Source: Candidatus Omnitrophica bacterium UBA6215
GTDB taxonomy: Bacteria; Omnitrophota; Gorgyraeia; Pluralincolimonadales; Pluralincolimonadaceae
NCBI GenBank assembly: GCA_002421665.1
Contig: DISH01000003.1
Coordinates: forward strand, 39,291 to 103,290
Direction of reading: 5' to 3'
DNA length: 64,000 nucleotides
Made by a program: the position numbers and the translations under genes. Below are positions 1-64,000 of this stretch, piece by piece. How positions within the stretch are numbered: position 1 is the first letter of the stretch; each line of letters begins with the position of its first letter. Below the pieces are notes generated by a model. That model did not search any database. It saw only the letters and a list, made by a program, of their open reading frames with translations, and was not told where the DNA came from.

Positions 1-1492
1 GCAAAAGAAGGGCCATAAGTTCCTTTCGGATACCGATACCGAGGTGCTGCCGCATCTTATAGAAGAATATTATGACGGGAACCTAGAAGAGGCGGTAAGG
101 AAAGCCCTTAAGGATGCGCAGGGTTCGTATGCTATAGCCGTAATTCACAGGTCGGAGCCGGGGAAACTTGTCGGCGCAAGGAACGGCAGCCCTCTTATCG
201 TCGGACTGGGCGAAGGGGAAAATTTCCTGGCATCAGATTGTCCTGCGATAATGGACAGGACCAGAAAGGTCATATTTGTCGACGATAAAGAGGTCATAAC
301 CCTGACCGACCGGACAGTATCCATTACCGACCTTGACGGCAGGAAAGCGCATAAAAAGGCCACTAAAATAGACTGGGATATATCGCAGGCGGAAAAAGGC
401 GGGTTTGCCCATTTTATGCTTAAAGAGATATATGAACAGCCTAAGGTCATACACAAGATGCTTTCAGCCCGTACGGATATTGCCAAATGCAAGGTAAGGC
501 TCGACGGGATAGGACTTACCTTGAAAGAGATCAGGGAATTCGACAATATAATGATATCGGCCTGCGGCACGGCGTATCATGCCGGGCTTGTGGGTGAATA
601 CCTCATAGAAAAATTTGCCGGCATACCGGTTGAAGTCGACGTATCCAGCGAGCTCAGGTACCGCGATCCGGTCTACTCACGCAAGACGCTGTTTATCGCG
701 GTCAGCCAATCGGGCGAGACGGCCGATACGCTTGCAGCTCTCAGGGAAGCCAGGAAGAAAGGCGTAAAGGCGGTATCTATATGCAACGTAGTGGGTTCTA
801 CCATAGTAAGGGAATCCGACGGAGTGATATATACGCATGCCGGTCCGGAGATAGGCGTTGCTTCCACGAAGGCGTACACGGCACAGGTTGCCATATTCAT
901 ACTGTTGGCCCTTTATATTGGCGCAGCAAGGGGGCGCATAGGCAGGAAGCAATTGAAGAAGATACTTGCCGAATTTGAGCAAGTACCGGGACATATGGAC
1001 GATATCCTTGACGGAGCCTCTGCAATAAAAAAATGCGCCGAGAAGTATTATATGCTCCCGTGTTTTATGTATATCGGCCGCGGGGTAAACTATCCGAACG
1101 CCTTCGAAGGCGCGCTGAAGCTGAAGGAGATCTCTTATATACACGCCGAAGGATACGGCGCCGGCGAAATGAAACACGGCCCGATTGCCCTGATAGAGAA
1201 GAACATGGCAGTGGTTGCGATAACCCCGCAATCGCATACTTATGACAAGATGATATCGAATATCCAGGAGATACGGGCAAGGGACGGAAAGGTCATTGCC
1301 ATAGCTACCGAGGGGGATGTTTCGGTAAGGAAGCACGTGACAGACGTCCTGTATATACCAAAGACCGAAGAAGCGCTCTCTCCGCTTTTGACAGTCCTGC
1401 CGCTGCAGCTTTTGGCGTATTATATAGCCGTATATAGAGGCAGGGATGTCGACCAGCCGAGGAATCTCGCTAAATCGGTAACGGTCGAATAA
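1..1492 (+). CDS. glmS: Glutamine--fructose-6-phosphate aminotransferase, 5'-truncated at the window edge (C-terminal part of the glutaminase domain plus both SIS domains).
   Basis: The in-frame translation runs from position 2. It contains the SETDTEV-like motif, two SIS-domain blocks and the characteristic C-terminal ...VTVE end. The listed start at 44 is an internal Met. Confidence 0.9.
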   Translation, partial: QKKGHKFLSDTDTEVLPHLIEEYYDGNLEEAVRKALKDAQGSYAIAVIHRSEPGKLVGARNGSPLIVGLGEGENFLASDCPAIMDRTRKVIFVDDKEVITLTDRTVSITDLDGRKAHKKATKIDWDISQAEKGGFAHFMLKEIYEQPKVIHKMLSARTDIAKCKVRLDGIGLTLKEIREFDNIMISACGTAYHAGLVGEYLIEKFAGIPVEVDVSSELRYRDPVYSRKTLFIAVSQSGETADTLAALREARKKGVKAVSICNVVGSTIVRESDGVIYTHAGPEIGVASTKAYTAQVAIFILLALYIGAARGRIGRKQLKKILAEFEQVPGHMDDILDGASAIKKCAEKYYMLPCFMYIGRGVNYPNAFEGALKLKEISYIHAEGYGAGEMKHGPIALIEKNMAVVAITPQSHTYDKMISNIQEIRARDGKVIAIATEGDVSVRKHVTDVLYIPKTEEALSPLLTVLPLQLLAYYIAVYRGRDVDQPRNLAKSVTVE

Positions 1493-1497
1493 GACAA

Positions 1498-2190
1498 ATG
1501 CCAAACGGCATACTCAATGTAGTAGCTACGCCGATAGGAAACCTCAAAGACATAACTCTTCGCGCAATAGACACGCTTAAAGAAGCTGACCTCATTGCGG
1601 CGGAGGATACCCGCCATACAAAAATACTGACAAGCCATTACGGGATAACCACTCCCCTGACAAGCTATTTCCAGCATAACCAGGTGGCCAAGGGCGAATA
1701 CCTGATAGGCCTGCTTAAAGAGGGGAAGAACATAGCGCTGGTTTCCGACGCGGGGACCCCCGGGATATCCGATCCCGGAGCCCATATAATCAGATTGGCC
1801 GTCAAGAACGGCATTAAGGTTGTAGGGGTGCCGGGTCCAAGCGCGGCAGTACTCGGGCTTGTCGTTTCCGGGTTCCCTACCGACAGGTTTGTTTTTGAGG
1901 GATTCCTTCCTAACAAATCAGCGGCCCGCAGGAAAAGGCTAATGGCGCTGAAGGATGAAGAGAGGACGGTCATACTTTATGAATCCCCCTACCGTATTTT
2001 AAAGGCTTTATATGATATACTTGACATATTGGGCGATATAAAGATATCCGTCCTGCGCGAACTTACCAAAAAATTCGAGGAAGTACTGCGGGGAAAAGCA
2101 AGCGAAGCGGTTGCGCATTTAGAGAAGAACACGCCTAAAGGAGAGTTCATTATAGTATTCAACCTGAAGGAAGGCGGTGAGAATGGCTAA
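1498..2190 (+). CDS. rsmI: 16S rRNA (cytidine1402-2'-O)-methyltransferase, tetrapyrrole-methylase fold.
   Basis: The N-terminus 'LNVVATPIGNLKDITLRAIDTLKEADLIAAEDTRHT' is the RsmI signature. Length is 230 aa. Confidence 0.8.
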   Translation: MPNGILNVVATPIGNLKDITLRAIDTLKEADLIAAEDTRHTKILTSHYGITTPLTSYFQHNQVAKGEYLIGLLKEGKNIALVSDAGTPGISDPGAHIIRLAVKNGIKVVGVPGPSAAVLGLVVSGFPTDRFVFEGFLPNKSAARRKRLMALKDEERTVILYESPYRILKALYDILDILGDIKISVLRELTKKFEEVLRGKASEAVAHLEKNTPKGEFIIVFNLKEGGENG

Positions 2191-2977
2191 GATACACCCT
2201 ACCGCGCTGGTAAGCAAAGGGGCCGAGCTTGGAGATGTTGAAATAGGCCCTTACGCCGTTATCGAGGACGGGGTTATCATAAGAAGCGGCACCTGTGTGC
2301 TTGCCCACGCCTATATAGCCGAAGGCACGACGATCGGGAAGGATTGCGAGATACATATGGGCGCCGTAGTGGGCCATGCGCCGCAGCACCTCAAGTACAA
2401 GGGAGCGAAGACATTCCTTAACATCGGCGACAGAAATATACTTAGGGAATATTGCAGCGTTCATCGCGGTTTCGAGGAAGGTTCTTCAACCCTGATAGGC
2501 GACGATAACCTTTTTATGGGTTTCTCCCATATCGCGCATGATTGCCGCATAGGGAACAGTACGGTTGTATGCAACGGCGCCCTTGTGGCCGGCCACGTCA
2601 CGGTAGACGACAAGGCTTTTATATCCGGGAATGTCACCATACACCAGTTCGTCAGGATAGGTTCCCTTGCGATGATCGGCGGGTTAGCCCGCGTTAATAA
2701 GGATGTCGTGCCGTATACCCTTATAGAAGGGGATTCCGAGGTATGTTCGCTGAACACGGTAGGAATACGGCGTTCCGGGGTAAGCAACGAGGCTGCCGTC
2801 CAGATAAAACAGGTATACAAGCTCCTTTACCGTTCAGGCCTTAATGTCACCCATGCCCTCGAAGAGATATCGAAGTCTGCCTTTTCTTCCGTAGAGGCAA
2901 GGAACATGGTCGATTTCGTAAAAAACTCTGAACGTGGGATATGCAAGCACAGGAAGATAGCCGCTAACGAGGACTAA
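2177..2977 (+). CDS. lpxA: Acyl-ACP--UDP-N-acetylglucosamine O-acyltransferase.
   Basis: Left-handed beta-helix hexapeptide repeats. The N-terminus 'IHPTALVSKGAELGDVEIGPYAVI' and the 266-aa length match LpxA. No other lpx genes are adjacent. Confidence 0.85.
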   Translation: MRMAKIHPTALVSKGAELGDVEIGPYAVIEDGVIIRSGTCVLAHAYIAEGTTIGKDCEIHMGAVVGHAPQHLKYKGAKTFLNIGDRNILREYCSVHRGFEEGSSTLIGDDNLFMGFSHIAHDCRIGNSTVVCNGALVAGHVTVDDKAFISGNVTIHQFVRIGSLAMIGGLARVNKDVVPYTLIEGDSEVCSLNTVGIRRSGVSNEAAVQIKQVYKLLYRSGLNVTHALEEISKSAFSSVEARNMVDFVKNSERGICKHRKIAANED

Positions 2978-2982
2978 CCGCC

Positions 2983-5088
2983 ATGGTCGAGCACCGTTCG
3001 GGTATTGAGCGCAGGCGATACATAAGGCTGAATACGGTATTTCCCGTCGAGCTCGAGGTCATCAGCCTCGACGACAAAGAAATATACTGCGAGTTCCAGC
3101 AGGCCTTTACCCGTGATGTAAGCGAGGGAGGCATGTGCCTTGAGGTGAACAACCTCAAGGACGAACTTGCCGAAAAGCTTAACAAAAAATCCGCAAAACT
3201 TCGCCTCCAGATAAATATGCCGTTTTCTGTCAGGCCGATAGATGCCATCGCGGAAGCGGCCTGGATAAAGAAGATCAGGGAACACCGTCCCAACAAATAT
3301 TTTATAGGCGTTTATTATGAGAAGATATCGGAGAAGGAAAGGAAGAGCATAGTAAACCACGCGCGTTTCCTTATGCTCAGGCCGTTCTTTGTCGCGGCGG
3401 CGATATTGCTGCTTGCGGTCGCGGTGGCGGTTACCAGGGTCGAGCTGCTGAAAAAGGAAGCTCTCCGGAAAGAGACAGAAAGAAAGCTTGCTCTTATTGA
3501 ATCCGAAAGGGTAAAGCTTGCCCAGGCGATGGAAGAGTTACGCCTCAATCGTACCGAGCTCGAAGCCAAGATAAGCTCATTTGAGCAGGAAAGGTCGGAC
3601 CTGGAAAAGAAGCTCGAGGCGGCAAAGACCGAGGCGCTCGCGAAACCCGAGGAGATAGCCCGGCTTGAAGAAGCCTTGGCGAAAGCGTCTGAGAGAACGG
3701 ACGAGCTTAATGCCGAGCTCGCCAAGGTTGTCGATTCCAAGAAGAACCTCGAGAGCCAGCTAAGGGTCCTCGAGGAGATAAAAGCTTCCAAGCCGGTAAA
3801 AGTTGTCCTTGCTGCCGGAGGGGTCGTGGTGGGAAAGGTCGTTCTGGAGACCTCGGATTCTGTCAGGGTAGAGGTCCCGACGGGGGTAATAACCCTTAAG
3901 AGGGACCTTATATCCTCCATGTCTACCCCGAGCGAAGAAGAGATAGCGGAATTGGCCAGGGAAAGGCTCAAACTTGAGCTCAGGGCCAAGGAAGTGGAAA
4001 AGAAGAGAGAGTTGGAGCGTAAGGCGGCCGAAGAAAGGGAGAAGACCGAAAAGGTAATATCAAAGAAGACCCCCGGAGAGCCCGAGCAATTGATATCCAG
4101 GACGATCCCGGAGAGGGGCGTAGCGATAAAGGATAACAGGATATATGCCGACGGTTCGTTATTCTTTATAAAAGGGATAGCTTACGGCGTAAGCGCGCCC
4201 GGCCTGCCGCCCGGGGTTGACGGCTGTTTCTCTAAGATCCCTTTGTCGGTTTTCGAAAACGACTTCAGGATGATGAAAGCCGCCGGGATCAATACAATAA
4301 GGACTTACGAACCGTTCCCGGACGCCTTGCTGGACCTTGCCGAGAAGTATGACCTCAAGATAATAGAACAGGTAGTCTATCCGTCCGCCTACACCGATTA
4401 CTCCTCCGATATCGAGCTTAAAGCGATGAAGAGGATGGCTACGGAGGCCGTAAGGAAACACAGGAACAGGAAGTGCATACTTATGTGGTCGATCTGGAAC
4501 GATGCCCCCTTCTGTTATGATGAGCCCGGCAACCCCGTTCCCCGTTACGGTTTCGAGAAAGTGAATAATTTCATGAGAGAGATATACCTTGCCGTTAAAT
4601 CGGTGGATAAGAGCCGTCCGGTCACGGCTGCCAACATCCTGAAGGTAAAAGGGTATGACCTGGGGTTCGATTTCCTGGATGTCATAGGCTGTAACGCTTA
4701 TATAGGCGGGCACGGGTTCAATTGGCGCGGCAGGGATGAAGCGGTGAGGGCCGTGAAGGAGATGAAGGAGATCTCAAAGAAGTATAAGAAGCCGATAATC
4801 ATAACCGAGACCGGATACAGTACTTTCGTAAAGAAAGATTCACAGGATAAGGCCCTGAAGACGCAGATCGAAAGCGCGGAAGACGACCTTGCCGGGATAG
4901 TCATCTTCGAATGGACAGACGAATGGTGGAAAGGCGGGAACCCGTCTGTCCAGGACAAGCACATAGAGGAGTACTGGGGCATCCTTACCTGGGACAGGAA
5001 GCCAAAACCGGGTTTCGAGATCGTTTCAAAGCTATTCAACTCTATACCCACCGATTCTCTGGGTTATAGGCCTTCCATAAAAAATTAA
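2983..5088 (+). CDS. PilZ-domain (c-di-GMP receptor) / transmembrane / long coiled-coil / C-terminal TIM-barrel glycoside-hydrolase-like fusion protein.
   Basis: PilZ motifs 'RRRYIR' (RxxxR) and 'DVSEGG' (DxSxxG) lie near the N-terminus. A hydrophobic helix 'FFVAAAILLLAVAVAV' follows. About 200 aa rich in E/K/L/A then form a coiled coil. The C-terminal domain carries 'WSIWND' and 'IIITETGYS' motifs typical of clan GH-A hydrolases. Confidence 0.6.
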   Translation: MVEHRSGIERRRYIRLNTVFPVELEVISLDDKEIYCEFQQAFTRDVSEGGMCLEVNNLKDELAEKLNKKSAKLRLQINMPFSVRPIDAIAEAAWIKKIREHRPNKYFIGVYYEKISEKERKSIVNHARFLMLRPFFVAAAILLLAVAVAVTRVELLKKEALRKETERKLALIESERVKLAQAMEELRLNRTELEAKISSFEQERSDLEKKLEAAKTEALAKPEEIARLEEALAKASERTDELNAELAKVVDSKKNLESQLRVLEEIKASKPVKVVLAAGGVVVGKVVLETSDSVRVEVPTGVITLKRDLISSMSTPSEEEIAELARERLKLELRAKEVEKKRELERKAAEEREKTEKVISKKTPGEPEQLISRTIPERGVAIKDNRIYADGSLFFIKGIAYGVSAPGLPPGVDGCFSKIPLSVFENDFRMMKAAGINTIRTYEPFPDALLDLAEKYDLKIIEQVVYPSAYTDYSSDIELKAMKRMATEAVRKHRNRKCILMWSIWNDAPFCYDEPGNPVPRYGFEKVNNFMREIYLAVKSVDKSRPVTAANILKVKGYDLGFDFLDVIGCNAYIGGHGFNWRGRDEAVRAVKEMKEISKKYKKPIIITETGYSTFVKKDSQDKALKTQIESAEDDLAGIVIFEWTDEWWKGGNPSVQDKHIEEYWGILTWDRKPKPGFEIVSKLFNSIPTDSLGYRPSIKN

Positions 5089-5097
5089 AAACGGGTC

Positions 5098-5126
5098 TTG
5101 ACAAACAGGCGATCGCGTGATATCCT
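5098..5126 (+). promoter_or_regulatory. Putative sigma70 promoter of the pyr operon (TTGACA, 17-nt spacer, TATCCT).
   Basis: A -35 consensus hexamer sits at 5098-5103 and a -10-like hexamer at 5121-5126, upstream of the pyrR leader. Confidence 0.3.
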
Positions 5127-5139
5127 TAACATTTAGCAG

Positions 5140-5174
5140 CCTTTTAATCTGGCCCAGCGAGGCCGGAAAAGGAG
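5140..5174 (+). promoter_or_regulatory. Putative PyrR-binding loop (anti-antiterminator) in the pyr leader RNA.
   Basis: 'UUUUAAUCUGGCCCAGCGAGGCCGGAAAAGG' resembles the Bacillus PyrR binding-loop consensus (AAUCCAGAGAGGCU...AAGG). It sits upstream of a leader terminator. Confidence 0.4.
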
Positions 5175-5214
5175 ATGAAGATGTGCCATAACCATATAAA
5201 AGACTATCATACCG

Positions 5215-5253
5215 CCTGTAATCGGCAAAACGCCGGCTACAGGCTTTTTTATT
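5215..5253 (+). terminator. Leader attenuator (intrinsic terminator) upstream of pyrR.
   Basis: Hairpin cctgtaatcggc / gccggctacagg with 2 mismatches and a 5-nt loop, followed by CTTTTTTATT. It lies 20 nt before the pyrR RBS (GGAGGG) and ATG. Confidence 0.5.
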
Positions 5254-5272
5254 GCCTTGGAGGGTCCGGTTT

Positions 5273-5821
5273 ATGAAGATAAAGGAAAAAGCCAAGGTCT
5301 TGGATGCCGAGCAGATAGACAAGTCACTTGTGCGAATAGCGCATGAGATACTCGAGAATAACAAAGACGTTGAGGACCTGGCGATAGTAGGCATAAGGAC
5401 AAGGGGTGCCATCCTTGCCCAGAGGCTGGCCGCCAAGATAGGTTCTATCAAGGGCAGTCTAGTGCCGGTAGGGGCGCTCGACATAACGCTTTACAGAGAC
5501 GATCTTACTACAGTCGCAGAGCAGCCGGTGGTCCATAAGACCGAGATAGATTTCGACATACACGAGAGCGTAATAGTCCTTGTCGATGACGTGCTGTATA
5601 CGGGCAGGACGATACGCTGCGCCCTGGACGCGCTTATAGATTTCGGAAGGCCGAAGAGCATACAGCTTGCCGTCCTGGTAGACAGAGGCCATAGGGAACT
5701 GCCGATACGCGCAGATTATGCGGGCAAGAACATACCGACCTCACAGAAAGAGACGGTCCAGGTCAAGATAAAAGAGTCCGACGGCGTCGATGAAGTTGTC
5801 GTCGCGGAAAAGGAGGATTAA
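5273..5821 (+). CDS. pyrR: Bifunctional pyrimidine operon regulatory protein / uracil phosphoribosyltransferase.
   Basis: '[31 protein letters not shown]...' and the PRPP-binding motif '[12 protein letters not shown]' identify it. Length 182 aa. Confidence 0.9.
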
Positions 5822-5822
5822 G

Positions 5823-6761
5823 GTGGCCGTGGCCTGGAAGAGAAAAGACCTGCTGGATTTAGAAAGCCTTTCGGCGGAAGAGATAGAGCTTATACTTGAG
5901 ACAACGGGTTCTTTTAAGGAGATATCCCAGAGACCCATAAAGAAGGTCCCGACCCTGCGCGGCCAGACGGTGGTCCTATTCTTCTTCGAGCCCTCGACAA
6001 GGACCCGCACTTCTTTCGAACTGGCCGCTAAACGCATGAGTGCGGACATAGTCAATATTCAGACCAGCGCCTCGAGCCTGACAAAGGGCGAGACCCTGAA
6101 AGACACTGCCAGGAACATCGAGGCGATGAAGGTGAACATAATAATAATGCGCCACTCGTGTTCCGGCGCCCCGCACATGCTGGCCGGCTCCGTGTCTCCG
6201 TCTATAATCAATGCCGGCGACGGATCGCATGAGCACCCAACGCAGGGCCTGCTCGATATCTTCACGATCAAAGAGCATAAAAAGAAAATTGAAGGGCTGA
6301 ACGTCTCGATAATAGGGGATATAGCCCATTCGAGGGTGGCCAGGTCGAATATATGGGGGCTTACGAAACTTGGCGCAAAAGTGACCGTATGCGGTCCGGC
6401 GACGCTTATGCCTCCGGAAGTAGAGAAATTAGGAGTTAAGGTCACCTATGATATAAAAGAGGCCATAGAAGGGGCAGATGTCATAAATATGCTCAGGATA
6501 CAGTTGGAACGTCAGGGCCAGAACCTCTTTCCGTCCATAAGGGACTACTCTATGGCTTTCGGGTTGGACGCAGGGAAGATGAAAATGGCAAAGAAGGACG
6601 TACTTATAATGCATCCCGGGCCCGTTAACAGGGGGGTTGAGATAACCCCTGAGGTTGCAGACGGACCGTATTCTGTCATACTCGAGCAGGTCACCAACGG
6701 TATTGCCGTCAGGATGGCCGTACTGTACCTGTTATCTGGCGTCAAAGAGAGGGTTGAATAA
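5823..6761 (+). CDS. pyrB: Aspartate carbamoyltransferase catalytic subunit.
   Basis: The 'FFEPSTRTRTSFELAAKRM' carbamoyl-phosphate-binding motif and 'HPTQGLLD' are present. A GTG start lies 5 nt after an AAGGAGG RBS and directly abuts the pyrR stop. Confidence 0.9.
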   Translation: MAVAWKRKDLLDLESLSAEEIELILETTGSFKEISQRPIKKVPTLRGQTVVLFFFEPSTRTRTSFELAAKRMSADIVNIQTSASSLTKGETLKDTARNIEAMKVNIIIMRHSCSGAPHMLAGSVSPSIINAGDGSHEHPTQGLLDIFTIKEHKKKIEGLNVSIIGDIAHSRVARSNIWGLTKLGAKVTVCGPATLMPPEVEKLGVKVTYDIKEAIEGADVINMLRIQLERQGQNLFPSIRDYSMAFGLDAGKMKMAKKDVLIMHPGPVNRGVEITPEVADGPYSVILEQVTNGIAVRMAVLYLLSGVKERVE

Positions 6762-6762
6762 A

Positions 6763-8052
6763 ATGGACGTTATCCTCAAGAACGGACGCGTGGTGGACCC
6801 GGCCAACAGCATGGATACCGAAGCCGACATCCTGGTCAAAGCAGGTAAAATTGCGCAGGTAGGGAAAGGCTTGAAGGTCCAGGATGCCAGACAGGTGGAT
6901 TGCAAGGGAAAGGTCGTCTTGCCGGGCCTCATCGATTCTCATACCCATTTCAGGCAGCCCGGAAGGGAGGATGAGGAAGATTTTGTCACCGGTTCGAGAG
7001 CGGCCCTGAAAGGCGGATTTACCTCCGTATTGTGCATGGCGAACACGAATCCGGTGGTGGATAATAAAGGTGTGGTTGAGTATATATGTTCCGAAGCCGC
7101 AAAAGCCGGCCTGATCAATATATACACGGTTGCGGCCGTTACGAAGGGCCTAGAAGGAAAAGAGCTCACCGAGACAGCCCAGATCTCTGCGGCAGGCGCT
7201 AAGGCCCTCTCAGACGACGGCAAGCCGGTAATTAACCCGGAGATACTCCGGCGCGCGATGGAATACGCAAAGATGTTCAACTTGCCGGTTATATCCCATT
7301 GTGAAGACCCTTTCCTTTCAAGGAACGGGGTAATGAACGAGGGGCTCCTGTCCACGAGGATGGGGCTTAAAGGTATCCCGCGCGCTGCCGAGACGGTCAT
7401 GGTGGCCAGGGACATAGAGATAGCGCGGCTCTCTGGAGCCAGGCTGCATATAGCCCACGTGTCTACTAAAGAGAGCGTAGAGGCGGTAAGGCAGGCCAAG
7501 AAGAGGAAGATAGCGGTCACATGTGAAACATGTCCGCATTATTTTGTCCTGACCGAAGAGGCTGTTTCGGAGTATAATACGAATGCGAAGGTAAATCCTC
7601 CGCTGAGGACACAGGAGGACGTAGAGGCGATAAAGAAGGGCCTTTCCGACGGGACGATAGACATAATATCCACCGACCATGCCCCGCATTCCGCGGAAGA
7701 GAAGGATGTGGAGTTCGATTTTGCCGCTACAGGGATGATAGGCCTTGAGTTTGCGGCCTCTCTGTCGTACATGGAGCTGGTCAAGAAGAACGTCCTCGAC
7801 TGGAAAGGATTCGCCGAGAAATTATCGATAAATCCGTCAAGGCTTCTAAGCCTGAAGAATAAAGGATCCCTTTCAGAGGGTGCAGATGCCGATATAACGG
7901 TATTCGACCCCTCCGGCACAAGGAAAGTGGAGATCTCAAGTATTGAATCCAAGTCGAAGAACACCCCGTTGCTCGGCAGGGAGCTTGCCGGCACCGCGGC
8001 GATCGTTATCGTAGGCGGTAAGATAAAATACGAAAACGGGAAATTTTGCTAA
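6763..8052 (+). CDS. pyrC: Dihydroorotase (type I, amidohydrolase superfamily).
   Basis: 'LPGLIDSHTHFRQPG' and 'DHAPH' metal-binding motifs are present. The start is 1 nt after the pyrB stop. Length is about 429 aa. Confidence 0.85.
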   Translation: MDVILKNGRVVDPANSMDTEADILVKAGKIAQVGKGLKVQDARQVDCKGKVVLPGLIDSHTHFRQPGREDEEDFVTGSRAALKGGFTSVLCMANTNPVVDNKGVVEYICSEAAKAGLINIYTVAAVTKGLEGKELTETAQISAAGAKALSDDGKPVINPEILRRAMEYAKMFNLPVISHCEDPFLSRNGVMNEGLLSTRMGLKGIPRAAETVMVARDIEIARLSGARLHIAHVSTKESVEAVRQAKKRKIAVTCETCPHYFVLTEEAVSEYNTNAKVNPPLRTQEDVEAIKKGLSDGTIDIISTDHAPHSAEEKDVEFDFAATGMIGLEFAASLSYMELVKKNVLDWKGFAEKLSINPSRLLSLKNKGSLSEGADADITVFDPSGTRKVEISSIESKSKNTPLLGRELAGTAAIVIVGGKIKYENGKFC

Positions 8053-8065
8053 AAAGGAGGACTCA

Positions 8066-8380
8066 ATGGGTCTAAGGCTGATCAGGATCTCGGCATCTGT
8101 GGTCATCATGTCGGTCATATTGGGTTGCGCCGCGCCTTCGATAGGTCTTGCCGGGAAGGAAAAGCTCGAAGCCAAGGATTGGCTTGCTGCAGGGGATCTG
8201 GCCTTCAGGAACAATGACTGGGATAATGCCCAGTATTTTTATGAGCTTGTACTGAAGAAATACCCCGAATCTTATTACGGGAAAAAGGCTAAGGAGAACC
8301 TCGGTTATGTGGATTACCACAGGAGTCCCGCAGGGAAAGCCGTGGATGCAGGCAAGAATGCCCTTTCCCCTTTATTATAG
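8066..8380 (+). CDS. Small putative lipoprotein with TPR-like helices, inserted within the pyr operon.
   Basis: Signal peptide with lipobox 'VILGC'. The region 'AFRNNDWDNAQYFYELVLKKYPES' is TPR-like. It is preceded by an AAAGGAGG RBS. Confidence 0.4.
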   Translation: MGLRLIRISASVVIMSVILGCAAPSIGLAGKEKLEAKDWLAAGDLAFRNNDWDNAQYFYELVLKKYPESYYGKKAKENLGYVDYHRSPAGKAVDAGKNALSPLL

Positions 8381-8398
8381 GACAGACGGCGGCTGGAA

Positions 8399-9628
8399 GT
8401 GGAATTTATAGCTGACCTCCACATACACTCTAAGTATAGCCGCGCCACATCGGGATCTATGAATCCCGATGAACTGGCGCGTTGGGCAAAGATCAAAGGT
8501 ATATCGGTCGTTGGCACTGGGGATTTTACCCATCCTCTCTGGCTTTCCGAACTTTCCGAAAAGCTCAAGCAGGGGACCGGGGGGCTGTATGAATACGGCG
8601 GGGCCCGTTTTATGCTGACCGCAGAAGTCTTCAATAATTTCCATTCTGCGGGAAGGTCCAAGAGGATTCATAACATAGTTTTCGCTCCGGATATCCCGGC
8701 GGCGGAGAAACTCAATACCGTGTTGTCCGGATACGGGGACCTGGTCTCGGATGGGCGGCCTATACTTAACATGACGGCCGAGGACCTGGTCAAGGCATGT
8801 CTCGATGCCTGCCCTGATTGTATGGTTGTCCCGGCGCATATCTGGACGCCGCATTTTTCGGCTTTTGGTTCGGTATCGGGGTTCAACAGCATAGAAGAAT
8901 GTTTCGGCAGCCAGGCGCGCAATATACATTGCCTGGAGACCGGCCTTTCTTCGGACCCTGCTATGAATTGGAGGATAAGTGCGCTCGACAGGTACTCGCT
9001 TATTTCCAACTCTGATTCGCATTCTCCGCAAAAGATCGGACGGGAGGCGAACGTCTTCGATTGCGAGATGTCCTATACCGGCATAACGTCCGCGTTGAAA
9101 GAGAAGGACGGCAAAAGGTTCAAGTATACGGTCGAGTTCTTTCCCGAAGAGGGGAAATACCATTACGACGGCCACAGGGCTTGCAATGCCCGGCTGTCGC
9201 CCAAGGAAGCCATAAAGCGGCGTAACCTGTGTCCGGTTTGCGGTAAGAAGATCACGATAGGGGTAATGCACAGGATAGAGGACCTCGCCGACAGGCCGGA
9301 AGGTTTTGTGCCGGAGGGCTCGATACCTTTTAAGAGGGCCGTTCCGCTCAGCCAGATAATAGCGAATGCCAACGGGACTGGAGAGCAGACGCTCGGCGTT
9401 GAAAGGGAATACATGTCCCTTGTGACCAAGTGCCAGGGGGAATTCAATATATTGCTCGGAATGGATGAAGCGGAATTAAGGTCGCAACTCCCGGAGCGGA
9501 TAGCCGAGGGGGTAATGAAAGTAAGGAAGGGAGAGTTAGAGATACTTGCCGGATACGACGGGGAATACGGCAAGATTAACATCTTCGGCGGAAAGAAATC
9601 CGGCGAAGAACAGATGACACTGTTTTAG
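8399..9628 (+). CDS. PHP-domain metal-dependent phosphoesterase with a Cys zinc-ribbon, endonuclease Q-like (TIGR00375-type).
   Basis: The N-terminus 'ADLHIHSKYSRATSG' is a PHP histidine motif. A central 'CPVCGKK' zinc ribbon is present. The roughly 400-aa size matches EndoQ-family proteins. The start is a GTG. Confidence 0.5.
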   Translation: MEFIADLHIHSKYSRATSGSMNPDELARWAKIKGISVVGTGDFTHPLWLSELSEKLKQGTGGLYEYGGARFMLTAEVFNNFHSAGRSKRIHNIVFAPDIPAAEKLNTVLSGYGDLVSDGRPILNMTAEDLVKACLDACPDCMVVPAHIWTPHFSAFGSVSGFNSIEECFGSQARNIHCLETGLSSDPAMNWRISALDRYSLISNSDSHSPQKIGREANVFDCEMSYTGITSALKEKDGKRFKYTVEFFPEEGKYHYDGHRACNARLSPKEAIKRRNLCPVCGKKITIGVMHRIEDLADRPEGFVPEGSIPFKRAVPLSQIIANANGTGEQTLGVEREYMSLVTKCQGEFNILLGMDEAELRSQLPERIAEGVMKVRKGELEILAGYDGEYGKINIFGGKKSGEEQMTLF

Positions 9629-9635
9629 GAGGACA

Positions 9636-10733
9636 ATGAAAGCTTACTTGGTCCTGGAAGACGGAAGCGTCTATAAAGGGCAGTCGTTCGGGGCCCGCGG
9701 GGAGGCCTTTGGAGAACTGGTCTTTAATACTTCTATTACCGGCTACCAGGAGATACTTACCGACCCTTCATACAAGGGCCAGATAATAACCATGACATAT
9801 CCCTTAATAGGCAACTATGGCGTTAACGACGAGGATGCAGAGTCCGGCAGGCCGTGGGCCGAGGGTTTTGTCGTCAAGGAACTAAGCAGCATAGCGTCGA
9901 ACTACCGCAAGAAAGGGACGCTCGATGAATATATGCGTAGATACGGTGTCGTTGGCATCCAAGGCGTGGATACCAGGGCCATAACCAGGAAGATCAGGAC
10001 GCAAGGTGCCATGAAATGTGTTATATCGACCGAGGATGACGACGAGAGATCCTTGTTGGAGAAAGTAAAAGCCTCCCCGGGCCTTATAGGCAGGGATCTT
10101 GTCAGGGAGGTGACATGCGCCAAGCCTTTCGATTGGACGACAGGCCTTAAAGGGGATCCGAAGTATATCGTGGCAGCGGTCGACTGCGGAATGAAACTGA
10201 ACATTCTCAGGAACCTTAGCAGGATAGGATGCAAAGTAAAGGTCTTCCCTTCTTCCGCAACGGCCGAAGAAATAATGGGTATAAAGCCTGACGGACTTTT
10301 CCTCTCTAACGGGCCGGGTGACCCGGAAAGCGTCCCCTGCCACATAAAGGCCGTTAAGTCCCTCAGGGACAAACTCCCGATATTCGGCATATGCCTTGGC
10401 CACCAGATACTCGGCCTGGCTTTTGGCGGTAAGACCTATAAGTTGAAATTCGGCCATCATGGCGGCAACCATCCCGTGATGGACATTAAGACGCGGAAAG
10501 TGGACATTACTTCGCAAAACCACGGTTTCGCGGTCGACATAGATTCCATCCCGGACAAAGACATGGTCCTTACGCACGTCAATTTATATGACAAGACCGT
10601 AGAAGGCATGGAACACAGGGGACTTCCGGTCTTCTCGGTACAGTACCATCCGGAAGCGTGCCCCGGGCCTCACGATGCGCAATACCTGTTCGACAGGTTC
10701 GCTAAACTTATGCAGGAAAGGAAGAATGTCTAA
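9636..10733 (+). CDS. carA: Carbamoyl-phosphate synthase small (glutaminase) subunit.
   Basis: Class-I glutamine amidotransferase motif 'GICLGHQ'. The N-terminus '[20 protein letters not shown]' is present, preceded by an AGGAGG RBS. Confidence 0.9.
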
Positions 10734-13700
10734 GAGAACAGATATACGCAAGATACTTATCATAGGTTCCGGCCCTATAGTCATAGGCCAGGCCTGCGAG
10801 TTCGATTATTCGGGCACACAGGCCTGCAAGGCGCTGCGGGAAGAAGGGTTTGAAGTGGTACTTGTAAATTCGAACCCGGCCACCATAATGACGGACCCCG
10901 ATACCGCGGATGTGACATATATAGAGCCGATAACCCCAGAGATAATAGCCAAGATAATAGAGAAGGAAAGGCCTGATGCCCTGCTTCCCACCTTAGGAGG
11001 CCAGACAGGGCTTAATTGTGCCATCCAGCTGCATGAAATGGGCGTGCTGAAGAAATTCGGCGTAGAGATGATAGGTGCTAAGGAAGAGGCGATAAAGAAA
11101 GCCGAGGACAGGAAACTGTTCAAGGAAGCGATGACAAAAATAGGCTTGGACCTGCCCAGGAGCGGTCTGGCGTATGATATGGCCCAGGCAAGGAAGATAG
11201 CTAAAGAAATAGGTTTTCCACTCGTCATAAGGCCTTCTTTTACGCTTGGAGGTACCGGCGGCGGCACGGCCAGGAACGAACAGGAATTCGAGCAGATAGC
11301 CCAGAGGGGCCTAAATTACAGTATGATAAGCGAGATCCTTATAGAAGAGTCGCTTATCGGATGGAAAGAATATGAGCTTGAGGTCATGCGCGACCTCAAA
11401 GACAATGTCGTCATAATCTGTTCGATAGAGAACCTGGACCCGATGGGTATCCATACGGGCGATTCCATAACCGTGGCCCCGGCGCAGACCCTGACGGATG
11501 CCGAATACCAGGTCATGAGAGATTCGGCGATAAAGGTTATTCGCGAGATAGGGGTCGAGACGGGAGGTTCCAATATCCAGTTTGCCGTTCACCCTGATAC
11601 CGGCAGGCAGATAATAATAGAGATGAACCCGCGAGTATCCAGGTCCTCTGCGCTGGCGTCAAAAGCCACGGGATTTCCCATCGCAAAGATCGCCGCCAAA
11701 CTTGCCGTAGGCTACACTCTCGATGAGATACCCAATGATATAACCAAAGAGACGCCGGCGTCGTTCGAGCCGACCATAGATTATTGCGTTGTCAAGATAC
11801 CGCGTTGGGCGTTCGAGAAATTCCCAAAGGCGGACCCTACGCTCAGCATCCAGATGAAATCAGTGGGCGAGACGATGGCTATAGGCCGCACGTTCAAGGA
11901 GGCCTTACAGAAAGGTATACGCTCCCTGGAGATAGGCAGGTTCGGATTGGGGGCCGACCCGAAAGATGAATATGAGGCAAGATCGAAAGACGCAGGGCTC
12001 GAGGAAGAAATAACGCAGAAGCTGATCAAGCCCAATCAGGACAGGCTGTTCTATGTAAGATATGCCATAAAGAATGGCTTCTCTATAGATAAGATATTCG
12101 AACTTACCGGTATAGACAGGTGGTTCCTCCAGAACATAAAAGAGATAATCGAGACAGAGGACGAGATCAGGAAATCCGGATTTACCCCGGCGATGATGCT
12201 AAAGGCCAAACAATACGGATTCTCGGACAAGCAGATAGCCTGCTTGCGCGGTTCCACCGAAGCGGAGATAAGGAGCTGCAGAAAAAAAGAAGGGATCTCG
12301 GCGGTATATAAGCTTGTCGATACGTGTGCGGCCGAGTTCGAAGCGTACACCCCGTATTTCTATTCGACCTACGAGCAAGAGGACGAGATAAGGCTTTCCG
12401 GAAAGAAGAAGATAATGATACTCGGGGGTGGTCCCAACAGGATAGGCCAGGGGATCGAGTTTGACTACTGCTGTGTCCACGCCTCGTTCGCGCTCAAGGA
12501 GATAGGTTACGAGACGATAATGGTCAATTCCAACCCGGAGACGGTCTCGACGGATTACGACACCTCGGACAAGCTCTATTTTGAGCCTCTTACCATAGAA
12601 GACGTCCTGAATATTGCGGACAAGGAAAATCCGGATGGTGTTATAGTGCAGTTCGGAGGGCAGACCCCCCTTAACCTTTCCGTAGCCCTGAAGAAGGCAG
12701 GCCTCAAGATAATAGGCACCACACCCGAGGCTATCGATATTGCCGAGGACAGGGAAAAATTCAAGGTACTCGTCGAGAAACTCAAGCTCAGGCAGCCGGT
12801 CAACGGCACGGCGTTTACGGTTGAAGCGGCCAAGGAAGCCGCCGGAAAGATAGGATACCCGGTGCTTGTAAGGCCGTCGTATGTCCTGGGCGGGCGGGCG
12901 ATGGAGATAGTATACGACGACGATTCGCTTGAATATTACATGACCCATGCGGTAAAAGCCTCCCCGGAATTTCCGGTGTTGATAGACAAGTTCCTCGATG
13001 ATGCCATAGAGGTGGACGTTGATATGATAGGGGACGGTGAGACTTTCGTTATCGGGGGGATCATGGAGCATATAGAAGAAGCCGGGGTGCATTCCGGGGA
13101 CGCGGCTATGGTCCTGCCCCCGCATACGCTTACGGAGAAGATCATAGATGAGATCAGGCAGGCTACGCATGCTCTGGCGAAAGAGCTTAATGTTGTCGGG
13201 CTGATGAACGTGCAATATGCGGTAAAGGACGGGAAAGTTTACATACTTGAGGTAAATCCGAGGGCGTCGAGGACTATACCGTTCGTCAGCAAGGCCATAG
13301 GCGTGCCGCTTGCAAAACTTGCCGCAAAAGTTATGTCCGGGGTGAAGCTTAAGGACCTCGGTTTCACGAAAGAGATAAAACCTTCGCAGATATCCGTAAA
13401 GGAATCGGTATTCCCGTTCGTGAAGTTCCCGGGCATAGACATAATACTCGGGCCCGAGATGAGGTCTACCGGCGAGGTTATGGGTATAGATGTGGACTTC
13501 GAGAGGGCTTTTGTCAAATCGCAGATGGCCGCCAATAGCGCTCTTCCTACGAAAGGCAAGGCATTTGTCAGCGTACAGGACAGGCATAAGGCAAAAATAA
13601 GCCCGATAGTAAAGAAATTGAATGGCTCCGGCTTCGAGATAATAGCGACCAAAGGGACCGCCGCGGAGCTTAAGAGCAGCGGTATTGAGGCGAAGGCGAT

Positions 13701-13971
13701 CCACAGGATAAGCGAGGGGAGCCCTAACATCCTCGACCACATGAAAAAAGGCGATATAGCGCTGATAATAAATACCCCTTCCGGAAAGAAGCCCAGGGAG
13801 GATGAGATAAAGATAAGGTCGCTTGCCGTTGCCCTTGGGATACCGTGTGTCACGACGATCCCGGGTGCGGACGCGGCCGTTAAGGGAATAGCCGCCCTCC
13901 AAAAGCACGGACCGGAGGTCAGGTCGCTCAAGGAGTGGCATAAGGAAGCGGCCCGCAAGGCGAGGAGTTAG
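10726..13971 (+). CDS. carB: Carbamoyl-phosphate synthase large subunit.
   Basis: Duplicated ATP-grasp halves ([22 protein letters not shown]... and [22 protein letters not shown]...) plus a C-terminal MGS-like domain. It overlaps the carA end by 8 nt. Confidence 0.95.
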
Positions 13972-13972
13972 T

Positions 13973-14746
13973 ATGCAGCATAAGAAAGGCAGGATAATAT
14001 CCAATAAAGAGGTCAAGCCGGGATATTACCTTATGGCTGTACATTGTCCGTCCGTGGCGAAAACGGCTAAGCCCGGCCAGTTCTTGACGATTAGATGCTC
14101 AGGGTCCACCGAACCCCTGCTCAGGAGGCCTTTCGGGTTCCACAGGATAAGTGCCTTAGGCTTCGAGATTCTTTATGAAGTGGTCGGGAAAGGGACTAAG
14201 GCGCTTTCCCGAATGAAGCCGTCCGATACGGTCGATATTCTCGGGCCGCTTGGTAACGGTTTCAGCATACCCGCCGGAAAGAGGGATTTCGTCATAATAG
14301 CAGGCGGCATAGGCGTTGCTCCGCTTACAGCGCTCGCAGAAGAGCTGGCAAGGGACAAGAAAAAGAACGTCTCGGTGATAATAGGCTCCCGGAGCAAGAG
14401 AACCTTATTGTGCAGGGAGCATTTCGAGGGGCTCGGCCTGAAGACAATGATAGCCACGGATGACGGCAGCTGCGGCAAAAAATGTTTTGCCACGGACGTC
14501 CTGGATGAATTCCTTGCCATTAAAAGGGCGTTCGCGCCAACCCTTTATGCCTGCGGACCGGAGCCCATGATAAGGGCCGTGGGCCGCGTGGCGAAGAAAC
14601 GCGGCTTGAAAGCCTACGCGTCTTTTGAGGAGAACATAGCCTGCGGGGTAGGCGCTTGCCTGGGATGCGCATTGAGGACAAAGAACGGTTATAAGCTGGT
14701 ATGTAAAGACGGTCCCGTATTTGACCTGAAAGAGATAATATGCTAA
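13973..14746 (+). CDS. pyrK: Dihydroorotate dehydrogenase electron-transfer subunit (FAD/NAD-binding, 2Fe-2S).
   Basis: Ferredoxin-reductase fold with a C-terminal Cys cluster 'CGVGACLGCAL'. It lies immediately upstream of pyrD, as in class 1B DHODH. Confidence 0.85.
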   Translation: MQHKKGRIISNKEVKPGYYLMAVHCPSVAKTAKPGQFLTIRCSGSTEPLLRRPFGFHRISALGFEILYEVVGKGTKALSRMKPSDTVDILGPLGNGFSIPAGKRDFVIIAGGIGVAPLTALAEELARDKKKNVSVIIGSRSKRTLLCREHFEGLGLKTMIATDDGSCGKKCFATDVLDEFLAIKRAFAPTLYACGPEPMIRAVGRVAKKRGLKAYASFEENIACGVGACLGCALRTKNGYKLVCKDGPVFDLKEIIC

Positions 14747-15654
14747 AACCCGACATGAAAGTCAGGATAGGCGGACTTGAGCTTCGCAATCCGGTGATGG
14801 CGGCTTCCGGGACATTCGGCTCGGGGGAGGAATACAAGGATATCACTGACCTTGACAGGATAGGCGCCATAGTCACTAAATCGGTGACCCTGAAACCCAG
14901 GGAGGGGAACCCCCCTCCGAGGCTTGTGGAGACCCCTTCGGGGGTGCTTAACGCGATCGGCATACAGAATGACGGGATAGATGCATTCATTAAAGACAAG
15001 CTGCCTTTTCTCGGGAAGATCAAGGCGGCTGTAGTGGTTTCCATAGCCGGGCACAGCCTTGAAGATTATTCGACGGTGGCATCCAGGCTGGACAGGGAAA
15101 AAAAGGTAGATGCCATAGAAGTGAATATCTCATGTCCTAACGTAAAGGGCGGGATGGAGTTCTCAAGGGATCCCGGCTTGGCTTCAGGCGTGACAAGGGA
15201 GGTCAAAAGGGCCACTCGGAAACCCGTAATAATAAAATTGTCGCCAAACGTCGGAGATATAGCGTCCATAGCATCCGCGGTAGAGGAATCCGGAGCGGAT
15301 GCCGTATCGCTGGTCAACACTTTTGCCGGCATGGCCGTAGACATTGAATCATGTATGCCTGTCCTCGGCAACATCACCGGAGGATTGAGCGGACCCGCCA
15401 TAAGACCGATAGCGCTTCGGATGGTATGGGAGACCGCAAAGAAGGTAAGGATCCCGGTAATAGGCATGGGAGGGATAATGGGCCCTGAAGATGCGCTTGA
15501 GTTCATGATAGCCGGTGCTTCGGCGGTCCAGGTAGGTACGGCGAATTTTGTCGATCCGGGCATTGCCGTCGGGATAGTCGACGGTATAGAGAAATACATG
15601 CGCAGGAAGAAGGTCAAGAGGATAAAGGAAATAACGGGATGCCTGAAAATATGA
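14740..15654 (+). CDS. pyrD: Dihydroorotate dehydrogenase 1B catalytic subunit.
   Basis: 'NPVMAASGTFGSG' and the 'NISCPN' active-site Cys motif are present. It overlaps pyrK by 7 nt. Confidence 0.9.
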   Translation: MLKPDMKVRIGGLELRNPVMAASGTFGSGEEYKDITDLDRIGAIVTKSVTLKPREGNPPPRLVETPSGVLNAIGIQNDGIDAFIKDKLPFLGKIKAAVVVSIAGHSLEDYSTVASRLDREKKVDAIEVNISCPNVKGGMEFSRDPGLASGVTREVKRATRKPVIIKLSPNVGDIASIASAVEESGADAVSLVNTFAGMAVDIESCMPVLGNITGGLSGPAIRPIALRMVWETAKKVRIPVIGMGGIMGPEDALEFMIAGASAVQVGTANFVDPGIAVGIVDGIEKYMRRKKVKRIKEITGCLKI

Positions 15655-16349
15655 AGACCGCCGATAAGCTCATAATTGCGCTTGATACGGAGACGCTTAA
15701 AGAGGCCGAATGCCTTGTAAAGGCCTTATTGCCTTCAGTCCGGACTTTCAAGATAGGCATGGGGCTATTTACGATGTATGGGCCGGATGCCGTCAGGATG
15801 GTATGCGATAACGGCGGAAGAGTATTCCTGGACCTTAAGTTCCTTGATATACCTAACACCGTCGCGCATGCCGTCAAGTCAGCCTGCGGGCTTGGCGTAT
15901 TTATGCTGAATATCCACGCGCTTGGAGGGCAGGATATGGCCTCGCGCGCCGTTGAAGCGGCGGCTGCCTCCGGAAAGAAACCGCTCCTTCTCGGGGTCAC
16001 GATACTTACAAGTATGGATGAAGCTTCGGTTAAGCAGGTCGGGATCTGCGGGGCCCTGGAGGATGAGGTCGTGTCGCTGGCGAAACTCTCCAGGCAGGCC
16101 GGGCTTGATGGAGTTGTCGCTTCGCCTAAAGAGATACATATCATCAGGGAGAACCTCGGAAGGGATTTTGTCATAGTGACCCCGGGCATCAGGCCGTCCG
16201 GTTCAGGCAAGGACGACCAAAAAAGGACAATGACACCCGGCGAAGCTGTCAGGGCAGGCGCGGACTATATCGTCGTGGGAAGGCCGGTAACAGGGTCCGG
16301 AGATCCGTCCGCAGCCGCAGCCGGCATGATCAAGGAGATGGAAAATTGA
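15639..16349 (+). CDS. pyrF: Orotidine-5'-phosphate decarboxylase.
   Basis: The 'LIIALDT' N-terminal motif and 'DLKFLDIPNTV' are present. Length is about 236 aa. Confidence 0.85.
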   Translation: MPENMKTADKLIIALDTETLKEAECLVKALLPSVRTFKIGMGLFTMYGPDAVRMVCDNGGRVFLDLKFLDIPNTVAHAVKSACGLGVFMLNIHALGGQDMASRAVEAAAASGKKPLLLGVTILTSMDEASVKQVGICGALEDEVVSLAKLSRQAGLDGVVASPKEIHIIRENLGRDFVIVTPGIRPSGSGKDDQKRTMTPGEAVRAGADYIVVGRPVTGSGDPSAAAAGMIKEMEN

Positions 16350-16915
16350 ACGGAAGATCCGTCATAAGGATATTCAGGGACAACAACGCTTTGCATAAGG
16401 GGCATTTCAAACTGTCGAGTGGCCTGCACAGCGAATATTACCTGCAATGCGCGCTTGTTCTTGCAGATACAAGATTGTCTGCGAAGTTATGCCGGGAATT
16501 GGCCGGTAAATTCAGAAGCAAGAAAGCTACCGTGGTAATAGGTCCGGCCATAGGCGGCATAACCGCGGCTTATGAAGTAGCTCGGTCTCTTGGGATAAAA
16601 GGTATATTCGCGGAGAGGGAAGAAGGGAAGATGGCCCTCAGGAGGGGTTTCGGCCTCAGCCCCGAAGACAAGGTAATAGTGGTGGAAGATGTCACTACCA
16701 CCGGAGGCTCTGCCCGTGAAGTCGTCAAACTTGCCGAGAGCTATGGGGCCAAAGTGGTCGGAATCGGGGCCATAATAGACAGGTCGGGCGGAAAGGCCAG
16801 GTTCAAGGCGCCGTTTAAGTCGCTCGCAAAACTTTCAATAAAAACATACCATCCTGATAGATGCCCTCTATGCAAGAAGGGCACGCCCATAATAAAACCA
16901 GGCAGCAGGAAATAA
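16346..16915 (+). CDS. pyrE: Orotate phosphoribosyltransferase.
   Basis: 'GHFKLSSGLHSEYYLQCA' and the PRPP-binding motif 'VIVVEDVTTTGGS' are present. Confidence 0.85.
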   Translation: MNGRSVIRIFRDNNALHKGHFKLSSGLHSEYYLQCALVLADTRLSAKLCRELAGKFRSKKATVVIGPAIGGITAAYEVARSLGIKGIFAEREEGKMALRRGFGLSPEDKVIVVEDVTTTGGSAREVVKLAESYGAKVVGIGAIIDRSGGKARFKAPFKSLAKLSIKTYHPDRCPLCKKGTPIIKPGSRK

Positions 16916-16917
16916 TC

Positions 16918-18153
16918 CTACAGCTCCAGCAACTTCTTTTTCGGGAAAGCCATCCTGAGCAAAGGAGGCGTAACGAGCGTCGTTGCCATTACCATTATTA
17001 CCATGGCCGAGAAGATATCTTTTTGTATTATGGAATGTCCAAGCCCATAGCCGGCAACTATCAGCCCGACCTCTCCCCTGGATATCATCCCGACACCTAC
17101 CCTGAATGATTCCTGTGTGTTGAATCCGGTGGCCCTGGCTCCCGCCATGCATCCGACAACCTTGGTTATGATCGCTATCAGGATGATCCCTATCACGAAC
17201 GGGATGTCCCCGCCCAATTCACGGGCGTTCGCGCGCAACCCTATATCCACAAGGAAGACCGGAACGAACAGGGGATAGGCAAAGATCTTAGCCGAATGCT
17301 CGATCTTCTCGAAATGCTTTGACCTTGTCAGCATGACTCCGCACAGGTAAGAGCCGGTTATTGCAGCCACTCTGCCGAAATATTCCGCGCCCCAGGCGTA
17401 GAGGAAGCATATAACTATGGTCATCGCGAACAGGGCATGTGAAGATGTAAGTTTTACCGCGTAATCAAGAACCCTGTCGAAGAACTTTGCCCCTATTAGT
17501 ATGGCTACGATGAAGAAAGCCGCTATTTGGAGTATAAGCAGCGCTATGGGCCATATGCTGTCCAGCGGGGCACCCGTCATGTCAGGCGGGTTTGTTGAGA
17601 AAGCGGCTACCAGCGAGAGGACTATTATCCCCATTATATCATCGATGACAGCGGCCCCTAATATGGCGGAAGCTTCCCTTGTCTTGACCGCGCCGATCTC
17701 CAGGAGCGTTTGGGCAGTTATCGATACGGACGTAGCGGTGAGTATGGTACCTATAAATATTGATTCAGGCACCGGAAAGCCCATATATACCGAAAACATA
17801 GTTCCGATCCCCATAGGAAGCACGACACCTCCTACGGCTGCCCAGAAAGCGTTCTTTCCGACCGCGAGTATGCCTTTAAGGTCGGTTTCAAGCCCGGCTA
17901 TGAACATCAGGAGAATGACGCCTATTTCAGCGATATCATGGATGACTTCCGCTATAGGCGCTGTAGCCTCCATGCCATGCGGCTGGAATATCGGCCACCC
18001 CATGAGGTTAAGCAAGCTTGGGCCGAGCAGCAGGCCTATGAGTATTTCCCCGAATACGGGAGGCTGTTTTATGGCAGCGCTCAAGCTGCCTACTAATTTT
18101 GCCGCCGCTACTATTACGCTTAACGCTAAAATCAGCTGCAGGATATGGTTCAT
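16918..18153 (-). CDS. Cation:proton antiporter (CPA2 / NapA-Kef-type Na+/H+ antiporter), 11-12 TM.
   Basis: Polytopic membrane protein. The N-terminus 'LILALSVIVAAAKLVGSLSAAIKQPPVFGEILIGLLLGPS' is typical of CPA2. The start overlaps the atpC stop (ATGA). Confidence 0.75.
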   Translation of the reverse strand: MNHILQLILALSVIVAAAKLVGSLSAAIKQPPVFGEILIGLLLGPSLLNLMGWPIFQPHGMEATAPIAEVIHDIAEIGVILLMFIAGLETDLKGILAVGKNAFWAAVGGVVLPMGIGTMFSVYMGFPVPESIFIGTILTATSVSITAQTLLEIGAVKTREASAILGAAVIDDIMGIIVLSLVAAFSTNPPDMTGAPLDSIWPIALLILQIAAFFIVAILIGAKFFDRVLDYAVKLTSSHALFAMTIVICFLYAWGAEYFGRVAAITGSYLCGVMLTRSKHFEKIEHSAKIFAYPLFVPVFLVDIGLRANARELGGDIPFVIGIILIAIITKVVGCMAGARATGFNTQESFRVGVGMISRGEVGLIVAGYGLGHSIIQKDIFSAMVIMVMATTLVTPPLLRMAFPKKKLLEL

Positions 18154-18422
18154 CTCGCCTCCACCGCGTCATCGACAAGCATACTTACCTCGTTCCTTAA
18201 AACCTCAAGGATCCCAATGCCTTTGTTTTCGAAAACGGTTGTCAGGGACCCGTTCCCCTTTATGATTATTTTACCAGGGCCCAAATTGGCTATCAACGGC
18301 GCATGGTCAACGAGGATGCCAAAGTACCCGGACTTTCCCGGGGCAATGAGGGAGGTGGTCTCCCCGCTGAAGAGGGTCCGTTCCGGAGTAGATATGCTTA
18401 TTTTGAGCATTTTACCGGGCAT
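18150..18422 (-). CDS. atpC: F1 ATP synthase epsilon subunit (short form, 90 aa).
   Basis: 'FSGETTSLIAPGKSGYFGILVDHAPLIANLGPGKIII' matches the epsilon beta-sandwich domain. It is the last gene of the atp operon. Confidence 0.7.
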   Translation of the reverse strand: MPGKMLKISISTPERTLFSGETTSLIAPGKSGYFGILVDHAPLIANLGPGKIIIKGNGSLTTVFENKGIGILEVLRNEVSMLVDDAVEAR

Positions 18423-18423
18423 G

Positions 18424-20741
<2,318 letters not shown>

Positions 20742-20760
20742 CCTATTCCGGAGTTTAAGA

Positions 20761-22269
20761 CTACTGCGTGAACTGCCTCTTGAATTCCAGCACCGCTTTA
20801 TCGAGTTTTTCCGATACGGAGGCGTCCATCTCTTTCTTCGTGGCTATCTCGTGCTCTATATCGGGATATTTTTCCTCTATGAATTTGTAAAACCCTTCCT
20901 CGAAATCCCCTATGCGGTCGGTAGGCATATCATCAAGATAGCCTTTGGTCCCGGCGTATATTATCATCACCTGTTTCGATAAGGAGAGGGGGTTGAATTG
21001 CCCCTGTTTGAGTATTTCCGTCATCTTCTCCCCTCGGGTAAGCTGCGCCTGGGTGACTTTATCCAGCTCGGACCCGAATTGTGCAAATGCTGCGAGTTCC
21101 CTGAATTGGGCCAGGTCGAGCCTGAGTTTCCCTGCCACGCTCTTCATGGCCCTTGTCTGTGCCTTGCCGCCTACACGCGATACCGAGAGGCCCACATTTA
21201 TGGCCGGCCTTATGCCGCCGTAGAAAAGGTCCGTTTCAAGGTATATCTGCCCGTCGGTGATCGATATGACATTGGTAGGTATGTAGCTTGTGATGTCCCC
21301 CGCCTGCGTCTCGATGAATGGGAGTGCCGTAAGGGACCCGCCGCCGAGAGCGTCGGATAATTTGGCCGCACGCTCAAGGAGCCTGGAATGCAGATAGAAT
21401 ATGTCCCCTGGGTAAGCTTCGCGCCCGGGGGGACGCCTTAACAGCAGAGACAGCTGCCTGTATGCCTGCGCATGTTTCGAAAGGTCGTCGTATACGACCA
21501 GGGCATGTTTGCCGTTATACATGAACTCCTCGCCGATGGCGCAACCGGCATAAGGGGCGAGGTACTGCAAGGGGGCAGGAGATTCGGCCGGGGCGCTGAC
21601 TATAGTGGTGTATTCCATTGCCCCGTATTTTGCCAATGTCTCGGTAACGGAGACGATGGTGGAAAGTTTCTGCCCTATTGCTACGTATATGCAAAAAACA
21701 TCCTTGTCTTTTTGGTTGATTATGGTATCTATGGCGATCGCGGTCTTGCCGGTCTGCCTGTCGCCGATGACCAGCTCCCTTTGGCCGCGGCCTATCGGTA
21801 TCATGGAATCTATGGCCTTGATCCCCGTCTGGAGGGGTTCCTTTACCGGCTGCCTTTGTATTACGTTAGGCGAATGGCTCTCTATGGTCCTGAATTTATC
21901 GGTAACGATAGGACCTTTTTCGTCAATAGGGTTTCCCAGGGCGTCAACGACCCTGCCGACCAGGGCTTTTCCGACAGGTATCTGGGCTATCTTCCCGGTC
22001 CTCTTGACGATGTCGCCGTCCTTTATATTCTCGTCCGAACCGAAGATGACGATGCCCACGCTTTCTTCCTCGAGGTTGAGGACAAGGCCCATTATCCCGC
22101 CGGGAAGCTCTACGAGCTCTCCGGCCATTACATCATCCAGGCCGTAGACGCGTGCTATGCCGTCGCCCACCTGCAAGATGGTTCCCACGGACTCCATCTT
22201 CATCTTGGACTTGAATTTTTCCAGTTCGCTCTTTATTACTGAAGTGACTTCTTCCGGTCTGAGTGCCAT
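20761..22269 (-). CDS. atpA: F1 ATP synthase alpha subunit.
   Basis: Walker A 'GDRQTGKT'. Length 502 aa. It lies between atpH and atpG. Confidence 0.95.
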
Positions 22270-22270
22270 G

Positions 22271-22819
22271 TCAATCCACCTTTATTTCCATCAGATGCTC
22301 CCTCAATTCAGATATCTTTCTCTTGATCGATCCGTCAATGACCACGTGTCCTACTATAGCCTGTATGCCTCCGATCAGGCTCGGGTCCACGGCGGTCTCG
22401 ACCTCAAGCTTCTTTCCCGATTTCTCTTCCAGCCTGTTTTTTATGCTGTTCAGTAATTCAGGGGAGAGGGGCCTGGCGCTCCTGATAACGGCCCTCTCGA
22501 TGCCCATTTCCGCGTAGTATAATTCCCTTGCTTCCTGCGCTATATCGGCGGCCTCTTCGCTGCGGCGTTTTTCGACGACGAGTTTTATGAACTCGCGCGT
22601 CTCCTCGGAGAAGAAACCCCTGAAGGCTTTTTCTATGAAATCGGCCTTTTGGGGATATCCTATCTCCGGGTTATTTAGGAACTTGAGCAGATCGGGGTTC
22701 TCATCCAGAATGCTCCCGAGAGAGATAAGCTCCTCAAGGCCGCTCTTGGAGCCTATGGTGTCCTTGGCGAAAGCCAGGAACCCTTCGGCATACCTCTTGG
22801 CAACCCTGCGGTCGCTCAT
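22271..22819 (-). CDS. atpH: F1 ATP synthase delta (OSCP) subunit.
   Basis: The '[11 protein letters not shown]' OSCP N-terminal motif is present. Position and size fit. Confidence 0.8.
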
Positions 22820-23313
22820 TTCACTTTTCCAAGCTCTTCGAGGAAGTCGGAGGCAAGCCTGCGGTCCTTATCGTCCGTTATCTTCTCCCTGAGAAGTTTT
22901 TCCGTAGTTCCCAACGTCAGGTCGATGACCTTCTGTTTCAGTTCCTGTTTAGCCTTCGAGATCTCAAGTTCTATGTTCTCCTGGGCCTTGTCAAGGATAG
23001 CCCGCGCTTCCTGGCGAGCCCCTTCGCGTATCTCCTGGGAGACCTTCTTACCTTCGGCTATCGCTTCCTGTATCTTAACGCGGGCCTCAGCCTCGATGCT
23101 TGAAAGCTTGTTCTCGTAGTCCGCTTTCAGCTTGGCTACCTCGGACTGGGCATCGTCGATCTTCTTGAATTCGGACGCGATACGCTCACGCCTGTCGTCA
23201 AGCATCTTCAGGAGCTTTTTCCAGGCAAATATCCGCAGGAAGGTAAGCAATATAAGGAAGCTTACTATCTGCGCAACGATCTCGCTTGTGCTTAAAGACT
23301 TAAGCAGTTCCAT
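22816..23313 (-). CDS. atpF: Fo ATP synthase subunit b.
   Basis: A single N-terminal TM helix followed by a long charged helix. It overlaps atpH by 4 nt. Confidence 0.8.
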   Translation of the reverse strand: MELLKSLSTSEIVAQIVSFLILLTFLRIFAWKKLLKMLDDRRERIASEFKKIDDAQSEVAKLKADYENKLSSIEAEARVKIQEAIAEGKKVSQEIREGARQEARAILDKAQENIELEISKAKQELKQKVIDLTLGTTEKLLREKITDDKDRRLASDFLEELGKVK

Positions 23314-23319
23314 CGCCCG

Positions 23320-23553
23320 TTATTGTATCTTTCCCAAAAGCGAGAAGGAGAGGACGAGGGCGTAGATCGTGAGGGCCTCTATGAGGGCGCATCCCGCGAT
23401 CATGTTGATTAGTATCTTCATCGAGGCCTCAGGCTGCCTGGCGGTCGCCTCCATGGCTGCCGCGACGGCCTTTCCAAGGGCGATGGCGGAACCGAAAGCC
23501 GCTATGGCGAGCCCTATCGGTACCGATATCGAAAGCATTGCTTGGTAGTTCAT
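23320..23553 (-). CDS. atpE: Fo ATP synthase subunit c.
   Basis: 77-aa helical hairpin with the conserved 'ARQPE' loop and a carboxylate in helix 2. Confidence 0.85.
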   Translation of the reverse strand: MNYQAMLSISVPIGLAIAAFGSAIALGKAVAAAMEATARQPEASMKILINMIAGCALIEALTIYALVLSFSLLGKIQ

Positions 23554-23582
23554 TTTATACCTCCTTTCAAGGTATTATGTTG

Positions 23583-24335
23583 TTATTCTTCGTGGTGCGG
23601 TAATACCAAAGCGAAGTACACCGTGCTCAACAGGCTGAATACGACGGCCTGCATTACGCTGCTCAAGATCGTGAGGAACATGTTAAAGAGGAATAACGGC
23701 ACTCCTCCCAAGCCGAATTGCGCGGTAACGGCCAGGAGCATATCTTCCGCCCATACGTTGCTGCGCAGACGAAGCGCCAGGCTCAACGGTTTTACGAGTT
23801 CGGATATTATATGTATAAAGAAGAGCAGGACGGGTATAAATACCGTAAAGGCTATTATCCCCCTCGGGTTGCCCATCAGGTGGTCGACATAGCCGAAGAA
23901 CCCGTTCTCTTTTACGGCGGTATACTGGACATATATGAATACGCAGACGGCAAGGGAAGCCGTGGTAGAGAGGCTTGACGTCGCGGATTTGAAGAAAGGT
24001 ATCAGCCCGGACAGGTTCATCAGCAGGATATATATAAAAAGCGTCCCGACGAAAGGCGTGAACCTCTTACCTTTCGGGCCGAGTATGCCGCAGACAAAAT
24101 CATCCAGCCCCTCGACGACTATTTCCATGAAAAGCTGCAGCCTTCCGGGGATCATCGAGCTCTTGCGAGAGGCAAAGTAGGCGACAAGCGAAAGGAATAC
24201 CACTATCACAAGAGAGAATATGATGTTCTCGTATAGCAGGATATAGTGCCCGAACGGGGTACCGTGGAGTTTTTCCGCTAGCAATCCCGCCAGGTTAGGC
24301 AATTCAGGTTGTGAACTATGCGCTTCCGTCATCAT
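23583..24335 (-). CDS. atpB: Fo ATP synthase subunit a.
   Basis: 5-6 TM protein with a conserved Arg in the penultimate helix ('LALRLRSN'). Confidence 0.85.
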   Translation of the reverse strand: MMTEAHSSQPELPNLAGLLAEKLHGTPFGHYILLYENIIFSLVIVVFLSLVAYFASRKSSMIPGRLQLFMEIVVEGLDDFVCGILGPKGKRFTPFVGTLFIYILLMNLSGLIPFFKSATSSLSTTASLAVCVFIYVQYTAVKENGFFGYVDHLMGNPRGIIAFTVFIPVLLFFIHIISELVKPLSLALRLRSNVWAEDMLLAVTAQFGLGGVPLFLFNMFLTILSSVMQAVVFSLLSTVYFALVLPHHEE

Positions 24336-24594
24336 GACCCTTGATTTTTTTTGACCCGTTTCCGGTCTTGTCTATGATCTTAAGGATCTTGATTATCTCT
24401 TTTATGCCGGTAAAAAAGCCTAATCCCATAAAAACAAGAGAAAGATAAGGAGCGAATCCGATCTTTTTCTCGAGATAATCGCCTAAGAAGTAACCCGCCA
24501 GTGGGCCCGCGGCCAGAACTACGGGGACAAAGGAGATAAGCCCCCAAATCTTAGTCAGCCTGTAGAATTCCGTCTTCTTATTTACGGTAGGCAT
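24316..24594 (-). CDS. Small membrane protein, AtpZ/AtpI-like (ATP synthase protein I family), first gene of the atp operon.
   Basis: 92 aa with 2 TM helices, overlapping the atpB start. This is the typical position of atpI/atpZ. Confidence 0.45.
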   Translation of the reverse strand: MPTVNKKTEFYRLTKIWGLISFVPVVLAAGPLAGYFLGDYLEKKIGFAPYLSLVFMGLGFFTGIKEIIKILKIIDKTGNGSKKIKGHDDGSA

Positions 24595-24634
24595 ATTATA
24601 TCAAACCTCCCGGTGTAATTCAAATAAAACAGGT

Positions 24635-25768
24635 TTACTTGACCGATTCCAGGATAAGCCTTTCGTTCGCTACGTCAAGCTTGATGTTGAAATTATTCAT
24701 GAAGGACATGCCCAAAAGCCCGTCTATTCCGGTCCCGGGAGGGTTGTCGCTTACAGCGGCAGGCACGTCATATACCGTTGAGTTCCCGATCCTCACGCTC
24801 TTTATGATTATTACCTTGCTTTTTATTACGCTCCCGTCCGCAAGCGTGAATTTTACGTCTTCTATCGTCTCGTTCGGATTTGTCTCGATCCTTTCCGCGA
24901 CCTCTTTTGATATAAGCACCGTAGAGGCCCCCGTATCTACGGCCAGGGTGCACGTTGTCCCGCCGTTCAATACGGCTTTTACCGTCATGCCATAAGCTGT
25001 CTTCGTAAGAGGCACTGTATCCCTGTTAAGCCCTTTCTCTATATCCGATATGGTTTTATCCGTTATCTTGGCATAGAGGGCCTCATCCTGGGTCAGGCCC
25101 CTTCCGCTCAATTCCTCAAGCTTCTTTTCGAAAAAGATGCGGAAGTCGCCTACGCCGTTGCCGTAATTCGTCACGGCTTTCCAGTAAGCGCGTTCGCGTT
25201 CAGGCAATTCTAAGTTGGTCGAGTCGATCTCATCTACAAGCGATTCGATCTCGGTATGCAGCATGTTCATTTGAGAGACATACTTGTTGTATCGTTTGAC
25301 GTCGCTTGCGGGGTCCATGTCCTTTATCTTCCTGTTCAACCCGTCGAAATCGGCCCGCAGGCTGCTGTATTTCTTGCGTTTCTCGCCGAAGGATTCCTTC
25401 ATTTTTTCGAGGGAAGTTTTTATGGAGTCCGTTTGCCTGCGTTCCTCGATCAATTTCCTTAATCGTTTTGACGTCTCCTCAAAAGCTTCGGGCACGAGAG
25501 CGCCCCTTTCTATCGCTTTTTTTCTGAAGCCGCTTTCCAGAGCGGCGTTCTCTTTTTCCGAGGCTCTTTCTACGGATTCCACCTGGGTCTTGGCTATCTT
25601 CATAGTGCCGGTCCCGATAAGGAGGGTTATAGATGAAGCATCCTCGTTCTTTATTATTCCCTTGAGGGCACCGCTATTCTTCAGTTTCACGGTATCGGGC
25701 ATCGCTGCCGCGGGATACAAAGCAGCAAGGCATAAGATCACGTGGATAAGGACAATCCTGGTATTCAT
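24635..25768 (-). CDS. Secreted coiled-coil protein with a C-terminal retropepsin-like (clan AA) aspartic protease domain.
   Basis: N-terminal signal peptide. About 200 aa of E/K-rich coiled coil follow. The C-terminal domain carries the 'LAVDTGAS' D-T-G-A active-site motif and a 'GIDGLLGMSF' flap-like region. Confidence 0.6.
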   Translation of the reverse strand: MNTRIVLIHVILCLAALYPAAAMPDTVKLKNSGALKGIIKNEDASSITLLIGTGTMKIAKTQVESVERASEKENAALESGFRKKAIERGALVPEAFEETSKRLRKLIEERRQTDSIKTSLEKMKESFGEKRKKYSSLRADFDGLNRKIKDMDPASDVKRYNKYVSQMNMLHTEIESLVDEIDSTNLELPERERAYWKAVTNYGNGVGDFRIFFEKKLEELSGRGLTQDEALYAKITDKTISDIEKGLNRDTVPLTKTAYGMTVKAVLNGGTTCTLAVDTGASTVLISKEVAERIETNPNETIEDVKFTLADGSVIKSKVIIIKSVRIGNSTVYDVPAAVSDNPPGTGIDGLLGMSFMNNFNIKLDVANERLILESVK

Positions 25769-25781
25769 ATAACCCTTTGGT

Positions 25782-27203
25782 TTAAAGCAGCGAATTCCCG
25801 ATCCAGTTGATAAAAGGCACGGGGAACAGGCCGATCACCAGTATTCCTATTAAAGCGATGATTATCGCCAGCTTTGCCGGGAACGGTTTAGGTTCCTTGA
25901 CGGAAGTGCGGGGATCGTTGAGATACATGAACTTGATCACCTTGACATAATAAAATACCGCCAGGACGCTGTTTATCACGCCCGCTATGGCAAGCATGTA
26001 ATATTTTGACTGGATCGCGGCTGCAAAAACCATGAATTTCCCGAAGAATCCGGCCAGGGGAGGTATGCCGGCCAGGGAAAGGAGGAAGACCGTAAGGCAA
26101 AAGGCCAGGGCCGGTTCGCGCCTGGAAAGCCCAGAATACTCCTCTATACAATCGCTTTTAATGGAATTAAACACGAGTATGACGCATCCGAAAGCGCCTA
26201 TGTTCATCAAGACGTAAGCGATTATATAGTACATTACGGCCTGTATGCCAAGCGATGTTCCGACCACGAACCCTATAAGGATGTAACCTGCTTGCGCTAT
26301 GGATGAGTAACCCAGCATGCGCTTTATATCTTCCTGGTTTATGGCAAGGATATTGCCGGCGGTCATCGTTATAATGGAGACGGCCTGCACTATATCCACC
26401 CAGTCGGGGAACATCGGGAAGAAGTTCTTCAGGAATATCCTGATAAGAATGGCGAACCCTATCGCCTTTGGCCCGGCCGACAGGAACGCGGTTATCGGGG
26501 TGGGCGCGCCCTGGTAGGTGTCGGGTACCCACATATGGAACGGTATAAGGGCGCATTTAAAGCTCAGTCCGGCGAATATAAGTATCAACGAGACCGAAGC
26601 TGCCAAGCCGTTCACGCCCGAAGAGAGAAGAGCAGATGATATGGCGGAGAGGTCCGTTGTCCCGAAAAGGCCGTATATGAATGATATGCCGTAAAGCATA
26701 ACTCCTGTTGACAGGGTCCCGAAAAGGAAATACTTGAGCGCGGCTTCGCTCGACGACCTGTTATGTTTCAAGAAGGCGGTCAGTATATAGGATATAAGCG
26801 ATATAGCTTCGAGGGAGATGTATATCATTATCAGGTTGTCCGATGCCGCCGCAAGCATCATCGCTACCGCCGCCGACATTAGAAGGAAATAATATTCCCC
26901 GGCGCTTTCGTCGTCCAGCGGCTTGTAGCCGATAGATATCAGGATGACCAGACCCATGACCAGCAGCGTTATCTCCTTGAAGAATTCGGAAAAACTGTCG
27001 TTTATGAGCATGTTTGAAAAGAGCGGTCCTGTTGCCTGGAAGCTGTGCGGCATATTGCATATGGACAGGATGATCGCCGCAAGGCATAAGGCGCCCAGGA
27101 CAGCTTTATTCCTGATGAAAAGGCCTGCTATCAGCACCGCGATGGCGGCGCCGGCCAGTATAAGTTCCGGGAGGAAATACCCGATACTAGCGGATACGCT
27201 CAA
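25782..27203 (-). CDS. nuoN: NADH-quinone oxidoreductase subunit N.
   Basis: 14-TM antiporter-like subunit, last gene of the nuo cluster. Its start overlaps the nuoM stop. Confidence 0.85.
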   Translation of the reverse strand: MSVSASIGYFLPELILAGAAIAVLIAGLFIRNKAVLGALCLAAIILSICNMPHSFQATGPLFSNMLINDSFSEFFKEITLLVMGLVILISIGYKPLDDESAGEYYFLLMSAAVAMMLAAASDNLIMIYISLEAISLISYILTAFLKHNRSSSEAALKYFLFGTLSTGVMLYGISFIYGLFGTTDLSAISSALLSSGVNGLAASVSLILIFAGLSFKCALIPFHMWVPDTYQGAPTPITAFLSAGPKAIGFAILIRIFLKNFFPMFPDWVDIVQAVSIITMTAGNILAINQEDIKRMLGYSSIAQAGYILIGFVVGTSLGIQAVMYYIIAYVLMNIGAFGCVILVFNSIKSDCIEEYSGLSRREPALAFCLTVFLLSLAGIPPLAGFFGKFMVFAAAIQSKYYMLAIAGVINSVLAVFYYVKVIKFMYLNDPRTSVKEPKPFPAKLAIIIALIGILVIGLFPVPFINWIGNSLL

Positions 27204-28684
27204 AGCAGCAGCCCTCCTATGTCCTGTATGAGCTTGGCGATAGCGGCCGACTGATAATTCAGTATCATCAACGGGTATACTCCTATCGCTATTACGACAG
27301 CCATCAGCGGTACCAGCGTGAAGAGTTCGCGTTTATTGATATCGGATATGCCCGTCCAGGCATTGTTCAGCGGGCCCAGAAGGACGCGCTGTATCATATA
27401 AAGGAAGTATCCGGCAGTTATAACTATACCCAGGACCGATATGGCGGTTATCAGCCTGAACGAGATGAAGCCTCCCATAAGGGACATGAATTCACTTACA
27501 AAGCCGCTTAATCCGGGAAGGCCGAGAGATGCGAGCGTGAATACCGTCAGGACCCCGGCATAGACCGGCATTTTGGCCCCCAGGCCGCCGAACTTATCGA
27601 TGTCCCTGGTGTGGGCGCGGTCATATAATACGCCTACGAGAAGGAACAGGCCTCCGGTTATGATCCCGTGGTTGAACATCTGCAGCAACGCCCCGTTAAA
27701 ACCGGTTATCGTCATGCTGGCAAGGCCGAGCATGACGAATCCCATATGGCTCACCGAAGAATATGCGACCATCTTCTTGAAGTCTGTCTGGGCCATCGCC
27801 ACGAAAGCCCCGTATACTATATTGATAAGCCCGAGGATGGCAAAAGGGAGGGCAAAATATATAGCGGCATCCTTGAGTATGGGATAACTTATCCTGAAGA
27901 ACCCGTATCCTCCCATTTTAAGGAGCACTCCGGCGAGCAATACGCTTATAGGAGTGGGAGCCTCGACATGAGCGTCAGGCAACCACGTGTGGAAGGGAAA
28001 GACAGGGACTTTTATGGCGAAACCAAGGTAGAACCCGGCAAATACGATTATCTGGAAACCTTTGGCAAAAACGCCGCAGTTGCCGGAGGCCAGCTCCAGC
28101 ATATTGAAAGTATGGGGCTGTGAAGCGAAGTAAAGCGCCAGTATGGAAAGCAACATGAAGACGGAACCGGCCAGCGTATATATGAAGAACTTAATGGCGG
28201 CATATTCTTTCCTTGGCCCGCCCCAGATCCCTATAAGGAAATACATCGGCACCAGGACCACCTCCCAAAAGACGTAGAAGAGGAACAAGTCGAGCGCCAG
28301 GAATGTCCCGAGCATTCCGGTATTGAGGAGAAGGTACAGGAAATAGTATTCCTTCTGACGCTCCTTAATGCCATATGAGCCCACGCAGGCCAGAAAGCCG
28401 AGAAGCGCGGTAAGAAATATCAGCCCTATGCTTATCCCGTCCACACCCAGATGGTAATTTATGTTTACCTGCGGGATCCAGGACAGATTCTCGGAAAACT
28501 GCATCGCGCTGCTGTTATAATCAAAACCCGTAAGCATGAGTATCGACAGCACCAGGACAATGCCGGTAGCGGCCGTGGCGATACCTTTTATCAGCCCTGT
28601 CCTGTTTTTAGGGACCAGCAGGATGATGATCCCCGCGAGCAGCGGCATGAACGTTATTGCGGTCAACAATGGGAAAGGCATCAA
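27200..28684 (-). CDS. nuoM: NADH-quinone oxidoreductase subunit M.
   Basis: Mrp-antiporter-like fold. The conserved 'HTWLPDAH' motif is present. Confidence 0.85.
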   Translation of the reverse strand: MMPFPLLTAITFMPLLAGIIILLVPKNRTGLIKGIATAATGIVLVLSILMLTGFDYNSSAMQFSENLSWIPQVNINYHLGVDGISIGLIFLTALLGFLACVGSYGIKERQKEYYFLYLLLNTGMLGTFLALDLFLFYVFWEVVLVPMYFLIGIWGGPRKEYAAIKFFIYTLAGSVFMLLSILALYFASQPHTFNMLELASGNCGVFAKGFQIIVFAGFYLGFAIKVPVFPFHTWLPDAHVEAPTPISVLLAGVLLKMGGYGFFRISYPILKDAAIYFALPFAILGLINIVYGAFVAMAQTDFKKMVAYSSVSHMGFVMLGLASMTITGFNGALLQMFNHGIITGGLFLLVGVLYDRAHTRDIDKFGGLGAKMPVYAGVLTVFTLASLGLPGLSGFVSEFMSLMGGFISFRLITAISVLGIVITAGYFLYMIQRVLLGPLNNAWTGISDINKRELFTLVPLMAVVIAIGVYPLMILNYQSAAIAKLIQDIGGLLL

Positions 28685-30540
28685 TAACCTCCTATCAATT
28701 TGATTAATATCATTATCGCAAGGCCCAGGAAAGCTATCAGGATGTAATTCTGTATGAACCCGGTCTGCAGCCTGCGAAATACGGCCGAACAGAGCCAGGT
28801 GATATTAGCGACCATGTTCACGGCGCCGTCAACTATGTATTTGTCGAACCACGATTGTATCCTGCCGGCTATCATGGACAGGTATGCCGTCAGGTTCACC
28901 GCCCCGTCGACAAAGCGCAGGTCGAATGAGGCGGCAAATTTTGCAAGGCTCATGCACGGTCTGATCAGGGCCGCTTCATATATCTCGTCTATGTAGTATT
29001 TATTCAGTATTATCTTGTAAAGGAACGAGAACTTCGAGCGCACGGACGCGGGAAGCACCTTGTTCCCTAATATATAGAATACGTACGCCGTCCCTATTCC
29101 TCCGATCACTATGAACATCGATACCCCGAGCATGAAGTATTCCACTTTTACCGGTTTGAAGAATCCCGCGAAAACAGAAAAGACCGCCAGCACCGCAAGC
29201 GGGATAGTCATGACCGCGGGCGATTCATGCGCATGGAGCTCTGAGCGGGGTTTCCCGAAAAGGACGACGAATATAAGGCGGAACATATAAAAGGCCGTCA
29301 ATAAGCTTGTTATCACGGCTATGGCAAACAGGAACGGATGGCCTTCCCTGAGTATCTCGGAGAGCATCTCATCCTTTGACCAGAAACCGGAAAGGGGAGG
29401 TACCCCGGCTATAGCGAGGCTGCCTATTATGAAGGTCCAGCCGGTCACTTTCATCTTTCCCAGCAGGCCTCCCATCTTGAAAATATCCTGTGTATGCACG
29501 GCATGTATGACGCTGCCGGCGCAAAGGAAGAGGAGGGCCTTGAAGAACGCGTGGGTCATGAGATGGAAAGTCCCCCCCTCGTATCCGCCGACACCTAGGG
29601 CCAGCATCATGAGCCCGAGCTGGCTGATCGTGGAATACGCCAAAATGCGTTTTATGTCATTATTTACGGTGGCTATTGTGGCTGCCATCAAAGCGGTGAT
29701 CGCGCCTATATACGCAACCCATATCAACGCGCCATGGTGGGCTATGAAAAGCCCGTATGTCCTGGCGACCAGGTACACACCCGCGGCAACCATCGTAGCG
29801 GCATGTATCAAGGCCGATACAGGTGTGGGGCCCTCCATGGCATCTGGAAGCCATACGTGCAGCGGGAATTGGGCCGATTTTCCGACTGCGCCGCAGAATA
29901 TCAGCAGGGCTATTACGGTCAAGAGGGCGTCGTTTATCCCAAGGTGCCCGAGATCGCGGAAATACAAGGTCTTCGCGCTGAAGAACAACAGAAGTATCCC
30001 GATGAGCAGGCCGGTATCGCCTATCCTTGTGGTTATGAAGGCTTTCATGCCCGCTTTTGCCGCCGCCGGCCGTTCGAACCAGAACGAGATGAGCAGGTAT
30101 GAACAGAGCCCTACGCCTTCCCAGAATATGTAAAGCATTACGAAATTGTCCGACAGCAACAGGCCGAGCATGGAACCCATGAACAGCGAAAGGTAAGCGA
30201 AGAAGCGGGAGAAACGTTTGTCGTCGTGCATATATCCTACGGAATACACCTGGATCAAGGTCCCGACTATGGTCACTACCATTAGCATCATGCACGAAAG
30301 TCCGTCCACGGTTACGCCGAAATCGAGCGGAATGCCCCCGAACGAAAGCCACCTGCCCACGGCGTACGAACCTCCGCCCTTGAGGAAGCCGGCGTAGGTA
30401 ACAGCCGCTATCGCAAGGGAGATCGTCGAGGCCGTTATCGATATTACGGCGCTTGCCTTTTTCAGCCTTCTGCCGAAAAGGATGTTTATCGCGAACGCGA
30501 TGAACGGGAATAGGGGAATAAGATGAGCGTATTTTACCAT
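28681..30540 (-). CDS. nuoL: NADH-quinone oxidoreductase subunit L.
   Basis: 619 aa with 'HVWLPDAMEGPTPVSALIHAATMV' and a long C-terminal amphipathic extension. Confidence 0.9.
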   Translation of the reverse strand: MVKYAHLIPLFPFIAFAINILFGRRLKKASAVISITASTISLAIAAVTYAGFLKGGGSYAVGRWLSFGGIPLDFGVTVDGLSCMMLMVVTIVGTLIQVYSVGYMHDDKRFSRFFAYLSLFMGSMLGLLLSDNFVMLYIFWEGVGLCSYLLISFWFERPAAAKAGMKAFITTRIGDTGLLIGILLLFFSAKTLYFRDLGHLGINDALLTVIALLIFCGAVGKSAQFPLHVWLPDAMEGPTPVSALIHAATMVAAGVYLVARTYGLFIAHHGALIWVAYIGAITALMAATIATVNNDIKRILAYSTISQLGLMMLALGVGGYEGGTFHLMTHAFFKALLFLCAGSVIHAVHTQDIFKMGGLLGKMKVTGWTFIIGSLAIAGVPPLSGFWSKDEMLSEILREGHPFLFAIAVITSLLTAFYMFRLIFVVLFGKPRSELHAHESPAVMTIPLAVLAVFSVFAGFFKPVKVEYFMLGVSMFIVIGGIGTAYVFYILGNKVLPASVRSKFSFLYKIILNKYYIDEIYEAALIRPCMSLAKFAASFDLRFVDGAVNLTAYLSMIAGRIQSWFDKYIVDGAVNMVANITWLCSAVFRRLQTGFIQNYILIAFLGLAIMILIKLIGGY

Positions 30541-30845
30541 TTCATCAAGTTTATCTTGTCCGTAAATATCGTTTTCATGTTCCTGTATACCGCGATGACG
30601 AGTACAAGCCCTACTACGGCGGAGGCAGCTGCTATTGCGATCACGAACAACGCGAAGATCTGGCCGAGGCCGTCAGGGCTGCCCAGGAACCTGTTGAAGG
30701 TTATCAGGTTAATATTGGCCGCATTGAGGACCAACTCTATCGACATAAGTATGCCTATGGCTGTCCTGCGCGTCAGCGCGCCGTAAAGTCCCAATGCGAA
30801 AAGCACCGCGCCCAATATGAGGAAATGGCTTTGGGGTATCATCAT
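30534..30845 (-). CDS. nuoK: NADH-quinone oxidoreductase subunit K.
   Basis: 103 aa, 3 TM, conserved Glu residues. Position between nuoJ and nuoL. Confidence 0.85.
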   Translation of the reverse strand: MMIPQSHFLILGAVLFALGLYGALTRRTAIGILMSIELVLNAANINLITFNRFLGSPDGLGQIFALFVIAIAAASAVVGLVLVIAVYRNMKTIFTDKINLMKW

Positions 30846-31396
30846 TTACCGGCCTTTCCTATGACTATGGCCCCTACGAGGGCCGCAAGCAATATAAGCG
30901 ATATAGCTTCGAACGGAAGGGCGTATACCGACATCAACGCTTTGCCGAGCTCTCCGATGCCCAGGCGCAACGTATCGTCTGCCGCGGCTTTTTTCCAGGG
31001 AGACCCGATTATTATGGATACGAATAGCGAAAGGATAGCCGCTGATACGGCCAGGGAGGCCAAGACCTGTTTATTGGTCTGCCTTATGGAGCGGTCACCG
31101 ATCTTTGCGGTCAGCATTATGGCGAAAAGGAACAGGGTAACTATTGCCCCTACATATATAAGTACCTGTACAGCGGCCAGGAATTCGGCGTTCAGGAACA
31201 GGTATATGCCGGCGATGCAAAAAAGCGTCATGGCCAGGGAGATTGCGCAATGGAATATGTTTCGCAGCGTTACCACGCCAAGGCCGAAGATGCACGCCAG
31301 GACTGCGAGCGAATAAAAACACGCCCGGATCGCGAACTCCTGGCGGAGCCCGTAATTATTCAGTATATCACTTAACGTCTGGATTAGCCCATTCAT
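30842..31396 (-). CDS. nuoJ: NADH-quinone oxidoreductase subunit J.
   Basis: 184 aa, 5 TM. Position between nuoI and nuoK. Confidence 0.8.
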   Translation of the reverse strand: MNGLIQTLSDILNNYGLRQEFAIRACFYSLAVLACIFGLGVVTLRNIFHCAISLAMTLFCIAGIYLFLNAEFLAAVQVLIYVGAIVTLFLFAIMLTAKIGDRSIRQTNKQVLASLAVSAAILSLFVSIIIGSPWKKAAADDTLRLGIGELGKALMSVYALPFEAISLILLAALVGAIVIGKAGK

Positions 31397-31814
31397 CGTA
31401 TTTATCCTTGTCGAGCAGGTCTATATGCAGCTTCCCGTGTTCGTATACGGCTATCTCGTATATTTTGTTCATGTAAATGGCTTGCGTGGGACAAACCTGT
31501 TCGCACAGGCCGCAGAAACAGCAAAGTTCCATATTGTATTTAAAATGCCCGAACTCCTTTTTCTTATCCGCGCCTTCGCCGGCCTTTACCGAAAGGTCCA
31601 GGCAGGCGGTCGGGCATATCTTTACGCACTGCCCGCATTTTATGCATTTCTCGGGATAGAGGTCTACCAGGCCCCTGTACCTTTGCGTCATCTCCAATTT
31701 CTGCGTCGGGTATTGTAGCGTTACCGGTTTGACAAAGACGTTCTTCAGCGTCACGAACAGCCCTTTAGCCAGGTTCCATATGCCCGATATTATGCAGGTA
31801 AAGTATTTTATCAT
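31368..31814 (-). CDS. nuoI: NADH-quinone oxidoreductase subunit I (2x[4Fe-4S] ferredoxin-like).
   Basis: Two CxxCxxCxxxCP motifs ('CIKCGQCVKICP', 'CCFCGLCEQVCP'). The start is chosen at 'MIKYF', which gives an ATGA overlap with the nuoH stop. The longer listed ORF extension overlaps nuoH and is probably not translated. Confidence 0.8.
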   Translation of the reverse strand: MIKYFTCIISGIWNLAKGLFVTLKNVFVKPVTLQYPTQKLEMTQRYRGLVDLYPEKCIKCGQCVKICPTACLDLSVKAGEGADKKKEFGHFKYNMELCCFCGLCEQVCPTQAIYMNKIYEIAVYEHGKLHIDLLDKDKYDEWANPDVK

Positions 31815-32788
31815 TTCATCAATATCCATCCCGCGACGATAAGGTTCGCGAACGAGACCGGGGTCAGCACTTTCCAGGCGAAACCCATCAGCTGGTCTAC
31901 CCGCACCCTCGGCAGGGTCCATCTTATCCACATCATGAAGGTCACCAGGCCGTAGGTTTTTATGAGGAACCAGATGACCGGCGGCAGGAACGGCCCGCTC
32001 CATCCGCCGAGGAAAAGGGTGGCTGCCAGCGCCGATATCACGAACATGTTCGTGTATTCCCCGAGGAAGAACATGGCAAATTTCATTCCCGAGTATTCGG
32101 TATGGAAACCCGCGACCAGCTCGGACTCCGCTTCCGGTATGTCAAAAGGCGTCCTGTTGACTTCTGCGGTCCCGGCTATGATGAATATCGCGAATGCTAT
32201 GGCCATATTGGGCTGGAAGACGAACCAGAGCCCTTTTTGCGCCTCTACTATCTTTTGCATGGAGAGCGAGCCGGCGAACATGACAGCCGTTACCATTGCC
32301 AGGACGAGGGGGATCTCATAGCTTACGATCTGCGCGGCAGACCTCATACCTCCAAGCAGCGAATATTTGTTATTGGAGCCCCATCCGGCCATGAATATGC
32401 CGAGCACGCATATGGATGTAAGGGCCATAATATAAAGGATACCGATATTCAGGTCGCGTGCAATGAGCTCGATGCCGAATATATTCCCGAAAGGTATGCA
32501 GACGAAGACCATCACGACCGGGACTACCGCGAAGAACGGCGCCAGCCACCAGGAGAGCCTGTCTACCCCTGAAGGAGTTATGTTCTCCTTAAGGAGGAGT
32601 TTTATGACATCGGCCACGGACTGCAGCGCACCGTGCCAGCCGACCCTCATCGGTCCGTAGCGCGTCTGTATGTGCGCCGACACCTTGCGTTCCCACCATA
32701 TGAGGAACATCGCCGATACCGCGATGAAGCCCAGCACGACCGCCCCGACTATCAGCATTATTATGAGCGTAAGGACGGGGATGATCAT
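31811..32788 (-). CDS. nuoH: NADH-quinone oxidoreductase subunit H.
   Basis: 325 aa, 8 TM, with the conserved 'RYGPMRVGW'-type N-region. Confidence 0.9.
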   Translation of the reverse strand: MIIPVLTLIIMLIVGAVVLGFIAVSAMFLIWWERKVSAHIQTRYGPMRVGWHGALQSVADVIKLLLKENITPSGVDRLSWWLAPFFAVVPVVMVFVCIPFGNIFGIELIARDLNIGILYIMALTSICVLGIFMAGWGSNNKYSLLGGMRSAAQIVSYEIPLVLAMVTAVMFAGSLSMQKIVEAQKGLWFVFQPNMAIAFAIFIIAGTAEVNRTPFDIPEAESELVAGFHTEYSGMKFAMFFLGEYTNMFVISALAATLFLGGWSGPFLPPVIWFLIKTYGLVTFMMWIRWTLPRVRVDQLMGFAWKVLTPVSFANLIVAGWILMK

Positions 32789-33909
32789 CTGTCGATCTCT
32801 CCCATGACCACATCAAGGCTTCCGAGCACGCAAACGGCATCTGCTATCTTTAGGCCCCTGATCAGATCGGGTAATACGGCTATGTTAGAGAAGGAGGGGG
32901 AGCGTATCTTCATCCTGAAGGGTATCGGGGATCCGTCGCTTACAATGTAGAAGCCGAGCTCGCCTCGCGGATTCTCGCTCCTCATATAGGTTTCTCCGGG
33001 TTCGGGCCTGAATATGCGTCCGGCCTTGACCGTCGGATCCCCTTCGGGCAGGCCCAGGACCGCCTGTTCGGCGATACGCAAGCTCTGGCGCATCTCATCC
33101 ATCCTCACCTTGTACCTGTCCCAGGCATCGCCGTTGTTGCCTACGGGTATATCGAACGTGAACTTGTCGTAACAGAGGTAGGGTTCATCTTTCCGGAGGT
33201 CCCATTTTACGCCTGAGGCGCGCAGGTTAGGTCCCGTGACCCCGTAATTTACGGCTTTTGATGCAGTAAGGACGCCTACGCCTCTTGTCCTCGCGGTGAA
33301 TATCGGGTTTGAATTGAAAAGGGCTTCGAGGTCGTCGAATTTCGGACGCAGGTATTTTATTATCCCTTTTATCTTTCCGTCCGCGCCGTTAGGCAGGTCT
33401 CGCGATACACCGCCTACCCTCATATAGTTATAGGTCAGCCTTTGCCCGCAGACATCATCGAAAAGCTCAACGATCTTTTCGCGTTCGCGCATACCGTAGA
33501 ATAAAGGGGTCGCGAAAGCCCCAAGGTCTTGCACGAAAGTCGTTATGCCGAAGAGATGGCTGGCTATCCTGCCCAACTCAGCCATTATGACCCTTATATA
33601 TTTAGCCCTGTCGCTTACTTCTATGCCCATGAGTTTTTCAACGGCCAGGACATAGGCAAGGTTATTATTCATAGATGCCAGGTAATCGAGCCTGTCTGTG
33701 AAAGGTATGAACTGGGTATATGTGCGGTTCTCGGCTATCTTCTCCATGCTGCGGTGAAGGTATCCGATATGGACGATGCCGTCAACGACGGTCTCGCCGC
33801 TCAGCTTAAGCTCGAGCCGGAGCACGCCGTGGGTAGAAGGATGCTGCGGGCCCATGTTGACCCAGAACTCCTCCGTGCCTATGTCTTCCTTAAGGGATGT
33901 ATCGTCCAT
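32785..33909 (-). CDS. nuoD: NADH-quinone oxidoreductase subunit D (49 kDa).
   Basis: 'MGPQHPSTHGVLRL' and the C-terminal 'LGSLDVVMGEIDR' are present. Confidence 0.9.
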   Translation of the reverse strand: MDDTSLKEDIGTEEFWVNMGPQHPSTHGVLRLELKLSGETVVDGIVHIGYLHRSMEKIAENRTYTQFIPFTDRLDYLASMNNNLAYVLAVEKLMGIEVSDRAKYIRVIMAELGRIASHLFGITTFVQDLGAFATPLFYGMREREKIVELFDDVCGQRLTYNYMRVGGVSRDLPNGADGKIKGIIKYLRPKFDDLEALFNSNPIFTARTRGVGVLTASKAVNYGVTGPNLRASGVKWDLRKDEPYLCYDKFTFDIPVGNNGDAWDRYKVRMDEMRQSLRIAEQAVLGLPEGDPTVKAGRIFRPEPGETYMRSENPRGELGFYIVSDGSPIPFRMKIRSPSFSNIAVLPDLIRGLKIADAVCVLGSLDVVMGEIDR

Positions 33910-34289
33910 TCTTCGGGATTAAGGATCCTTTTGAGATTAGGGTGATTCAGGAATTTTACGCCAAATAGGTCATATACCTCGCGCTCAAGCCAGTCAGCCG
34001 ATCTCCAAAACCTCTCCACGCTCTCAACGGTGAGGTCGTCGGGCAAGAGCTGTGTCTTCAATACGATACCCGCGCGTTTCTTCATCGAATAAAAATGGTA
34101 AACAAGCGTTACATTATCCTTATTGTCGACGGCCGTAAGATTATGCAGGCTGTCAAATCCTTGACCGGTCAGGCAGCGGGCCGCTTCAAGGATGCCTTCC
34201 CTGGGGACTACTATGGCCCTGGTTTTTTCTTCCAGGGATGTGTCCGGTATTTTCAATTTTATCAGGCCGAACGCCTCACCGTTTGACAC
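33879..34289 (-). CDS. nuoC: NADH-quinone oxidoreductase subunit C (30 kDa), short form.
   Basis: The '[28 protein letters not shown]' motif of the 30-kDa subunit is present. It is a separate gene from nuoD. Confidence 0.8.
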
Positions 34290-34791
34290 GTTTTTCTTTC
34301 CTTATTTTTTCCTGCAATTTCATTATGCCGAATAAAAGGTTCTCCGGTCTCGGCGGGCAGCCGGGTATCAGTACGTCTACCGGTATCCCCAGCGCTTCGG
34401 TGCCTTTCACGACGGAATATGTGTCACGGCAGAATATACCGCCGGATACGGCGCAATTCCCCATCGCGATAACGTATTTAGGCTCAGGCATCTGCGCGTA
34501 GAGGCGCTTCATGCAGTCGCCCATCTTGACGCATATCGTCCCGGCTACTATCATAACGTCGCATTGCCTGGGGCTGGCACGGAATACACCGGCCCCGAAA
34601 CGGTCGATATCGAACCTTGAAGCCCCGGTCCCTATCATCTCTATGGCACAACAGGCCAGGCCGAAGGTAAGCGGCCAGAGGGAAGATGCCTTGCTCCATT
34701 TCAGCACGCTTTCGCTTGTGGTAAGCGCGAGGTTGCCGCCGGGGAACTTTTCTATGAGGCCGGAAGCGGGTATCCGTTCGATCACTGCCAT
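34276..34791 (-). CDS. nuoB: NADH-quinone oxidoreductase subunit B (20 kDa, N2 cluster).
   Basis: 'CCAIEM', 'GTCPP'-like and 'GCPPRPE' Cys motifs are present. Confidence 0.9.
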
Positions 34792-35138
34792 TCGAGGGCC
34801 CCTTTCTTCCAGGCGTAGACAAGACCTGCTATGAGCACGCCTATGAAGACGACCATCTCAACGAAGGCGACGAACCCGAGCTCTCGGAATATGACCGCCC
34901 AAGGGATGAGAAAGAGTATTTCAACGTCGAAGACAACGAAAATAAGTGCGATAAGGTAGTACCGGACGTTGAACTGTATCCATGATCCGCCCTTTATGAC
35001 CTCGCCGCATTCATAGCAGGAGTTCTTTTCAGGGCTTGGCGCGCGCGGGCGCAGGAACCATGAGACTGCAAGGGCCCCGGCAACGAAAATGATGCCGAAG
35101 ACCAGGAAGAGGCCAACATATCCGTAATCTGCGATCAT
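34782..35138 (-). CDS. nuoA: NADH-quinone oxidoreductase subunit A.
   Basis: 118 aa, 3 TM. First gene of the nuo cluster. Confidence 0.85.
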
Positions 35139-35251
35139 AATTAATGCGGCTCCAATGGATTGAAATGCCGGTCATTTTAATGGCTGGTTTTTTCAATTAT
35201 ACAAAAAATCCTGCCTTTATGTCAAAGGTATTAATAGCATAAGAATAATGC

Positions 35252-35279
35252 TTGACATCGCATCCTGCTGTGATACAAT
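35252..35279 (+). promoter_or_regulatory. Putative sigma70 promoter P1 of cspA (TTGACA, 16-nt spacer, TGaTACAAT extended -10).
   Basis: A perfect -35 at 35252-35257 and a TACAAT -10 with an upstream TG lie about 125 nt upstream of the cspA ATG. Confidence 0.45.
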
Positions 35280-35314
35280 TTAATCCGTAGCAACTAAAAG
35301 AGTAGCGATTGTTT

Positions 35315-35354
35315 ACCGCAACGGTTGATGATCACTGGCCTTTGCGGTTTTTTT
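35315..35354 (+). terminator. Terminator-like hairpin plus U-tract inside the cspA 5' leader. This is a possible attenuator or thermosensor element.
   Basis: ACCGCAA / TTGCGGT 7-bp stem with a 19-nt loop, followed by TTTTTTT. It is located between promoter P1 and the cspA RBS. Confidence 0.35.
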
Positions 35355-35404
35355 GTGCTCTCTGATCGTTTGCTATAATCCACAAGGAAAGGAGGCACAA
35401 ATTA

Positions 35405-35605
35405 ATGGCCAGAGGCAAGGTGAAATGGTTCAGCGACCAGAAAGGTTACGGATTCATTACCCCTGAGAACGGCAAGGACGTTTTCGTCCATCACAGCGCC
35501 ATCAAGGGTGAAGGTTATAAATCTTTGACCGAGGGACAGGAAGTCGAGTTCGATATCGAGAAGGGTCCCAAGGGTGAACAGGCGACCAACGTGGTTAAGC
35601 TCTAA
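35405..35605 (+). CDS. cspA: Cold-shock protein, CspA family.
   Basis: 66 aa with RNP1 'KGYGFI' and RNP2 'VFVHHS' motifs. It is preceded by an AAGGAGG RBS. Confidence 0.9.
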
Positions 35606-35626
35606 TTAAAAATAAACCGTCATGAC

Positions 35627-35659
35627 GGCCCGGTCCGAAAAGACCGGGCCTTGTTTTTT
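35627..35659 (+). terminator. Rho-independent terminator downstream of cspA.
   Basis: GGCCCGGTC-cgaaaa-GACCGGGCC perfect 9-bp GC-rich stem, followed by TTGTTTTTT. Confidence 0.7.
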
Positions 35660-35686
35660 ATACGGCAAAAGTGTAAAATACGGGCC

Positions 35687-36211
35687 ATGGCAAAATTCAA
35701 GGTAAAGAAGAAGACGCTTGTTTATGACGGCAGGATAGTCAGGCTCGTTGTCAGCGACGGCATCATTAGAGGAAGGCCCGCCCGCTGGGAAGTAGTCCAC
35801 CATATCGGTTCTGTCGGCATAGTCCCTTTTCTTCCCGGGGACAGGGTTGTCCTTGTCGAACAATTCCGCTATGCCGCAGGGGAGAGGCTGCTTGAGATAC
35901 CCGCCGGTACCCTCCATAAAGGCGAAGCGCCGCTTGCAGCCGCCAGGAGGGAGATACAGGAGGAGACAGGCTACGCCGCCGGAAAATTCGAGAAACTTAA
36001 CATATTCTATCCTTCTCCCGGGGTGACCGACGAATTCGTCGTGATATACAAAGCTACCGGCCTCAAGCCGTCCAGACTTCCGGCTGATTTCGATGAGGAT
36101 ATAAAAGTCAGGGTGGTAAAAATATCGGATGCCCTGAAATACGTCAGGCAGGGGAAGATAAAGGATGCCAAGACGATAATCGCGCTGTTGCTTACCTCCG
36201 GCAAGGCATGA
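35687..36211 (+). CDS. NUDIX hydrolase (ADP-ribose pyrophosphatase-like).
   Basis: Nudix box 'GTLHKGEAPLAAARREIQEETGY' (Gx5Ex7REUxEExGU). The start is chosen at 'MAKFK' after the cspA terminator. Confidence 0.8.
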   Translation: MAKFKVKKKTLVYDGRIVRLVVSDGIIRGRPARWEVVHHIGSVGIVPFLPGDRVVLVEQFRYAAGERLLEIPAGTLHKGEAPLAAARREIQEETGYAAGKFEKLNIFYPSPGVTDEFVVIYKATGLKPSRLPADFDEDIKVRVVKISDALKYVRQGKIKDAKTIIALLLTSGKA

Positions 36212-36585
36212 AGAAACAGCTTGATGTTATAGATATACTTGAAAGCGTGACCGATAAAGACCCACGCTATAAGGTCGACGCCTATTTGTTCGTCCTCAAC
36301 GGCTTGAACCACACGGTCTCCAGGCTCGAGAAGCCCCGCCATGTGAACGGCCAGGAACTTTCCGAAGGGCTGCGTATCTATGCGATAGACCAATACGGCC
36401 CGCTTGCCTTAACGGTCCTTGAGAGCTGGGGCCTGGAGAAGACATCGGACTTCGGCAATATAGTCTTTAACCTTATCGGCGTGAAGTTGCTGTCAAAGAC
36501 CGATAATGATTCGATAGATGATTTCAGCGATGTCTTCGATTTTAAGAAGGCCCTCGCCAGGACGGTGGATTATAAGCTTGAGTAA
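36208..36585 (+). CDS. Hypothetical protein (125 aa, acidic C-terminus).
   Basis: ORF with good codon usage, translationally coupled to the Nudix gene. No motif recognised. Confidence 0.4.
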   Translation: MKKQLDVIDILESVTDKDPRYKVDAYLFVLNGLNHTVSRLEKPRHVNGQELSEGLRIYAIDQYGPLALTVLESWGLEKTSDFGNIVFNLIGVKLLSKTDNDSIDDFSDVFDFKKALARTVDYKLE

Positions 36586-36618
36586 CAAAAAGTACGTGAA
36601 AAAAATTTAAGATTTTAC

Positions 36619-36650
36619 TTGACAACATAACAGTTATTATATATACTGTT
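36619..36650 (+). promoter_or_regulatory. Putative sigma70 promoter of marR (TTGACA, 17-nt spacer, TATACT) overlapped by an inverted repeat AACAGT-N10-ACTGTT. The repeat is a candidate MarR operator.
   Basis: Consensus -35 at 36619-36624 and -10 at 36642-36647. A perfect 6-bp inverted repeat lies at 36629-36634 / 36645-36650, inside an AT-rich intergenic region. Confidence 0.4.
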
Positions 36651-36682
36651 AATATATTAACAATAATAATAGGAGAAGACCC

Positions 36683-37138
36683 ATGGCGACAGATATCGAT
36701 AGACTTAATAATGACACAGTTATTAAGATCCTGCGGATCTCGGAAGCATTGGTAAAGACCGCGGATAGGTTTTTCAGTAAATACGGGGTTACTACGACCC
36801 AATATGATGTCCTAGTTATAGTTAATTATTCTGAAAGCAGAATAACTCAGAGCGAGCTTGGAGAGCGCCGTGTAGTTTCGCGCTCAAACATAACCGGGAT
36901 AGTCGACAGACTTGAGAAATTAGGTCTTATAAAAAGAGAATCCGATACGGGCGACCGGAGAATAAAACATCTTGTTGTTACAAAAAAAGGAAAAGATATT
37001 ATTGAAAAAGTCGAAGAAAAATATTTCGATAACCTAAAGCAGATCCTTTGGTTTCTTGATGAAAAGGATAAAGCCGGGATCTTAGAAATAATTGGAAAAA
37101 TAGAAAAGAGCTTGAGGAGAGCCGAAGATATATTATAG
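36683..37138 (+). CDS. MarR-family transcriptional regulator.
   Basis: 151 aa with a winged helix: 'TTTQYDVLVIVNYSESRITQSELGERRVVSRSNITGIVDRLEKLGLIKRESDTGDRRIKHLVVTKKG'. Confidence 0.8.
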   Translation: MATDIDRLNNDTVIKILRISEALVKTADRFFSKYGVTTTQYDVLVIVNYSESRITQSELGERRVVSRSNITGIVDRLEKLGLIKRESDTGDRRIKHLVVTKKGKDIIEKVEEKYFDNLKQILWFLDEKDKAGILEIIGKIEKSLRRAEDIL

Positions 37139-37199
37139 CATTTTTGGAGTTATAAAATATTCGCCGTTAATTTGGCTTATATCAATTTGGTAAAGAAAA

Positions 37200-37946
37200 A
37201 TGAAAAATTCTATTATTCAAAAGAGACTATTTGCAAGCGACGGTATCGAGATAGCCGTTGAACATTTCAAGGATGGGCATGATTCGGTTGTTGTTATCTG
37301 TCCCGGTTTTTTCAACAGCAAGAAGAATTCGGTAATACGCAGGGCGATAGATATTGTCGGGGACTCGCACGATGTTATAATATTCGATTTCCGCGGTCAC
37401 GGAGAGAGCGGTGGCAAATTTACCTGGACGGCGAAGGAACCGCTGGATCTCAAGGCTGTCCTTGATTACGCGGCCGGTTGCGGTTACAAGAAAATCGGAC
37501 TTATGGGATTTTCCCTTGGTGCCGCGGTTTCCGTAATCGTAGCTCCGGAAAGGCCGGAAATAAAGAGCATGGTCCTGATAAGCGCCCCTTACAGTTTTTG
37601 GGACATCAATTTTAACTTCTGGCAGCCGGAGATGTTCTCAGACCTTAAGGCAAATATGGAATGCAGTTGGGAAGGCAAAGGAGCAAAGATGGACCATGTT
37701 TTCATGGAAAAGAACAAGCCCATAGATAGAATTTCGGCGATAAAGGGCGCCGCGATACTTCTTATACACGGCGCGAAAGACTGGGTGATCAAGGATTATC
37801 ATTCGAAAAAGCTCTTCAATTCCGCTGCCGTATATGAGAAGAGACTGGAGATCTTTAACGACGGGCTCCACGCCGAGAGACTTATCGAGCAATACCCCGA
37901 TAGGATGAAGGACCTTGTTTCCGGCTGGTTCAGGGATACCCTATAA
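37200..37946 (+). CDS. Alpha/beta-fold hydrolase (dienelactone hydrolase / S9-like).
   Basis: GxSxG nucleophile elbow 'GFSLGAAV'. The 'HGAKD' region suggests a catalytic His/Asp. Confidence 0.7.
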   Translation: MKNSIIQKRLFASDGIEIAVEHFKDGHDSVVVICPGFFNSKKNSVIRRAIDIVGDSHDVIIFDFRGHGESGGKFTWTAKEPLDLKAVLDYAAGCGYKKIGLMGFSLGAAVSVIVAPERPEIKSMVLISAPYSFWDINFNFWQPEMFSDLKANMECSWEGKGAKMDHVFMEKNKPIDRISAIKGAAILLIHGAKDWVIKDYHSKKLFNSAAVYEKRLEIFNDGLHAERLIEQYPDRMKDLVSGWFRDTL

Positions 37947-37960
37947 TAAGGAGAACGGTT

Positions 37961-38698
37961 ATGAAATGGTTATTTATGTCATTGACACAATTGGCCGCGT
38001 CAGTAACTATGTACCTGATAGGTACTGTGTTCTTCGGGGTAGCCCTTATCCCGGGGGTAGCTATCTTTTTCAGCGCGCTGGAACATTCCCAGGGCCTTCC
38101 CGTTTTAGCCAGGTATGCCGTGCTCGGCCTTTCGCTCGCGGGAGGTTATTTCCTCTTCGGACTTACGCTCATATTCCTGGTAGGCATGGTTCGCATGGTG
38201 CTTCGCATACGCCTGAAGGAGGGCAATCACCCGATCTTCTCGGCGGAAGCCTTCAAGTGGGCATTTGTAAGCGCCCTATACCTGCTGGTCAATTTTACGT
38301 TCATAGATTTTATCCTGCTTACGCCGTTCTCTAACATATTTTTCAGGATGCTTGGCGTAAAACTCGGCAAGAACGTCCAGATCAATTCCAAGTTCATCTT
38401 CGACGCTACACTGCTCGAGATCGGGGACAATACGGTCGTAGGCGGCGGCGCAATAATCATCGGCCATATTGTAGAGCGCGGCACCTTGAAACTCAGGAAG
38501 GTCAGGATAGGCAAGAACGTTACCATAGGCTCGCATTCAACCGTGATGCCGGGCTGCGAAATAGGCGATAACGCCATAATAGGCGCGAGCGCCGTATTGC
38601 GCAAGGGAACCAAAGTTGAACCCAGGGACATCTATTATGGTATACCGGCCGAATCGGTAAAGAACAGACATAAAGGAGAAAGAGATGCCCAGGCCTGA
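37961..38698 (+). CDS. Membrane-anchored hexapeptide-repeat (left-handed beta-helix) acyltransferase.
   Basis: About 4 N-terminal TM helices followed by LbH repeats ('IGDNTVVGGGAIIIGH...IGKNVTIGSHSTVMPGCEIGDNAIIGASAVL'). Confidence 0.6.
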   Translation: MKWLFMSLTQLAASVTMYLIGTVFFGVALIPGVAIFFSALEHSQGLPVLARYAVLGLSLAGGYFLFGLTLIFLVGMVRMVLRIRLKEGNHPIFSAEAFKWAFVSALYLLVNFTFIDFILLTPFSNIFFRMLGVKLGKNVQINSKFIFDATLLEIGDNTVVGGGAIIIGHIVERGTLKLRKVRIGKNVTIGSHSTVMPGCEIGDNAIIGASAVLRKGTKVEPRDIYYGIPAESVKNRHKGERDAQA

Positions 38699-41312
38699 TT
38701 TCGATAATTTTTCCATACATGAGCTGATGGAATCCATAAACAAACGGTGGTTCTCTAAAACCGCTTTGCAGATAAAGACGAGAGAAGGCTGGAACAGGCT
38801 TTCCTATGTTCCGCTGGGAGAACGGGCGGTTGATATATCTTCGAGTCTTCTTAAGCTTGGAATGGAAAAGGGAGACCGCGCCGCGGTCCTGTCGGAATCA
38901 AGGCCGGAATGGGGTGCCGCGCTTTTTGGAATAATATCCTGCGGCGGTATCGTTGTACCTATGGATGTCAAACTCAGCGAGAAGGAGATGGCTTTCATCC
39001 TCAAGGACAGCGGGGCCAGGTTCATCTTTGTCTCGGAGAAGTATCTTCCCGTGGTCGACAGTATAAAAGCAGCCCTCCCGGAACTAAGGCATATTTTTGC
39101 CATTGATGATACCGACAGGCAGGACCTTATAAAGACTAAAGAACTCAAGATGAGACCGGGTGAAAAGAAATACCTCCCCCTTACCATGGATGACACCGCC
39201 GTCATAGTTTATACTTCCGGTACTACGGGAGTGGCGAAGGGTGTCGAGATAACTTATAAGAACCTGATATTCCAGGCCCGCGAGCTCAACAGGCTTGTCC
39301 GTTATAACGAGTCCGACAATTTCCTTTCAATGCTTCCGCTTAACCATATGCTTGAGTTGACCGGAGGGTTCCTGTCACCGCTATATGTTGGTGCTACCGT
39401 GACGTATTGCGACAGCCTTAAACCGTCGAATATCATGGCCATGATGGCCGAGACGCGTACGACAGCCATGATAACGGTCCCTCTCATACTTAAAATGTTC
39501 CACGACGGCATAATGAAGAAGGCGCAGTCCCGGCCGTTCGTTAGCAGGAAGGCGTTCTTTACCTGCCTGCATCTGTGCAGGTTCCTGCTCAGGTTCAGGG
39601 TAAAGGCCGGCAGGTTATTCTTCGGCCGAATACACAGGCAATTCGGCGGCCGGTTGAGATGTTTTGTTTCGGGAGGCGCCCCCCTTGATACCACCGTAGA
39701 GATGGATTTTAACGCCATGGGTTTTACCATATTGCAGGGTTACGGCCTTACCGAGACCTCGCCTGTCATCGCAGTGAACACTTTTGAGGAATTGAAGTAC
39801 GGCTCTGTAGGCAAGCCCCTGCCGGGAGTCGAGGTTAAGCTCATAAGGCCTGATGGCACCTCGGGGGACGAAGGCGAGATAGTCACGCGCGGCGATCATG
39901 TCATGAAGGGGTATTTCAGGAACCCCGAGAAAACCGCCGAAGTAATCAAGGACGGATGGCTCTATACCGGGGATATCGGTAAATTTGATAAAGACGGTTT
40001 TCTTTACATAACCGGTCGCATCAGGAACCTTATTGTCCTTGGCGGCGGAAAGAAAGTCTTTCCCGAGGAGATAGAGGAAGTGATGTCGGAGAGCCCTTAT
40101 ATTAAGGAAATATGCGTCCTCGGCAGGAAAGCGCAATCCGGGCTTAAGGCCGGCACCGAGGAAGTATTTGCCGTGATCGTCCCGAACCTAGAGATGTTCA
40201 AGGCGGGCGCAAAAGGCGACGAAGAAGCAGCAAGAAAAAAGATAAGCGAAGAGATCCTGCGGCTTGGCTGCAACCTCGCCGAATACAAGAAGATAGCAGG
40301 TTTTATGCTCTATTTCGATGAGCTGCCTAAGACCTCGACAAGGAAGGTCAAGAGGGCGGAGGTGGGGAAGATGCTGGAAGAGACCGGCGATAACCCTAAT
40401 CCCGTTAGCGCTATCGAGGCCCAATTAGGGAAAAGGATGGATATCTCCGGCAATCTTTCCTCGCCCCTGTCCGATATAGGTATAGATTCCATGGAAAAAG
40501 TCGAGATAGTTTGTGCGTTAGAGAGAGAGTATAATTGCACTATACCGGAGGAAGAATGGCAAAAGGCAATTTCGTTAAGTGACCTTATCCGGCTGGCTTT
40601 TGCAAACAAGGGTTTAAAAGGCAGAAATACCGGTGATGGCAATCCTGCGGCAGAAGCAAGGACAGTACGTATCCGGTCGAGGATTTTTCTGCCGAGCAGG
40701 CTACTTTTTGCATTGATCCTCAAAATATTTTTTAGGACCTACCTTAAGGTCAGGGTTAAGGGAAAGGAAAATTTGCCTGCAAAGGGTCCGTTTATACTAG
40801 CGGCCAACCATTCGAGCCATCTTGACCAGCCTCTTTTATTCAACTTGTTTTCGATGGCAAGAATCAAGGACGTGTATTCTCCCGCGGCGGCGGATTATTT
40901 TTATCGCAATATAATCGTGCGCATGTTTGTTGCTATATCATTGAACGCTTTCCCGTTCGAAAGAGAAGGTAATTTTACGAAGGGCTTGAAGATCTGCAAA
41001 GAATTGATTAATATGGACAAATCGTTAATACTATTTCCCGAAGGAACGAGATCCCTTGACGGTAAAATCGGTAATTTTAGGCCGGGAGTAGGCTTGCTTT
41101 CGATCGAATCCGGCGTTCCAGTTATTCCAGTTTATATTAAAGGCGCCCACCAGGCCCTTAGCAAGGGGCGCTTATTTATTAAGCCGGGAACCGTTGAAAT
41201 GATTATTGGTTCTCCCGTTAGTCCTGAGGGGATAGAAGATAACTATAATGGCTATAGGGTATTTGCCGGGACGCTAAAAACGAAGGTAGAAGAATTAAGC
41301 CGGGAGCATTAA
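38685..41312 (+). CDS. Tri-domain fatty acyl-AMP ligase / acyl carrier protein / lysophospholipid (PlsC-type) acyltransferase fusion. It is ElbD-like but lacks a reductase domain.
   Basis: AMP-binding motif 'YTSGTTGVAKGV'. ACP phosphopantetheine site 'LSDIGIDSMEKVEIV'. LPLAT motifs 'AANHSSHLD' (HX4D) and 'FPEGTRS'. Confidence 0.75.
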   Translation: MPRPDFDNFSIHELMESINKRWFSKTALQIKTREGWNRLSYVPLGERAVDISSSLLKLGMEKGDRAAVLSESRPEWGAALFGIISCGGIVVPMDVKLSEKEMAFILKDSGARFIFVSEKYLPVVDSIKAALPELRHIFAIDDTDRQDLIKTKELKMRPGEKKYLPLTMDDTAVIVYTSGTTGVAKGVEITYKNLIFQARELNRLVRYNESDNFLSMLPLNHMLELTGGFLSPLYVGATVTYCDSLKPSNIMAMMAETRTTAMITVPLILKMFHDGIMKKAQSRPFVSRKAFFTCLHLCRFLLRFRVKAGRLFFGRIHRQFGGRLRCFVSGGAPLDTTVEMDFNAMGFTILQGYGLTETSPVIAVNTFEELKYGSVGKPLPGVEVKLIRPDGTSGDEGEIVTRGDHVMKGYFRNPEKTAEVIKDGWLYTGDIGKFDKDGFLYITGRIRNLIVLGGGKKVFPEEIEEVMSESPYIKEICVLGRKAQSGLKAGTEEVFAVIVPNLEMFKAGAKGDEEAARKKISEEILRLGCNLAEYKKIAGFMLYFDELPKTSTRKVKRAEVGKMLEETGDNPNPVSAIEAQLGKRMDISGNLSSPLSDIGIDSMEKVEIVCALEREYNCTIPEEEWQKAISLSDLIRLAFANKGLKGRNTGDGNPAAEARTVRIRSRIFLPSRLLFALILKIFFRTYLKVRVKGKENLPAKGPFILAANHSSHLDQPLLFNLFSMARIKDVYSPAAADYFYRNIIVRMFVAISLNAFPFEREGNFTKGLKICKELINMDKSLILFPEGTRSLDGKIGNFRPGVGLLSIESGVPVIPVYIKGAHQALSKGRLFIKPGTVEMIIGSPVSPEGIEDNYNGYRVFAGTLKTKVEELSREH

Positions 41313-41328
41313 AAAGAGGAAAAATAAA

Positions 41329-41946
41329 ATGCCGCTTCCTTCAGTTTATGATTTTAAACCGCGCTTTCAAAGATTATTGCATCCGGTCTCGGATTGGCTG
41401 GCAAAAAAGCGCGTAACCGCAAATATGGTTACATATTCCGCCTTATTTGGTTCAATGTTAGTTGGAGCAGGAATAGCGATATTCGGGCCGCGTTCAATCC
41501 GCGTCCTTTTGGTACTGCCTGTTTGGTTATTGATCAGGATGGCTTTGAACGCGATTGACGGGATGATGGCACGCGAATATAAGATGGTCTCGAATTTCGG
41601 GTTTGTATTAAATGAAGCAGGGGACGTATTATCCGATGTCTTTTTGTATCTTCCGCTTGCTTTCTTGGCCAAAGATGCATTATTACCCGTTTATGTTTTT
41701 TGTATCGGAGCAATATTGACTGAATTCTGCGGGATTATTCCGAAGACGCTCGGTTTTGGCAGGCGCTACGACGGGCCGATGGGAAAGAGCGACAGGGCTT
41801 TTTGGATAGGCTTACTTTCTATCGTCGCATCGGTATACCCCATGACAATAATATGGTGGAAATATGTATTTATTGTTATGGCATTGATGGAGATAGTTAC
41901 ATGCATAAAGAGAATAAATAACGGGTTGAAGGAGGAGAGCAGATGA
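41329..41946 (+). CDS. CDP-alcohol phosphatidyltransferase family protein.
   Basis: Signature 'DGMMAREYKMVSNFGFVLNEAGDVLSD' (D-G-x2-A-R-x8-G-x3-D-x3-D). Multi-TM. Confidence 0.7.
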   Translation: MPLPSVYDFKPRFQRLLHPVSDWLAKKRVTANMVTYSALFGSMLVGAGIAIFGPRSIRVLLVLPVWLLIRMALNAIDGMMAREYKMVSNFGFVLNEAGDVLSDVFLYLPLAFLAKDALLPVYVFCIGAILTEFCGIIPKTLGFGRRYDGPMGKSDRAFWIGLLSIVASVYPMTIIWWKYVFIVMALMEIVTCIKRINNGLKEESR

Positions 41947-42893
41947 TCGACTGGATCGCCGGAGTCTCACCCACAGGAAAAGGCATATTACTTGTCTTGG
42001 CTTTTCTTGCGTTAATAAGCTTTTTGGTATGGATCCTTGCCATGTCAAAAAGAGACAGCAATGAACTGGTTGCCAGGACAAGATCGTGGTGGGTTATGGC
42101 GGCGATTTTTATGATAGCAGTTGTTTCCGGGAACAGGCACTTTTCCGTAATGTTCTTCTGCTTTTTAAGTTTGTGGGCTACAAAAGAATATCTTTCGGTT
42201 GTAGATATCCCAATCTGGCACAGACCGGTCTTGATCTGGAGCTATGTTATAATAGTGATGCAGTATTATTGGATCGCTATTGATTGGTATGGCATGTTTC
42301 TGGTATTCATTCCCATATTCGGGTTCCTGTTTATTTCAACAAGGGTAATGTTGACCAACGAGCCGGATTATTTTCTGGGTTCATCGGCAAAGATATTATG
42401 GGGTCTTCTCGCTTTTGGACTTGGGCTTAGTCACCTTGGCTACCTTATTAATATACCCGGTTACCATGGTTTGCGAATTGACGGAAGGTCTTTACTGCTT
42501 TTTCTTGTCGTGACGACGGAATTTAACGATGTTGCCCAATATTTTTGGGGCAAACTTTTCGGAAAGCATAAGATCCTCCCGGTTATCAGTCCGAAAAAGA
42601 CCTGGGAAGGGTTTATCGGCGGGGTCGTTACCGCCATAGCTGTTTGCTTTCTTTTTAAGTTTTTGACCCCCTTTAAAGCAGTTTATGAGATAGTTTTTGT
42701 GTCCTTAGCCATTTCGATCAGCGGGTTTTTTGGGGATGTCGTGATGTCGGCTGTAAAGAGAGATATGAGCGTGAAGGATTTTGGAACCGCAATACCAGGG
42801 CACGGGGGTATTTTAGACCGGCTGGATTCAATATCCTTTACAGCCCCGATATTCTTCCATATTATACGTTATTGGTATTGGCCGTCTTGCTGA
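41943..42893 (+). CDS. CTP-dependent lipid cytidylyltransferase of the CdsA/CarS family (phosphatidate cytidylyltransferase-like).
   Basis: 'SPKKTWEGFIGGV' matches the CdsA signature (SPxKTxEG). Multi-TM. It overlaps the preceding gene by 4 nt. Confidence 0.7.
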   Translation: MIDWIAGVSPTGKGILLVLAFLALISFLVWILAMSKRDSNELVARTRSWWVMAAIFMIAVVSGNRHFSVMFFCFLSLWATKEYLSVVDIPIWHRPVLIWSYVIIVMQYYWIAIDWYGMFLVFIPIFGFLFISTRVMLTNEPDYFLGSSAKILWGLLAFGLGLSHLGYLINIPGYHGLRIDGRSLLLFLVVTTEFNDVAQYFWGKLFGKHKILPVISPKKTWEGFIGGVVTAIAVCFLFKFLTPFKAVYEIVFVSLAISISGFFGDVVMSAVKRDMSVKDFGTAIPGHGGILDRLDSISFTAPIFFHIIRYWYWPSC

Positions 42894-42913
42894 GACGGCC
42901 GCGGAGAAAGAAG

Positions 42914-44395
42914 ATGATTAAAGATGAGTTTTTGTTGTCTAGTGTAGGGGACAGGGAGGCCGCATGCGCGGTCGCGCGGAAGTCGGCGATAAATATCCCG
43001 GCTTATAGGGAGTATCTAAGGAGAAATCAGTTTTCCGGCAAGATATCGCGTTCAAATTTTGAAGAGCTCCCCCTTACGGATAAAGAAAATTACCTTATGA
43101 AAGCCCCGTATTTTTCATTATTGCCGCCGGAGAATTTGGATGATGTACACTTTGTGTTTAAAAGCTCGGGTTCGTCAGGTAAGTCTTTCTATTGGCCTCA
43201 ACTAAAGCAGCAATACAAATTATTTGACCTGCTGTTTGAAGATACCCTTAGCAAGAATTTTTCAATCCGCAAGAAAAGGACCGCGATAATCGTCGGGTTA
43301 TCATTGGGGAGCTGGATCGGCGGCGACCTTATTTCGTGGGCCGCGAAGAACGTTGCGTTGCGTTCGAATTACTCCCTTACTGTCTTCAGTCCCGGGAACC
43401 AGCATGAAGAGATACTCGAGATAATTAACGGAATAAACAGGAAGGTTGACCAGATAATACTTTTTGTATGTCCTTCTACGATTGGACATCTTGCCTTGCT
43501 TGCGGAAGAGAAAAATTTTTCTGGCATATTTAACAAGTTGCGATTTCTGGTTATTGGAGAGCCATTCAGCGAAAATTTTAGATTACGTCTTCGGGCAAAG
43601 TGCAAAGTAAAGCCTCCGGAAGTTGTCCTGACGTCCGTATACGGGTCTGCCGATACGGGGATAATAGGGATCGAATCAAATGCTGTCGCATTCTTCAGGG
43701 AGCTTCTATCGAGATACGGGCAATTGCGCAGGTATTACGGTTTTGAGAATTCTTTGCCTAATTTTTTCAACCTCTCCGTAAAAGAGGCTTATATTGAAAT
43801 GGTAAAAGGAGAGCTGGTTTTTACGGCTTGGCAAGGGTTACCGCTTATGCGGTATAATCTGCACGATAACGGCAGCCTCATCGATTGGAACACCGTAAAA
43901 ACGGCGTTAAAAGACATTAATCTCGACGGAGAGTCCGAGAAATTAAAGAACCATATAATCAAGGATAGATCAAATCCTATTGTTATCGCCGTAGGCGGAC
44001 GAAGCGACGGCACTATATATTTATGCGGTACCAACATTTCAGAATCAATGCTTAGCAATGCCATAAACGACAAATCGTTGCAAAAGACCGTAACGGGGCA
44101 TTTTTATGTAAGCGTCTTGGAACGTAATGGCAGGCAGCAGTTGAAATGGGAAATAGAGCTTAAGCCCGGGATTCGTCCTGATAAAAAGACCGAAAGCGTT
44201 ATCTATGCTAAGCTGATTGAATTGCTGGGAAAGCTCCAGCCGGAGTTTATGGCCGATTACAATAGCATATATTCAAAATGGGACGATAACGAATCTGCGA
44301 GGATATTCCAATTTAAATTTTATCCTTGGCCGCAGTTATCAAGAAGACCTGATTCAGCGAAACACAGGATTATTGCATTGACAGAGGATAAATAA
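42914..44395 (+). CDS. PaaK-like / GH3-like adenylate-forming enzyme (phenylacetate-CoA ligase / F390 synthetase family), divergent.
   Basis: 'PLTDKENYL' and the P-loop-like 'FKSSGSSGKSFYW' are present. Start chosen at 'MIKDEF', after the CdsA-like stop. Confidence 0.6.
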   Translation: MIKDEFLLSSVGDREAACAVARKSAINIPAYREYLRRNQFSGKISRSNFEELPLTDKENYLMKAPYFSLLPPENLDDVHFVFKSSGSSGKSFYWPQLKQQYKLFDLLFEDTLSKNFSIRKKRTAIIVGLSLGSWIGGDLISWAAKNVALRSNYSLTVFSPGNQHEEILEIINGINRKVDQIILFVCPSTIGHLALLAEEKNFSGIFNKLRFLVIGEPFSENFRLRLRAKCKVKPPEVVLTSVYGSADTGIIGIESNAVAFFRELLSRYGQLRRYYGFENSLPNFFNLSVKEAYIEMVKGELVFTAWQGLPLMRYNLHDNGSLIDWNTVKTALKDINLDGESEKLKNHIIKDRSNPIVIAVGGRSDGTIYLCGTNISESMLSNAINDKSLQKTVTGHFYVSVLERNGRQQLKWEIELKPGIRPDKKTESVIYAKLIELLGKLQPEFMADYNSIYSKWDDNESARIFQFKFYPWPQLSRRPDSAKHRIIALTEDK

Positions 44396-44396
44396 T

Positions 44397-44993
44397 ATGA
44401 AAAGCAAAGGAATCGGGATATTTGAAAGGGTTTTTTCGTCGCGAGTTTCCTTAATCATATCGTTTTTATGGGGCTTCGCGGAGGCGACCTTATTTTTTAT
44501 TATTCCCGATGTTTTTTTAGGAGCGGTAGCTTTATTTTCGCCAATGTGTGGAATATTGTGCTGTATTATGAGTATCCTGGGGGCTATGCTTGGCGGAGGC
44601 CTTATGTATCTTTTATCTTGCAGGATCCCTCAAACTATGCTTGCCTTGCTAACAAAAGTTCCGGGAATTACAGATTCTATGATAACGCAGGTGGGTATCA
44701 ATTACAAGATGTATGGCCTTAAGTCCATTTTTTTGGCCCCGTGGGCCGGAGTTCCTTACAAGATTTACGCCGTTCAAGCCGGTATTCATGGTATAGACCG
44801 TACGGCTTTTATTTTGGCCACTATTCCGGCCCGTTTAGAGCGGTTTATTTTGGTTATTGTGGTCATGATGTTTCTGGGTTATCGATTTAGAAGGTCTGTT
44901 TTGCGCAGGCCCGGATATTGGATGACCGCGTACGCTGTTTTCTGGATAGCGTGCTACGTGGCATATGCAATTTATTTAAATGGCAGGACTTAA
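44397..44993 (+). CDS. Hypothetical integral membrane protein (5-6 TM) embedded in the lipid cluster.
   Basis: Hydrophobic helices throughout. It starts 1 nt after the preceding stop. Confidence 0.4.
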   Translation: MKSKGIGIFERVFSSRVSLIISFLWGFAEATLFFIIPDVFLGAVALFSPMCGILCCIMSILGAMLGGGLMYLLSCRIPQTMLALLTKVPGITDSMITQVGINYKMYGLKSIFLAPWAGVPYKIYAVQAGIHGIDRTAFILATIPARLERFILVIVVMMFLGYRFRRSVLRRPGYWMTAYAVFWIACYVAYAIYLNGRT

Positions 44994-45010
44994 TTGAATA
45001 TTGGAAATCA

Positions 45011-46324
45011 ATGCGTTCACTAAACTTTTCTGAATCGGTTATGTTAGGCTTACGCTTTTATCCTGCAATACGCAGCATAAGCCGTATGCCATTTGCTTCC
45101 AGGGATTCCATCGAAGGATATCAGCTGTCCAGGATTAAAAAACTTGTTACATTTGCTTACGATAATGTGCCATTTTACAGGAAGAAATATGATGAAGCGG
45201 GTATCCGTCCCGGAGACATAAGGACATTTCATGATTTTAAACGCTTACCGACGGTGACAAAAAAGGATATTATAGAAAATTATCCGCATAACATACTTGC
45301 TTCCGGTACCGATCTAAACCGTTGCATAATATCCAGGAGTTCAGGTTCTTCCGGAGCCATTGTAAATGTTGTCTATGGAACAGGGGCCCTTATCGAATAC
45401 ATATTGGCAGGTTTTAGGATTTATTCTATGGTGATGGATTACAAGCCTTGGCATAAACAGGTTTATATCTATACTTCTCCGTACCCGGTTAACGGGGTAT
45501 TTGGCGCTTATCGTTTATATTTTATACCGACAGTCAACAAGGTTAATGATACGATAGCTGAGCTAAGGAGGATCAGGCCGGATCTTTTGGTTTGTTATCC
45601 GTCCCACTTGCGTCAATTGAGCCACAGCATTTCTCGCGAAGACCTAAAGTTGATAAAACCTCTTGCTATATCAGTGAATTCTGAAATGTCAACTCAGGGG
45701 GAAAGGGATGAACTCGCCGGTTTTTTTGGGTGCGGGGTTTATGATGAATATTCAACCGAGGAATTGACGAGGGTTGCTTCGCAGTGTAAGGCTAAAAATT
45801 ATCATATATTTGAGGATATTAATTATATTGAAATATTGAATGATCGGGGGGCGGATGCAAAAGATGGGGAAGTCGGAGAGATAGTAGGGACAAATCTGCA
45901 TAATTTTACCATGCCCTTTATAAGATACAAGCAGTCCGATATGGCATCCGTATCTTCTGGGGCCTGTTCATGCGGAAGAAACTTTAAGTTATTAAACGGG
46001 TTAAAGGGCAGAAAAAACGATGAATTTATTCTGCCCGGAGGAAAAACCCTTTCTTCCGGGTTTCTGCTGGATGCTTCTTATAATTTGATCCTTGAATTTG
46101 AGAATGCAATAAAAGATTATTGTATTATTCAAGAATCGAGGAATGATATAGTAATGGAGATTATCGCAGGGGATAGCTATTCGGAAGAAAAAAGGGTGCG
46201 GATGGAAGACGCTCTCAGTAAGATAATAGGCGAAGGAGTCGCCGTTAAGGTTGCAAGGGTAGAAGAGCTTTACAAGACAAAATCAGGCAAGCAAAATCCA
46301 ATAATTTCTAAAGTCTCCAGATAA
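45011..46324 (+). CDS. PaaK-like adenylate-forming enzyme (phenylacetate-CoA ligase / CapK / F390 synthetase family).
   Basis: 'FHDFKRLPTVTKKDIIENYP' and 'SRSSGSSGAIVNV' are PaaK-family N-domain motifs. Start chosen at 'MRSLNF'. Confidence 0.7.
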   Translation: MRSLNFSESVMLGLRFYPAIRSISRMPFASRDSIEGYQLSRIKKLVTFAYDNVPFYRKKYDEAGIRPGDIRTFHDFKRLPTVTKKDIIENYPHNILASGTDLNRCIISRSSGSSGAIVNVVYGTGALIEYILAGFRIYSMVMDYKPWHKQVYIYTSPYPVNGVFGAYRLYFIPTVNKVNDTIAELRRIRPDLLVCYPSHLRQLSHSISREDLKLIKPLAISVNSEMSTQGERDELAGFFGCGVYDEYSTEELTRVASQCKAKNYHIFEDINYIEILNDRGADAKDGEVGEIVGTNLHNFTMPFIRYKQSDMASVSSGACSCGRNFKLLNGLKGRKNDEFILPGGKTLSSGFLLDASYNLILEFENAIKDYCIIQESRNDIVMEIIAGDSYSEEKRVRMEDALSKIIGEGVAVKVARVEELYKTKSGKQNPIISKVSR

Positions 46325-46357
46325 CGATATATCCGAATTAGCAGAAAGAAATCGTTC

Positions 46358-49300
46358 ATGAAAACTTGCGGTATCTGCGTCGGGGCATCCAACCTGACGT
46401 CGGTGGAGTTGCACAAGGACAAGGAAGGCCTGCGTGTCGGCAGGGTTATTAGTTTGCCGCACGAGGGAAATATATTCGGCTCGCTGGAACAGGCCGTGCG
46501 CAGGGCGCAGGAGGATGGCTACGGGAGTATCGCCGTGACCGGGCGCAAGGTAGGCGCCTCAATCTCGCTGCCGAGATTATCGGAACCGGAAGCGGTAGAG
46601 GAGGCCCTCAAGTTCCTGAACGCCGGTAACAGGAAAAGATACGATGCGGTAGTGAGCGTCGGCGCGGAACTTTTCATAGCTTATCTGCTGGACAGGGAGG
46701 GCAATATCTCCGGGGTCAGGACGCTTAACAAATGCGCGTCCGGGACCGGGGAATTCTTCATGCAGCAGCTCAGGAGGATGAATATATCCCTGGACGATGT
46801 CGTCAAGCTCGCCTCGTCAGAAAAATCATACAGGCTTTCGAGCAGGTGCTCGGTCTTTTGTAAAAGCGACTGTACCCACGCCCTTAACAAGGGCCAGGAT
46901 ATAAGCGAGATTCTTTCCGGTCTCTGCGAAATGATGTCCAGAAAGGTCATGGAACTTCTGGTCAACCTCCCAAAAGAGAATGTCATGCTCATAGGAGGGG
47001 TTGCCCTTAACCCCCGTGTGGTTAATTTTCTCAGGAAGGACATCCGTTCCGTACATGTCCCTAAAGAAGCCGCTTATTTCGAGGCGCTTGGCGCAGCATT
47101 GTGGGCGATGGAACATAATACCGATACGACGAACACGAAACTGCTGCAGGACAAACGCCATCCGTCGAGATTCTCGAACCTGCCTCCGCTTAAGTCCGCT
47201 CTCCCGCTGGTTGATTTCAAGGGCGCGTGGGAAAAGAAGGAATTTTCCGAAGGAGACGTATGCATAATCGGATTGGATGTGGGGTCAACGACGACGAAAG
47301 CCGTCTTGATGAGGGAGCGCGACGATGCCGTTATCGATTCTATATATCTCAGGACCAACGGCAACCCAGTTGAGGCTTCCAGGAATTGTTACAGGGCCCT
47401 GCAGAAAAATCTTAAGAAGGACGTAAAGATAACAGGCATAGGAGTCACCGGTTCAGGCAGGCATATAGCTGCCCTGCACGCCATGACGGACGGCGTGATA
47501 AATGAGATCATCGCCCACGCGCGCGCCGCGGCGTATTTCGACCCCGAGGTTGATACGATATTCGAGATAGGCGGCCAGGACGCGAAATATACGCATATAG
47601 AGAATATGGTAGCCTGCGATTACGCGATGAACGAGGCTTGTTCGGCCGGTACGGGCTCATTCCTTGAGGAGTCATGCAAAGAGACCCTCGGGGTGGAATT
47701 AAAAGACATTGAACCTCAGGCGATGAAAGGCGAGAACCCGCCCAACTTCAATGACCAGTGCGCCGCTTTTATAAGCAGCGATATCAAGACCGCCTCATAC
47801 GAGGGGCTCAAGAAAGAGGATATCGTCGCCGGGCTCGTATATTCCATCTGCATGAACTACAGTAACCGCGTAAAAGGAAACAGGCTTGTAGGCGACAAAG
47901 TGTTGATGCAAGGCGGGGTCTGCTACAACAAGGCGGTTCCCTTTGCTATGGCTTCTCTCTTGGGGAAAAAGATAGTGGTTCCTCCGGAGCCCGGCCTCAT
48001 GGGGGCCTTCGGCGTAGCGCTTGAGGTCAAGGACAAGATAAAGAACGGCCTGCTCAAAAGAGGCGAATACCGGCTTGCCGATCTTATAGGGAGAGAAGTT
48101 AAATACTGTGACAGCTTCAGGTGTAAGGGCGGCGCCGAGAAATGCGATCGGGGGTGCAGTATCCTGCGCATAGAGATAGAGGGTAAGATATATCTTTTCG
48201 GAGGTTCATGCAACAGGTATTACAATATCAACCATTCGGTAGCGGTAGAGGACGGCTTGCTAAATCTTGTCAAAGTGCGCCAAGAACAGCTTTTTAACGT
48301 GGGAGGGGCGCCGGTACCGCGTCCGGGCGCCAAGAGCGTAGGTATCAGCAAATCGTTCCTGTCGCATACTTTCTTCCCGCTGTACCACGATTTCTTCTCG
48401 GCCCTTGGGATGAAGGTCGTGGTTTCCGATACCGTTACGGATTACGGCATTCAGCACAAAAGGGCGGCTTTTTGTTACCCGGCCGAAATAGCCCACGGAA
48501 TGTTCCACAACCTCATCGAGAAAGAGCTTGATTATATATTCCTGCCCCAGGTGCTTGAGATAAAATCCAAGAGGGCGCCGCAGTCAAGGAAAGAACAGCA
48601 GTCCACGTGCGTCATCCTGCAAAGCGAGCCGTATTACCTGCGCGATACGTTCAAGAAAGCGAATAAAGGAAAGCTACTGATACCGGTGGTTGATTTTTCA
48701 AATGGTATACGGAAGGCTCAGGATACTTTTGTCGAGATGGCCGTAAAAATGAGTTTCAACGGCGGGGACGCGGCAACGGCTTACAAGGCCGCGTGCAGGA
48801 AACAGGAGGATTTTACCTCCAGGATGAAACAATACGGCAGGGGATGTCTCGAAGAACTCAGAAAGGACCCGTCAAGGACAGCGGTAGTCCTCCTGGGCAG
48901 GCCGTATAACAGTTTCGCGGCCGAAGCGAACATGGCGATACCGGACAAGTTTTCTTCCCGCGGGGTTACCATAATACCGTTTGACTGCCTTCCTTATGAA
49001 GGCGAATCCGATGACAGGAACATGTATTGGGCGAGCGGCCAGATGATACTTAAGGCCGCGAGGTTCGTAAAGAAGCACCCGCAGCTATACGCCGTTTTCG
49101 TTACTAATTTCAGTTGCGGCCCGGATTCCTTTATCGTGGGACAGGTAAGGGATATGATGGACGAAAAACCAATGCTTATCCTCGAGATAGACAGCCATAC
49201 CGCGGATGCCGGGGTCAATACCAGGATAGAAGCGTTCCTCGATATTGTGGAAAGGTCGAGGCGGGTGGCAGGCATCCCGCAAAAAGCCGCGACGCATTTC

Positions 49301-50644
49301 ATTCCGGCGCGCTGCATAAGCCACAAGAAGAGGTTATGGATAATCTCCTCCGAAGGGGAACGGCTTAAGATAAACGATAAGAAGGTCAAATTATTGATAC
49401 CTCCTATGGGCAAGATGGGCCCGGAAGCGCTCGCGGCGGTCTTTAAGACCGCGGGGATAAACGCGGTGCCGCTCGAGCCGTCGGACGGTGTATCCCTTAA
49501 GCACGGCAGGTCGAATACGACCTGTAAGGAATGCCTGCCGCTCATACTCAGCACGGGGAGCCTTATGAAGTACCTTGAGCGGGACAAGAGCGGGGACGTC
49601 CTTGTGTATTTCATGCCTTCTACCGGAGGCAATTGCAGGTTCGGACAGTATAGCGTATTCTTCAATAATCTAATCAGGAAGAAGCGCATCAGGAACCTCG
49701 CCGTATATTCAATGGATACCCAGAACAGCTACCTGGGCATGGGGAACGCTTTTAATATACTGGTCCTGAAGACCGCGCTTATATACGACGCGATGTATGA
49801 CATAAAGAACGCCTTGAAAGCGCTGGCGAAGGACCGTCAGGAGGCCCTTGGAATATTCGAGGAAGAATGGCATTCCATACTCGCGTGCATAGCCGGCGGG
49901 GGCAAAGGGCTTTACCGGGTGCTCGGCAAGTCCATGGACAGGCTCAGGAATGTGCCTTTAAAGAGGGCGTTCGCCGAGGCGAATAAGGTAGCCATAATGG
50001 GCGAGATATACGTCAGGCGCGATGATTATTGCTGCAATCCGCTTATCGACAGGCTCGCCCAGAAAGAGATAGTGGCCAAGACCGCGCCTATGCTCGAATG
50101 GTTCTATTATGTCGACTACCTCGTCAAGAACAACCTTGTCGAGGCGGATCTGGGAGTATCGGGCAGGGTCGAGTTCTTCATAAAGACGTTTTTGCAGAGC
50201 AGTTATGAGAGGAAGATAAAGGGCATATTGGAGCGTTCCGGGCTTTATGAGAACGAAGAGATAAACATCAGAAAGATCATGGATACCGGAAAAAAGTTTT
50301 TTGACGAGCAGCTTACCGGCGAGTCGATAGTAGTCGTGGGTTCTGCGATGAACGAGATAGCCGAGCATGTCTCAGGGGTTATAAACGTGGGCCCGTTCGC
50401 GTGCCTACCTACCAGGATAATAGAATCCATACTAAACGGTAATATGAATATGGCTTCCAAGAGGAGGTTGTCCGGGAAGGATCTTGAGCACCTTAAGGGG
50501 ACGGAGGACCTTCCTTTTCTTTCGGTCGAGATTGACGGGGCGCCCTTCCCGCCGCTGATCGAGGCCAAGATAGAGGCCTTTTGCCTGCAGAGCAAGCGCC
50601 TTCATGCCAAAATGTCTTATCTTAATTTACGCCATAAAAAATAA
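46358..50644 (+). CDS. 1428-aa fusion of two tandem BadF/BadG/BcrA/HgdC-type activase ATPase domains with a 2-hydroxyacyl-CoA dehydratase (HgdAB/DUF2229)-like C-terminal region. It is a candidate fused plasmalogen-synthase-like (PlsA/PlsR family) enzyme.
   Basis: Two actin-fold activase signatures ('CGICVGASNLTS' and 'CIIGLDVGSTTTKAVL...IFEIGGQDAKY'). A Cys cluster 'CDSFRCKGGAEKCDRGC' is present. The long C-terminal region has HAD-component-like blocks ('LEIDSHTADAGVNTRIEAF'). Confidence 0.7.
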   Translation: MKTCGICVGASNLTSVELHKDKEGLRVGRVISLPHEGNIFGSLEQAVRRAQEDGYGSIAVTGRKVGASISLPRLSEPEAVEEALKFLNAGNRKRYDAVVSVGAELFIAYLLDREGNISGVRTLNKCASGTGEFFMQQLRRMNISLDDVVKLASSEKSYRLSSRCSVFCKSDCTHALNKGQDISEILSGLCEMMSRKVMELLVNLPKENVMLIGGVALNPRVVNFLRKDIRSVHVPKEAAYFEALGAALWAMEHNTDTTNTKLLQDKRHPSRFSNLPPLKSALPLVDFKGAWEKKEFSEGDVCIIGLDVGSTTTKAVLMRERDDAVIDSIYLRTNGNPVEASRNCYRALQKNLKKDVKITGIGVTGSGRHIAALHAMTDGVINEIIAHARAAAYFDPEVDTIFEIGGQDAKYTHIENMVACDYAMNEACSAGTGSFLEESCKETLGVELKDIEPQAMKGENPPNFNDQCAAFISSDIKTASYEGLKKEDIVAGLVYSICMNYSNRVKGNRLVGDKVLMQGGVCYNKAVPFAMASLLGKKIVVPPEPGLMGAFGVALEVKDKIKNGLLKRGEYRLADLIGREVKYCDSFRCKGGAEKCDRGCSILRIEIEGKIYLFGGSCNRYYNINHSVAVEDGLLNLVKVRQEQLFNVGGAPVPRPGAKSVGISKSFLSHTFFPLYHDFFSALGMKVVVSDTVTDYGIQHKRAAFCYPAEIAHGMFHNLIEKELDYIFLPQVLEIKSKRAPQSRKEQQSTCVILQSEPYYLRDTFKKANKGKLLIPVVDFSNGIRKAQDTFVEMAVKMSFNGGDAATAYKAACRKQEDFTSRMKQYGRGCLEELRKDPSRTAVVLLGRPYNSFAAEANMAIPDKFSSRGVTIIPFDCLPYEGESDDRNMYWASGQMILKAARFVKKHPQLYAVFVTNFSCGPDSFIVGQVRDMMDEKPMLILEIDSHTADAGVNTRIEAFLDIVERSRRVAGIPQKAATHFIPARCISHKKRLWIISSEGERLKINDKKVKLLIPPMGKMGPEALAAVFKTAGINAVPLEPSDGVSLKHGRSNTTCKECLPLILSTGSLMKYLERDKSGDVLVYFMPSTGGNCRFGQYSVFFNNLIRKKRIRNLAVYSMDTQNSYLGMGNAFNILVLKTALIYDAMYDIKNALKALAKDRQEALGIFEEEWHSILACIAGGGKGLYRVLGKSMDRLRNVPLKRAFAEANKVAIMGEIYVRRDDYCCNPLIDRLAQKEIVAKTAPMLEWFYYVDYLVKNNLVEADLGVSGRVEFFIKTFLQSSYERKIKGILERSGLYENEEINIRKIMDTGKKFFDEQLTGESIVVVGSAMNEIAEHVSGVINVGPFACLPTRIIESILNGNMNMASKRRLSGKDLEHLKGTEDLPFLSVEIDGAPFPPLIEAKIEAFCLQSKRLHAKMSYLNLRHKK

Positions 50645-51387
50645 AGTTCTTCAAACCCGCAGTCGTTCATTTTCCGTCCGCGTTTCCTTACGGCACGTTC
50701 GACGTTCCCGAAACGTTTGGCGAATTTCTTAGTAGCGTTATGCAGGGCCCCTTCCGCGTCTATGCCTCCGAAACGGGAGAGTATCGCCACGGCGAAGAGC
50801 AGGTCGCCTATCTCTTCGGCCAGCCGGTGTTTATCCCTTTGTTTTAATTCCGTTTTTACTTCCTCGAGTTCTTCGTGGACCTTGTCCACCACGAAAGTGA
50901 TATCCGGCCAGTCGAACCCCTCATGCGCGGCGCGCTTCGATATCTTTTGGGCCTTTATCAATGCAGGGAGGGTTTTCGGGACGCCGTCGAGTATGCTCTT
51001 GCGGTCCCTGTAATTCTTTTCGGTAATTTTTCTCGATTGCCAGTGTTTATAGGCGTCATCCGGGTTTTTGGCCCTGTGCCTGCCGAAGACATGGGGGTGG
51101 CGGTTGAGCATTTTTGCCGCGGATGCTTTCAGGACGTCGTCTATGTCGAATGCCCCGCGTTCCTTGGCTATCTGCGCCTGGAATATGACCTGGAAAAGGA
51201 AATCCCCGAGTTCATCTTTCAATTTTTCCGTATTTTTGGAATCGATGGCGTCACAGAGTTCATACGCTTCCTCGATTATGTGTTTCTTCAATGATGCGTG
51301 CGTTTGAGCCCTGTCCCACGGGCATCCGTTTTTCGCTCGCAGGCGCGCCATGATCTTTACCAGTTCATAAAAAGGTTTTTTGCTCAT
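50617..51387 (-). CDS. mazG: Nucleoside triphosphate pyrophosphohydrolase MazG.
   Basis: Tandem MazG EExxE motifs ('EEAYELCDAID', 'EELEEVKTEL'). The N-terminus 'LVKIMARLRAKNGCPWDRAQTH' is present. Confidence 0.85.
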   Translation of the reverse strand: MSKKPFYELVKIMARLRAKNGCPWDRAQTHASLKKHIIEEAYELCDAIDSKNTEKLKDELGDFLFQVIFQAQIAKERGAFDIDDVLKASAAKMLNRHPHVFGRHRAKNPDDAYKHWQSRKITEKNYRDRKSILDGVPKTLPALIKAQKISKRAAHEGFDWPDITFVVDKVHEELEEVKTELKQRDKHRLAEEIGDLLFAVAILSRFGGIDAEGALHNATKKFAKRFGNVERAVRKRGRKMNDCGFEELYFLWRKLR

Positions 51388-51426
51388 ATGGACATGTCTT
51401 TTGGGTTAAGGTATACTGATTATAAC

Positions 51427-52599
51427 ATGAAATCCCAGATACTCAAAATCCTGATAATGTTAGCTATGTTTGCCGCGGTTTCCCGTGCTTGCGCTCTTAC
51501 GGTCAGGGAAGACCCGGTGGCTGCGGCGGCTTATAACCAGGCGGGGGTAGAGGCCTATAATAAAGGCGCTTATAAGTCCGCAATATCGTATTTCGAGCAG
51601 GCCCTCAGGCTCAGCAGGGGCAACTCTACCGCCGAGAAGAACCTCGCCGAAGCTTATTCCAAGCAGGCCGAATACGAGTACGAAAAAAGGGCTTTTGCCC
51701 CTGCGGCCGAATACGCGCAATTGGCCCTGAGCCTCAACTGCAATGATACCGCAGCCCTTTATATCCTCGGCGACATCAGATACAACTCGGGGAACCTTGA
51801 GGGCGCCAGGGACCTTTGGACAAAACTGATCGAAATACAGCCCGATTTCGCCTGTGCAGACGACCTCAGGAAGAGGATGGACAAGGCGGAGACCGAGATC
51901 CGGATCGAAAAAGAATACCGTTCTCTGGGGATGGACCAATTCGATATAAGGTATGCCAAGGAGGGAGCCAGGACGGGTTACAATGTCCGTTATTACCTGC
52001 AGGAAGCATACCGCATATTGGGACAGGAATTCGGCCTGATGCCGGATTACAGGATAACCGTTATCCTATATAATAAGGAAGATTTTGAGGCGGTCCGCGA
52101 TTGGAAGGTCAATGCCGGGGGTGTTTATGACGGAAAGATACGCCTGCCTTTCGTGGGCTCCGGTTTCTCGAAGGAAGAATTGCGTGGCATAATCTGGCAT
52201 GAGTATACGCACCTGCTGGTCACCGATATCTCGCGGGGCAAGGCGCCCGACTGGCTTCAGGAAGGCCTGGCGTATTATGAGGGGTACAAATATGCCGGTA
52301 AGGACCTTAGGATACTAAAGAATGCCGTCAAGAACGATATACTTATACCGTTCGGGAAGCTGGATTCAGTGCTGTCATCCTCTTCCGATGAAGTTCAGTA
52401 CATGCTTGCCGCCCAGGAGTCTTATTCGATGGCAAAATACCTGATGAAAAGATATAATAAGCACACCATAAGGGAGCTGTTGCTCCTGCTTGGGACCGGT
52501 ATGGCATTCGAACAGGCGGCAGAGAAGAGGCTTTACGTGACACAAAAAGAACTCGAAAGGCGCTGGCTTAAAGAGCTGAAGGCTGGAGAACTTTACTGA
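51427..52599 (+). CDS. Secreted TPR-repeat protein with a C-terminal HExxH zinc-metallopeptidase-like domain.
   Basis: Signal peptide 'MKSQILKILIMLAMFAAVSRA'. TPR-like repeats follow. 'IIWHEYTHLL' is an HExxH motif, with a downstream 'LQEGLAYYEG'. Confidence 0.55.
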   Translation: MKSQILKILIMLAMFAAVSRACALTVREDPVAAAAYNQAGVEAYNKGAYKSAISYFEQALRLSRGNSTAEKNLAEAYSKQAEYEYEKRAFAPAAEYAQLALSLNCNDTAALYILGDIRYNSGNLEGARDLWTKLIEIQPDFACADDLRKRMDKAETEIRIEKEYRSLGMDQFDIRYAKEGARTGYNVRYYLQEAYRILGQEFGLMPDYRITVILYNKEDFEAVRDWKVNAGGVYDGKIRLPFVGSGFSKEELRGIIWHEYTHLLVTDISRGKAPDWLQEGLAYYEGYKYAGKDLRILKNAVKNDILIPFGKLDSVLSSSSDEVQYMLAAQESYSMAKYLMKRYNKHTIRELLLLLGTGMAFEQAAEKRLYVTQKELERRWLKELKAGELY

Positions 52600-52600
52600 T

Positions 52601-53497
52601 ATGGACGTGGAAAAGAAATACAGGTCGGGGTTTGTCGCGATAGTCGGAAGGCCTAATGTGGGCAAGTCCACGGTCCTCAACAGGCTGGTCGGGGAAAAGG
52701 TCGCGATAGTTACCGAGAAACCTGAGACGACGCGCGACAGGATACAGGGGATATTGACCACGGGAGAGGCCCAGGTCATATTCGTGGATACCCCCGGCAT
52801 ACACAAGCCCAAGAACCTGCTCGGTAAACGCATAACCAAGGTTGCCAAGGATTGCCTGTTGGATGTCGATCTCGTGATAGCCATTATAGACGTGACCCGC
52901 GGCATTACGGATGAGGACAAGCTCATCTTTGGCCTCATAAAGGACTCCGGGAAGCCGTCCATACTCCTTATAAACAAAGTGGACCTTCGCAGCAAATCGC
53001 TTGCCCTCCCGTTGATAGAAGAGGCCGCCGGCCTTCACGGTTTCAAGGAGATAATACCTGTCTCGGCCGTAAACGGCGATAACATGGACGTGCTGCTGCG
53101 CAAGACGATAGAATACCTGCCTGAAGGCAGGAAATATTTTCCGGACGGGCAATTTACCGATAAGACGGAGCGTTTCCTGGCGGGCGAGACCGTAAGGGAG
53201 AAAGCGCTTGAATTGACCCATGAAGAAGTTCCTCATTCCCTGGCTGTCCTTATCGAAGAGTTCGCCGAAAGGCCGAAGAAAGTGACCTATATACGGGCCA
53301 CGATATATGTCGAGAGGCATTCCCAGAAGAAGATAATCGTAGGACATAAAGGGCAGACCCTGAAAAAGATCGGGGAAGCGGCGCGTAAGGACCTCCAAAG
53401 ATTATTAGATCGGCATGTCTACCTTGAATTATGGGTCAAGGTCCATGAGAACTGGCGCAAGGACCCGCAGGCCCTCAAGATGCTGGGTTACGCTTAA
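52601..53497 (+). CDS. era: GTPase Era.
   Basis: G1 'GRPNVGKST', G3 'DTPG' and the C-terminal KH domain are present. Length 298 aa. Confidence 0.9.
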   Translation: MDVEKKYRSGFVAIVGRPNVGKSTVLNRLVGEKVAIVTEKPETTRDRIQGILTTGEAQVIFVDTPGIHKPKNLLGKRITKVAKDCLLDVDLVIAIIDVTRGITDEDKLIFGLIKDSGKPSILLINKVDLRSKSLALPLIEEAAGLHGFKEIIPVSAVNGDNMDVLLRKTIEYLPEGRKYFPDGQFTDKTERFLAGETVREKALELTHEEVPHSLAVLIEEFAERPKKVTYIRATIYVERHSQKKIIVGHKGQTLKKIGEAARKDLQRLLDRHVYLELWVKVHENWRKDPQALKMLGYA

Positions 53498-53506
53498 AAG
53501 GCGAAA

Positions 53507-55189
53507 ATGTACCGATACAAAATACCGGCGGTATTGTTCATACTTATCGTCATAACCTTTGTTTCCTTATACCCCTGCCTTTGTAACGGGTTCACGCTTT
53601 GGGATGACAACCGCTTCATTGCCGAGAACAAGCTGGTCCGCGACATCTCTCCCCGGAATATCAAGACCATGTTCACTTCCGCTGTCTGCGAGAACTATGC
53701 CCCGCTTGCCATGCTTTCATACGCCGTTGAATACCGTATCGCTGGCACGGATGATCCGTTTATCTACCACGCCGATAACTTGATCCTGCACTTGGCGAAT
53801 TGCCTGCTCGTCTTCTGGTTCATATACCTTATCAGCGGGAGCGCCGCGGTCTCTTTCATTACCGCGTTGTTTTTCGGCATCCACCCGATGCATGTCGAGT
53901 CGGTAGCATGGATATCAGAGAGGAGGGATGTCCTGTATTCGTTCTTCTTCCTGCTGTCGCTGATATTTTATGTTCGTTACCTGAAGGGTGCGAGGAAAAC
54001 GGCCGATTACGCTGCTTCGCTCGGGATGTTCGTATTATCCATGCTCTCGAAGACGATGGCCGTTACGATGCCGGCGCTGCTGTTTTTAACGGATTATTTT
54101 TTGCGCAGGAAATTCGACAGGAAAGCCGTATTCGATAAGGCGCCTTTTATTGCCGCGGCACTATTGTTAGGCATTTTCGGCTATTTTGCTCAGCAGGGTT
54201 CCGGCAGGGTATTACACGTCGACCACGGGCTGTTTAACAATGCGGCATTCGCTGTTTACGGTCTTGTTTTTTACCTGAAAAAACTTGTTTTTCCGGTCGG
54301 GTTGTCGGCCTTTTATCCCTATCCTGCGGATGTCCAGTCCGCGGTCAGGTGGATACTCTTATATTCGTTGCCGGTATTTGCGGCGGTGTGCGCCGCCGTA
54401 GCCGTATCGCTTAGGTATACAAGGAAAGCGGCCTTCGGCTTTCTCTTCTTTATCGCGGTTCTATTGCCGGTAATAAAGATTATCCCTCTCGGACGGGCGG
54501 TTGCCGCCGACAGGTATGTCTATATCGCTTATATAGGGTTGTTTTACATTATAGCGGAAGCGGTCTGCCGAACTTGCCGCTCGAAAAATACAGCGGCAAA
54601 GGCGGTTGCTATCATATTGACCGCAGCGTTTGCCTGCACGCTGTGCGCTCTTTCATCGCAGAGATGCCGCGTATGGAAGGACAACATCTCGCTTTGGACT
54701 GATGCCATAAAAAATTACCCGAGTGTTGAGGCATATATCGGCCGCGGGGTCGCTTACTCGAATGCCGGGAAAGTGCGGGAGGCTATTGAAGAATACAACA
54801 AGGCGGAAGAGATGGATCCCCGGTTCGCGGATATATTTACTAACAGGGGTAATGCATACCTGGCTGCCGGTCAGCAGGAAAAGGCTGCCTCGGATTATTC
54901 AAGGGCCATAGAACTGGACCCCGGCGCATATAAGCCTTATTATAACCGGGGCGTCGTATATATAAAGACGGGGCAGTTTGATAAAGCGATTGCGGACTTT
55001 ACCGAAGCGATAAAACTTAACCCTGATTGCGCCCAAGCATACGGGAACCGCGGCGCGTGTCTTGGTAATACGGGCAGGGAAGAAGAGGCGTTGCGTGATT
55101 TCAGGACTGCCCTCAAGATAGACCCGGAGTATCTTTCCGCCGGAGATAACATGGAACGCCTGCTTAAAAATCGCACCTGCGGGCCTTGA
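53507..55189 (+). CDS. Polytopic membrane protein with C-terminal TPR repeats (PMT/TMTC-like putative glycosyltransferase architecture).
   Basis: About 10 N-terminal TM helices. At least 4 C-terminal TPR units follow ('AYIGRGVAYSNAGKVREAIEEYNKAEEMDP...'). Confidence 0.55.
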   Translation: MYRYKIPAVLFILIVITFVSLYPCLCNGFTLWDDNRFIAENKLVRDISPRNIKTMFTSAVCENYAPLAMLSYAVEYRIAGTDDPFIYHADNLILHLANCLLVFWFIYLISGSAAVSFITALFFGIHPMHVESVAWISERRDVLYSFFFLLSLIFYVRYLKGARKTADYAASLGMFVLSMLSKTMAVTMPALLFLTDYFLRRKFDRKAVFDKAPFIAAALLLGIFGYFAQQGSGRVLHVDHGLFNNAAFAVYGLVFYLKKLVFPVGLSAFYPYPADVQSAVRWILLYSLPVFAAVCAAVAVSLRYTRKAAFGFLFFIAVLLPVIKIIPLGRAVAADRYVYIAYIGLFYIIAEAVCRTCRSKNTAAKAVAIILTAAFACTLCALSSQRCRVWKDNISLWTDAIKNYPSVEAYIGRGVAYSNAGKVREAIEEYNKAEEMDPRFADIFTNRGNAYLAAGQQEKAASDYSRAIELDPGAYKPYYNRGVVYIKTGQFDKAIADFTEAIKLNPDCAQAYGNRGACLGNTGREEEALRDFRTALKIDPEYLSAGDNMERLLKNRTCGP

Positions 55190-55284
55190 AATTCCGTCGA
55201 TATATGGCATACTTTAATTGACCGAAAGGGGCAGTCCGGCCGGCGGTCGGACTTGACGCTGGGTCCGAAAATCCCAAAGCGGGC

Positions 55285-55385
55285 CCACCCCCATCAGGGC
55301 CGAAAGGGCGTGACGCAAAACCCCGGGCCTAAACCGAGGCCATTCCAGGTGGCACGGCAGGGCGGCGAGGTTACCGAAACCGGAG
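55285..55385 (+). ncRNA. Candidate cyclic-di-GMP-I (GEMM) riboswitch aptamer.
   Basis: GC-rich non-coding leader with GEMM-like blocks: 'CAGGGCC-GAAA-GGGCGUGACGCAAAACC' (P2 with GNRA loop), 'CCGGGCCUAAACC', and '...GGCGGCGAGGUUACCGA'. These match the Vc2-type consensus (GACGCAAAGCC / GGCCUAAACC / GGGGUUACCGA). Confidence 0.55.
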
Positions 55386-55461
55386 AAAAGGTCAAAGGCG
55401 TAGGTTGCCTCCCTTTGTCGGTCGATGCAGGATTTCCGGTTGCAGTAGAAGCAGGAGGTTC

Positions 55462-55500
55462 AAAATGGCAAGCGCCATTGCGCTTGCCATTTTGTTTTCC
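55462..55500 (+). terminator. Intrinsic terminator, the likely riboswitch expression platform, 20 nt upstream of the patatin gene start.
   Basis: Perfect 14-bp hairpin AAAATGGCAAGCGC-catt-GCGCTTGCCATTTT, followed by GTTTTCC. Confidence 0.65.
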
Positions 55501-55519
55501 AGCCTATATAATAAAAGAG

Positions 55520-57574
55520 ATGAGCCCTGCCAATATTAATAATTTAGATAAAGCTGCGGTCATAAAGAAAATACCGCTGTTCGCCGACCTGCCGCAGGCC
55601 GCGCAAAAACTCATTGAGGAGCGCTGCTACCTGGTTGAGTACAGGAGAGACCACCTTCTCTACCGCGAGGGTACCCCCGCGGATTCTTTTTATTGCATGG
55701 TATCGGGCCGGGCAAAGGTGTTTGTCAATACCCCATCGGGAGAGGAGAGGGCCCTTATATATCTGCATAGGGGTGATTATGTCGGGATAGTCTCCCTGCT
55801 TACCAACGAACCCCATTCGGCCTCCGTAAGGATAATGAACGATTCGCTGGTCCTGCGCATTGACAAGAAAAATTTTGATCTATTGCTAAGCGACATTCCG
55901 CAGCTTGCCGTCAGACTCAGCGAATCGCTTTCCAGGCGTCTGAAGAAGAAAGAATCCAAGACTAAGGCGGTCTTCGAATCGACGATAATATCGGTTTACG
56001 GCATGGCTAAGAAAGCCGGCAGGACTATGTATTCTGCGAACCTGGCCATCGCCCTGGCCTACGAAACGCGCAAGAAGGTCATTTTGATAGACATGAGCCC
56101 CTCCGGAGAAGAATGCGCTTCCACGCTTCATATGGACGGGAAACCGCAGTGTATCGTCCTTGGTTCCGGCATCCTCAGCTACGATGATGTAAGGTCCAAA
56201 GTCGTAAAGTATGAGCCGGGAGGGATACACCTATTGAGCCTTTCCTGCGCTTCGTCGGCGGACATAGAGCCGTCCGAAGTGATCTCCCTGCTTAGCTCGA
56301 TAGCGTCCGAATTCAATTACATAGTCGTTGATATGCCGTCGGAGATGGATAAACCCGTTTATGCCGTGCTTATCCAATCCGACCTTATACACGTGGTGAC
56401 GGATTCCGGCGAGCATAACCTGAAGGCGACAGGGAGGATCATCGACGAATTGAAAAAGACGGTCAAGGATCCGGATAAGGTCATAAGGGCCGTAATAAAC
56501 GAATTCGTGATGACCAAGAGTTTCGAAGAGGAGGTAAAGCTGTTGGGCCATAAGGCATATGCGACCTTGCCGGACCTCGGTTTCCTTGCCGGGATGATGG
56601 CGGCAGGCCTGCCTCCGGTGCTTGCAGTGCCCGAATGCCTCTATTCGAGGGCGGTCAGGAGGATCGCCAGGGAGATAGGAAGGATACTCGTCGGCCTTTC
56701 GCTTGGTTCAGGGGCGGCGCTCGGGCTTGTCCATATCGGCGTCATCAAGGTGCTGGAAGAGGAGAAGATCCCGGTAGATTTCGTGGCAGGCAGTTCCATA
56801 GGGGCGGTCATCGGGGCGTTCTGGACTTCAGGGATGGACGCTTTAGAGATAGAAAAGGTCGCTTTGAGTTTCAAGAAAAAGAAGACGCTGTTTTCACTGG
56901 CCGATTTTTCCCTCATGCCGCTGCACGGCTTCCTGAACGGCAACGGCATCAAGCGGTTATTCAGGGAATACCTGGGCAACAAGACCTTCCATGATACGCG
57001 CATACCGTTCAAGATAGTCGCCAACACCCTGCGTTCGCGGGAGAACATCGTAATTGACCAGGGCAGCCTTGTCGACGCCTTGCGCGCGACCTGCTCGATC
57101 CCTGCGCTAATTAAACCTGTAAGGTACGGCGACGATTTCTTTATCGACGGAGGGACGCTGGACCCGGTCCCGATAGATGTCCTGGTGAAGGGCGGCGCAA
57201 GCAAGATAATAGCCGTCAACTGCCTCCCGAGCCAGGAAGAGATGCGCAAGATATTCGCCGAGTTCGAGGATAGGCGTCTCAGGGAAGAGGCCAGGCTCGC
57301 TAAGGGCTCCGTCTTCGCGCGGATAAAATATAATTTCAATAACTGGGCCCGCCGGACCTTTGCACCCAACGTTTTCGACGTCATGATGAACACCTCGCTG
57401 GCCATGCAGTATGTCCTGGCTGAGGCGTCGTCCCGTAACGCGGATTGCGTTATCCATCCGATACTGTCGAACGCGGTCTGGTTCGAGCTCTACAAAGCCG
57501 AAGAGCTCATAAAACGGGGAGAGGAAGAGACGCGGAAGATGCTTCCCCAGATAAAAGCCCTGATAGAAGAATAA
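55520..57574 (+). CDS. Cyclic-nucleotide-binding domain / degenerate MinD-ParA-like domain / patatin-like phospholipase fusion protein.
   Basis: N-terminal CAP-family cNMP-binding domain. The middle domain aligns to the MinD/CpaE P-loop region but has a deviant Walker A ('GMAKKAGRT'). The C-terminal patatin domain has a GxSxG 'GSSIGA' motif and a 'FFIDGG' DGG motif. Confidence 0.7.
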   Translation: MSPANINNLDKAAVIKKIPLFADLPQAAQKLIEERCYLVEYRRDHLLYREGTPADSFYCMVSGRAKVFVNTPSGEERALIYLHRGDYVGIVSLLTNEPHSASVRIMNDSLVLRIDKKNFDLLLSDIPQLAVRLSESLSRRLKKKESKTKAVFESTIISVYGMAKKAGRTMYSANLAIALAYETRKKVILIDMSPSGEECASTLHMDGKPQCIVLGSGILSYDDVRSKVVKYEPGGIHLLSLSCASSADIEPSEVISLLSSIASEFNYIVVDMPSEMDKPVYAVLIQSDLIHVVTDSGEHNLKATGRIIDELKKTVKDPDKVIRAVINEFVMTKSFEEEVKLLGHKAYATLPDLGFLAGMMAAGLPPVLAVPECLYSRAVRRIAREIGRILVGLSLGSGAALGLVHIGVIKVLEEEKIPVDFVAGSSIGAVIGAFWTSGMDALEIEKVALSFKKKKTLFSLADFSLMPLHGFLNGNGIKRLFREYLGNKTFHDTRIPFKIVANTLRSRENIVIDQGSLVDALRATCSIPALIKPVRYGDDFFIDGGTLDPVPIDVLVKGGASKIIAVNCLPSQEEMRKIFAEFEDRRLREEARLAKGSVFARIKYNFNNWARRTFAPNVFDVMMNTSLAMQYVLAEASSRNADCVIHPILSNAVWFELYKAEELIKRGEEETRKMLPQIKALIEE

Positions 57575-57580
57575 GCGTAT

Positions 57581-57610
57581 TTGACAGCCCTCCGGCATGG
57601 GGGCTATAAT
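57581..57610 (+). promoter_or_regulatory. Consensus sigma70 promoter (TTGACA, 18-nt spacer, TATAAT) for the fixC-like gene.
   Basis: Perfect -35 at 57581-57586 and perfect -10 at 57605-57610. The AGGAGA RBS is at 57622. Confidence 0.5.
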
Positions 57611-57633
57611 CAATGTAAACAGGAGACCACATA

Positions 57634-58944
57634 ATGGCAAGCGGTGAGAAATTCGATTGTATAGTCGTAGGAGCGGGCCCTGCCGGGACGACATGCGCTT
57701 ATACCCTCGCGAAAGCGGGATTGAGCGTAGTGCTTCTCGAGCGCGGGGAGAAGCCCGGGTCCAAGAACGTAATGGGAGGGATACTTTATTCCACGATACT
57801 TAATAAGGTGATACCCAACTTTTGGGAAGAGGCGCCCGTCGAGAGGAGGATAGTGCAGAAGAAGTTCTCGGTGCTTTCCGACGACTCCGAGCTCCAGCTT
57901 GCCATGAGGTTCGAGGATTTCAACAAGCCCCCCTATAACAATACTTTTTCGGTCCTGCGCGGGAAATTCGACGCATGGTATGCCTCGAAAGCCGAGGAAG
58001 CCGGGGTCATGATACTCAACGAGGCGGTTGTCGATAAGGTTATAGTCGAGAACGGCAAGGCTGTCGGCGTGAAGACCCGCCTTGAGGACGGGGACCTTTT
58101 CGCGGACACGATAGTGATAGCCGAAGGCGTCACTTCCCTGCTGGCGCAGGGCCTGGGGCTCAGGGAAAAACATATACCCGAGCACATGGTCACCTGCTGC
58201 AAGGAAGTCATCGAACTGCCGAAGGAGACGATAGAGCAAAGGTTCAACCTTGATGGCGATGAGGGCGCTTCGCTGGAGTATTTCGGGGGTTCTGTTAAGG
58301 GCCTCGTAGGATCAGCATTCATATATACTAACAAGGATACCGTATCTATAGGCGTCGGAGTATCCACGAACGATCTAAAGAACAACAAGCTTACCCCGAA
58401 TGACATAATAGAATCTTTCAAGGAGCACCCGTCGATAAAGCGCTATATAAAGGGAGGGAAGCTTCTTGAGTATTCCGCGCACATGATACCGGAATTCGGC
58501 TATGACCACCTCCCTAAATTGACCATGGACGGGCTTATCATAGCCGGCGACGCAGCAGGTTTCGTTAACATGAATCCCCTGTATCATGAAGGGTCTAACC
58601 TCGCGATGGCCTCGGGCCTTGCCGCGGCCGAAACGATAATAGAAGCAAGGAAGAACAATGATTTCTCGGAGAAAGGCCTTGCCGGATACCGCAAGCGCCT
58701 CGAAAGCTCTTTCGTCCTTAAGGACCTGAAGAGATATAAAGGTATCTCTAACTTCGCGTTGAAACATCCCGAATTTTTCAAGGAATACCCGGAACTGATC
58801 ATAGAGCTGGCGCAGGATTTCTTCACCGTTTCAGAGACGCCCAAAGGCCAGTCCAGGATGAACGTCATAAAGAAGGGCCTGAAGAGGGTCAACCTGCTCA
58901 AGCTCGCAATAGGGATGAATCGCGCGCGCAAAGTGATGTTCTAA
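57634..58944 (+). CDS. fixC: FixC-type FAD-dependent oxidoreductase (electron-transfer flavoprotein:quinone oxidoreductase family).
   Basis: 'EKFDCIVVGAGPAGTTCAYTLAKAGLSVVLLERGEKPGSKNVMGGILY' is nearly co-linear with rhizobial FixC. Length 436 aa. Confidence 0.8.
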   Translation: MASGEKFDCIVVGAGPAGTTCAYTLAKAGLSVVLLERGEKPGSKNVMGGILYSTILNKVIPNFWEEAPVERRIVQKKFSVLSDDSELQLAMRFEDFNKPPYNNTFSVLRGKFDAWYASKAEEAGVMILNEAVVDKVIVENGKAVGVKTRLEDGDLFADTIVIAEGVTSLLAQGLGLREKHIPEHMVTCCKEVIELPKETIEQRFNLDGDEGASLEYFGGSVKGLVGSAFIYTNKDTVSIGVGVSTNDLKNNKLTPNDIIESFKEHPSIKRYIKGGKLLEYSAHMIPEFGYDHLPKLTMDGLIIAGDAAGFVNMNPLYHEGSNLAMASGLAAAETIIEARKNNDFSEKGLAGYRKRLESSFVLKDLKRYKGISNFALKHPEFFKEYPELIIELAQDFFTVSETPKGQSRMNVIKKGLKRVNLLKLAIGMNRARKVMF

Positions 58945-58954
58945 GAGAGTCTCG

Positions 58955-60751
58955 ATGCGTGAAGACACTATTCCTTTGATGTTTTTCGCGAGGGCGGACA
59001 GGTATGGCAGCAGGTGCGCCCTCCGGTATAAACGCGATGGCAGATACCGCGATATAACCTGGTCGGAATTCGAGGACAAGGTAAAAGACCTCGCTTTCGG
59101 GCTTATCGCCTTGGGACTTAAACCCGGCGAAAAAGTCGCCATCCTTTCCGAGAACAGGCCGGAGTGGGCTTTCTCCGACCTGGCCGTCCTTTCATCAGGC
59201 TGTGTCGATGTCCCCATATACCCTACCGATGTCCCGAACCAGATGGCGCATATAATCTCGGATTCGGATTCAGCCATGGCTATAGTTTCGACCGCCGAAC
59301 AACTCGAAAAAGTGCTCTCCGTAAAAAAGGACATCCCTTCGCTCAGGAAAATAATAATGATGGACCCTCCGGAGAGATTGCCGGGCGCAGATATGATCTC
59401 TTTGAAAGAGGTCATGAAGACCGGGGCGGCGAAAGCTTCCGAAGTCCGCGTGGAATTCGAATCACGCCTCAGGTCGGCCGGCAAGGACGACCTGGCCTCT
59501 ATAATATATACCTCGGGCACAACAGGCCCGGCAAAAGGCGTCTGCCTTACGCACGGAAATTTCCTTTCCAACTGCAGGGTGTCGGTAGACGTTCTTCCTT
59601 TTGACGAGAAAGACGTCTGCCTTTCTTTCCTGCCGCTATCGCATGTGTTCGAAAGGATGGCCAGCTATTATTTTACGCTGCTCATCGGCGGGACGATCGC
59701 TTATGCCGGGAGCATGGAGTCGGTGGCCTCGGACCTTAAAGAGATCAGGCCCACTTACATGTGTGCTCCTCCGAGGTTCTACGAGAAACTTTACGCGGGA
59801 ATAATGGAAAAGGCCTCCGTGAAAAAACCGGGCGAAAGAAAAGCCCTCGAAAAGGCGTTCGCGACGGCCAAAAAATACTCCGACGCTATTTTCAATAAGC
59901 TGGATATAAGCCCGGGCCTTTGGCTCGAGTACAATATCGCCAGGATATGCGTATTCTCCAAGATAAAGGAGGCGGTCGGCGGAAAGATCAAATTCTTCAT
60001 CTCAGGCGGCGCTCCGCTCTCAAGGGAGCTTGCCGAGTTTTTCTTTTCGGTCGGGATATTTATATTCGAGGGCTACGGCCTTACCGAGACATCCCCGGTA
60101 GTGACGGTTAATACTTTCAAGGCCCTCAGGTTCGGCTCCGTAGGAAAACCCCTCAAGGACGTGGAGGTAAGGATGTCCTCCGACGGAGAAATATTGGTAA
60201 AAGGCCCTACGGTAATGAAGAGGTACTATAATAACGAAAAGGCCACAGCCGAGGCAATAGACGGCGAGGGCTGGTTCCATACCGGGGACGTGGGGCATTT
60301 CGACGATGACGGGTTCCTTTATATAACCGACCGCAAGAAAGACATAATAATAACCGCCGGCGGGAAGAATATAGCGCCGCTCAATATAGAGAACCTCATA
60401 AAAAGCGATTCGTACATACAGGAGATAGTGATCCATGGGGACAGGAGGCCTTACCTGACAGCGATAGTAGTCCCGGATTTTAACGCGTTGAAAGGGCTCG
60501 CGATAAGACTTGGGATACCTTACCTTAAGCCGGAGGAACTGGCAGCCCATCCGCGTGTCGAGGAGTTCATAAAGGGCAGGATAGAAGAAAAACAGAAGGC
60601 CCTGCCCGGTTATGAGAGGATAAAGAGATTCAGGCTGCTGGACAGGCCCTTGAAGATAGAGGAGGGCGAGATGACCCCGTCCCTCAAGGTAAAGCGCAAG
60701 GTTGTCGCGGAGAAATATAAGGAAGTTTTTGACGAGTTGTACAGGAGCTGA
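58955..60751 (+). CDS. Long-chain fatty acid--CoA ligase (AMP-binding, FadD-like).
   Basis: 'YTSGTTGPAKGV', 'GYGLTETS' and 'TGDVGHFDDDGFLYITDRKKD' are present. Confidence 0.8.
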   Translation: MREDTIPLMFFARADRYGSRCALRYKRDGRYRDITWSEFEDKVKDLAFGLIALGLKPGEKVAILSENRPEWAFSDLAVLSSGCVDVPIYPTDVPNQMAHIISDSDSAMAIVSTAEQLEKVLSVKKDIPSLRKIIMMDPPERLPGADMISLKEVMKTGAAKASEVRVEFESRLRSAGKDDLASIIYTSGTTGPAKGVCLTHGNFLSNCRVSVDVLPFDEKDVCLSFLPLSHVFERMASYYFTLLIGGTIAYAGSMESVASDLKEIRPTYMCAPPRFYEKLYAGIMEKASVKKPGERKALEKAFATAKKYSDAIFNKLDISPGLWLEYNIARICVFSKIKEAVGGKIKFFISGGAPLSRELAEFFFSVGIFIFEGYGLTETSPVVTVNTFKALRFGSVGKPLKDVEVRMSSDGEILVKGPTVMKRYYNNEKATAEAIDGEGWFHTGDVGHFDDDGFLYITDRKKDIIITAGGKNIAPLNIENLIKSDSYIQEIVIHGDRRPYLTAIVVPDFNALKGLAIRLGIPYLKPEELAAHPRVEEFIKGRIEEKQKALPGYERIKRFRLLDRPLKIEEGEMTPSLKVKRKVVAEKYKEVFDELYRS

Positions 60752-60760
60752 GGGCAGGAT

Positions 60761-61600
60761 TTGAGATTCGAAGGGTCTTTCAAGAACAAAGACGCCCAGA
60801 ACATAGCATATAAGGCGTTCATCCCCGCGGACCCGAAGGCAGTGCTTGTCATGGCGCATGGGCTCGGGGAGAATTTCCTTAAGTATGCGTATTTCGGCGA
60901 ACGGCTTTACGGCGCCGGTATTGCTGCTTTCCTTTATGACCAGCGGGGCCACGGGAGATCCCAGGGCAGGCGCGTATTTGCGGCCGATTTCGACGACCTC
61001 GTCTCGGACCTCAGGCAGATGATCGAGATAGCCAAGGTCGAGACGCTGCTCGAAGATGTATTTGTAGCGGGCCTGAGCATGGGCGGCCTGCTGGCGCTCG
61101 ATTATTCGATAAAATACGGCGATACGATAACGGGCGTGATCTGCAGCGCTCCCGCCGTTAAGCTTAAAAACCCTCCCGGAGGGATAGAGTACGGGGCCGC
61201 ACGGTTTATCGCGGCCTTGTTCCCCTGGCTGACGACCCCAAACAGGATACCTTATGAATGGCTTACGCATGACGCTGCGCTTATAGAAGAGACAAAAGCG
61301 GACAAGAATTCCCAGCGCGTCATATCATTCGGCTTGTTTTTGCAGATGACAAAGGCCATGAGGTTCGTCTTCGATAACGCAGGCGGGATAAAAGTCCCGC
61401 TGCTTTTCCTGCAGGGCAGCGACGACAAGGTGGTCGAAGCCGACGGCGTAAGGGAACTTTTCGAGAAAATACCGTCCATAGACAAGGAACTGAAGGTCTA
61501 TGACGGGCTTTATCATGAGCTTCTTAGGGAAACGAGCAGGGAAGAGATAGCCGGTTACATCATTGATTGGATACAAAAAAGGACAGGGGAGAGGAAATAA
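60761..61600 (+). CDS. Alpha/beta hydrolase, lysophospholipase / monoacylglycerol lipase-like.
   Basis: 'HGLGE' oxyanion region and GxSxG 'GLSMGG'. Length 279 aa with a TTG start. Confidence 0.65.
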   Translation: MRFEGSFKNKDAQNIAYKAFIPADPKAVLVMAHGLGENFLKYAYFGERLYGAGIAAFLYDQRGHGRSQGRRVFAADFDDLVSDLRQMIEIAKVETLLEDVFVAGLSMGGLLALDYSIKYGDTITGVICSAPAVKLKNPPGGIEYGAARFIAALFPWLTTPNRIPYEWLTHDAALIEETKADKNSQRVISFGLFLQMTKAMRFVFDNAGGIKVPLLFLQGSDDKVVEADGVRELFEKIPSIDKELKVYDGLYHELLRETSREEIAGYIIDWIQKRTGERK

Positions 61601-61602
61601 GG

Positions 61603-62124
61603 ATGCTCAAGAAGATCAAGGTAATCGCGGCCATAGCGGTTGTTGTCATCCTTGCGGCGGCGCTTTACAAGCCGTTAAGGATATTTTCGTTCCGGTTAAT
61701 GGAGCCGAAGTTCATAGTGCCGGTAGCGACCACTGAAGCGAAGATACGAAGCGATTGTTACGGCGACGGTACCTTCGGCGCCAAGCGCCGTGGAGGACGC
61801 CTCCACCTGGGTGTGGACCTGACCGCTCCCGTCGGGACCCCTGTTTACGCTGCGAAATCCGGCAACGCCGTTTCTAAACACAACCGCGGTATGGGGAATT
61901 TCGTGGTGATCAACCACATAGACGGTTCAAGGACCGTATACGGGCATCTCTCAAAAAGTTTTGTGGACCCTCGCGGGGAAAAGGTGAAGAGGGGCGACAT
62001 AATAGGGGAAGTCGGAAAGACCGGCAACGCCTGGAATCCCTGCATGGTCTCGCACCTACATTTCGAGATATGGATAGACGAACAACCGGTCGATCCTATG
62101 GCCGGGTATATGCAGGTAAAATGA
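61603..62124 (+). CDS. M23 family metallopeptidase (LytM-like) with an N-terminal membrane anchor.
   Basis: 'HLGVDL', 'GHLS' and 'HLHFEI' motifs (HxxxD / HxH) are present. An N-terminal TM/signal helix is present. Confidence 0.8.
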   Translation: MLKKIKVIAAIAVVVILAAALYKPLRIFSFRLMEPKFIVPVATTEAKIRSDCYGDGTFGAKRRGGRLHLGVDLTAPVGTPVYAAKSGNAVSKHNRGMGNFVVINHIDGSRTVYGHLSKSFVDPRGEKVKRGDIIGEVGKTGNAWNPCMVSHLHFEIWIDEQPVDPMAGYMQVK

Positions 62125-62912
62125 TGAAGAAGGTCCTCGCGGCCCTATGCGCGGCAGCCGTTTCATCCTGCGTTTTTGCGCAGCAGGCCGATGATTATGC
62201 CCGGCGGCGCGGCATGATGGTGGATTCGCAGGTGATATCGCGCGGGATAAAGGACGCGAGGATAACCGGCGCTATAGATGCCGTAGAAAGGCATAAGTTC
62301 GTTCCCGAAGGGATGAGGGAATATGCTTATGATGATATATCCCTCCCTGTCGGCGAGGACGAGGCTATACCTCCGGCGTATTTTGTCGCGTTGGTCGCCA
62401 GGATGGCGGACTTAAAAGCCCGGGATAAGGTCCTTATAATCGGGGTCGAAGGCGGTTACCAGGCGGCCGTATTCTCCATGCTCGCGGGCCGGGTATATTG
62501 TGTGGAATCATCGGAAAAACTTGCGCAGCAGGCGGAAGACAGGTTGGAGTCCATGGGCTGCCGGAACGTTCATATAAAGTCCGGGCAGGTAACGGCCGGT
62601 TGGCTGGAACGCGCCCCTTTCGAAGTCATAGTCATAACCAACCAGATGGATTACGCGCCCCGCCCGGTTATAGAACAATTAATGATGAACGGCAAACTCA
62701 TCATGCCGCTCAGGGAATATGCAGGGAAGAAGCTTATAGTATTGACCAAGGTCCCGGATAAGGACGGAAAGGGATACCGGCTGTCCGGGACATTCGTGGG
62801 CCCGTTTGCGGGAGAAAATCCCGTCGATTTTAACAAGAAGGTCGATGTGCGCCCCGAGGGAAAAAAATGGATTTCCGGGAAAGACGGCAAGTGGATGAAG
62901 AAGAATAAATGA
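62121..62912 (+). CDS. pcm: Protein-L-isoaspartate O-methyltransferase with an N-terminal signal peptide and a Lys-rich C-terminal extension.
   Basis: PIMT motifs 'AYDDISLPVGEDEAIPPAYFVALVARMADL' and the SAM-binding 'VLIIGVEGGYQAAVFS'. Signal peptide 'MKKVLAALCAAAVSSCVFAQQ'. ATGA overlap with the preceding gene. Confidence 0.85.
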   Translation: MMKKVLAALCAAAVSSCVFAQQADDYARRRGMMVDSQVISRGIKDARITGAIDAVERHKFVPEGMREYAYDDISLPVGEDEAIPPAYFVALVARMADLKARDKVLIIGVEGGYQAAVFSMLAGRVYCVESSEKLAQQAEDRLESMGCRNVHIKSGQVTAGWLERAPFEVIVITNQMDYAPRPVIEQLMMNGKLIMPLREYAGKKLIVLTKVPDKDGKGYRLSGTFVGPFAGENPVDFNKKVDVRPEGKKWISGKDGKWMKKNK

Positions 62913-64000
62913 AAAAACTGCTGGTTGTTTTTATGTTGGCCGCCTCATCATCTGCCTTTGCGCAGTCCGGAGCGATGGACCCGTCGGCTTTCTATGATTA
63001 TGCCAAGAGCGCTCCCGTCTGTAGCCTCGAGATAAAAGAAAGCACCCGGGAATACACGCATTTTTCTTTCAGCTACCCGTCATGCTTCCCGACGTGCTAT
63101 CCGGATAACGCGGTCTACATGGATTTCTACGAGCCAAAAGGGGAAGGCAAATATCCCGCGGTAATATTCCTCAGCCATATAGCCGGGGGCATACCGGAGA
63201 TAGAGGGAGAGTTCTGCCGGGACCTTGCCTCGAGCGGGATAGGCGTCCTTCTGGTCCAGACGGCTTACCAGAAGAATTACAGCTTCGGCAGGAAGTGGCT
63301 TGCCGAGAACCTGAAGAAGAACGGCGAGGACGCGATAGTCCAGCTCTTCAGGCAGATAGTGATCGAGGCCCGCCGCGGCATAGACTGGATCGAGACGCGC
63401 CCGAGGGTAGACAGGGAAAAGATAGGCGCTATGGGCATAAGCCTCGGGGGTATCGCGGTACCGGTACTTGCGGGCGTGGATGAGCGCGTGAAGTCCATGG
63501 TCATACTGCTCGGCGGCGGCGGAATGGGAGATATAATCTGGAACGGTTTCGCGACCAAGCTCTTTAAGGAGCGGCTCGAGGAGGAAGGTATAACTTCGGC
63601 GCAAGAACTCGAGAAAAAGGTCTGGATGATAGACCCGGTCAATTTCGCGGATAAACTCAAAGGCCGGTCCGTCATGATGATAAACGCGCACTTCGACACG
63701 AGCATACCCCACGCCAATACCATAGAACTCTGGAAGGCCCTCGGGAAGCCGCAGCTTATATGGATCCCTACGGGGCATTTCGTTTCTTTCTTCGAGATGG
63801 GTTACGTGAAGATGAAGACCTTCCAATTCTTCTATGCCGAATTCATAGACAGGGACAAGGCAAAGGACATAGGCCTGGCCTATTATCCGGACGTCCCTAT
63901 AGAGTCTTTCAGGATATATACCCGCGCGATGCTTCCGCGCAAGATCGCTTTTAATATGGACGGCGATTTCGGCGGAGGGCACAAGGACGGTACGATGGGT
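62909..64000 (+). CDS. Secreted alpha/beta hydrolase (dienelactone hydrolase / esterase-like), 3'-truncated at the window edge.
   Basis: Plus-strand ORF with signal peptide 'MKKLLVVFMLAASSSAFAQ', GxSxG 'GISLGG' and a 'PTGHF' His region. It runs off the window end. This call is preferred over the antisense 63080-63982 ORF. Confidence 0.6.
   Translation, partial: MKKLLVVFMLAASSSAFAQSGAMDPSAFYDYAKSAPVCSLEIKESTREYTHFSFSYPSCFPTCYPDNAVYMDFYEPKGEGKYPAVIFLSHIAGGIPEIEGEFCRDLASSGIGVLLVQTAYQKNYSFGRKWLAENLKKNGEDAIVQLFRQIVIEARRGIDWIETRPRVDREKIGAMGISLGGIAVPVLAGVDERVKSMVILLGGGGMGDIIWNGFATKLFKERLEEEGITSAQELEKKVWMIDPVNFADKLKGRSVMMINAHFDTSIPHANTIELWKALGKPQLIWIPTGHFVSFFEMGYVKMKTFQFFYAEFIDRDKAKDIGLAYYPDVPIESFRIYTRAMLPRKIAFNMDGDFGGGHKDGTMG

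Follow-up and report, generated by a model that had tools for sequence, protein, structure and literature searches.

The closest described relatives of the gene pair analysed here are ynbA and ynbB of Escherichia coli K-12 (b1408-b1409), which form the start of the ynbABCD cluster. The cluster continues with YnbC, consisting of a hydrolase and a Methyltransf_20 domain, and YnbD, consisting of a PAP2 domain and a dual-specificity phosphatase. YnbB has been described as a paralogue of CdsA that does not sustain phospholipid synthesis in bulk, and its overproduction increases the amount of MPIase (PMC6362211; PMC11413397). A search of the searchable literature returned no enzyme activity for any YnbA-family protein. 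A c-di-GMP screen names ynbA once, but gives no insight into its function.

The same YnbA/YnbB/PlsC core is found in antagonism resistance cluster 1 (Arc1) of Pseudomonas aeruginosa (arc1A-F, PA2541-PA2536; Ting et al. 2022, PMC8926400; PMC12663445). Arc1 (PA2541-36) is induced by Gac/Rsm and protects against T6SS attack (PMC8926400), and full resistance to lipase effectors requires arc1A (PMC12663445). We compared Arc1 with the present locus by way of a primer-encoded N-terminus, the Pseudomonas loci in our survey and the published description. The primer for PA2541 encodes MISVYQL, which matches the N-terminus of Pseudomonas YnbA homologues, and the Pseudomonas loci in the surveyed set have the six-gene order YnbA-YnbC-YnbD-small ORF-PlsC-YnbB. 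The published account of Arc1 as specialised phospholipid genes beside a housekeeping set also fits the pair described below.

The window, i.e. the whole stretch of 64,000 nucleotides analysed here, derives from an uncultured Omnitrophota bacterium, and its DNA is found in hydrocarbon, oil-facility and riverine metagenomes. It contains a variant of the known ynbAB/Arc1 system in an unusual gene neighbourhood. This membership, and the altered catalytic motif of the transferase, had been overlooked in the initial annotation. We consider it probable that the pair is the orthologue of E. coli ynbA-ynbB and of the Arc1 core, and that it constitutes an accessory, mobile phospholipid module beside the housekeeping pathway, in which PlsC, YnbB and YnbA act in that order.

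A coupled ynbA-ynbB pair in addition to housekeeping genes

Direct reading of the sequence revealed two real open reading frames on the forward strand, 41329-41946 (205 aa) and 41943-42893 (316 aa), that share the four nucleotides ATGA (41943-41946), confirming the previously noted 4-nt overlap. The coupling junction (41930..41946, forward strand) comprises AGGAGG at 41930-41935, 7 nt before the second-gene ATG at 41943-41945, and the first-gene TGA at 41944-41946. According to Pfam, the CDP-alcohol-transferase-like gene comes first and the CdsA-like gene second. Thus, the composition of the pair given by the initial annotation stands, whereas the order implied by its title is reversed. Both the order and the close stop/start coupling are as in E. 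coli.

The second gene (41943..42893, forward strand) encodes a YnbB-type CDP-diacylglycerol synthase paralogue of 316 aa, with a PF01148 score of 215 bits. It is 43% identical to E. coli YnbB over its full length (residues 16-310, E 5e-69) but only over the C-terminal 144 residues (168-310) to the CdsA of its own genome, with 36% identity. The N-terminal half is accordingly of the YnbB type, a feature shared with E. coli YnbB, and distinct from the housekeeping CdsA. The protein also matches the solved CdsA of Thermotoga (4q2g) with an E value of 2.8e-19, and the CdsA catalytic signature SAVKRDMSVKDFGTAIPGHGGILDRLD is intact, making it a candidate CDP-diacylglycerol synthase.

The housekeeping cdsA of the genome is located in a uppS-cdsA-dxr operon separate from the pair. 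Elsewhere in the genome there is also a pgsA equivalog (145.5 bits), as well as two further CDP-alcohol transferases with the canonical four-Asp motif. None of these copies is a pseudogene, as all have open frames and intact motifs. The initial annotation had taken the pair for an accessory second copy, a view that would be refuted if these were the only cdsA/pgsA homologues in the genome. Since separate housekeeping copies exist, that refutation fails and the accessory reading is upheld. The view that the pair itself provides the organism's housekeeping cdsA and phosphatidyltransferase deserves next to no credence, and is already contradicted by these canonical genes. Family membership, and nothing more, speaks for it. 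Furthermore, a protein search found the pair absent from 29 out of 30 relatives, the single match being a divergent form of 32% identity, and the composition of the pair is atypical for the genome.

The GC content is 0.41–0.44 in a cassette made up of the PlsC domain, YnbA, YnbB, the first PaaK-like enzyme, a YqaA/DedA-like protein and the second PaaK-like enzyme, compared to 0.49–0.52 in the flanking genes. In the sister genome G002, which has a divergent ynbB, the cassette has been exchanged. The YnbA family was found in three of 200 other sampled Omnitrophota genomes, and on 31 plasmid records. The pair is thus an accessory, horizontally acquired spare copy of YnbA/YnbB enzymes.

The YnbA-type transferase and its acceptor

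The first gene (41329..41946, forward strand) encodes a YnbA-type CDP-alcohol phosphotransferase of 205 aa, identified by its homology to E. coli YnbA (42% identity over 193 residues, full length, E 3e-45), its motifs and its fold. The PF01066 score of 21.0 bits is just below the gathering cut-off of 22 bits, which E. coli YnbA clears at 39.2 bits. Both the family motif NxxDGxxAR-x8-GxxxNxxxDxxxD and G-P-x-G-K-S-D-R are present, corresponding to the NxxDG...N...D...D and GP(M/F)GKSDR that the protein has in common with E. coli YnbA. In a set of 200 YnbA-family sequences, 198 contain GKSDR, and 194 of the 195 that could be read at the motif positions have Asn-Asp-Asn-Asp-Asp. The class I signature D-x2-D-G-x2-A-R-x8-G-x3-D-x3-D is therefore altered, the first and third Asp being Asn (N74 and N95), whereas all four Asp are kept in the three other CDP-alcohol transferase paralogues of the genome. 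With two of the four motif Asp replaced, canonical chemistry is not assured for the YnbA-type enzyme. The metal site is predicted to be less negatively charged than in canonical members. The YnbA family is a distinct branch of the CDP-alcohol phosphotransferases.

We placed the transferase among characterised families using HMM, PDB-profile and fold rankings. The AF2 model (pLDDT 88.6) has the class I fold, with one juxtamembrane helix and six transmembrane helices (10-26, 31-52, 57-83, 89-112, 115-140, 153-169 and 171-204), and Foldseek matched it to 19 CDP-AP chains with a probability of 1.00. The best profile and fold matches were phosphatidylinositol-phosphate (PIP) synthases (M. tuberculosis PgsA1, 6h53/6h59; Renibacterium PIPS, 5d91/5d92) and archaetidylinositol-phosphate synthases. 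The likeness to PIP synthases includes an architecture of about 200 residues with six transmembrane helices. In the profile alignment N74/D77/N95/D99 correspond to D68/D71/D89/D93 of M. tuberculosis PgsA1, and K153/R156/R195 to R152/R155/R195, residues whose roles are taken from PMC6506517. One of the Asp matched by Asn here bridges both Mg ions in that enzyme (PMC6506517). Counterparts of the phosphate-binding R155 and R195 are retained in the alignment. Unlike in PIP synthases, the equivalents of D68 and D89 are Asn, and that of R94, the inositol-phosphate Arg, is Val100.

These matches prompted an inositol-lipid reading, which we rejected because the genome (93% complete) has no match to the inositol-1-phosphate synthase family PF01658, the R94 equivalent is missing and the scores are below cut-off. 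The NCBIfam models for phosphatidylinositol-phosphate and archaetidylinositol-phosphate synthase gave 75 bits (cut-off 180) and 38 bits (cut-off 170). The loss of the R94 equivalent and the lack of a detectable inositol-phosphate synthase argue against inositol phosphate as the acceptor. Judging from the two conserved Arg residues, the acceptor is likely to be a small molecule that carries a phosphate or is anionic in some other way.

One such molecule would be sn-glycerol-3-phosphate. YnbA would then form PGP, and the cluster would be a parallel pathway, under inducible control, for making an ordinary lipid: it would use lysolipids and free fatty acids to rebuild phosphatidylglycerol for membrane repair. 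We regard this as possible but unlikely. The retention of the phosphate-binding Arg residues in the acceptor pocket is in line with it, as is the statement by Ting et al. that four genes of Arc1 are homologues of enzymes for phosphatidylglycerol synthesis (PMC8926400). Moreover, the surveyed clusters contain no recurrent gene for acceptor synthesis, which is what a universal metabolite would predict. Alpha/beta hydrolase, patatin and LplT-Aas-like proteins do recur as lipase-related partners, and arc1A helps against lipase effectors. However, the first-gene protein scored only 16.5 bits with the PgsA equivalog TIGR00560 (cut-off 109.1), and its fold match to PgsA (TM 0.55) was below that to its nearest solved folds, the PIP synthases (TM 0.72–0.76). 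The invariant Asn/Asn motif also separates the YnbA family from the two PgsA-like proteins of this genome, and E. coli YnbD did not rescue a strain deficient in PGP phosphatase (PMC7413402).

Alternatively, YnbA could join a phosphatidyl group to a sugar-1-phosphate, giving a pyrophosphate-linked glycolipid primer, for example GlcNAc-PP-diacylglycerol, which is the first intermediate of MPIase. YnbB has been implicated in MPIase synthesis, in which Compound I is formed from CDP-diacylglycerol and GlcNAc-phosphate (PMC6362211; PMC11413397), the ynbA-ynbB coupling spans phyla, and a less negative, two-Asn metal site with a basic pocket would fit an anionic nucleophile. Nevertheless, we find this speculation very improbable. 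The published model assigns the step to CdsA/YnbB themselves, knocking out ynbB had marginal effects (PMC6362211), and genes for glycosyltransferases or sugar nucleotides are not among the recurrent partners in the clusters. Furthermore, MPIase is essential in E. coli, whereas the distribution of ynbA is patchy, as in the Omnitrophota sample above.

Family distribution and gene neighbourhood

The pair is no chance occurrence. At E<=0.001 the first gene has more than 7,900 protein matches in the database, and there are at least 593 matching stretches in a collection of species-representative genomes. The YnbA-type gene had a YnbB-type gene in its 10-kb flanks in 69 out of 80 loci from named genomes, and a PlsC-like gene was located nearby in 44 of the 80. 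Natural fusions of YnbA+YnbB, YnbA+PlsC, PlsC+YnbB+YnbA and YnbA+YnbC were also found. Both kinds of evidence, natural fusion and gene neighbourhood, link YnbA with YnbB, YnbC and a PlsC-type acyltransferase. In the present genome, neither the cluster nor any other region gave a match to the YnbC or YnbD families. Instead, the partners that set the locus apart from E. coli are a ligase/carrier/PlsC fusion, a hexapeptide acyltransferase, a YqaA/DedA-like protein and two PaaK-like enzymes. The product of this cluster, which is devoid of YnbC and YnbD, may differ from that of the E. coli/Arc1 type. In contrast to Arc1, the cluster is headed by a MarR gene and belongs to an uncultured bacterium of anaerobe habitats; the defence phenotype and Gac/Rsm control are described for Pseudomonas only.

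All genes of the cluster are on the forward strand. A promoter-like site, TTGACA-17-TATACT (36619..36647), agrees with the consensus at 11 of 12 positions and, as a consensus match only, marks a probable operon start. It is followed by a MarR-family regulator (36683..37138; PF12802/PF01047), which also heads the cluster in L090, a relative of 77% identity, in G002, and in G179 and G074. Next is an alpha/beta hydrolase of the Hydrolase_4 type in Pfam (37200..37946), which accompanies ynbAB in four other Omnitrophota genomes as well and has a weak match to YnbC (E 8e-4). The third gene (37961..38698; Hexapep) encodes a membrane-anchored left-handed beta-helix (hexapeptide) acyltransferase with a hydrophobic N-terminal third, whose top NCBIfam match is the Pls/PosA NRPS terminal domain (98 bits). 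It too is found with ynbAB in other Omnitrophota genomes.

The initial annotation placed the pair between an acyl-loading enzyme and adenylating enzymes, and domain searches agree with this. Directly upstream, a protein of 875 aa (38685..41312) unites a fatty-acid adenylating (AMP-binding) domain, a carrier (PP-binding) domain and a PlsC-type acyltransferase, as identified by Pfam. The carrier and PlsC catalytic motifs are intact, with the GIDS carrier serine at residue 602, HX4D (NHSSHLD) at 709 and FPEGTR at 784. The C-terminal domain shares homology with the PlsC-like gene that stands alone next to ynbAB in the 44 loci, and thereby supplies the PlsC-type partner of the Arc1/ynbABCD cluster.

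The combination of an adenylating domain and a PlsC-type acyltransferase is shared with LplT-Aas (E. coli Aas; P. aeruginosa PA3267), a system for the re-acylation of lysophospholipids by which free fatty acids are returned to lysolipids. Unlike LplT-Aas, the fusion has the order ligase-carrier-acyltransferase, includes its own carrier domain and lacks a transporter domain. Proteins with the Aas order, 1140–1180 aa in length (741 aa in L078), adjoin ynbAB in L010/L095, L029, L055 and L078.

Downstream of the pair are two proteins of the PaaK superfamily, separated by a membrane protein. The first (42914..44395, 493 aa) is a divergent PaaK/F390-synthetase-superfamily adenylating enzyme with a weak PaaK match (E 5.9e-5), and its start, ATG 42914, was set by the L090 orthologue, also of 493 aa, and a GGAG 7 nt upstream. 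The membrane protein (44397..44993, 198 aa) has no match in Pfam or NCBIfam, but was assigned to the YqaA/DedA (VTT-domain) family by an Atlas feature score of 0.96 to YqaA clusters and a TM of 0.95 to DedA clusters. Single-linkage clustering had suggested this ORF to be a YnbC fragment, which was ruled out by direct comparison. Homologues follow ynbAB-plsC in nine loci and a PlsC-fused form exists; the protein is a candidate lipid flippase or scramblase. The second PaaK/CapK-like adenylating enzyme (45011..46324, 437 aa from the checked ATG 45011) scored 138 bits with the DVU_1553 family and 126–129 bits with PaaK, all under the cut-offs, and CapK_C was detected on its L090 orthologue. The co-directional row ends with a protein of 1428 aa (46358..50644) containing two BcrAD_BadFG domains and DUF2229 in Pfam. 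With a GC content of 0.522 its gene is outside the low-GC cassette, and in G002 it is located directly after the divergent ynbB.

The initial annotation proposed that the head group may be decorated with an aromatic or amino acid, which the PaaK-like enzymes would activate. Both genes are part of the same low-GC cassette as ynbAB and conserved with it in L090, and the membrane hexapeptide acyltransferase of the operon could use an activated acid. Conservation beyond this lineage gives the proposal no support, however. None of the 80 other ynbAB loci has a PaaK-like gene, nor do the clusters of four other Omnitrophota genomes examined, sister genome included, even though the hydrolase and hexapeptide genes are kept there. 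The association of PaaK-like genes with ynbAB is restricted to the present genome and L090. In addition, the family scores are far under the cut-offs and the substrates cannot be read from the sequence. We therefore consider the proposal doubtful.

A possible route and its implications

The notion of a head-group module, in which a CDP-lipid is made and then moved to an acceptor, is retained from the initial annotation as the most economical reading of the pair, but as a member of the ynbA-ynbB/Arc1 family the module is not a one-off. In the accessory phospholipid pathway that we favour, the upstream fusion would adenylate a free fatty acid and carry the acyl group on its own carrier domain. 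Its PlsC domain would esterify the acyl group to a lysophosphatidate-type acceptor, the PlsC substrate and the lipid backbone both being assumed. The YnbB-type enzyme would convert phosphatidate and CTP to CDP-diacylglycerol, as suggested by the intact CdsA motifs and the published work on YnbB. Judging from fold and motifs, the YnbA-type enzyme would then transfer the phosphatidyl group to the acceptor with release of CMP, and the YqaA/DedA-like protein may carry the product across the membrane.

A bolder version, which we rate as rather improbable, is that the YnbA family differs in mechanism from other CDP-alcohol phosphotransferases, its charge-reduced metal site with Asn at two ligand positions allowing it to couple the phosphatidyl group to an anionic nucleophile, resulting in an undescribed class of lipid. 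Further tailoring of this lipid in the present cassette would fall to the two PaaK-type ligases and the membrane hexapeptide acyltransferase, and its export to the YqaA/DedA-type flippase, while the adjacent BcrAD/DUF2229 enzyme might convert it to an ether form.

As the organism is uncultured, the window itself is no convenient test system. The ynbAB/Arc1 module is widespread, occurring also on plasmids, and contributes to the survival of type VI attack in Pseudomonas. To this, the window adds a ynbAB variant with different partners, together with evidence for joint transfer and exchange of the PlsC domain, YnbA and YnbB as a single unit. It also adds a clear account of the altered motif of the YnbA family and of acceptor classes that are unlikely. 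Without solving it, these results narrow the biochemical search for the lipid product of the module.

The YnbA/YnbB gene pair and the housekeeping genes

Between about 36.6 and 50.6 kb of the window, the genes form a tight, co-directional row on the + strand. It includes a CDP-alcohol-transferase-like gene (YnbA-type; 41329-41946, +; 205 residues; PF01066, 21.0 bits, just below the 22-bit cut-off) and a CdsA-like gene (YnbB-type; 41943-42893, +; 316 residues; PF01148, 215 bits). These are real reading frames that overlap by 4 nt, as described in the initial annotation; the overlap reads ATGA, and AGGAGG stands 7 nt ahead of the YnbB-type start codon. The annotation's title gave the order the wrong way round, the transferase-like gene being first. 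The neighbours are also as described: an acyl-loading AMP-binding/carrier/PlsC-type fusion of 875 residues upstream (38685-41312) and, downstream, two divergent adenylating enzymes of the PaaK superfamily flanking a 198-residue membrane protein. The longest-ORF starts of the PaaK-like genes (TTG 42872 and TTG 44918) are probably wrong; orthologues in the 77%-identical relative L090 and local ribosome-binding sequences point to ATG 42914 (493 aa) and ATG 45011 (437 aa) as the probable starts.

Profile searches of the host genome (1.6 Mb, 7 contigs, 93% complete) gave four PF01066 and two PF01148 matches. The second CdsA lies in a canonical uppS-cdsA-dxr operon, and the YnbB-type protein is 36% identical to it over the C-terminal 144 residues only. 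The other PF01066 proteins are a pgsA equivalog (145.5 bits), a pgsA-like protein (107 bits) and an AIPS/PIPS-like protein, all three with the canonical four-Asp motif. Because the genome has this separate cdsA operon, the pgsA equivalog and two further canonical transferases, the pair is accessory, and the earlier view of it as a second copy holds. That it represents the organism's own cdsA/phosphatidyltransferase is contradicted by the operon and the equivalog, and is improbable in the extreme. The third canonical transferase (221 aa; L003:1258-1923 (-), contig C2 of the same genome, near 142887-143225) scores best against the AIPS and PIPS models (66 and 64 bits), below their cut-offs.

Relation to ynbAB and Arc1 loci

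The YnbA-type protein is 42% identical to E. coli YnbA over the full length (E 3e-45), and the YnbB-type protein 43% identical to E. coli YnbB (E 5e-69). The YnbA family has more than 7,900 proteins at E<=0.001 and at least 593 matching stretches in a one-genome-per-species collection, the matches listed including Xenorhabdus, Yersinia, Haemophilus, Pseudomonas, Neisseria, Campylobacter, Capnocytophaga, a staphylococcal relative, Acidobacteriota, Planctomycetota, Verrucomicrobiota and Omnitrophota. Furthermore, family genes 40–47% identical to the window protein occur on 31 plasmid records, such as NZ_CP066768.1 (19 kb, Burkholderia ambifaria), NZ_CP053574.1, NZ_OK264410.1 and NZ_CP027341.1. 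A quick tree placed the window protein in a well-supported 12-member clade from the PVC group, Acidobacteriota and Omnitrophota.

Among 80 fetched YnbA loci, the flanks carry a YnbB-type gene in 69, a stand-alone PlsC-like gene (~213 residues) in 44, YnbC (hydrolase plus Methyltransf_20) in 33–41 and YnbD (PAP2 plus dual-specificity phosphatase) in 27–28; YnbC/D are found in none of the clusters of the 12-member clade. The PlsC domain of the window's fusion protein is homologous to the stand-alone PlsC-like gene. Natural fusions join YnbA to YnbB, to PlsC or to both, YnbC being the commonest partner, and these fusions indicate that YnbA, YnbB, PlsC and YnbC work in one pathway. Proteins of PlsC-then-AMP-binding (Aas) order, 1140–1180 aa long (741 aa in L078), adjoin ynbAB in L010/L095, L029, L055 and L078, from Omnitrophota, Methyloligellaceae and Sulfurimonadaceae. 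They are probably LplT-Aas-like, and their presence in several lineages makes fatty-acid re-activation a recurrent partner of ynbAB. Bacteroidota clusters (L035:11618-13619; L057, L065) have a patatin-like phospholipase and a short-chain dehydrogenase in place of the PlsC-like gene.

YnbB is described as a CdsA paralogue; overproducing it increases the glycolipid MPIase, but it does not substitute for CdsA in bulk phospholipid synthesis (PMC6362211, PMC11413397). That the module makes an MPIase-related, pyrophosphate-linked glycolipid primer appears very improbable. YnbD failed to rescue C55-PP-phosphatase-deficient and PGP-phosphatase-deficient strains (PMC7413402). In P. aeruginosa, five of the six genes of Arc1 (arc1A-F, PA2541-36) are predicted phospholipid enzymes duplicating core machinery; the Gac/Rsm-induced cluster protects the cells when Burkholderia thailandensis attacks by type VI secretion, and no one effector was singled out (PMC8926400). 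In a later CRISPRi study, resistance to the lipase effectors TseL and Tle1 was not complete without arc1A (PMC12663445). Translated, the published cloning primer for PA2541 gives MISVYQL, which agrees with how the YnbA homologues begin in the fetched Pseudomonas loci, where the six-gene order is YnbA-YnbC-YnbD-small ORF-PlsC-YnbB. A parallel phosphatidylglycerol route serving membrane repair is conceivable for the window's module, but unlikely. Our literature search found no paper with a demonstrated enzyme activity or product for YnbA.

Active site and acceptor of the YnbA-type enzyme

The motif NxxDGxxAR-x8-GxxxNxxxDxxxD is present in 194 of the 195 sequences with a readable motif, among 200 family sequences. 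In a profile alignment N74, D77, N95 and D99 fall on D68, D71, D89 and D93 of M. tuberculosis PgsA1, where Mg-1 is bound by D68, D71 and D89, Mg-2 by D89 and D93, and D93 has been proposed as the base (PMC6506517). By this alignment the putative base and one of the metal ligands are conserved in the YnbA family, and two ligand positions, the bridging one among them, are occupied by amides, suggesting that the metal site carries less negative charge. The divergent YnbA-like protein of the same-genus sister genome G002 (L089:1450-2088 (-), contig C10) keeps the Asn/Asn pattern, with SR for AR and GGGKPDR for GPMGKSDR, and may represent a second subfamily.

The AlphaFold model (pLDDT 88.6) shows one juxtamembrane and six transmembrane helices; the closest solved folds are PIP synthases (TM 0.72–0.76), then DIPPS/AF2299, with TM 0.55 to PgsA and ~0.4 to phosphatidylserine synthase. 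The Arg pair binding the phosphate of inositol phosphate in PgsA1 (R155/R195) corresponds to R156/R195, invariant in the family alignment. R94 of PgsA1, conserved in inositol-phosphate-using enzymes, is Val here, and a search of the 93% complete host genome found no inositol-1-phosphate synthase. Our reading is that the acceptor would be phosphate-bearing or otherwise anionic, and not inositol phosphate.

Exchange of the cassette and the proposed pathway

The block from YnbA through YnbB, the first PaaK-like gene and the 198-residue protein gene to the second PaaK-like gene has a GC of 0.41–0.44 (GC3 0.39–0.49), against 0.49–0.52 (GC3 0.57–0.66) in the hexapeptide, fusion and BcrAD/DUF2229 genes on either side. 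Gene order is identical in L090. In G002 (L097, compared with ~40260-46324 of the window) the flanking NUDIX, MarR, hydrolase, hexapeptide transferase, fusion and BcrAD/DUF2229 genes are retained at 62–85% identity; between them the YnbA/YnbB pair is very divergent (33% and 30%), and PaaK-like and YqaA-like genes are absent. Identity of the fusion protein falls from ~80% (residues 1–525) to 39–65% (residues 526–875), which sets the left edge of the swapped cassette inside the fusion gene; judged by this comparison, its carrier and PlsC domains move together with YnbA/YnbB. A sample of 200 other genomes of the phylum yielded the family in only 3, and among 30 relatives it was found in one, in a divergent form. 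The MarR gene (36683-37138) is the most GC-poor of the row (0.379; GC3 0.375) and shares only 62–69% identity with its equivalents in those close relatives in which the genes beside it are 83–98% identical.

Neither Pfam nor NCBIfam gave a match for the 198-residue protein; its language-model features (0.96) and predicted structure (TM 0.95) are YqaA/DedA-like. PlsC-fused forms of it occur, and in nine loci a homologue comes after ynbAB-plsC. Elsewhere in the Omnitrophota, clusters bring together MarR, an Aas-type enzyme, an alpha/beta hydrolase, a hexapeptide transferase, YnbA, YnbB, PlsC and the YqaA-like protein. For the hexapeptide acyltransferase (37961-38698) the best family match is the C-terminal, membrane-embedded domain of Pls/PosA-type peptide synthetases (98 bits) rather than a soluble acetyltransferase, so this enzyme may draw its acyl group from a carrier domain. 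Among the loci and clusters compared, PaaK-like genes are limited to the window's lineage. This argues against the initial proposal that these enzymes activate an aromatic or amino acid decorating the head group, which we consider doubtful; the accessory nature of the module, also part of that proposal, stands.

Motifs, fold, neighbourhood and fusions make a four-step mechanism the best-supported reading, and a probable one. The fusion protein would activate and esterify a fatty acid, the YnbB-type enzyme would form CDP-diacylglycerol, the YnbA-type enzyme would pass the phosphatidyl group to an anionic acceptor, and the YqaA-like protein would possibly flip the product. The module is a variant of a known accessory lipid system, ynbAB/Arc1.

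Follow-up and report, generated by a model that had tools for sequence, protein, structure and literature searches.

The 1428-amino-acid protein encoded at 46358-50644 of the window (the whole 64-kb stretch of DNA that was analysed) is genuinely an ATP-driven iron-sulfur reductase and shares the build of the enzymes with which anaerobes convert ester into ether lipids. With a probability of about 0.55 it is predicted to reduce glycerolipid esters in an ATP-dependent manner, as a member of the PlsA/Ger branch of the BCR/HAD superfamily, and so to turn ester lipids into ether lipids. It sits on a deep branch, within which no characterised member was identified. The protein contains 35 cysteines, is soluble, without a transmembrane-like segment, and its domains follow the order Act1-Act2-4-Cys linker-Red1-Red2. 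An earlier note on this DNA had described a single polypeptide with two tandem HgdC/BcrA-type activase domains and a large C-terminal HgdAB/DUF2229-like region, and this description is confirmed, the latter region consisting of two HAD/BCR-type catalytic domains. The gene and its parts are:

46358..50644, + strand: fused activase/reductase gene, the whole open reading frame (1428 aa, 158.5 kDa)
46358..47137, + strand: Act1, degenerate HgdC-type activase domain, about aa 1-260, placed by alignment to HadI (4eht) and HgdC (1hux)
47255..48037, + strand: Act2, canonical HgdC/BcrA-type ATPase domain, about aa 300-560, with the motifs GLDVGSTTTK, EIGGQDAKY and QGGVCYN
48107..48211, + strand: linker Cys cluster, aa 584-618, with C589-x6-C596-x3-C600 and C618 invariant
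48278..49252, + strand: Red1, DUF2229 and a short HGD-D-like end, about aa 641-965, with the HAD/BCR catalytic-subunit fold
49355..50641, + strand: Red2, the PlsR-equivalent second catalytic domain, about aa 1000-1428, with invariant C1059, C1093 and C1349

The activase domains match HadI, HgdC, MbdQ and DCCP-R, and they were the only part of the protein matched in a PDB sequence search. They are of the ASKHA type, and each protomer has the two cysteines by which a bridging [4Fe-4S] cluster is bound in this superfamily: C126 and C164, retained in Act1, and C428 and C468 of Act2 align with the cysteines of NDKCAAGTG and SSTCTVFAES of HgdC and HadI and are invariant across 179 relatives. The superfamily trait of two ATP-hydrolysing protomers is absent, as Act2 is canonical and Act1 has lost its motifs. 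Phosphate-1 of Act1 reads GICVGAS instead of the canonical GIDxGST, with Asp replaced by Cys, phosphate-2 reads SVGAEL instead of DIGGQD, and the Pfam activase profile picks up the domain only from position 92. Both motifs are gone throughout clade A, the family clade to which the protein belongs (GIDxGST has become GIC[LV]GAS, and DIGGQD has become S[LV]GAExF), and three conserved cysteines, C7, C168 and C172, have been gained in clade-A Act1.

The loss of the ATPase motifs from Act1 could indicate a catalytically impaired or regulatory paralogue, with a partner supplying the missing ATPase function, as may be the case for Ger2, a D. alkenivorans paralogue that alone gave no ether lipid (PMC11150832). 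Such a role is highly improbable for the protein described here, since the degenerate Act1 is kept in 179 members from several phyla, with conserved replacements and new invariant cysteines, which argues for purifying selection on a working protein. Moreover, Act2 is intact, as is every cluster ligand, and no paralogue is present in the 64-kb window. The behaviour of Ger2 nevertheless implies that family membership is no guarantee of ether-lipid activity.

The catalytic half shows the HAD/BCR/DCCP fold and comprises two related domains with three cysteines each, C706, C751 and C920 being invariant in Red1. Red2 is the most divergent part of the protein, with 16-19% identity to the PlsA clade. 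Invariant cysteines were checked against 179 clade members and five PlsA-clade proteins, and the 13 clade-invariant cysteines are all common to Clostridium PlsA and PlsR. The Fe-S ligands, on whose conservation the earlier note had let its reading depend, are thus all conserved; the linker cluster it had pointed out is real, with the conserved set C589/C596/C600/C618, although the first cysteine of its motif, C584, is not conserved.

Grouping with the CoA-ester dehydratases, the outcome named in the earlier note as contrary to a lipid role, is not seen by sequence: the catalytic half is only 10-16% identical to HadBC and BzdNO. Membership of HGD-D (PF06050) at the sequence level, a trait of CoA-ester dehydratases and of YjiL/YjiM, does not extend to the catalytic subunits. 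The comparison with DCCP gives a strong fold match together with six catalytic cysteines, a sequence pattern that fits two [4Fe-4S] clusters and one double cubane alike.

The genomic neighbourhood upstream of the gene contains the following features:

36619..36647, + strand: TTGACA-17-TATACT, a promoter-like site preceding the MarR gene (consensus scan only)
36683..37138, + strand: MarR-family regulator
37200..37946, + strand: alpha/beta hydrolase, possibly a lysophospholipase or thioesterase, kept in the operon of relatives
37961..38698, + strand: hexapeptide-repeat acyl/acetyltransferase, kept in the operon of relatives
38685..41312, + strand: Aas-like fusion of acyl-AMP ligase, carrier domain and PlsC-type acyltransferase
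41329..41946, + strand: CDP-alcohol phosphatidyltransferase (best models, below their cut-offs, are (archaetidyl)inositol-phosphate synthase)
41943..42893, + strand: CdsA, CDP-diacylglycerol synthase
42914..46324, + strand: variable segment of three genes between CdsA and the 1428-aa gene
42914-44395, + strand: PaaK-like adenylating enzyme of the variable segment
44397-44993, + strand: small membrane protein of the variable segment
45011-46324, + strand: PaaK/CapK-like adenylating enzyme of the variable segment

Gene spacing and the consensus promoter scan are the basis for a possible operon of about 14 kb, starting at the 36619..36647 site and ending with the 1428-aa gene; from the promoter-like site onward no strong terminator-like site occurs until past this gene. 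The position at the end of an acyl-lipid cluster, on which the earlier note had based a lipid role, proved real and conserved in three Omnitrophota-type lineages. Relatives with 62-63% identity keep the lipid operon, while the genes downstream differ. Its conserved core in Omnitrophota consists of the Aas-like, CDP-alcohol transferase and CdsA genes, whereas the PaaK-like genes are variable, and in place of the variable segment relatives carry DAG-kinase-like, methyltransferase and flavodoxin genes. A relative with 52% identity has plsY-gpsA no more than 4 kb away, and flavodoxin or DUF362/ferredoxin genes adjoin or lie near the gene in four of the 11 sampled contexts. The G+C content of the upstream operon is 0.42-0.46 as opposed to 0.51, so that its juxtaposition with the 1428-aa gene may be recent. 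As the last gene of a phospholipid operon, the reductase most likely remodels the lipid which that operon makes.

It is also conceivable, although unlikely, that the protein is an ATP-dependent Fe-S reductase or dehydratase acting on a substrate other than a glycerolipid ester, for example an acyl-carrier or acyl-adenylate product of the PaaK-like neighbours or a small molecule as for DCCP, and that the lipid neighbourhood is coincidental or lineage-specific. In favour of this reading, a pair of PaaK-type adenylating enzymes is encoded immediately upstream, every characterised lipid enzyme is far removed in sequence, the best structural matches include DCCP, the activase matches include the DCCP activator, and most members outside Omnitrophota stand alone (a lipid or redox neighbour is absent in four of seven non-Omnitrophota clade-A contexts). 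However, it is the Aas-like/CDP-alcohol transferase/CdsA part of the operon that is conserved and not the PaaK-like genes, a second lineage has plsY-gpsA nearby, and the fused double-activase and DUF2229 members of known function all act on glycerolipid esters.

Sampled as 632 representatives at E <= 1e-30, the family of ~1400-aa fusions splits into at least five deep clades, which may well differ in substrate, a point again in favour of a non-lipid substrate. Of the five in the tree, the PlsA clade lies farthest from clade A. The latter is found in Omnitrophota, Chitinispirillia and some archaea, and its sister group A' in Deltaproteobacteria, Myxococcota and Acidobacteriota. Homology searching led to Chitinispirillia neighbours when started from a clade-A member of the Deltaproteobacteria, and to MAGs only when started from the A' member P0225. 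No clade-A member with a known product was identified; for Chitinispirillum alkaliphilum, a cultured organism of this clade, the published lipid data consist of PLFA and head groups only. The experimental anchors that were placed directly all belong to the PlsA clade, the farthest from the 1428-aa protein, and Thermotoga and Desulfatibacillum were absent from the 30 family clusters looked up.

Plasmalogens are made by PlsA/PlsR and by fused PlsA (PMC12838417, PMC9702350). Reference plsA and plsR genes were retrieved with the cloning-primer sequences of PMC12838417 used as exact DNA patterns, and the C. perfringens-type plsA-plsR operon (4,199 bp) and E. faecalis plsA (4,248 bp) so obtained both match the published lengths. 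The 1428-aa protein aligns collinearly with E. faecalis PlsA (E = 1e-99 over residues 121-1355) and likewise with Clostridium PlsA and PlsR, in the order Act1-Act2-Red1-Red2. Its identity to the validated E. faecalis PlsA, C. perfringens-type PlsA/PlsR and Listeria PlsA is 23-26%, whereas the E. faecalis and C. perfringens-type proteins are 47% identical, five PlsA references from four phyla share 35-54% identity, and validated PlsAs share 41-55% identity with that of C. perfringens (PMC12838417). The earlier note's resemblance to a fused PlsA-PlsR therefore holds for the collinear architecture and the Fe-S cysteines but not as close kinship, and orthology to PlsA was rejected, the PlsA clade being separate, monophyletic and the most distant of the five. 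An identity of 23-26% to every experimentally anchored member obtained also counts against the lipid-ester-reductase reading itself.

That the protein is a plasmalogen synthase proper, in the form of a fused PlsA-PlsR making sn-1 vinyl ethers, is accordingly improbable, even though it has the four-domain order and Fe-S ligands of PlsA/PlsR, is encoded within a lipid operon, and belongs to a family whose shared chemistry is proposed to pass through or end in a vinyl ether (PMC8788747). Besides the low identity and the remoteness of the PlsA clade, the ATPase motifs retained in all sampled PlsA-clade proteins are missing from its Act1, and vinyl and alkyl products are not separable by sequence alone (PMC13274423, PMC11868695). 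The earlier note had taken the plasmalogen synthases for the only known lipid-acting members, which is incorrect: Ger, a sister activity, makes saturated ethers, both 1-alkyl and dialkyl (PMC13159169, PMC11150832), and for this reason a vinyl-ether product cannot be assumed.

GeR homologues in Omnitrophica have already been reported at the BLAST level (supplement of 10.1101/2022.04.21.487849). A screen at >=30% identity lists nine phyla without Omnitrophota (PMC11868695), which suggests that the Ger query is probably less than 30% identical to clade A. The Pfam pattern of the 1428-aa protein is two PF01869, one PF09989 and one small PF06050 match; that published for Ger is two PF01869, one PF09989, then small PF06050/PF09989 matches. 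Proteins of clades A', B and C show the pattern of the 1428-aa protein as well, so that the published descriptors do not tell these clades and clade A apart. Two Pfam discriminators were rejected: the short HGD-D match of the small H/D/D/H architecture is seen in clades A, A', B and C and is not constant even among close relatives, and the rule that one activase hit denotes PlsA and two denote Ger fails because Clostridium, Listeria and Haliovirga proteins of the PlsA clade also score two. For the preferred ester reductase, the predictions lean slightly toward an alkyl, Ger-like product over a vinyl one (roughly 55:45), because the PlsA clade is the most distant and the sister group A' occurs in taxa with reported Ger homologues.

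In the proposed mechanism of this ester reductase, a low-potential donor, possibly encoded by the flavodoxin or DUF362/ferredoxin genes adjoining several relatives, would reduce a [4Fe-4S] cluster that bridges Act1 and Act2 through the observed ligands C126/C164 and C428/C468. ATP hydrolysis, probably restricted to Act2 because Act1 lacks both catalytic ATPase motifs, would drive the electron downhill to the 4-Cys linker cluster and on to the 3-Cys sites of Red1 and Red2, a path suggested by the fold and the ligands. By homology, two one-electron reductions of the ester carbonyl and dehydration would yield a vinyl ether, as proposed for PlsA/PlsR, and a further, Ger-like reduction may then give a saturated alkyl ether. 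The host operon would provide fatty acid activation, lysolipid acylation, CDP-diacylglycerol and probably an inositol-phosphate-type head group.

A more tentative and rather doubtful proposal combines three elements: clade A would be a functionally distinct PlsA/Ger branch with Act1 as a pseudo-ATPase bearing a new Cys site (C7, C168, C172) in its vacant nucleotide pocket; its enzyme would use a single ATP for each electron rather than two, or carry an extra metal centre; and in Omnitrophota it would complete the work of a dedicated operon that turns scavenged fatty acids into an ether-linked phospholipid of the inositol-phosphate type. If true, bacterial chains would be joined in this lipid to traits generally regarded as archaeal. 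With its new cysteines, the degenerate Act1 serves as a natural experiment on the number of ATP-hydrolysing sites required by an HgdC-type electron injector, and the conserved Omnitrophota operon offers a testable substrate-to-product pathway. Ether lipids of anaerobic bacteria bear on the 'lipid divide' between bacteria and archaea, on brGDGT palaeoclimate proxies and on the plasmalogens of gut microbes, and field surveys now lump all BLAST matches to PlsA or Ger together as a single kind of enzyme. Should clade A make ether lipids, the candidate environmental sources of such lipids would come to include Omnitrophota, Chitinispirillia and some DPANN and other archaea.

Among known systems, the multi-subunit enzymes HadBC with HadI, HgdAB with HgdC, BzdNOPQ and MbdONQP act on CoA thioesters with two competent ATPase protomers, unlike the 1428-aa protein, and the catalytic half of the latter is typed as DUF2229, as opposed to HGD-D in the 2-hydroxyacyl-CoA dehydratases and class I benzoyl-CoA reductases. 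DCCP, which works with DCCP-R (6eno, 7yyl, 7yzm), is a separate 420-aa protein with one [8Fe-9S] cluster. Ger, or 'modified PlsA' (T. maritima Tmari_0479/AGL49404; D. alkenivorans SHJ90043), compared by its published description, is likewise one continuous fusion protein of ~159 kDa, in which two activase domains are accompanied by DUF2229 and a short HGD-D-like match following it, and the BLAST survey of the Ger authors themselves places homologues in Omnitrophica and Fibrobacteres. PlsA/PlsR (C. perfringens CPE1194/1195; fused in E. faecalis EF1327, L. cremoris, B. longum and Listeria) have the same domain order, a total size of 1395-1475 aa against 1428 aa, and the same 2+2 activase ligands, four linker cysteines and 3+3 catalytic cysteines, and they too come from anaerobes and have a lipid context. 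They differ in their canonical Act1, degenerate in the 1428-aa protein, in the linker, which at the matching place reads C-x2-C-x3-C...C in the PlsA clade and C-x6-C-x3-C in the protein described here, and in the extra invariant cysteines of clade A, C7, C168, C172, C344, C498 and C522.

The giant gene (46358–50644, + strand) starts with ATG and encodes a protein of 1428 amino acids, with a computed mass of 158.5 kDa, 35 cysteines and no transmembrane-like segments. Pfam assigns to it two BcrAD_BadFG stretches and DUF2229 at residues 661–877, which bears out the giant fused double activase described in the earlier note; the NCBIfam model TIGR00241 matches with 240.6 bits. The domain order is Act1-Act2-linker-Red1-Red2, where Act1 and Act2 are HgdC/BcrA-type activase domains, and Red1 and Red2 are HAD/BCR-type catalytic domains. 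The homology table lists an identical protein for 14 contigs, the locus look-up covered 18 contigs, and the closest named relatives, at 85% identity, are from Candidatus Omnitrophota MAGs. A gene for a MazG-type nucleotide pyrophosphohydrolase (50617–51387, − strand) is convergent with the giant gene and overlaps its 3′ end by 28 nt.

Among the PlsA/Ger ester reductases, the protein is a distant variant. Its clade has a degenerate first ATPase domain, and no characterised members were identified in it. Proteins of this architecture have two demonstrated activities. One is that of PlsA/PlsR, which forms sn-1 vinyl ethers, the plasmalogens, from diacyl phospholipids; it is represented by CPE1194/1195 of C. 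perfringens and occurs as a fusion in E. faecalis, L. cremoris, B. longum and Listeria (PMC12838417, PMC9702350). The other, that of the “modified PlsA” called Ger, yields saturated 1-alkyl and dialkyl ethers, as with Tmari_0479/AGL49404.1 of T. maritima and SHJ90043 of D. alkenivorans (PMC13159169, PMC11150832). Ger and PlsA are at present not separable by sequence (PMC13274423, PMC11868695), and the Pfam-architecture descriptors in the literature fail to tell the clades of the fused family apart. The window protein would most likely produce ether lipids, alkyl or alkenyl. The earlier interpretation therefore stands as to the kind of enzyme, its Fe-S ligands and its lipid context, while the product it named was too specific.

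In the alignment, 13 cysteines are counted as invariant across clade A, the group that holds the window protein, and all of them are common to Clostridium PlsA+PlsR. The positions listed are C126/C164 in Act1, C428/C468 in Act2, C589/C596/C600/C618 in the linker, C706/C751/C920 in Red1 and C1059/C1093/C1349 in Red2. The cysteine motif singled out earlier, CDSFRCKGGAEKCDRGC, occupies residues 584–600, and the four activase cysteines align with those that ligate the cluster in HgdC and HadI. Act2 retains all activase motifs. In Act1 of clade A, phosphate-1 reads GIC[LV]GAS instead of GIDxGST, with the cysteine in ~97% of members, phosphate-2 reads S[LV]GAE[NL]F instead of [DE][IL]GG[EQ]D, and the match to the Pfam activase profile begins only at position 92. 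With these altered motifs, the partial profile match and the retained ligands, Act1 looks like a conserved pseudo-ATPase that would still supply half of the bridging cluster. Two further cysteines, C168 and C172, inside RCSVFCKSDCTHAL, are new in clade A and invariant there. The predicted [4Fe-4S] complement is a bridging cluster, a linker cluster and two catalytic ones, or else a double cubane; an additional centre, if there is one, would depend on C7/C168/C172.

The family was searched exhaustively among 1.84 billion cluster representatives with the Red1-Red2 half as a query, which gave 632 representatives at E ≤ 1e-30. The alignment and a neighbour-joining tree (1359 columns), with the PlsA references as experimental anchors, resolve five groups; A and its sister A′ are jointly monophyletic (47/47 sequences), and the PlsA clade is the farthest from A.

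Groups of the fused family, with identity to the window protein and taxa
A; at least about 42%; holds the window protein; Omnitrophota, Chitinispirillia/Fibrobacterota, some Deltaproteobacteria MAGs, one Woesearchaeota protein, one archaeal-type contig
A′; 36–38%; Deltaproteobacteria, Myxococcota and Acidobacteriota MAGs, the anaerobic eukaryote Anaeramoeba
B; 30%; Brocadiia, Planctomycetota, Aerophobetes, Bacteroidales, Zixibacteria, Fibrobacterota
C; 28%; no named members
PlsA; 23%

The A′ protein of Anaeramoeba flamelloides (KAJ3428733; homologue handles P0259 / P0351) is an annotated, full-length member of 1491 amino acids on an 11.8-Mb scaffold, and may represent lateral transfer of the enzyme into a eukaryote. 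In one A′ member from Deltaproteobacteria, the gene directly after the giant gene encodes a 458-amino-acid FAD_binding_4 protein (locus L016, 14332–15708); this Pfam family also includes alkyl-DHAP synthase.

GeR homologues in Omnitrophica and Fibrobacteres are already listed in the supplement of the Ger preprint, from a screen without an identity threshold (10.1101/2022.04.21.487849). A Black Sea screen with a minimum of 30% identity to the Ger query listed nine phyla, among them Aerophobota, Planctomycetota, Bacteroidota, Myxococcota and Desulfobacterota; Omnitrophota are absent from this list, though 267 Omnitrophota MAGs were screened (PMC11868695). A position of Ger outside clade A fits these data, since Omnitrophota are missing at ≥30% identity and present without a threshold, but this is not proof.

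The giant gene is preceded by a lipid gene cluster:

upstream, same strand, MarR regulator
upstream, same strand, alpha/beta hydrolase
upstream, same strand, hexapeptide transferase
next, Aas-like fusion (acyl-AMP ligase, carrier domain and PlsC acyltransferase)
41329–41946, next, CDP-alcohol phosphatidyltransferase, closest to inositol-phosphate synthases
next, CdsA
rest of the upstream cluster, two PaaK/CapK-like adenylating enzymes and a small membrane protein

In a sequence scan, a promoter-like site was found ahead of the MarR gene, and the stretch from there to the giant gene had no strong terminator-like site. The core from the hydrolase to CdsA also precedes the giant gene in relatives of 62–63% identity, where the downstream genes vary, and this conservation upholds the lipid context claimed earlier. 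The enzyme encoded at 41329–41946 matches archaetidylinositol-phosphate synthase NF040950 with 74.8 bits, below the cut-off of 180; because this exceeds the match to bacterial PgsA, it hints at an inositol-phosphate head group. The G+C content is 0.42–0.46 over the lipid operon (36000–46000) versus ~0.51 in the giant gene and the remaining window, which may be due to the codon content of membrane proteins or to the operon having been acquired more recently.

A second lipid-related group lies downstream (55253–61600) and suggests lipid scavenging:

55253–57574, cNMP-binding/ParA-like/patatin phospholipase fusion
57634–58944, FixC/ETF-QO-like flavoprotein
58955–60751, FadD-like acyl ligase
60761–61600, monoacylglycerol-lipase-type hydrolase

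Two uncommon domain combinations occur elsewhere in the window: a PilZ domain fused to a GH2-type glycosidase barrel (2983–5088), and a 377-amino-acid protein with a retropepsin-like aspartyl protease domain (24635–25768).

Flavodoxin or DUF362/4Fe-4S-ferredoxin genes recur beside clade-A genes in unrelated contexts (loci L014, 5750–6190; L015, 8769–9908; L017, 6719–7804; L019, 14010–16784), and are candidates for dedicated electron donors. A flavodoxin gene is immediately upstream of the giant gene in one relative of 62–63% identity. Among members of ~50% identity from other lineages, plsY-gpsA is found within 4 kb in one, which also has a DUF362/ferredoxin gene upstream; in two more, DUF362/ferredoxin genes adjoin or lie nearby, and four have no relevant neighbours. 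By homologous protein, the neighbour is flavodoxin for P0007 and DUF362-ferredoxin for P0020 and P0042.

The PlsA references were found by exact DNA matching of published cloning primers (PMC12838417 supplement). The primer for C. perfringens matched in two Clostridium genomes, and plsA+plsR in one Clostridium locus (L002, 531–4729) span 4,199 bp, equal to the fragment cloned by Jackson et al. The E. faecalis primer led to a 1415-amino-acid ORF whose 4,248 nt agree exactly with the gene length in the literature; its product shares 47% identity with the Clostridium pair. Further fused homologues, from Listeria monocytogenes, Collinsella, Haliovirga and Acetoanaerobium, came from tblastn of a plasmid collection, which contains some mislabelled chromosomes. 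The references share 35–54% identity among themselves, despite originating from four phyla.

The fused PlsA-PlsR likeness proposed earlier holds for the architecture, as the window protein is collinear with every reference (E = 1e-99 over residues 121–1355 for E. faecalis PlsA), but the identity is only 23–26%. By domain, it is 20–24% for Act1, 36–38% for Act2, 22–24% for Red1 and 16–19% for Red2. The fused PlsA-clade gene of Collinsella aerofaciens is overlapped at its 3′ end by a gene for a TetR/AcrR regulator (locus L011, 7064–7753), and a regulator is similarly found beside pls in E. faecalis (PMC9702350), whereas the window operon is instead headed by a MarR regulator.

Follow-up and report, generated by a model that had tools for sequence, protein, structure and literature searches.

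A conserved structured RNA precedes a gene for a cyclic-nucleotide-binding, patatin-like phospholipase in the window, by which we mean the whole 64-kb stretch of Omnitrophota DNA analyzed here. Sequence comparison supports a c-di-GMP-I (GEMM-I) type aptamer as its core, with the equivalents of G20, A47, and C92 kept. What we could demonstrate for this RNA comprises its conservation, covariation, homology to GEMM-I, and binding-site nucleotides, the complementarity that forms a helix P0, and motifs for promoters and terminators. The reading that we favor, and to which we give about an even chance, is that positions 55220-55498 of the + strand are a structured RNA of ~280 nt which has its own promoter and its own intrinsic terminator and whose effect on the patatin operon is indirect. 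The initial annotation of this DNA had placed a c-di-GMP riboswitch here, controlling the gene by transcription attenuation; the aptamer was borne out, and the classic attenuation layout was not.

An RNA conserved upstream of the patatin gene

The RNA occupies most of an intergenic interval with the following neighbors:

53507-55189, + strand: TPR-containing gene, adjoining the interval on its 5′ side
55190-55519: interval between the TPR-containing gene and the cNMP_binding/AAA_31/Patatin gene
55520-57574, + strand: gene for a cNMP-binding, ParA-like, patatin-like phospholipase (domain matches and neighboring genes)

The true ATG of the patatin gene is at 55520, not 55521. The cNMP_binding domain starts directly after it and is accompanied by an AAA_31/ParA-like and a Patatin domain. 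The initial annotation had a cNMP-binding patatin gene downstream of the aptamer, and this association is conserved across Omnitrophota. Comparison of neighboring genes makes the patatin gene the first of a fatty-acid-oxidation (beta-oxidation) cluster. The intergenic region had been called GC-rich, and its G+C content is indeed 0.58-0.63 over 55175-55474, against about 0.47-0.55 in the flanks. A PilZ domain claimed for the open reading frame at 2983-5088 was recovered with 25.8 bits (cutoff, 22.5), fused to a GH2-like barrel. No GGDEF or EAL domain was found among the 30 large open reading frames of the window that were scanned.

When the whole window was compared with Rfam, no family reached its gathering score. 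The best match in a permissive scan of 55100-55620 was to the c-di-GMP-I model RF01051, at 55288-55378 on the + strand and over the full model (positions 1-87). Its 28.2 bits are below the gathering score of 35, and its E value is 0.0015 for the 521 nt searched, which our own proportional scaling to 64 kb turns into only about 0.2. The window copy alone is not significant; significance comes from the homologues. Since cmscan displays only the best member of a clan, the score of the window copy against RF03167 is undisplayed and lower than 28.2. Other sub-threshold Rfam matches, to miRNA and sRNA families, merely reflect the palindromic terminator and were set aside.

Relatives were collected from loci fetched via orthologues of the patatin protein, which are numerous in Omnitrophota metagenome-assembled genomes, and from one metagenome scan that used the most conserved stretch of the RNA, a 32-nt block, as the pattern. 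By nhmmer, the same intergenic RNA is present in the window and in L001, L020, L005/L006/L021, L018, L024, L019, L008, L002, L012, L007, L023, L017, and L022. There are 12 distinct core sequences, or lineages, of the RNA in Omnitrophota, with a conserved core of 208 nt, and their patatin proteins are 59-94% identical to that of the window. Against RF01051, L002 scored 29.1 bits (full model, + strand), L008 33.1 bits, and L017 41.1 bits, which is above the threshold of 35; the L017 alignment, we think, is in the wrong register, taking the loop of hairpin A for the GGCAAAC motif. L012 matched RF03167 (c-di-GMP-I-GGC) with 50.6 bits, and the 46-nt insertion into P1b was placed there as in our hand alignment.

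More distant orthologues exceed the RF03167 gathering score of 59: L013 with 65.5 bits, L028 with 66.0 bits, and L027 with 61.4 bits. Their RNA is at the same locus, directly upstream of a patatin gene whose product is only 40-44% identical (~43%), and their P1b is uninterrupted, with 6 bp and GAAA. At one position the RF03167 consensus reads GACGCGAA where these RNAs all read GACGCAAA, so the standard c-di-GMP-I core is kept. By these comparisons the window RNA is a diverged, expanded member of the c-di-GMP-I clan, and the link of the aptamer RNA to the patatin gene is old. The low score of the window copy is explained by three hairpins that interrupt the core, two of which make a four-way junction within P1b. 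The Rfam check suggested with the initial annotation was thus divided in its outcome: the window copy falls short of the threshold, while the homologous leaders covary and L013, L027, and L028 are above that of RF03167.

The locus is usually arranged as PepMA/TPR, era, RNA, patatin, fixC-like, and acyl-CoA ligase. The window, L018, L019, and L024 have an extra TPR gene between era and the RNA, and in L012 a nitroreductase gene sits between the RNA and the patatin gene. L022 and L015 (Omnitrophica WOR_2) carry an insertion of ~7 kb with an SNF2 helicase, a D12 methyltransferase, and a TPR gene, which extends from just past the RNA terminator to just before the patatin promoter; L017, 99.7% identical to them, is without it. 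Wherever a contig spans the junction, except in L022, the RNA directly precedes the patatin gene or operon, and it keeps this position despite genes inserted between era and the RNA (window, L019, and L027). Such constancy is what a cis-acting riboswitch predicts, and it counts against reading the RNA as a discrete transcript. L026 has a gap between era and patatin with no GEMM match in it, and L014 and L025 are without the RNA, other genes abutting the patatin gene.

The aptamer, the 32-nt block, and helix P0

From its 5′ end to the 3′ strand of P0, the RNA consists of the following parts:

55220-55232, + strand: 5′-terminal strand GACCGA-AAGG-G-GC, P1 and junction nucleotides (alignments and duplex energies)
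55233-55253, + strand: hairpin X, 9 bp with loop GGC, at the site of the canonical GEMM-I AAA internal-loop strand
55256-55311, + strand: P1b as a four-way junction (pair counts in the hand alignment)
55256-59 with 55308-11, + strand: P1b lower stem, ACGC:GCGU
55260-55287, + strand: hairpin A
55288-55299, + strand: hairpin B
55300-55307, + strand: P1b upper stem, CC:GG, and GAAA cap
55299-55308, + strand: GCC-GAAA-GGC, with the GAAA loop at 55302-55305
55312-55318, + strand: GAC-GC-AA core strand (Rfam alignments; columns invariant)
55312-55322, + strand: block GACGCAAAACC
55325-55335, + strand: block GGGCCTAAACC
55367-55377, + strand: block GAGGTTACCGA
55319-55372, + strand: P2, with a receptor-like CCUAAAC...CAGGG motif and an extended distal stem (pair counts)
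55373-55378, + strand: ACCGAA, of which CCGAA is invariant (Rfam alignments)
55379-55410, + strand: nearly invariant 32-nt block ACCGGAGAAAAGGUCAAAGGCGUAGGUUGCCU, including the hairpin GGC-GUAGGUU-GCC (alignments)
55411-55423, + strand: P0 3′ strand CCCUUUG-UCGGUC, pairing with 55220-55231 (duplex energy)

The three sequence blocks that had been read as the GEMM core were all located on the + strand. In the 5′-terminal strand, whose assignment is supported by the alignment of L012 to RF03167, the G20 equivalent is 55230 and the G21-C22 equivalents are 55231-55232; the same strand doubles as the 5′ strand of P0. The core strand holds the equivalents of G45-C46 at 55315-16 and of A47 at 55317, and the C92 equivalent is 55374. 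G20, A47, and C92 (numbering of the Vc2 structure) we take to be the ligand-contacting nucleotides. The corresponding columns, G55230, A55317, and C55374 by the Rfam alignments, are invariant in the 12 sequences.

The 3′ strand of P1b is canonical (GAAA-RGGCGK-GAC-RC-AAA-ACC), and its 6 nt and the GAAA loop are preserved despite the addition of hairpins A and B. These hairpins are in the 5′ strand, which is split: a lower MCGC lies ~45 nt upstream, parted from the upper CY by A and B, and with no linker nucleotides the two hairpins form a perfect four-way junction. The GNRA cap proposed initially is therefore present as GAAA; instead of closing a simple helix, it sits on 2 bp that form the upper part of a helix broken by the junction. 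The GAAA is invariant and 6 nt from GAC as in the consensus, and its closing pair covaries (CG in 10 sequences, UA in 2). The third added hairpin, X, replaces the AAA internal-loop strand and occurs in the window clade, the L005 clade, and L008; L012 has AAA there, L007 has AAAG, and L017 has AU.

With MAFFT and RNAalifold, the fold was only partly recovered, hairpins A and B being misaligned. We built a structural alignment by hand, with variable loops replaced by N; being fitted to the structure, it favors the structure, and its stems are unambiguous. In this alignment, standard pairs make up 96.1% of cells, against 85.7% in shuffles (0 of 500 reach the observed value) and 26-43% in slid controls. 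Both partners are changed in 19 of the 45 pairs; shuffles give 10.3 such pairs, with none of 500 at 19 or more, and slid controls give 1-4. The P1b lower stem covaries (AU in 6 sequences, CG in 6), hairpin A is changed on both sides in 7 of its 8 pairs and hairpin B in 3 pairs, and the stem of hairpin X has compensatory changes between the window and L005. The equivalent of the C22-G45 pair is CG in 9 sequences, UA in 1, and a mismatch in 2. In P2, 6 pairs are changed on both sides and all 3 distal pairs covary; examples of its stem are AACCCCG:CGAGGUU (window), AACUUCG:CGAAGUU (L024), and CAG:CUG (L008 and L012). The CCUAAA...CAGGG/CAAGG motif of P2, a putative tetraloop receptor, is conserved. 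The core helices (the G21-C46 and C22-G45 pairs, P1b, and P2) are thus backed by covariation in the hand alignment. Together with the invariant site columns and the relatives above threshold, this upholds the assignment of a GEMM-I aptamer of the c-di-GMP-I clan to the + strand.

The 32-nt block lies outside GEMM-I and is kept in all 12 lineages, where it exceeds the aptamer in conservation; the distant clade lacks it. Pairing energies of the block with the 5′ end of the patatin mRNA are within about two standard deviations of shuffles, and no conserved complementarity was found between them. Pairing with the start of the nitroreductase gene made L012 the sole outlier and is unconserved.

The 5′-terminal 12-14 nt of the RNA, with the G20 and G21 equivalents, are complementary to 55411-55423. 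The energy of this duplex, P0, is -17.9 kcal/mol in the window, against -10.2 ± 2.5 kcal/mol for shuffles, and -16 to -23 kcal/mol in 14 of the 15 lineages (-14.5 in L013), where shuffles give about -8 ± 2.5. The paired sequences differ by clade, being GACCGAAAGGGG:CCCUUUGUCGGUC in the window and GCCGAUAAAGG:CCUUUAUCGGC in L028. Within the family, the P0 core GACCGA:UCGGUC and the hairpin of the 32-nt block are invariant, so for P0 only its extension and the between-clade comparison are informative. Because P0 uses up G20 and G21, it must exclude the ligand-binding fold and would, from the complementarity, be the kind of competing helix expected of a riboswitch.

Promoter and terminator motifs, and the proposed output of the RNA

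Three signals for transcription frame the RNA and the gene:

55186-55213, + strand: candidate promoter of the RNA, TTGAAA, 16 nt, CATACT, with TG upstream (extended -10), found by consensus match
55462-55498, + strand: predicted intrinsic terminator, 14-bp stem, loop CAUU, then GUUUU
55484-55512, + strand: candidate patatin promoter, TTGCCA, 17 nt, TATAAT, with 11 of 12 consensus matches, sigma-70-type

From the first of them, transcription should start at about 55220, where the structured domain begins. It is conserved in all family members as CTTGWAWTTT...TRTGGCATACT, and the distant clade has ...TGTGGCATGGT in the same place.

The perfect 14-bp hairpin with a U-tract ahead of the start codon, noted in the initial annotation, was confirmed at 55462-55493, with arms 55462-55475 and 55480-55493, loop CATT, and a following GTTTT. 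The fold of 55420-55510 has a z score of -4.6, and 0 of 200 shuffles fold as well. The G+C-rich hairpin and U-run of an intrinsic terminator are thus found at 55462-55498, and the U-run ends about 21 nt before the ATG at 55520. A consensus scan missed the window terminator and called the homologous hairpin of L005; the miss may be due to pairing of the A-run of the stem with part of the U-run. Upstream of this hairpin, most relatives carry another terminator, GCCAGCGGCU...AGCCGCUGGC-U6, and the L005 clade has two elements of hairpin plus U-tract in series, the second being the hairpin retained in the window. CsrA-like GGA motifs in the terminator loop were considered and are not conserved.

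The -10 box of the patatin promoter ends 7 nt before the ATG. Relatives have TTGCCA, TTGCTA, TTGACT, or TTGCCT, then 17 nt and TATAAT (10-11 of 12 matches), and the distance from TATAAT to ATG is exactly 7 nt in the window, L005, L018, L024, L019, L007, and L017. The hexamers and the 17-nt spacing are kept, and the 7-nt stretch and the surrounding sequence vary; the distant clade has TGnTATCAT at this place. The patatin gene is without a usable Shine-Dalgarno sequence, and many other genes of the window have clear ones. TATAAT 7 nt from an ATG with no Shine-Dalgarno sequence is a leaderless-mRNA signature, and from these motifs the patatin gene probably has its own leaderless transcript. As a genome-wide signature, TATAAT-N7-ATG was uninformative: it has three matches in the window, and the other two are not gene starts.

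We favor the following mechanism, in which the ligand, the sense of switching, the ends of the transcript, and the output are inferred. Binding of c-di-GMP during transcription would lock the aptamer and keep P0 from forming, and without ligand P0 would form, the first 12 nt pairing with 55411-55423. The RNA would be released as a discrete terminated transcript, with the ligand state altering the exposure of the 32-nt block and of the RNA 5′ end. Most transcription of the patatin gene would start at its own leaderless promoter, a short way downstream, and the operon could be affected by residual read-through, by interference at that promoter, or by the released RNA. No textbook terminator/antiterminator switch would be involved. 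The anatomy reads as a promoter, a putatively switchable aptamer RNA, a strong terminator, a second promoter, and a leaderless gene, and the ~7-kb insertion of L022 and L015, placed exactly between the terminator and the patatin promoter, was counted for two separate units.

A bolder version, which we advance only tentatively, sees the RNA not as an mRNA leader but as a free-standing small RNA that senses c-di-GMP, in which a toggle between aptamer and P0 would expose or hide the 32-nt block or the 5′ end. The block or 5′ end might then act on a conserved protein, the ribosome, RNA polymerase, or, by interference, the adjacent leaderless promoter.

The best surviving alternative is a classical cis-acting c-di-GMP attenuator, in which the ligand decides on the terminator at 55462-55498 and hence on read-through from ~55220 into the patatin gene. 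Aptamers of the GEMM-I class usually act in cis; in almost all lineages of two clades whose proteins are only ~43% identical, the RNA directly precedes the patatin gene or operon on its strand; a terminator follows the aptamer; and P0, a helix competing with ligand binding, is a hallmark of an expression platform. However, the terminator begins 84 nt past the ACCGAA of the aptamer, beyond the invariant block and the P0 helix, and P0 does not involve it. No pairing linking the aptamer or P0 to the terminators was found by folding in seven lineages or by eye in the distant clade, and in minimum-energy folds of the 3′ halves the terminators form regardless of upstream pairing, with the P0 3′ strand free or not. 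An antiterminator from P1b CCGCU against the terminator arm AGCGG was rejected: it has only 4-5 bp, the window and L005 clades lack it, and the terminator loop holds a second AGCGGC copy that would get around the pairing. The terminators are strong, with two in series in the L005 clade; a conserved promoter with leaderless spacing stands past them; a read-through transcript would show an AUG without a Shine-Dalgarno sequence; and the L022 insertion parts the RNA from the gene. The 84-nt gap, the missing competing pairing, the terminators in series, the conserved promoter between terminator and ATG, and the insertion set the locus apart from the classic attenuation layout claimed initially, and we regard attenuation as less likely than a discrete transcript.

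It is rather unlikely, in our estimate, that the aptamer is a genuine one of the GEMM-I clan for a ligand other than c-di-GMP, for example another cyclic dinucleotide. For L012, L013, L027, and L028, the best Rfam model is the orphan "c-di-GMP-I-GGC" variant RF03167 and not RF01051, and the surroundings of the pocket are remodeled, with hairpin X for the AAA strand and AGG or GAG, not AAA, at junction positions 7-9. Against this, the G20, A47, and C92 equivalents are canonical in every member, and GACGCAAA in place of the GACGCGAA of RF03167 is the standard c-di-GMP-I core. A change of position 20 to A is typical of cGAMP-sensing variants, and that A is absent here. The window also encodes a PilZ-domain protein.

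We consider it highly improbable that the resemblance is due to chance and that the interval holds merely the terminator of the upstream operon and the patatin promoter, with no functional RNA. The sub-threshold match in the window, with the E value of about 0.2 by our own scaling to the whole window, would fit this, but a 208-nt core in 12 lineages with many compensatory changes, a dedicated promoter, and relatives above threshold do not. More improbable still is an N-terminal extension of the patatin protein from TTG 55253: the frame is open over 55253-57574 and the public call for the 94%-identical protein P0001 is 773 aa, yet the extension is ruled out by a 1-nt indel inside it between the window and L005 clades, by orthologue lengths of 676-698 aa, and by substitutions that are compensatory for RNA stems, and the cNMP-binding domain begins right after ATG 55520.

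Implications and comparison with known systems

Curated riboswitch models miss members with large helix insertions; the 28-bit match found here is a well-supported aptamer, and c-di-GMP riboswitches are probably undercounted in candidate phyla. As a natural example in which the tetraloop arm of GEMM-I has acquired a four-way junction, the RNA informs the tolerance of the fold. Omnitrophota are an uncultured, partly predatory or symbiotic phylum, and the constant link of the aptamer to a cNMP-binding patatin lipase heading a beta-oxidation cluster points to control of their lipid breakdown by c-di-GMP. The two-tier control by second messengers that the initial annotation proposed is a conjecture at this stage. 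If the RNA is transcribed separately and its invariant block is an effector, it would belong to a rare kind, small RNAs that sense a cyclic dinucleotide, and as a free-standing small RNA it would tie c-di-GMP to lipid catabolism in Omnitrophota.

Members of RF01051, such as Vc2 of Vibrio cholerae, share with the window RNA the strands of the three-way core (G-GC...GAC-GC-AAA-ACC...GGUU-ACCGA), the G20, A47, and C92 equivalents, a 6-nt P1b 3′ strand preceded by GAAA, the receptor-like P2 motif CCUAAAC/CAGGG with, in several members, an A bulge and an RG bulge, and the position directly 5′ of the downstream gene on its strand. The window RNA differs from them in that two hairpins split P1b into a four-way junction, the AAA internal-loop strand has given way to a hairpin, the P2 stem is longer, an invariant 32-nt block follows on the 3′ side, a promoter lies between terminator and gene, no coupling of terminator and antiterminator was found, and the score of 28.2 bits is below the gathering score of 35. 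RF03167 (clan CL00126) is the best model for L012 (50.6 bits) and for L013, L027, and L028 (61-66 bits), and these RNAs share with it the 5′ motif CCGAxAAGGGC-AAAC and a short CG:CG P1. They differ from it by an A, not G, after GACGC, which is the canonical core, and in the window family by the added hairpins X, A, and B and a 3′ block.

The B12-riboswitch small RNAs EutX and Rli55 and the SAM-riboswitch transcripts SreA and SreB are riboswitch-containing or riboswitch-derived small RNAs. In anatomy they resemble the window RNA, an aptamer inside a discrete terminated transcript whose ligand state would alter the rest of the RNA; the comparison is one of anatomy only, and no trans partner, protein, or mRNA target was found here.

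A cyclic-dinucleotide signal is tied to a patatin-like lipase also in Vibrio cholerae, where CapV is reported to be a patatin-like phospholipase activated by cGAMP (PMC6042076). There the nucleotide binds the protein directly, whereas here an RNA sensor lies beside the gene and the protein has a cyclic-mononucleotide-binding domain. By title and abstract, none of the papers found on c-di-GMP, riboswitch, and patatin together deals with a c-di-GMP riboswitch beside a patatin-like gene. From the canonical family the window RNA is set apart by a four-way junction in P1b, by hairpin X, by its invariant 3′ block, by the P0 competitor, and by a layout with two promoters; the block, P0, and the two promoters are new.

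Genes around the cNMP-binding patatin

The gene downstream of the structured RNA (55520-57574, + strand), encoding a cNMP-binding patatin-like phospholipase, consistently has genes for fatty-acid oxidation after or before it (window 55520-60751; relatives' loci L012, L013, and L025 to L028). These encode a FixC/ETF-QO-like protein, an acyl-CoA ligase, a 3-hydroxyacyl-CoA dehydrogenase, an enoyl-CoA hydratase, a thiolase, and an acyl-CoA dehydrogenase. The constancy of this neighborhood suggests that the cNMP-binding patatin is a lipase supplying β-oxidation.

Elsewhere in the window, a 701-aa protein (2983-5088, + strand) joins an N-terminal PilZ domain (25.8 bits against a cutoff of 22.5) to a glycosyl-hydrolase family 2 TIM barrel and may be a glycosidase under c-di-GMP control. 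Among the 30 other large open reading frames of the window that were scanned, none showed a GGDEF or EAL domain.

Reading frames and terminator-like elements at the RNA

From a TTG, an open frame runs through the RNA region and on into the patatin gene (55253-57574, + strand), and public gene calls for the orthologous patatin protein P0001, which is 94% identical and 773 aa long, take in an 89-aa extension over this region. This N-terminal extension, starting from the TTG at 55253 as in P0001, is almost certainly a miscalled start. We also noticed an AGGAGG followed 6 nt on by an ATG (55449-55467, + strand), opening a 24-codon frame which crosses the terminator hairpin; since other clades do not conserve this frame, it is unlikely to be a gene.

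The minus strand of the nearly invariant block (55394-55412) was flagged as terminator-like, with a hairpin and a T-run, as it was in L005, L007, and L012, and there is no convergent minus-strand gene to use it. In L005, whose clade has two terminators in series, and in homologous regions, the upstream terminator has a loop of ~60 nt (L005 2370-2440) holding the conserved AAGCGGCAGUAUCGCAGUAAGCAGC, with three GCAG repeats; most of this loop stretch is lost in the window clade.

Possible strain variation and an insertion at the locus

Between the window (53507-55189) and L020 (7747-9429), the proteins of the TPR gene lying directly 5' of the RNA share only 78% identity, whereas the neighboring Era, patatin, and FixC proteins are 99 to 100% identical, suggesting that the TPR gene has been replaced locally or is hypervariable. 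Three independent assemblies (L009, L010, and L011) have contigs that end inside the RNA or no more than ~150 nt before the patatin gene; these breaks could reflect strain variation at the RNA/patatin site or a repeat.

In Omnitrophica WOR_2 RIFCSPLOWO2_02_FULL_50_19, an insertion lies exactly between the RNA terminator on one side and the patatin promoter on the other:

L022 4480-8736 plus L015 1-2493, ~7-kb insertion

Its cargo is an uncharacterized 380-aa open reading frame, an SNF2/ResIII helicase, a D12 methyltransferase, and a TPR gene. A 99.7%-identical strain (L017) lacks the insertion, which looks like a mobile defense-type island.

Follow-up and report, generated by a model that had tools for sequence, protein, structure and literature searches.

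Patatin-type lipases of the RssA/YchK group (COG1752, the 'NTE family') are the nearest described relatives of the enzyme analysed here, with PlpD (5fya/5fqu) closest among solved structures; the fold and the G-x-S-x-G/D-G-G dyad are alike. RssA is a stand-alone protein of ~300 aa, and PlpD is the passenger of a secreted type-Vd autotransporter. In NTE/PNPLA6/Swiss-cheese, a domain of the cNMP-binding fold likewise precedes a patatin esterase that belongs to the same subfamily. PNPLA6 carries an N-terminal membrane segment and three cNMP-binding domains and is not known to have a ParA-like domain; in NTE, too, what the nucleotide-binding domains do is unsettled. Sensor-type domains also precede a ParA fold in the CpaE/TadZ-type proteins, which join a receiver to an atypical ParA/MinD ATPase; the role of TadZ is in Tad pilus localisation, not catalysis. 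Patatin lipases under nucleotide second-messenger control are found in CBASS; in its effectors CapV and CapE, which form filaments and are encoded beside a CD-NTase in defence operons, the lipase itself is what binds the cyclic oligonucleotide. At the RNA level, the system to compare is the c-di-GMP-I riboswitch (RF01051).

The window, as we call the whole 64,000-nt stretch of DNA analysed, holds a gene whose product is a conserved protein of Omnitrophota (Table 1). From the N-terminus, its 684 aa fall into a cNMP-binding fold of the CAP type (aa 12-141), a fold of the ParA/MinD kind (aa 153-388) and a patatin lipase of the RssA/NTE type (aa 390-684), a division on which HMMs, PDB profile searches, and AlphaFold with Foldseek agree (full-length model: pLDDT 86.6, pTM 0.73). 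This three-part architecture had been proposed in a sequence-only reading of the DNA, and the motifs quoted there lie where it placed them (GMAKKAGRT, aa 161-169; GSSIG, aa 424-428; DGG, aa 543-545). That reading did not recognise the arrangement as one already described; likewise, our literature search on patatin, cyclic nucleotide-binding, ParA/MinD and Omnitrophota found nothing relevant to it. The architecture is common to more than 116 full-length homologues (38-94% identity) and recurs in the best 80 loci among GTDB species genomes, so it is no chance fusion. Compared with RssA and PlpD, the lipase here forms the C-terminal third of a cytoplasmic protein; compared with NTE, the protein has a single sensor domain, an altered binding cassette, a pseudo-ParA insert and no convincing membrane segment.

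Table 1. Features of the lipase gene, its leader and its downstream neighbours, in window positions.
Feature	Position	Strand	Basis
Promoter-like P1, TTGAAA-16-CATACT, TG before -10, ~8 nt 5' of riboswitch	55186..55213	+	sequence scan
c-di-GMP-I (GEMM-I) riboswitch aptamer, G20/A47/C92, ~60-nt structured P2 insertion	55222..55378	+	Rfam RF01051, covariation
P0 closing helix, 3' strand, pairing with 55217-55231 including core G19-G21; expression platform	55411..55426	+	RNAfold minimum-energy structure
Intrinsic-terminator-like hairpin, 13-15 bp stem AAAATGGCAAGCG / CGCTTGCCATTTT, then TTTTGTTTT	55461..55499	+	sequence, RNAfold
Promoter-like P2, TTGCCA-17-TATAAT (11/12), overlapping terminator 3' strand	55484..55512	+	sequence scan
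ORF, 684 aa: cNMP-binding-like sensor, pseudo-ParA domain, patatin lipase	55520..57574	+	translation, HMMs, homologues, AlphaFold
CAP/CRP-type cNMP-binding fold, aa 12-141, C-helix included	55553..55942	+	Pfam PF00027; Foldseek; PDB sequence matches
Non-canonical phosphate-binding cassette GDYVGIVSLLTNEPHSAS: Ile90 at Glu position, His99 at Arg position	55772..55825	+	family columns; PKG alignment
ParA/MinD-fold domain, aa 153-388, predicted pseudo-ATPase, closest to CpaE/TadZ-like proteins	55976..56683	+	Pfam, PDB profiles, AlphaFold, Foldseek
Degenerate P-loop GMAKKAGRT, aa 161-169 (canonical xKGGxGK[ST])	56000..56026	+	sequence; family columns
Patatin core, aa 390-566	56687..57217	+	Pfam PF01734, E 2.1e-34; Ser/Asp 117/117; PlpD Foldseek match
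C-terminal helical region, aa 567-684, common to RssA-type patatins	57218..57571	+	NCBIfam RssA match; helices in model
FixC / ETF-QO-like FAD-dependent oxidoreductase	57634..58944	+	gene annotation
FadD-type fatty-acid--CoA ligase, 598 aa	58955..60751	+	gene annotation
Alpha/beta hydrolase, Hydrolase_4 family, weak lysophospholipase L2 match	60761..61600	+	gene annotation

A longer, TTG-initiated frame (from 55253, 773 aa) is used by the database gene call for a 94%-identical homologue, P0001. Since it would be translated through the aptamer and terminator described below, and homologues begin at the equivalent of 55520, this start is almost certainly mis-called. Hydropathy analysis of the 684-aa protein shows no N-terminal signal-like hydrophobic stretch. 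Its sole peak, at aa 391-409 (Kyte-Doolittle 1.77, above the usual cut-off of ~1.6), was considered as a membrane segment and rejected, as it coincides with the buried first strand, loop and helix of the modelled patatin core.

The patatin domain has an intact catalytic dyad. Pfam Patatin matches aa 393-555 at 119.8 bits (cut-off 27.7), and Foldseek pairs the C-terminal portion of the full-length model with PlpD (5fya) at a target TM-score of 0.85 (E 1.8e-18). The nucleophile Ser426 within GSSIG (nt 56789-56803) and Asp543 within DGG (nt 57146-57154) are invariant in 117/117 homologues and in all of the ~50 distant representatives obtained by clustering at 50% identity, in keeping with the dyad the sequence-only reading had picked out. 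Its likening of the enzyme to NTE/PNPLA6-like lipases does not carry over to the architecture: among NCBIfam models RssA matches best, with aa 388-682 covering profile positions 3-297 of 301, so that the module is a complete bacterial RssA-type patatin, helical extension included, matched end to end. From its sequence, the lipase is apparently active.

The glycine-rich oxyanion loop is present as GSGAALG, without the basic residue (Arg or Lys) found at the aligned position in PlpD, VipD and ExoU. The basic position of G-G-x-[RK]-G is L, Y, M, F, W or S in all 117 homologues, and the Arg is retained in only ~10/50 distant members. Loss of the basic residue may lead the enzyme to favour neutral or lyso-lipids over phospholipid head groups, a suggestion we advance weakly and by analogy with neutral-lipid lipases that have no basic loop residue (ATGL, loop GCGFLG). 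A text search for this ATGL loop found nothing.

For the middle domain, Pfam gives marginal matches to AAA_31 (aa 156-316, E 1.6e-6, 28.6 bits against a cut-off of 27) and CbiA (aa 166-336, E 1e-5, 25.9 bits against 25.4). These single-sequence matches are weak, and the assignment becomes robust once a family profile is used: built from 19 middle domains and searched against the PDB, it matches the ParA-family ATPase 3ea0 of Chlorobium tepidum at 8.4e-16, Soj at 1.9e-11 and MinD at 2.8e-11. AlphaFold models aa 145-390 with a pLDDT of 88.7 and a pTM of 0.89, and Foldseek places the whole domain with 3ea0, MinD, Soj, FlhG, NifH and BcsQ (TM 0.65-0.77). The ParA fold claimed for this region is therefore upheld by both profiles and structure prediction. 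The domain is less close to MinD proper than to another group of relatives: the NCBIfam MinD model scores 30 bits (cut-off 213), and in the model there is no MinD-style C-terminal membrane-targeting helix, the last helix (aa 374-386) running straight into patatin strand 391-395. By profile search, those nearer relatives are ~400-aa Response_reg+ParA (CpaE/TadZ-like) proteins in which KGGxGK[ST] and DxD are intact. The layout of CpaE/TadZ is alike, with an N-terminal sensor-type domain of ~140 aa followed by the ParA fold; here, however, a cNMP-binding fold takes the place of the receiver, KGG is entirely lost and a lipase is fused at the C-terminus.

The corrupted Walker A motif noted from the window sequence proved to be a property of the whole family. 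KGG is absent from every member, its signature Lys and glycine pair lost throughout, and what stands at the P-loop varies from G[RK]T to such strings as SEDALLDQQ. At the P-loop Lys position, the 117 homologues carry Arg (80), Lys (26) or another residue (11). The loop of many distant full-length members is scrambled throughout and has lost its Gly, Lys/Arg and Thr, although the remainder of the domain and the lipase stay conserved; nucleotide binding thus cannot be the conserved function. These sequence comparisons lead us to regard the middle domain as a predicted pseudo-ATPase that descends from the receiver+ParA (CpaE/TadZ-like) group. Several nucleotide-site residues do persist among close homologues: G167 is invariant, [RK]168 occurs in 106/117, [TS]169 in 117/117 and the first switch Asp, D191, in 105/117, and the Walker B Asp271 is invariant, whereas the second Asp of DxD is replaced. 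Judged by this set, residual nucleotide binding in the window clade is possible.

At the N-terminus, the CAP-type cNMP-binding domain of the sequence-only reading is borne out as a fold: PF00027 matches aa 39-123 (E 1.9e-20, 73.1 bits, cut-off 27.5), and Foldseek returns the cNMP-binding domains of CRP, GlxR and PKA-R. Regulation by cAMP or cGMP, the other half of that claim, fares worse. Aligned residue by residue with PKG cassettes, His99 falls under the phosphate-contacting Arg and Ile90 under the Glu that contacts the ribose 2'-OH. His replaces Arg in 117/117 close homologues and ~46/50 distant representatives; Glu is found at position 90 in 1/117, with Ile, Thr or Met in its place in the window clade. 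Replacement of both canonical residues makes an NTE-like, cAMP/cGMP-regulated enzyme doubtful. One distant member, P0241, keeps a canonical FGE...PRSATV cassette, and the family ancestor therefore probably bound a cyclic nucleotide. For the present sensor we infer, from sequence, a ligand other than cAMP or cGMP bound in the canonical mode.

Neither the leader RNA nor the beta-oxidation neighbourhood described below figured in the sequence-only reading. An Rfam search of the whole 64,000-nt window at the gathering threshold gave no match; the riboswitch was found only by a permissive Rfam search of the intergenic region, where the full RF01051 model scores 28.2 bits (E 0.0012), below the gathering score of 35 because of the ~60-nt structured insertion in P2. 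Homologous upstream elements pass that score at 66.6, 61.4, 56.6, 40.4 and 35.0 bits (L012, L003, L011, L017 and L009, respectively). Our own covariance model, R1, gives the window copy 74.1 bits, this copy having been in the R1 seed. In alignment A4, 10 of 18 pairs show compensatory change and 91.5% of cells are paired (slid controls, 25-48%), and the three specificity positions read G, A and C in 28/28 riboswitch copies; we take G20/A47/C92 to be the ligand-contacting positions of the Vc2 structure. The element precedes the lipase gene in 27 of 87 family loci (the window and 26 others). Across 1.22 Mb, 27 of 33 matches lie within 2 kb upstream of a lipase gene on the same strand, that is, in ~7% of the strand-specific sequence searched.

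The core helices, the three specificity nucleotides and the trailing intrinsic-terminator-like hairpin are as in RF01051, from which the window copy differs in its P2 insertion, in a long outer helix overlapping the binding core, and in the promoter-like box between the terminator and a start codon that has no Shine-Dalgarno sequence. Much of this arrangement recurs in related loci: TTGAAA...TATACT boxes at the equivalent place before the aptamer, the P0 complementarity (GCCGATAAAGG / CCTTTATCGGC), a stem-loop plus T-run terminator after the aptamer, and, in 16/26 related riboswitch-bearing loci as well as in the window, a TATAAT/TATCAT box placed 6-12 nt 5' of the next ATG downstream. A simple terminator scan left the window hairpin unflagged. 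RNAfold of full and partial leaders forms the terminator in every fold with no antiterminator evident, and so does not choose between ON and OFF polarity. The -10 box of P2 stops 8 nt short of the ATG, which suggests a leaderless mRNA. This near-consensus P2 between terminator and ATG counts against plain riboswitch control of the ORF. A 24-codon ORF with an AGGAGG box inside the terminator (from 55465) was considered and set aside as probably fortuitous, being conserved in neither L008 nor L009. The 64,000-nt window contains no GGDEF-motif ORF and hence no local evidence for c-di-GMP synthesis, and literature searches for c-di-GMP-I with Omnitrophica and for a riboswitch-patatin gene association found none.

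The window locus is flanked by era, genes for TPR proteins, and the FixC, ligase and hydrolase genes of Table 1. A perfect consensus promoter at 57581-57610 belongs to the FixC gene and counts against an operon with the lipase gene. A FadD-type ligase orthologue adjoins the lipase gene in 19 loci, and a Hydrolase_4 alpha/beta hydrolase, which may be monoacylglycerol-lipase-like to judge by the membership of its Pfam family, is present in 16. In ~30 of 87 loci, the window included, the lipase gene has neighbours for fatty-acid activation or beta-oxidation (acyl-CoA ligase, 3HCDH, ECH, thiolase, ACAD); this adjacency recurs, always co-directional, at ~40% protein identity and in differing gene orders. 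In a larger clade of 36-39% identity, the genes on either side of the lipase gene are instead those of a GH1 glycosidase and of a conserved 153-aa protein.

Together, these findings suggest, at a probability of roughly 0.55, a regulated cytoplasmic multi-domain serine acyl-hydrolase of the patatin (RssA/NTE-family) type that serves lipid mobilisation, with the dead ATPase as a scaffold. The substrate, oligomeric state and ligand of the family are what we infer throughout. The lipase would release fatty acids from cellular or acquired acyl-lipids, which would then be activated and beta-oxidised. By analogy with the receiver and atypical ATPase of CpaE/TadZ, the sensor and pseudo-ATPase may act as a pair, the latter serving as an ATP-independent scaffold or dimerisation module that relays the sensor's state to the lipase. 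In patatin enzymes, the segment bearing the catalytic Asp is ordered by protein-protein contact or dimerisation (review PMC12871566), and ordering of this segment is one way in which the signal might reach the active site. Cellular c-di-GMP would set expression through the riboswitch, as an ON or an OFF switch.

Other accounts of the sensor and the middle domain deserve consideration. The protein could be a canonical second-messenger lipase, an NTE/PNPLA6-like phospholipase activated by cAMP or cGMP bound as in PKA or CRP, with the middle domain a mere spacer. Databases label homologues 'NTE family protein', the cNMP_binding HMM and fold matches are strong, and the cassette of P0241 points to a cyclic-nucleotide-binding ancestor. 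The family-wide His for Arg and the loss of the ribose-contacting Glu in the window clade speak against this, as do a single sensor domain and a missing N-terminal membrane segment, unlike PNPLA6; nor is a complete, confidently folded and conserved ParA fold a linker, and we hold this account to be improbable. Alternatively, the middle domain might still be a nucleotide switch, with Arg standing in for the P-loop Lys, binding ATP or a phosphorylated ligand without hydrolysis and coupling the lipase to energy state through a sandwich dimer. Beyond the residues retained among close homologues, Walker B included, the P-loop variants GRT, GAT, GTT and GCT occur naturally in CpaE-like relatives, and 3ea0, the closest solved structure, reads GGS there in our alignments. 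Such a switch is possible, if unlikely, given that every member has lost the signature Lys and both glycines of KGG, that the second DxD Asp is gone, and that many full-length members have scrambled the whole loop and conserved the remainder.

A quite unlikely role, in our judgement, is housekeeping remodelling of membrane lipids as in RssA/YchK, with the beta-oxidation genes and riboswitch incidental. It would fit the RssA match across the whole C-terminal half, the separate FixC promoter and the absence of beta-oxidation neighbours from about two thirds of loci, but leaves unaccounted for a co-directional adjacency that recurs at such low identity in differing orders and a riboswitch placement far from random. 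As for a CBASS- or Pycsar-like effector of phage defence or abortive infection, in which a cyclic-nucleotide-sensing patatin destroys membranes on a cyclase signal, PADLOC reports a Pycsar effector sensor (6.1e-13) and phospholipase effectors (1.7e-5), and Foldseek finds likeness of the lipase to CapV and CapE. The PADLOC matches, however, are single domains and constitute no system; in 7/7 annotated contexts, unlike those of CapV and CapE, the lipase gene lies in no defence operon and beside no cyclase or CD-NTase; and synteny with era and metabolic genes is stable across the best 80 species-level genomes, unlike defence islands. We consider a defence role highly improbable.

The preferred reading of a scaffolded lipid-mobilising hydrolase can be extended, tentatively and with less than even odds by a wide measure, to a hitherto unrecognised kind of signalling lipase in which the dead ParA/MinD ATPase is the transducer for a re-tuned sensor within a two-tier, c-di-GMP-controlled lipid-mobilisation switch. 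The sensor ligand would then be neither cAMP nor cGMP, but conceivably a lipid-derived or nucleotide metabolite or c-di-GMP itself, and would toggle the scaffold so that the active site of the lipase becomes ordered or disordered, while the riboswitch output would, unusually, be terminator read-through across the downstream leaderless promoter. Omnitrophota are reported to be host-dependent or predatory nanobacteria, and such a switch, if true, could mean that they use the lipids of hosts or prey.

For the family, the protein is a phylum-wide case of a pseudo-enzyme, a ParA/MinD fold without its P-loop kept as a putative structural or regulatory module within an enzyme predicted to be active. 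As the activation of patatin lipases generally needs partner contacts, such a pseudo-ATPase module would be a new way of regulating them. The locus also bears on annotation: 'cNMP-binding' labels may mislead, since the ligand is probably a different one in a sensor with the conserved His-for-Arg cassette, and at least one database gene call has absorbed the riboswitch, missed at Rfam thresholds, into an over-long ORF. Finally, these observations offer a testable link between c-di-GMP signalling and the breakdown of lipids in Omnitrophota, a phylum that is uncultivated and known physiologically mostly by inference.

The 684-aa protein encoded by the lipase gene joins a re-tuned sensor, a dead ATPase fold of CpaE/TadZ-like kinship and a lipase with intact catalytic residues. 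Its gene carries a c-di-GMP-type riboswitch in cis and, in the window's clade, has fatty-acid activation and beta-oxidation genes as neighbours. Pfam identifies cNMP_binding at aa 39-123 (E 1.9e-20) and Patatin at aa 393-555 (E 2.1e-34), and aa 388-682 match the NCBIfam RssA model end to end. In the middle, the AAA_31 and CbiA matches lie just above their Pfam cut-offs (28.6 bits versus 27 and 25.9 versus 25.4, respectively), and NCBIfam returns weak matches only, to CpaE-homologue/Ssd, MinD and ParA. The motifs named in the sequence-only reading are correctly placed: GMAKKAGRT at aa 161-169, GSSIG at aa 424-428 and DGG at aa 543-545. The full-length AlphaFold model (pLDDT 86.6, pTM 0.73) has a single disordered stretch, the linker at aa 143-152, and its Foldseek matches include PlpD, at a target TM-score of 0.85, and the sensor domains of CRP and PKA-R. 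Hydropathy analysis revealed neither a signal-like stretch at the N-terminus nor a convincing membrane segment.

The reading frame is also open from an upstream TTG at 55253. We take ATG 55520 as the start because the TTG reading would cross the structured RNA and terminator, and because the homologues begin at the position corresponding to 55520. The TTG equivalent (window 55253-55519) serves as the start in at least one database gene call, that of the 773-aa, 94%-identical homologue P0001; the resulting predicted protein therefore wrongly contains translated riboswitch and terminator.

Features of the lipase locus in the window
Feature	Position	Strand	Description
CoA-enzyme-activase fusion	46358-50644	+	1428 aa; two BcrAD_BadFG (acyl-CoA dehydratase activase-type) ATPase modules and DUF2229; upstream of lipase gene
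Other genes before lipase gene			MazG (opposite strand), TPR-peptidase, Era, TPR protein
Promoter-like site P1	55186-55213	+	TTGAAA-16-CATACT; upstream of aptamer
Long helix	55217-55231 paired with 55411-55426	+	downstream strand after aptamer
c-di-GMP-I (GEMM-I) riboswitch	55222-55378	+	directly upstream of lipase ORF; ~60-nt structured insertion in stem P2
Terminator-like hairpin	55461-55499	+	strong; after long helix
Promoter-like site P2	55484-55512	+	near-consensus TTGCCA-17-TATAAT (11/12); between terminator and ATG
Lipase ORF	55520-57574	+	684 aa, confirmed by translation
FixC promoter	57581-57610	+	perfect 12/12 consensus TTGACA-18-TATAAT; 24 nt 5′ of FixC-like gene
Genes after lipase gene			FixC/ETF-QO-like flavoprotein, FadD-type fatty-acid-CoA ligase, Hydrolase_4 alpha/beta hydrolase, M23 peptidase, PCMT

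The sequence-only reading had placed a MinD/ParA fold with a corrupted Walker A motif between sensor and lipase, and both parts of this claim hold. Against solved structures, the whole-family profile matches the ParA-family protein 3ea0 at 1e-16 (positions 159-376), and a profile restricted to the middle domain finds 3ea0 (8.4e-16), Soj (1.9e-11) and MinD (2.8e-11), as well as VpsO, FlhG and others. The AlphaFold model of this domain (pLDDT 88.7, pTM 0.89) aligns end to end in Foldseek with 3ea0, MinD, Soj, FlhG, NifH and BcsQ (TM 0.65-0.77). The signature Lys and GG of the KGG motif are gone in all 117 full-length homologues, whose P-loop consensus is S-x-x-[KR]-x-x-G-[R80/K26/other 11]-[TS]. 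Residues N174, D191, D271, P273 and D277 are retained, with D271 invariant and the others present in 105-116 of the 117. In ~50 full-length representatives at greater distance, the P-loop can often no longer be recognised (for example SEDALLDQQ, NFYREDQAE and LHNEPEHTA). By these sequence criteria, we classify the middle domain as a pseudo-ATPase. The next-best proteins in the middle-domain profile search are ~400-aa Response_reg plus AAA_31/ParA proteins of CpaE/TadZ layout, which retain KGGxGK[ST] and the DxD switch. The middle domain probably derives from this group, through replacement of the receiver by a cNMP-fold sensor and gain of an RssA-type lipase.

The patatin Ser/Asp dyad noted earlier is indeed conserved, with the nucleophile Ser426 and Asp543 each present in 117/117 full-length homologues and the dyad always kept in the ~50 distant representatives. 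The basic residue of the oxyanion loop is missing from the 117 homologues, where the position is L (64), Y (21), M (17), F (11), W (3) or S (1), unlike PlpD, VipD and ExoU, which have R or K there; about 10 of the ~50 distant representatives retain the Arg. The ATGL/PNPLA2 group also loses this basic residue and acts on neutral lipid, a resemblance that we treat as only a lead. In the sensor, the cassette consensus is G-D-Y-F-G-[ITM]-I-S-L-L-T-x-E-P-H-S-[VA]-[TS]. Alignment to PKG cassettes puts I90 beneath the canonical Glu and H99 beneath the canonical Arg; His occupies the Arg position in 117/117 homologues and Glu its own canonical position in 1/117. The cassette His also occurs in about 46 of the ~50 distant representatives, with one distant member, P0241, carrying a canonical FGE..PRSATV cassette. 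That the His cassette is conserved speaks for a genuine ligand, one whose binding differs from that of cAMP or cGMP.

The 330-nt gap 5′ of the lipase gene appeared structured, and a permissive Rfam search matched the full c-di-GMP-I model at 55288-55378 with 28.2 bits (E 0.0012), below the gathering score of 35. The same region in homologous loci meets Rfam gathering thresholds (L012, 66.6; L003, 61.4; L011, 56.6; L017, 40.4; L009, 35.0 bits), and we attribute the window copy's low score to the ~60-nt insertion in stem P2. Using a covariance model built from an alignment of 15 riboswitch copies, we found 33 matches across all 87 sources (1.22 Mb), and a sequence-only nhmmer search recovered the same set. 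Twenty-seven of these lie on the lipase gene's strand less than 2 kb upstream, placing the riboswitch in 27/87 family loci: twelve are 114-280 nt from the ATG, one is at ~750 nt, and fourteen (14/87 loci), at ~1.3-1.8 kb, precede the GH1 gene of the 36-39%-identity clade. Core helices are 91.5% paired, versus 25-48% in slid controls, with compensatory changes in 10 of 18 pairs. All 28 copies carry G, A and C at the three ligand-contact positions, which we take to correspond to G20, A47 and C92 in the Vc2 structure. Since the cGAMP-selective variant has A20, the predicted ligand is c-di-GMP.

The insertion stems of the window copy show compensatory differences from the nearest locus, L007 (insertion at 4273-4338), and from L008, and L009 also has an equivalent. 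The hairpins (window 55240-55305) read UGGGUCC/GGGCCCA in the window, UGGAUCC/GGAUCCA in L007 and UCGGUGCG/CGCACCGA in L008. Such changes between close relatives indicate that the insertion is itself under structural selection. Related loci carry further GEMM-I copies in their flanks, beside other genes (L084 17647-17729, L078 13828-13906, L082 15329-15410, L019 15606-15679, L058 17882-17970 and L042 5097-5180), so c-di-GMP riboswitches seem common in these genomes.

In leader folds, the long helix would sequester the aptamer's binding core; no antiterminator was evident, and a simple terminator scan did not flag the terminator-like hairpin. The -10 box of promoter P2 ends 8 nt before the lipase ATG, which no Shine-Dalgarno sequence precedes. 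Besides the window, 16 of 26 related riboswitch-bearing loci (including L030, L047, L071, L001, L008, L009 and L011) have the same -10 box 6-12 nt 5′ of the first downstream ATG; the -10 boxes of other window genes lie at ordinary distances. This arrangement suggests that the lipase mRNA is leaderless, transcribed from a promoter right after the riboswitch terminator, which would be an unusual riboswitch output. Possible roles of the riboswitch are to supply additional, leadered transcripts through read-through, to occlude P2 or to produce a stand-alone RNA. Within the terminator stem, an AGGAGG box lies 7 nt 5′ of an ATG at 55465 that opens a 24-codon ORF (MASAIALAILFSSLYNKRDEPCQY), overlapping the lipase start out of frame (55453-55539, + strand). 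Neither L008 nor L009 conserves this ORF, which has probably arisen by chance.

The same domain layout occurs in at least 120 clusters at 38-94% identity (search of 5.8 billion proteins), and those with names are called 'patatin-like phospholipase family protein' or 'NTE family protein' and come from Candidatus Omnitrophota MAGs. The middle-domain profile, run against 1.84 billion representatives, picked out 56 proteins at E <= 1e-30, essentially the lipase family itself (~650-700 aa, middle domain at ~150-390). The best 80 loci in GTDB species genomes, of which L007 is nearest (94% identical), all span residues ~5-684. Their labels are mostly Omnitrophota/Omnitrophica, the others being 'uncultured Planctomycetia' or 'Planctomycetales' (one third-party assembly set), 'Patescibacteria group' (one), plain 'bacterium' (two) and 'uncultured bacterium' (one).

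On annotated homologue contigs the fatty-acid theme recurs in varying gene orders, for example 3HCDH, ECH, acyl-CoA ligase and Hydrolase_4 downstream of the lipase gene, or acyl-CoA ligase, thiolase, ECH/3HCDH and acyl-CoA dehydrogenase directly upstream. About 30 of the 87 loci have adjacent activation or beta-oxidation genes, co-directional every time. The larger clade at 36-39% identity (L005, L024, L025, L030, L033 and ~40 others) has a different, fixed neighbourhood: a GH1 glycosidase gene ends ~13 nt 5′ of the lipase gene (43 loci), a conserved 153-aa protein without a Pfam match lies just 3′ (40 loci), and a ~103-aa MazG-like protein and then an SNF-family transporter follow. The link to fatty-acid catabolism is thus good for the window's clade but not general. 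Because the FixC-like gene, which also has an AGGAG box, has its own promoter, the genes that follow the lipase gene could be a separate transcription unit. The BcrAD_BadFG/DUF2229 fusion also lies upstream in L001, L008 and L009, and L003 encodes a PilZ-domain protein (c-di-GMP receptor family; 16501-16974) a few kb downstream of its lipase and beta-oxidation cluster.

We propose that the lipase would free fatty acids from acyl-lipids and so feed activation and beta-oxidation, and that its sensor and pseudo-ATPase may work as the receiver and atypical ATPase pair does in CpaE/TadZ. On this model, the pseudo-ATPase would need no ATP and would serve as a scaffold, probably a dimer, through which the state of the sensor is passed on to the lipase. 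Such a role fits the general requirement of patatin enzymes for partner contacts or dimerisation in ordering the Asp-bearing segment (PMC12871566).

The middle domain could instead be a residual nucleotide switch. We consider this reading unlikely. Some nucleotide binding may survive in the clade to which the window belongs, but it cannot be what the family as a whole conserves, since there are members with a scrambled loop whose fold is otherwise maintained. That the protein is a housekeeping RssA-like enzyme with incidental neighbours is quite unlikely, given that both the neighbours and the riboswitch recur, and a canonical cAMP/cGMP-regulated NTE-like lipase is very unlikely with the canonical Glu and Arg absent from the binding cassette. 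Stable housekeeping synteny and the lack of an adjacent cyclase in the seven annotated gene contexts make a defence effector extremely improbable.

Each of the three domains is a member of a well-known superfamily, and the pairing of a cNMP fold with patatin is already known from NTE. Four features are new and were not found in the searchable literature: a ParA fold without a P-loop, conserved as an insertion between sensor and lipase; the re-tuned cassette of the sensor; the family's distribution across the phylum; and its link to a c-di-GMP riboswitch.
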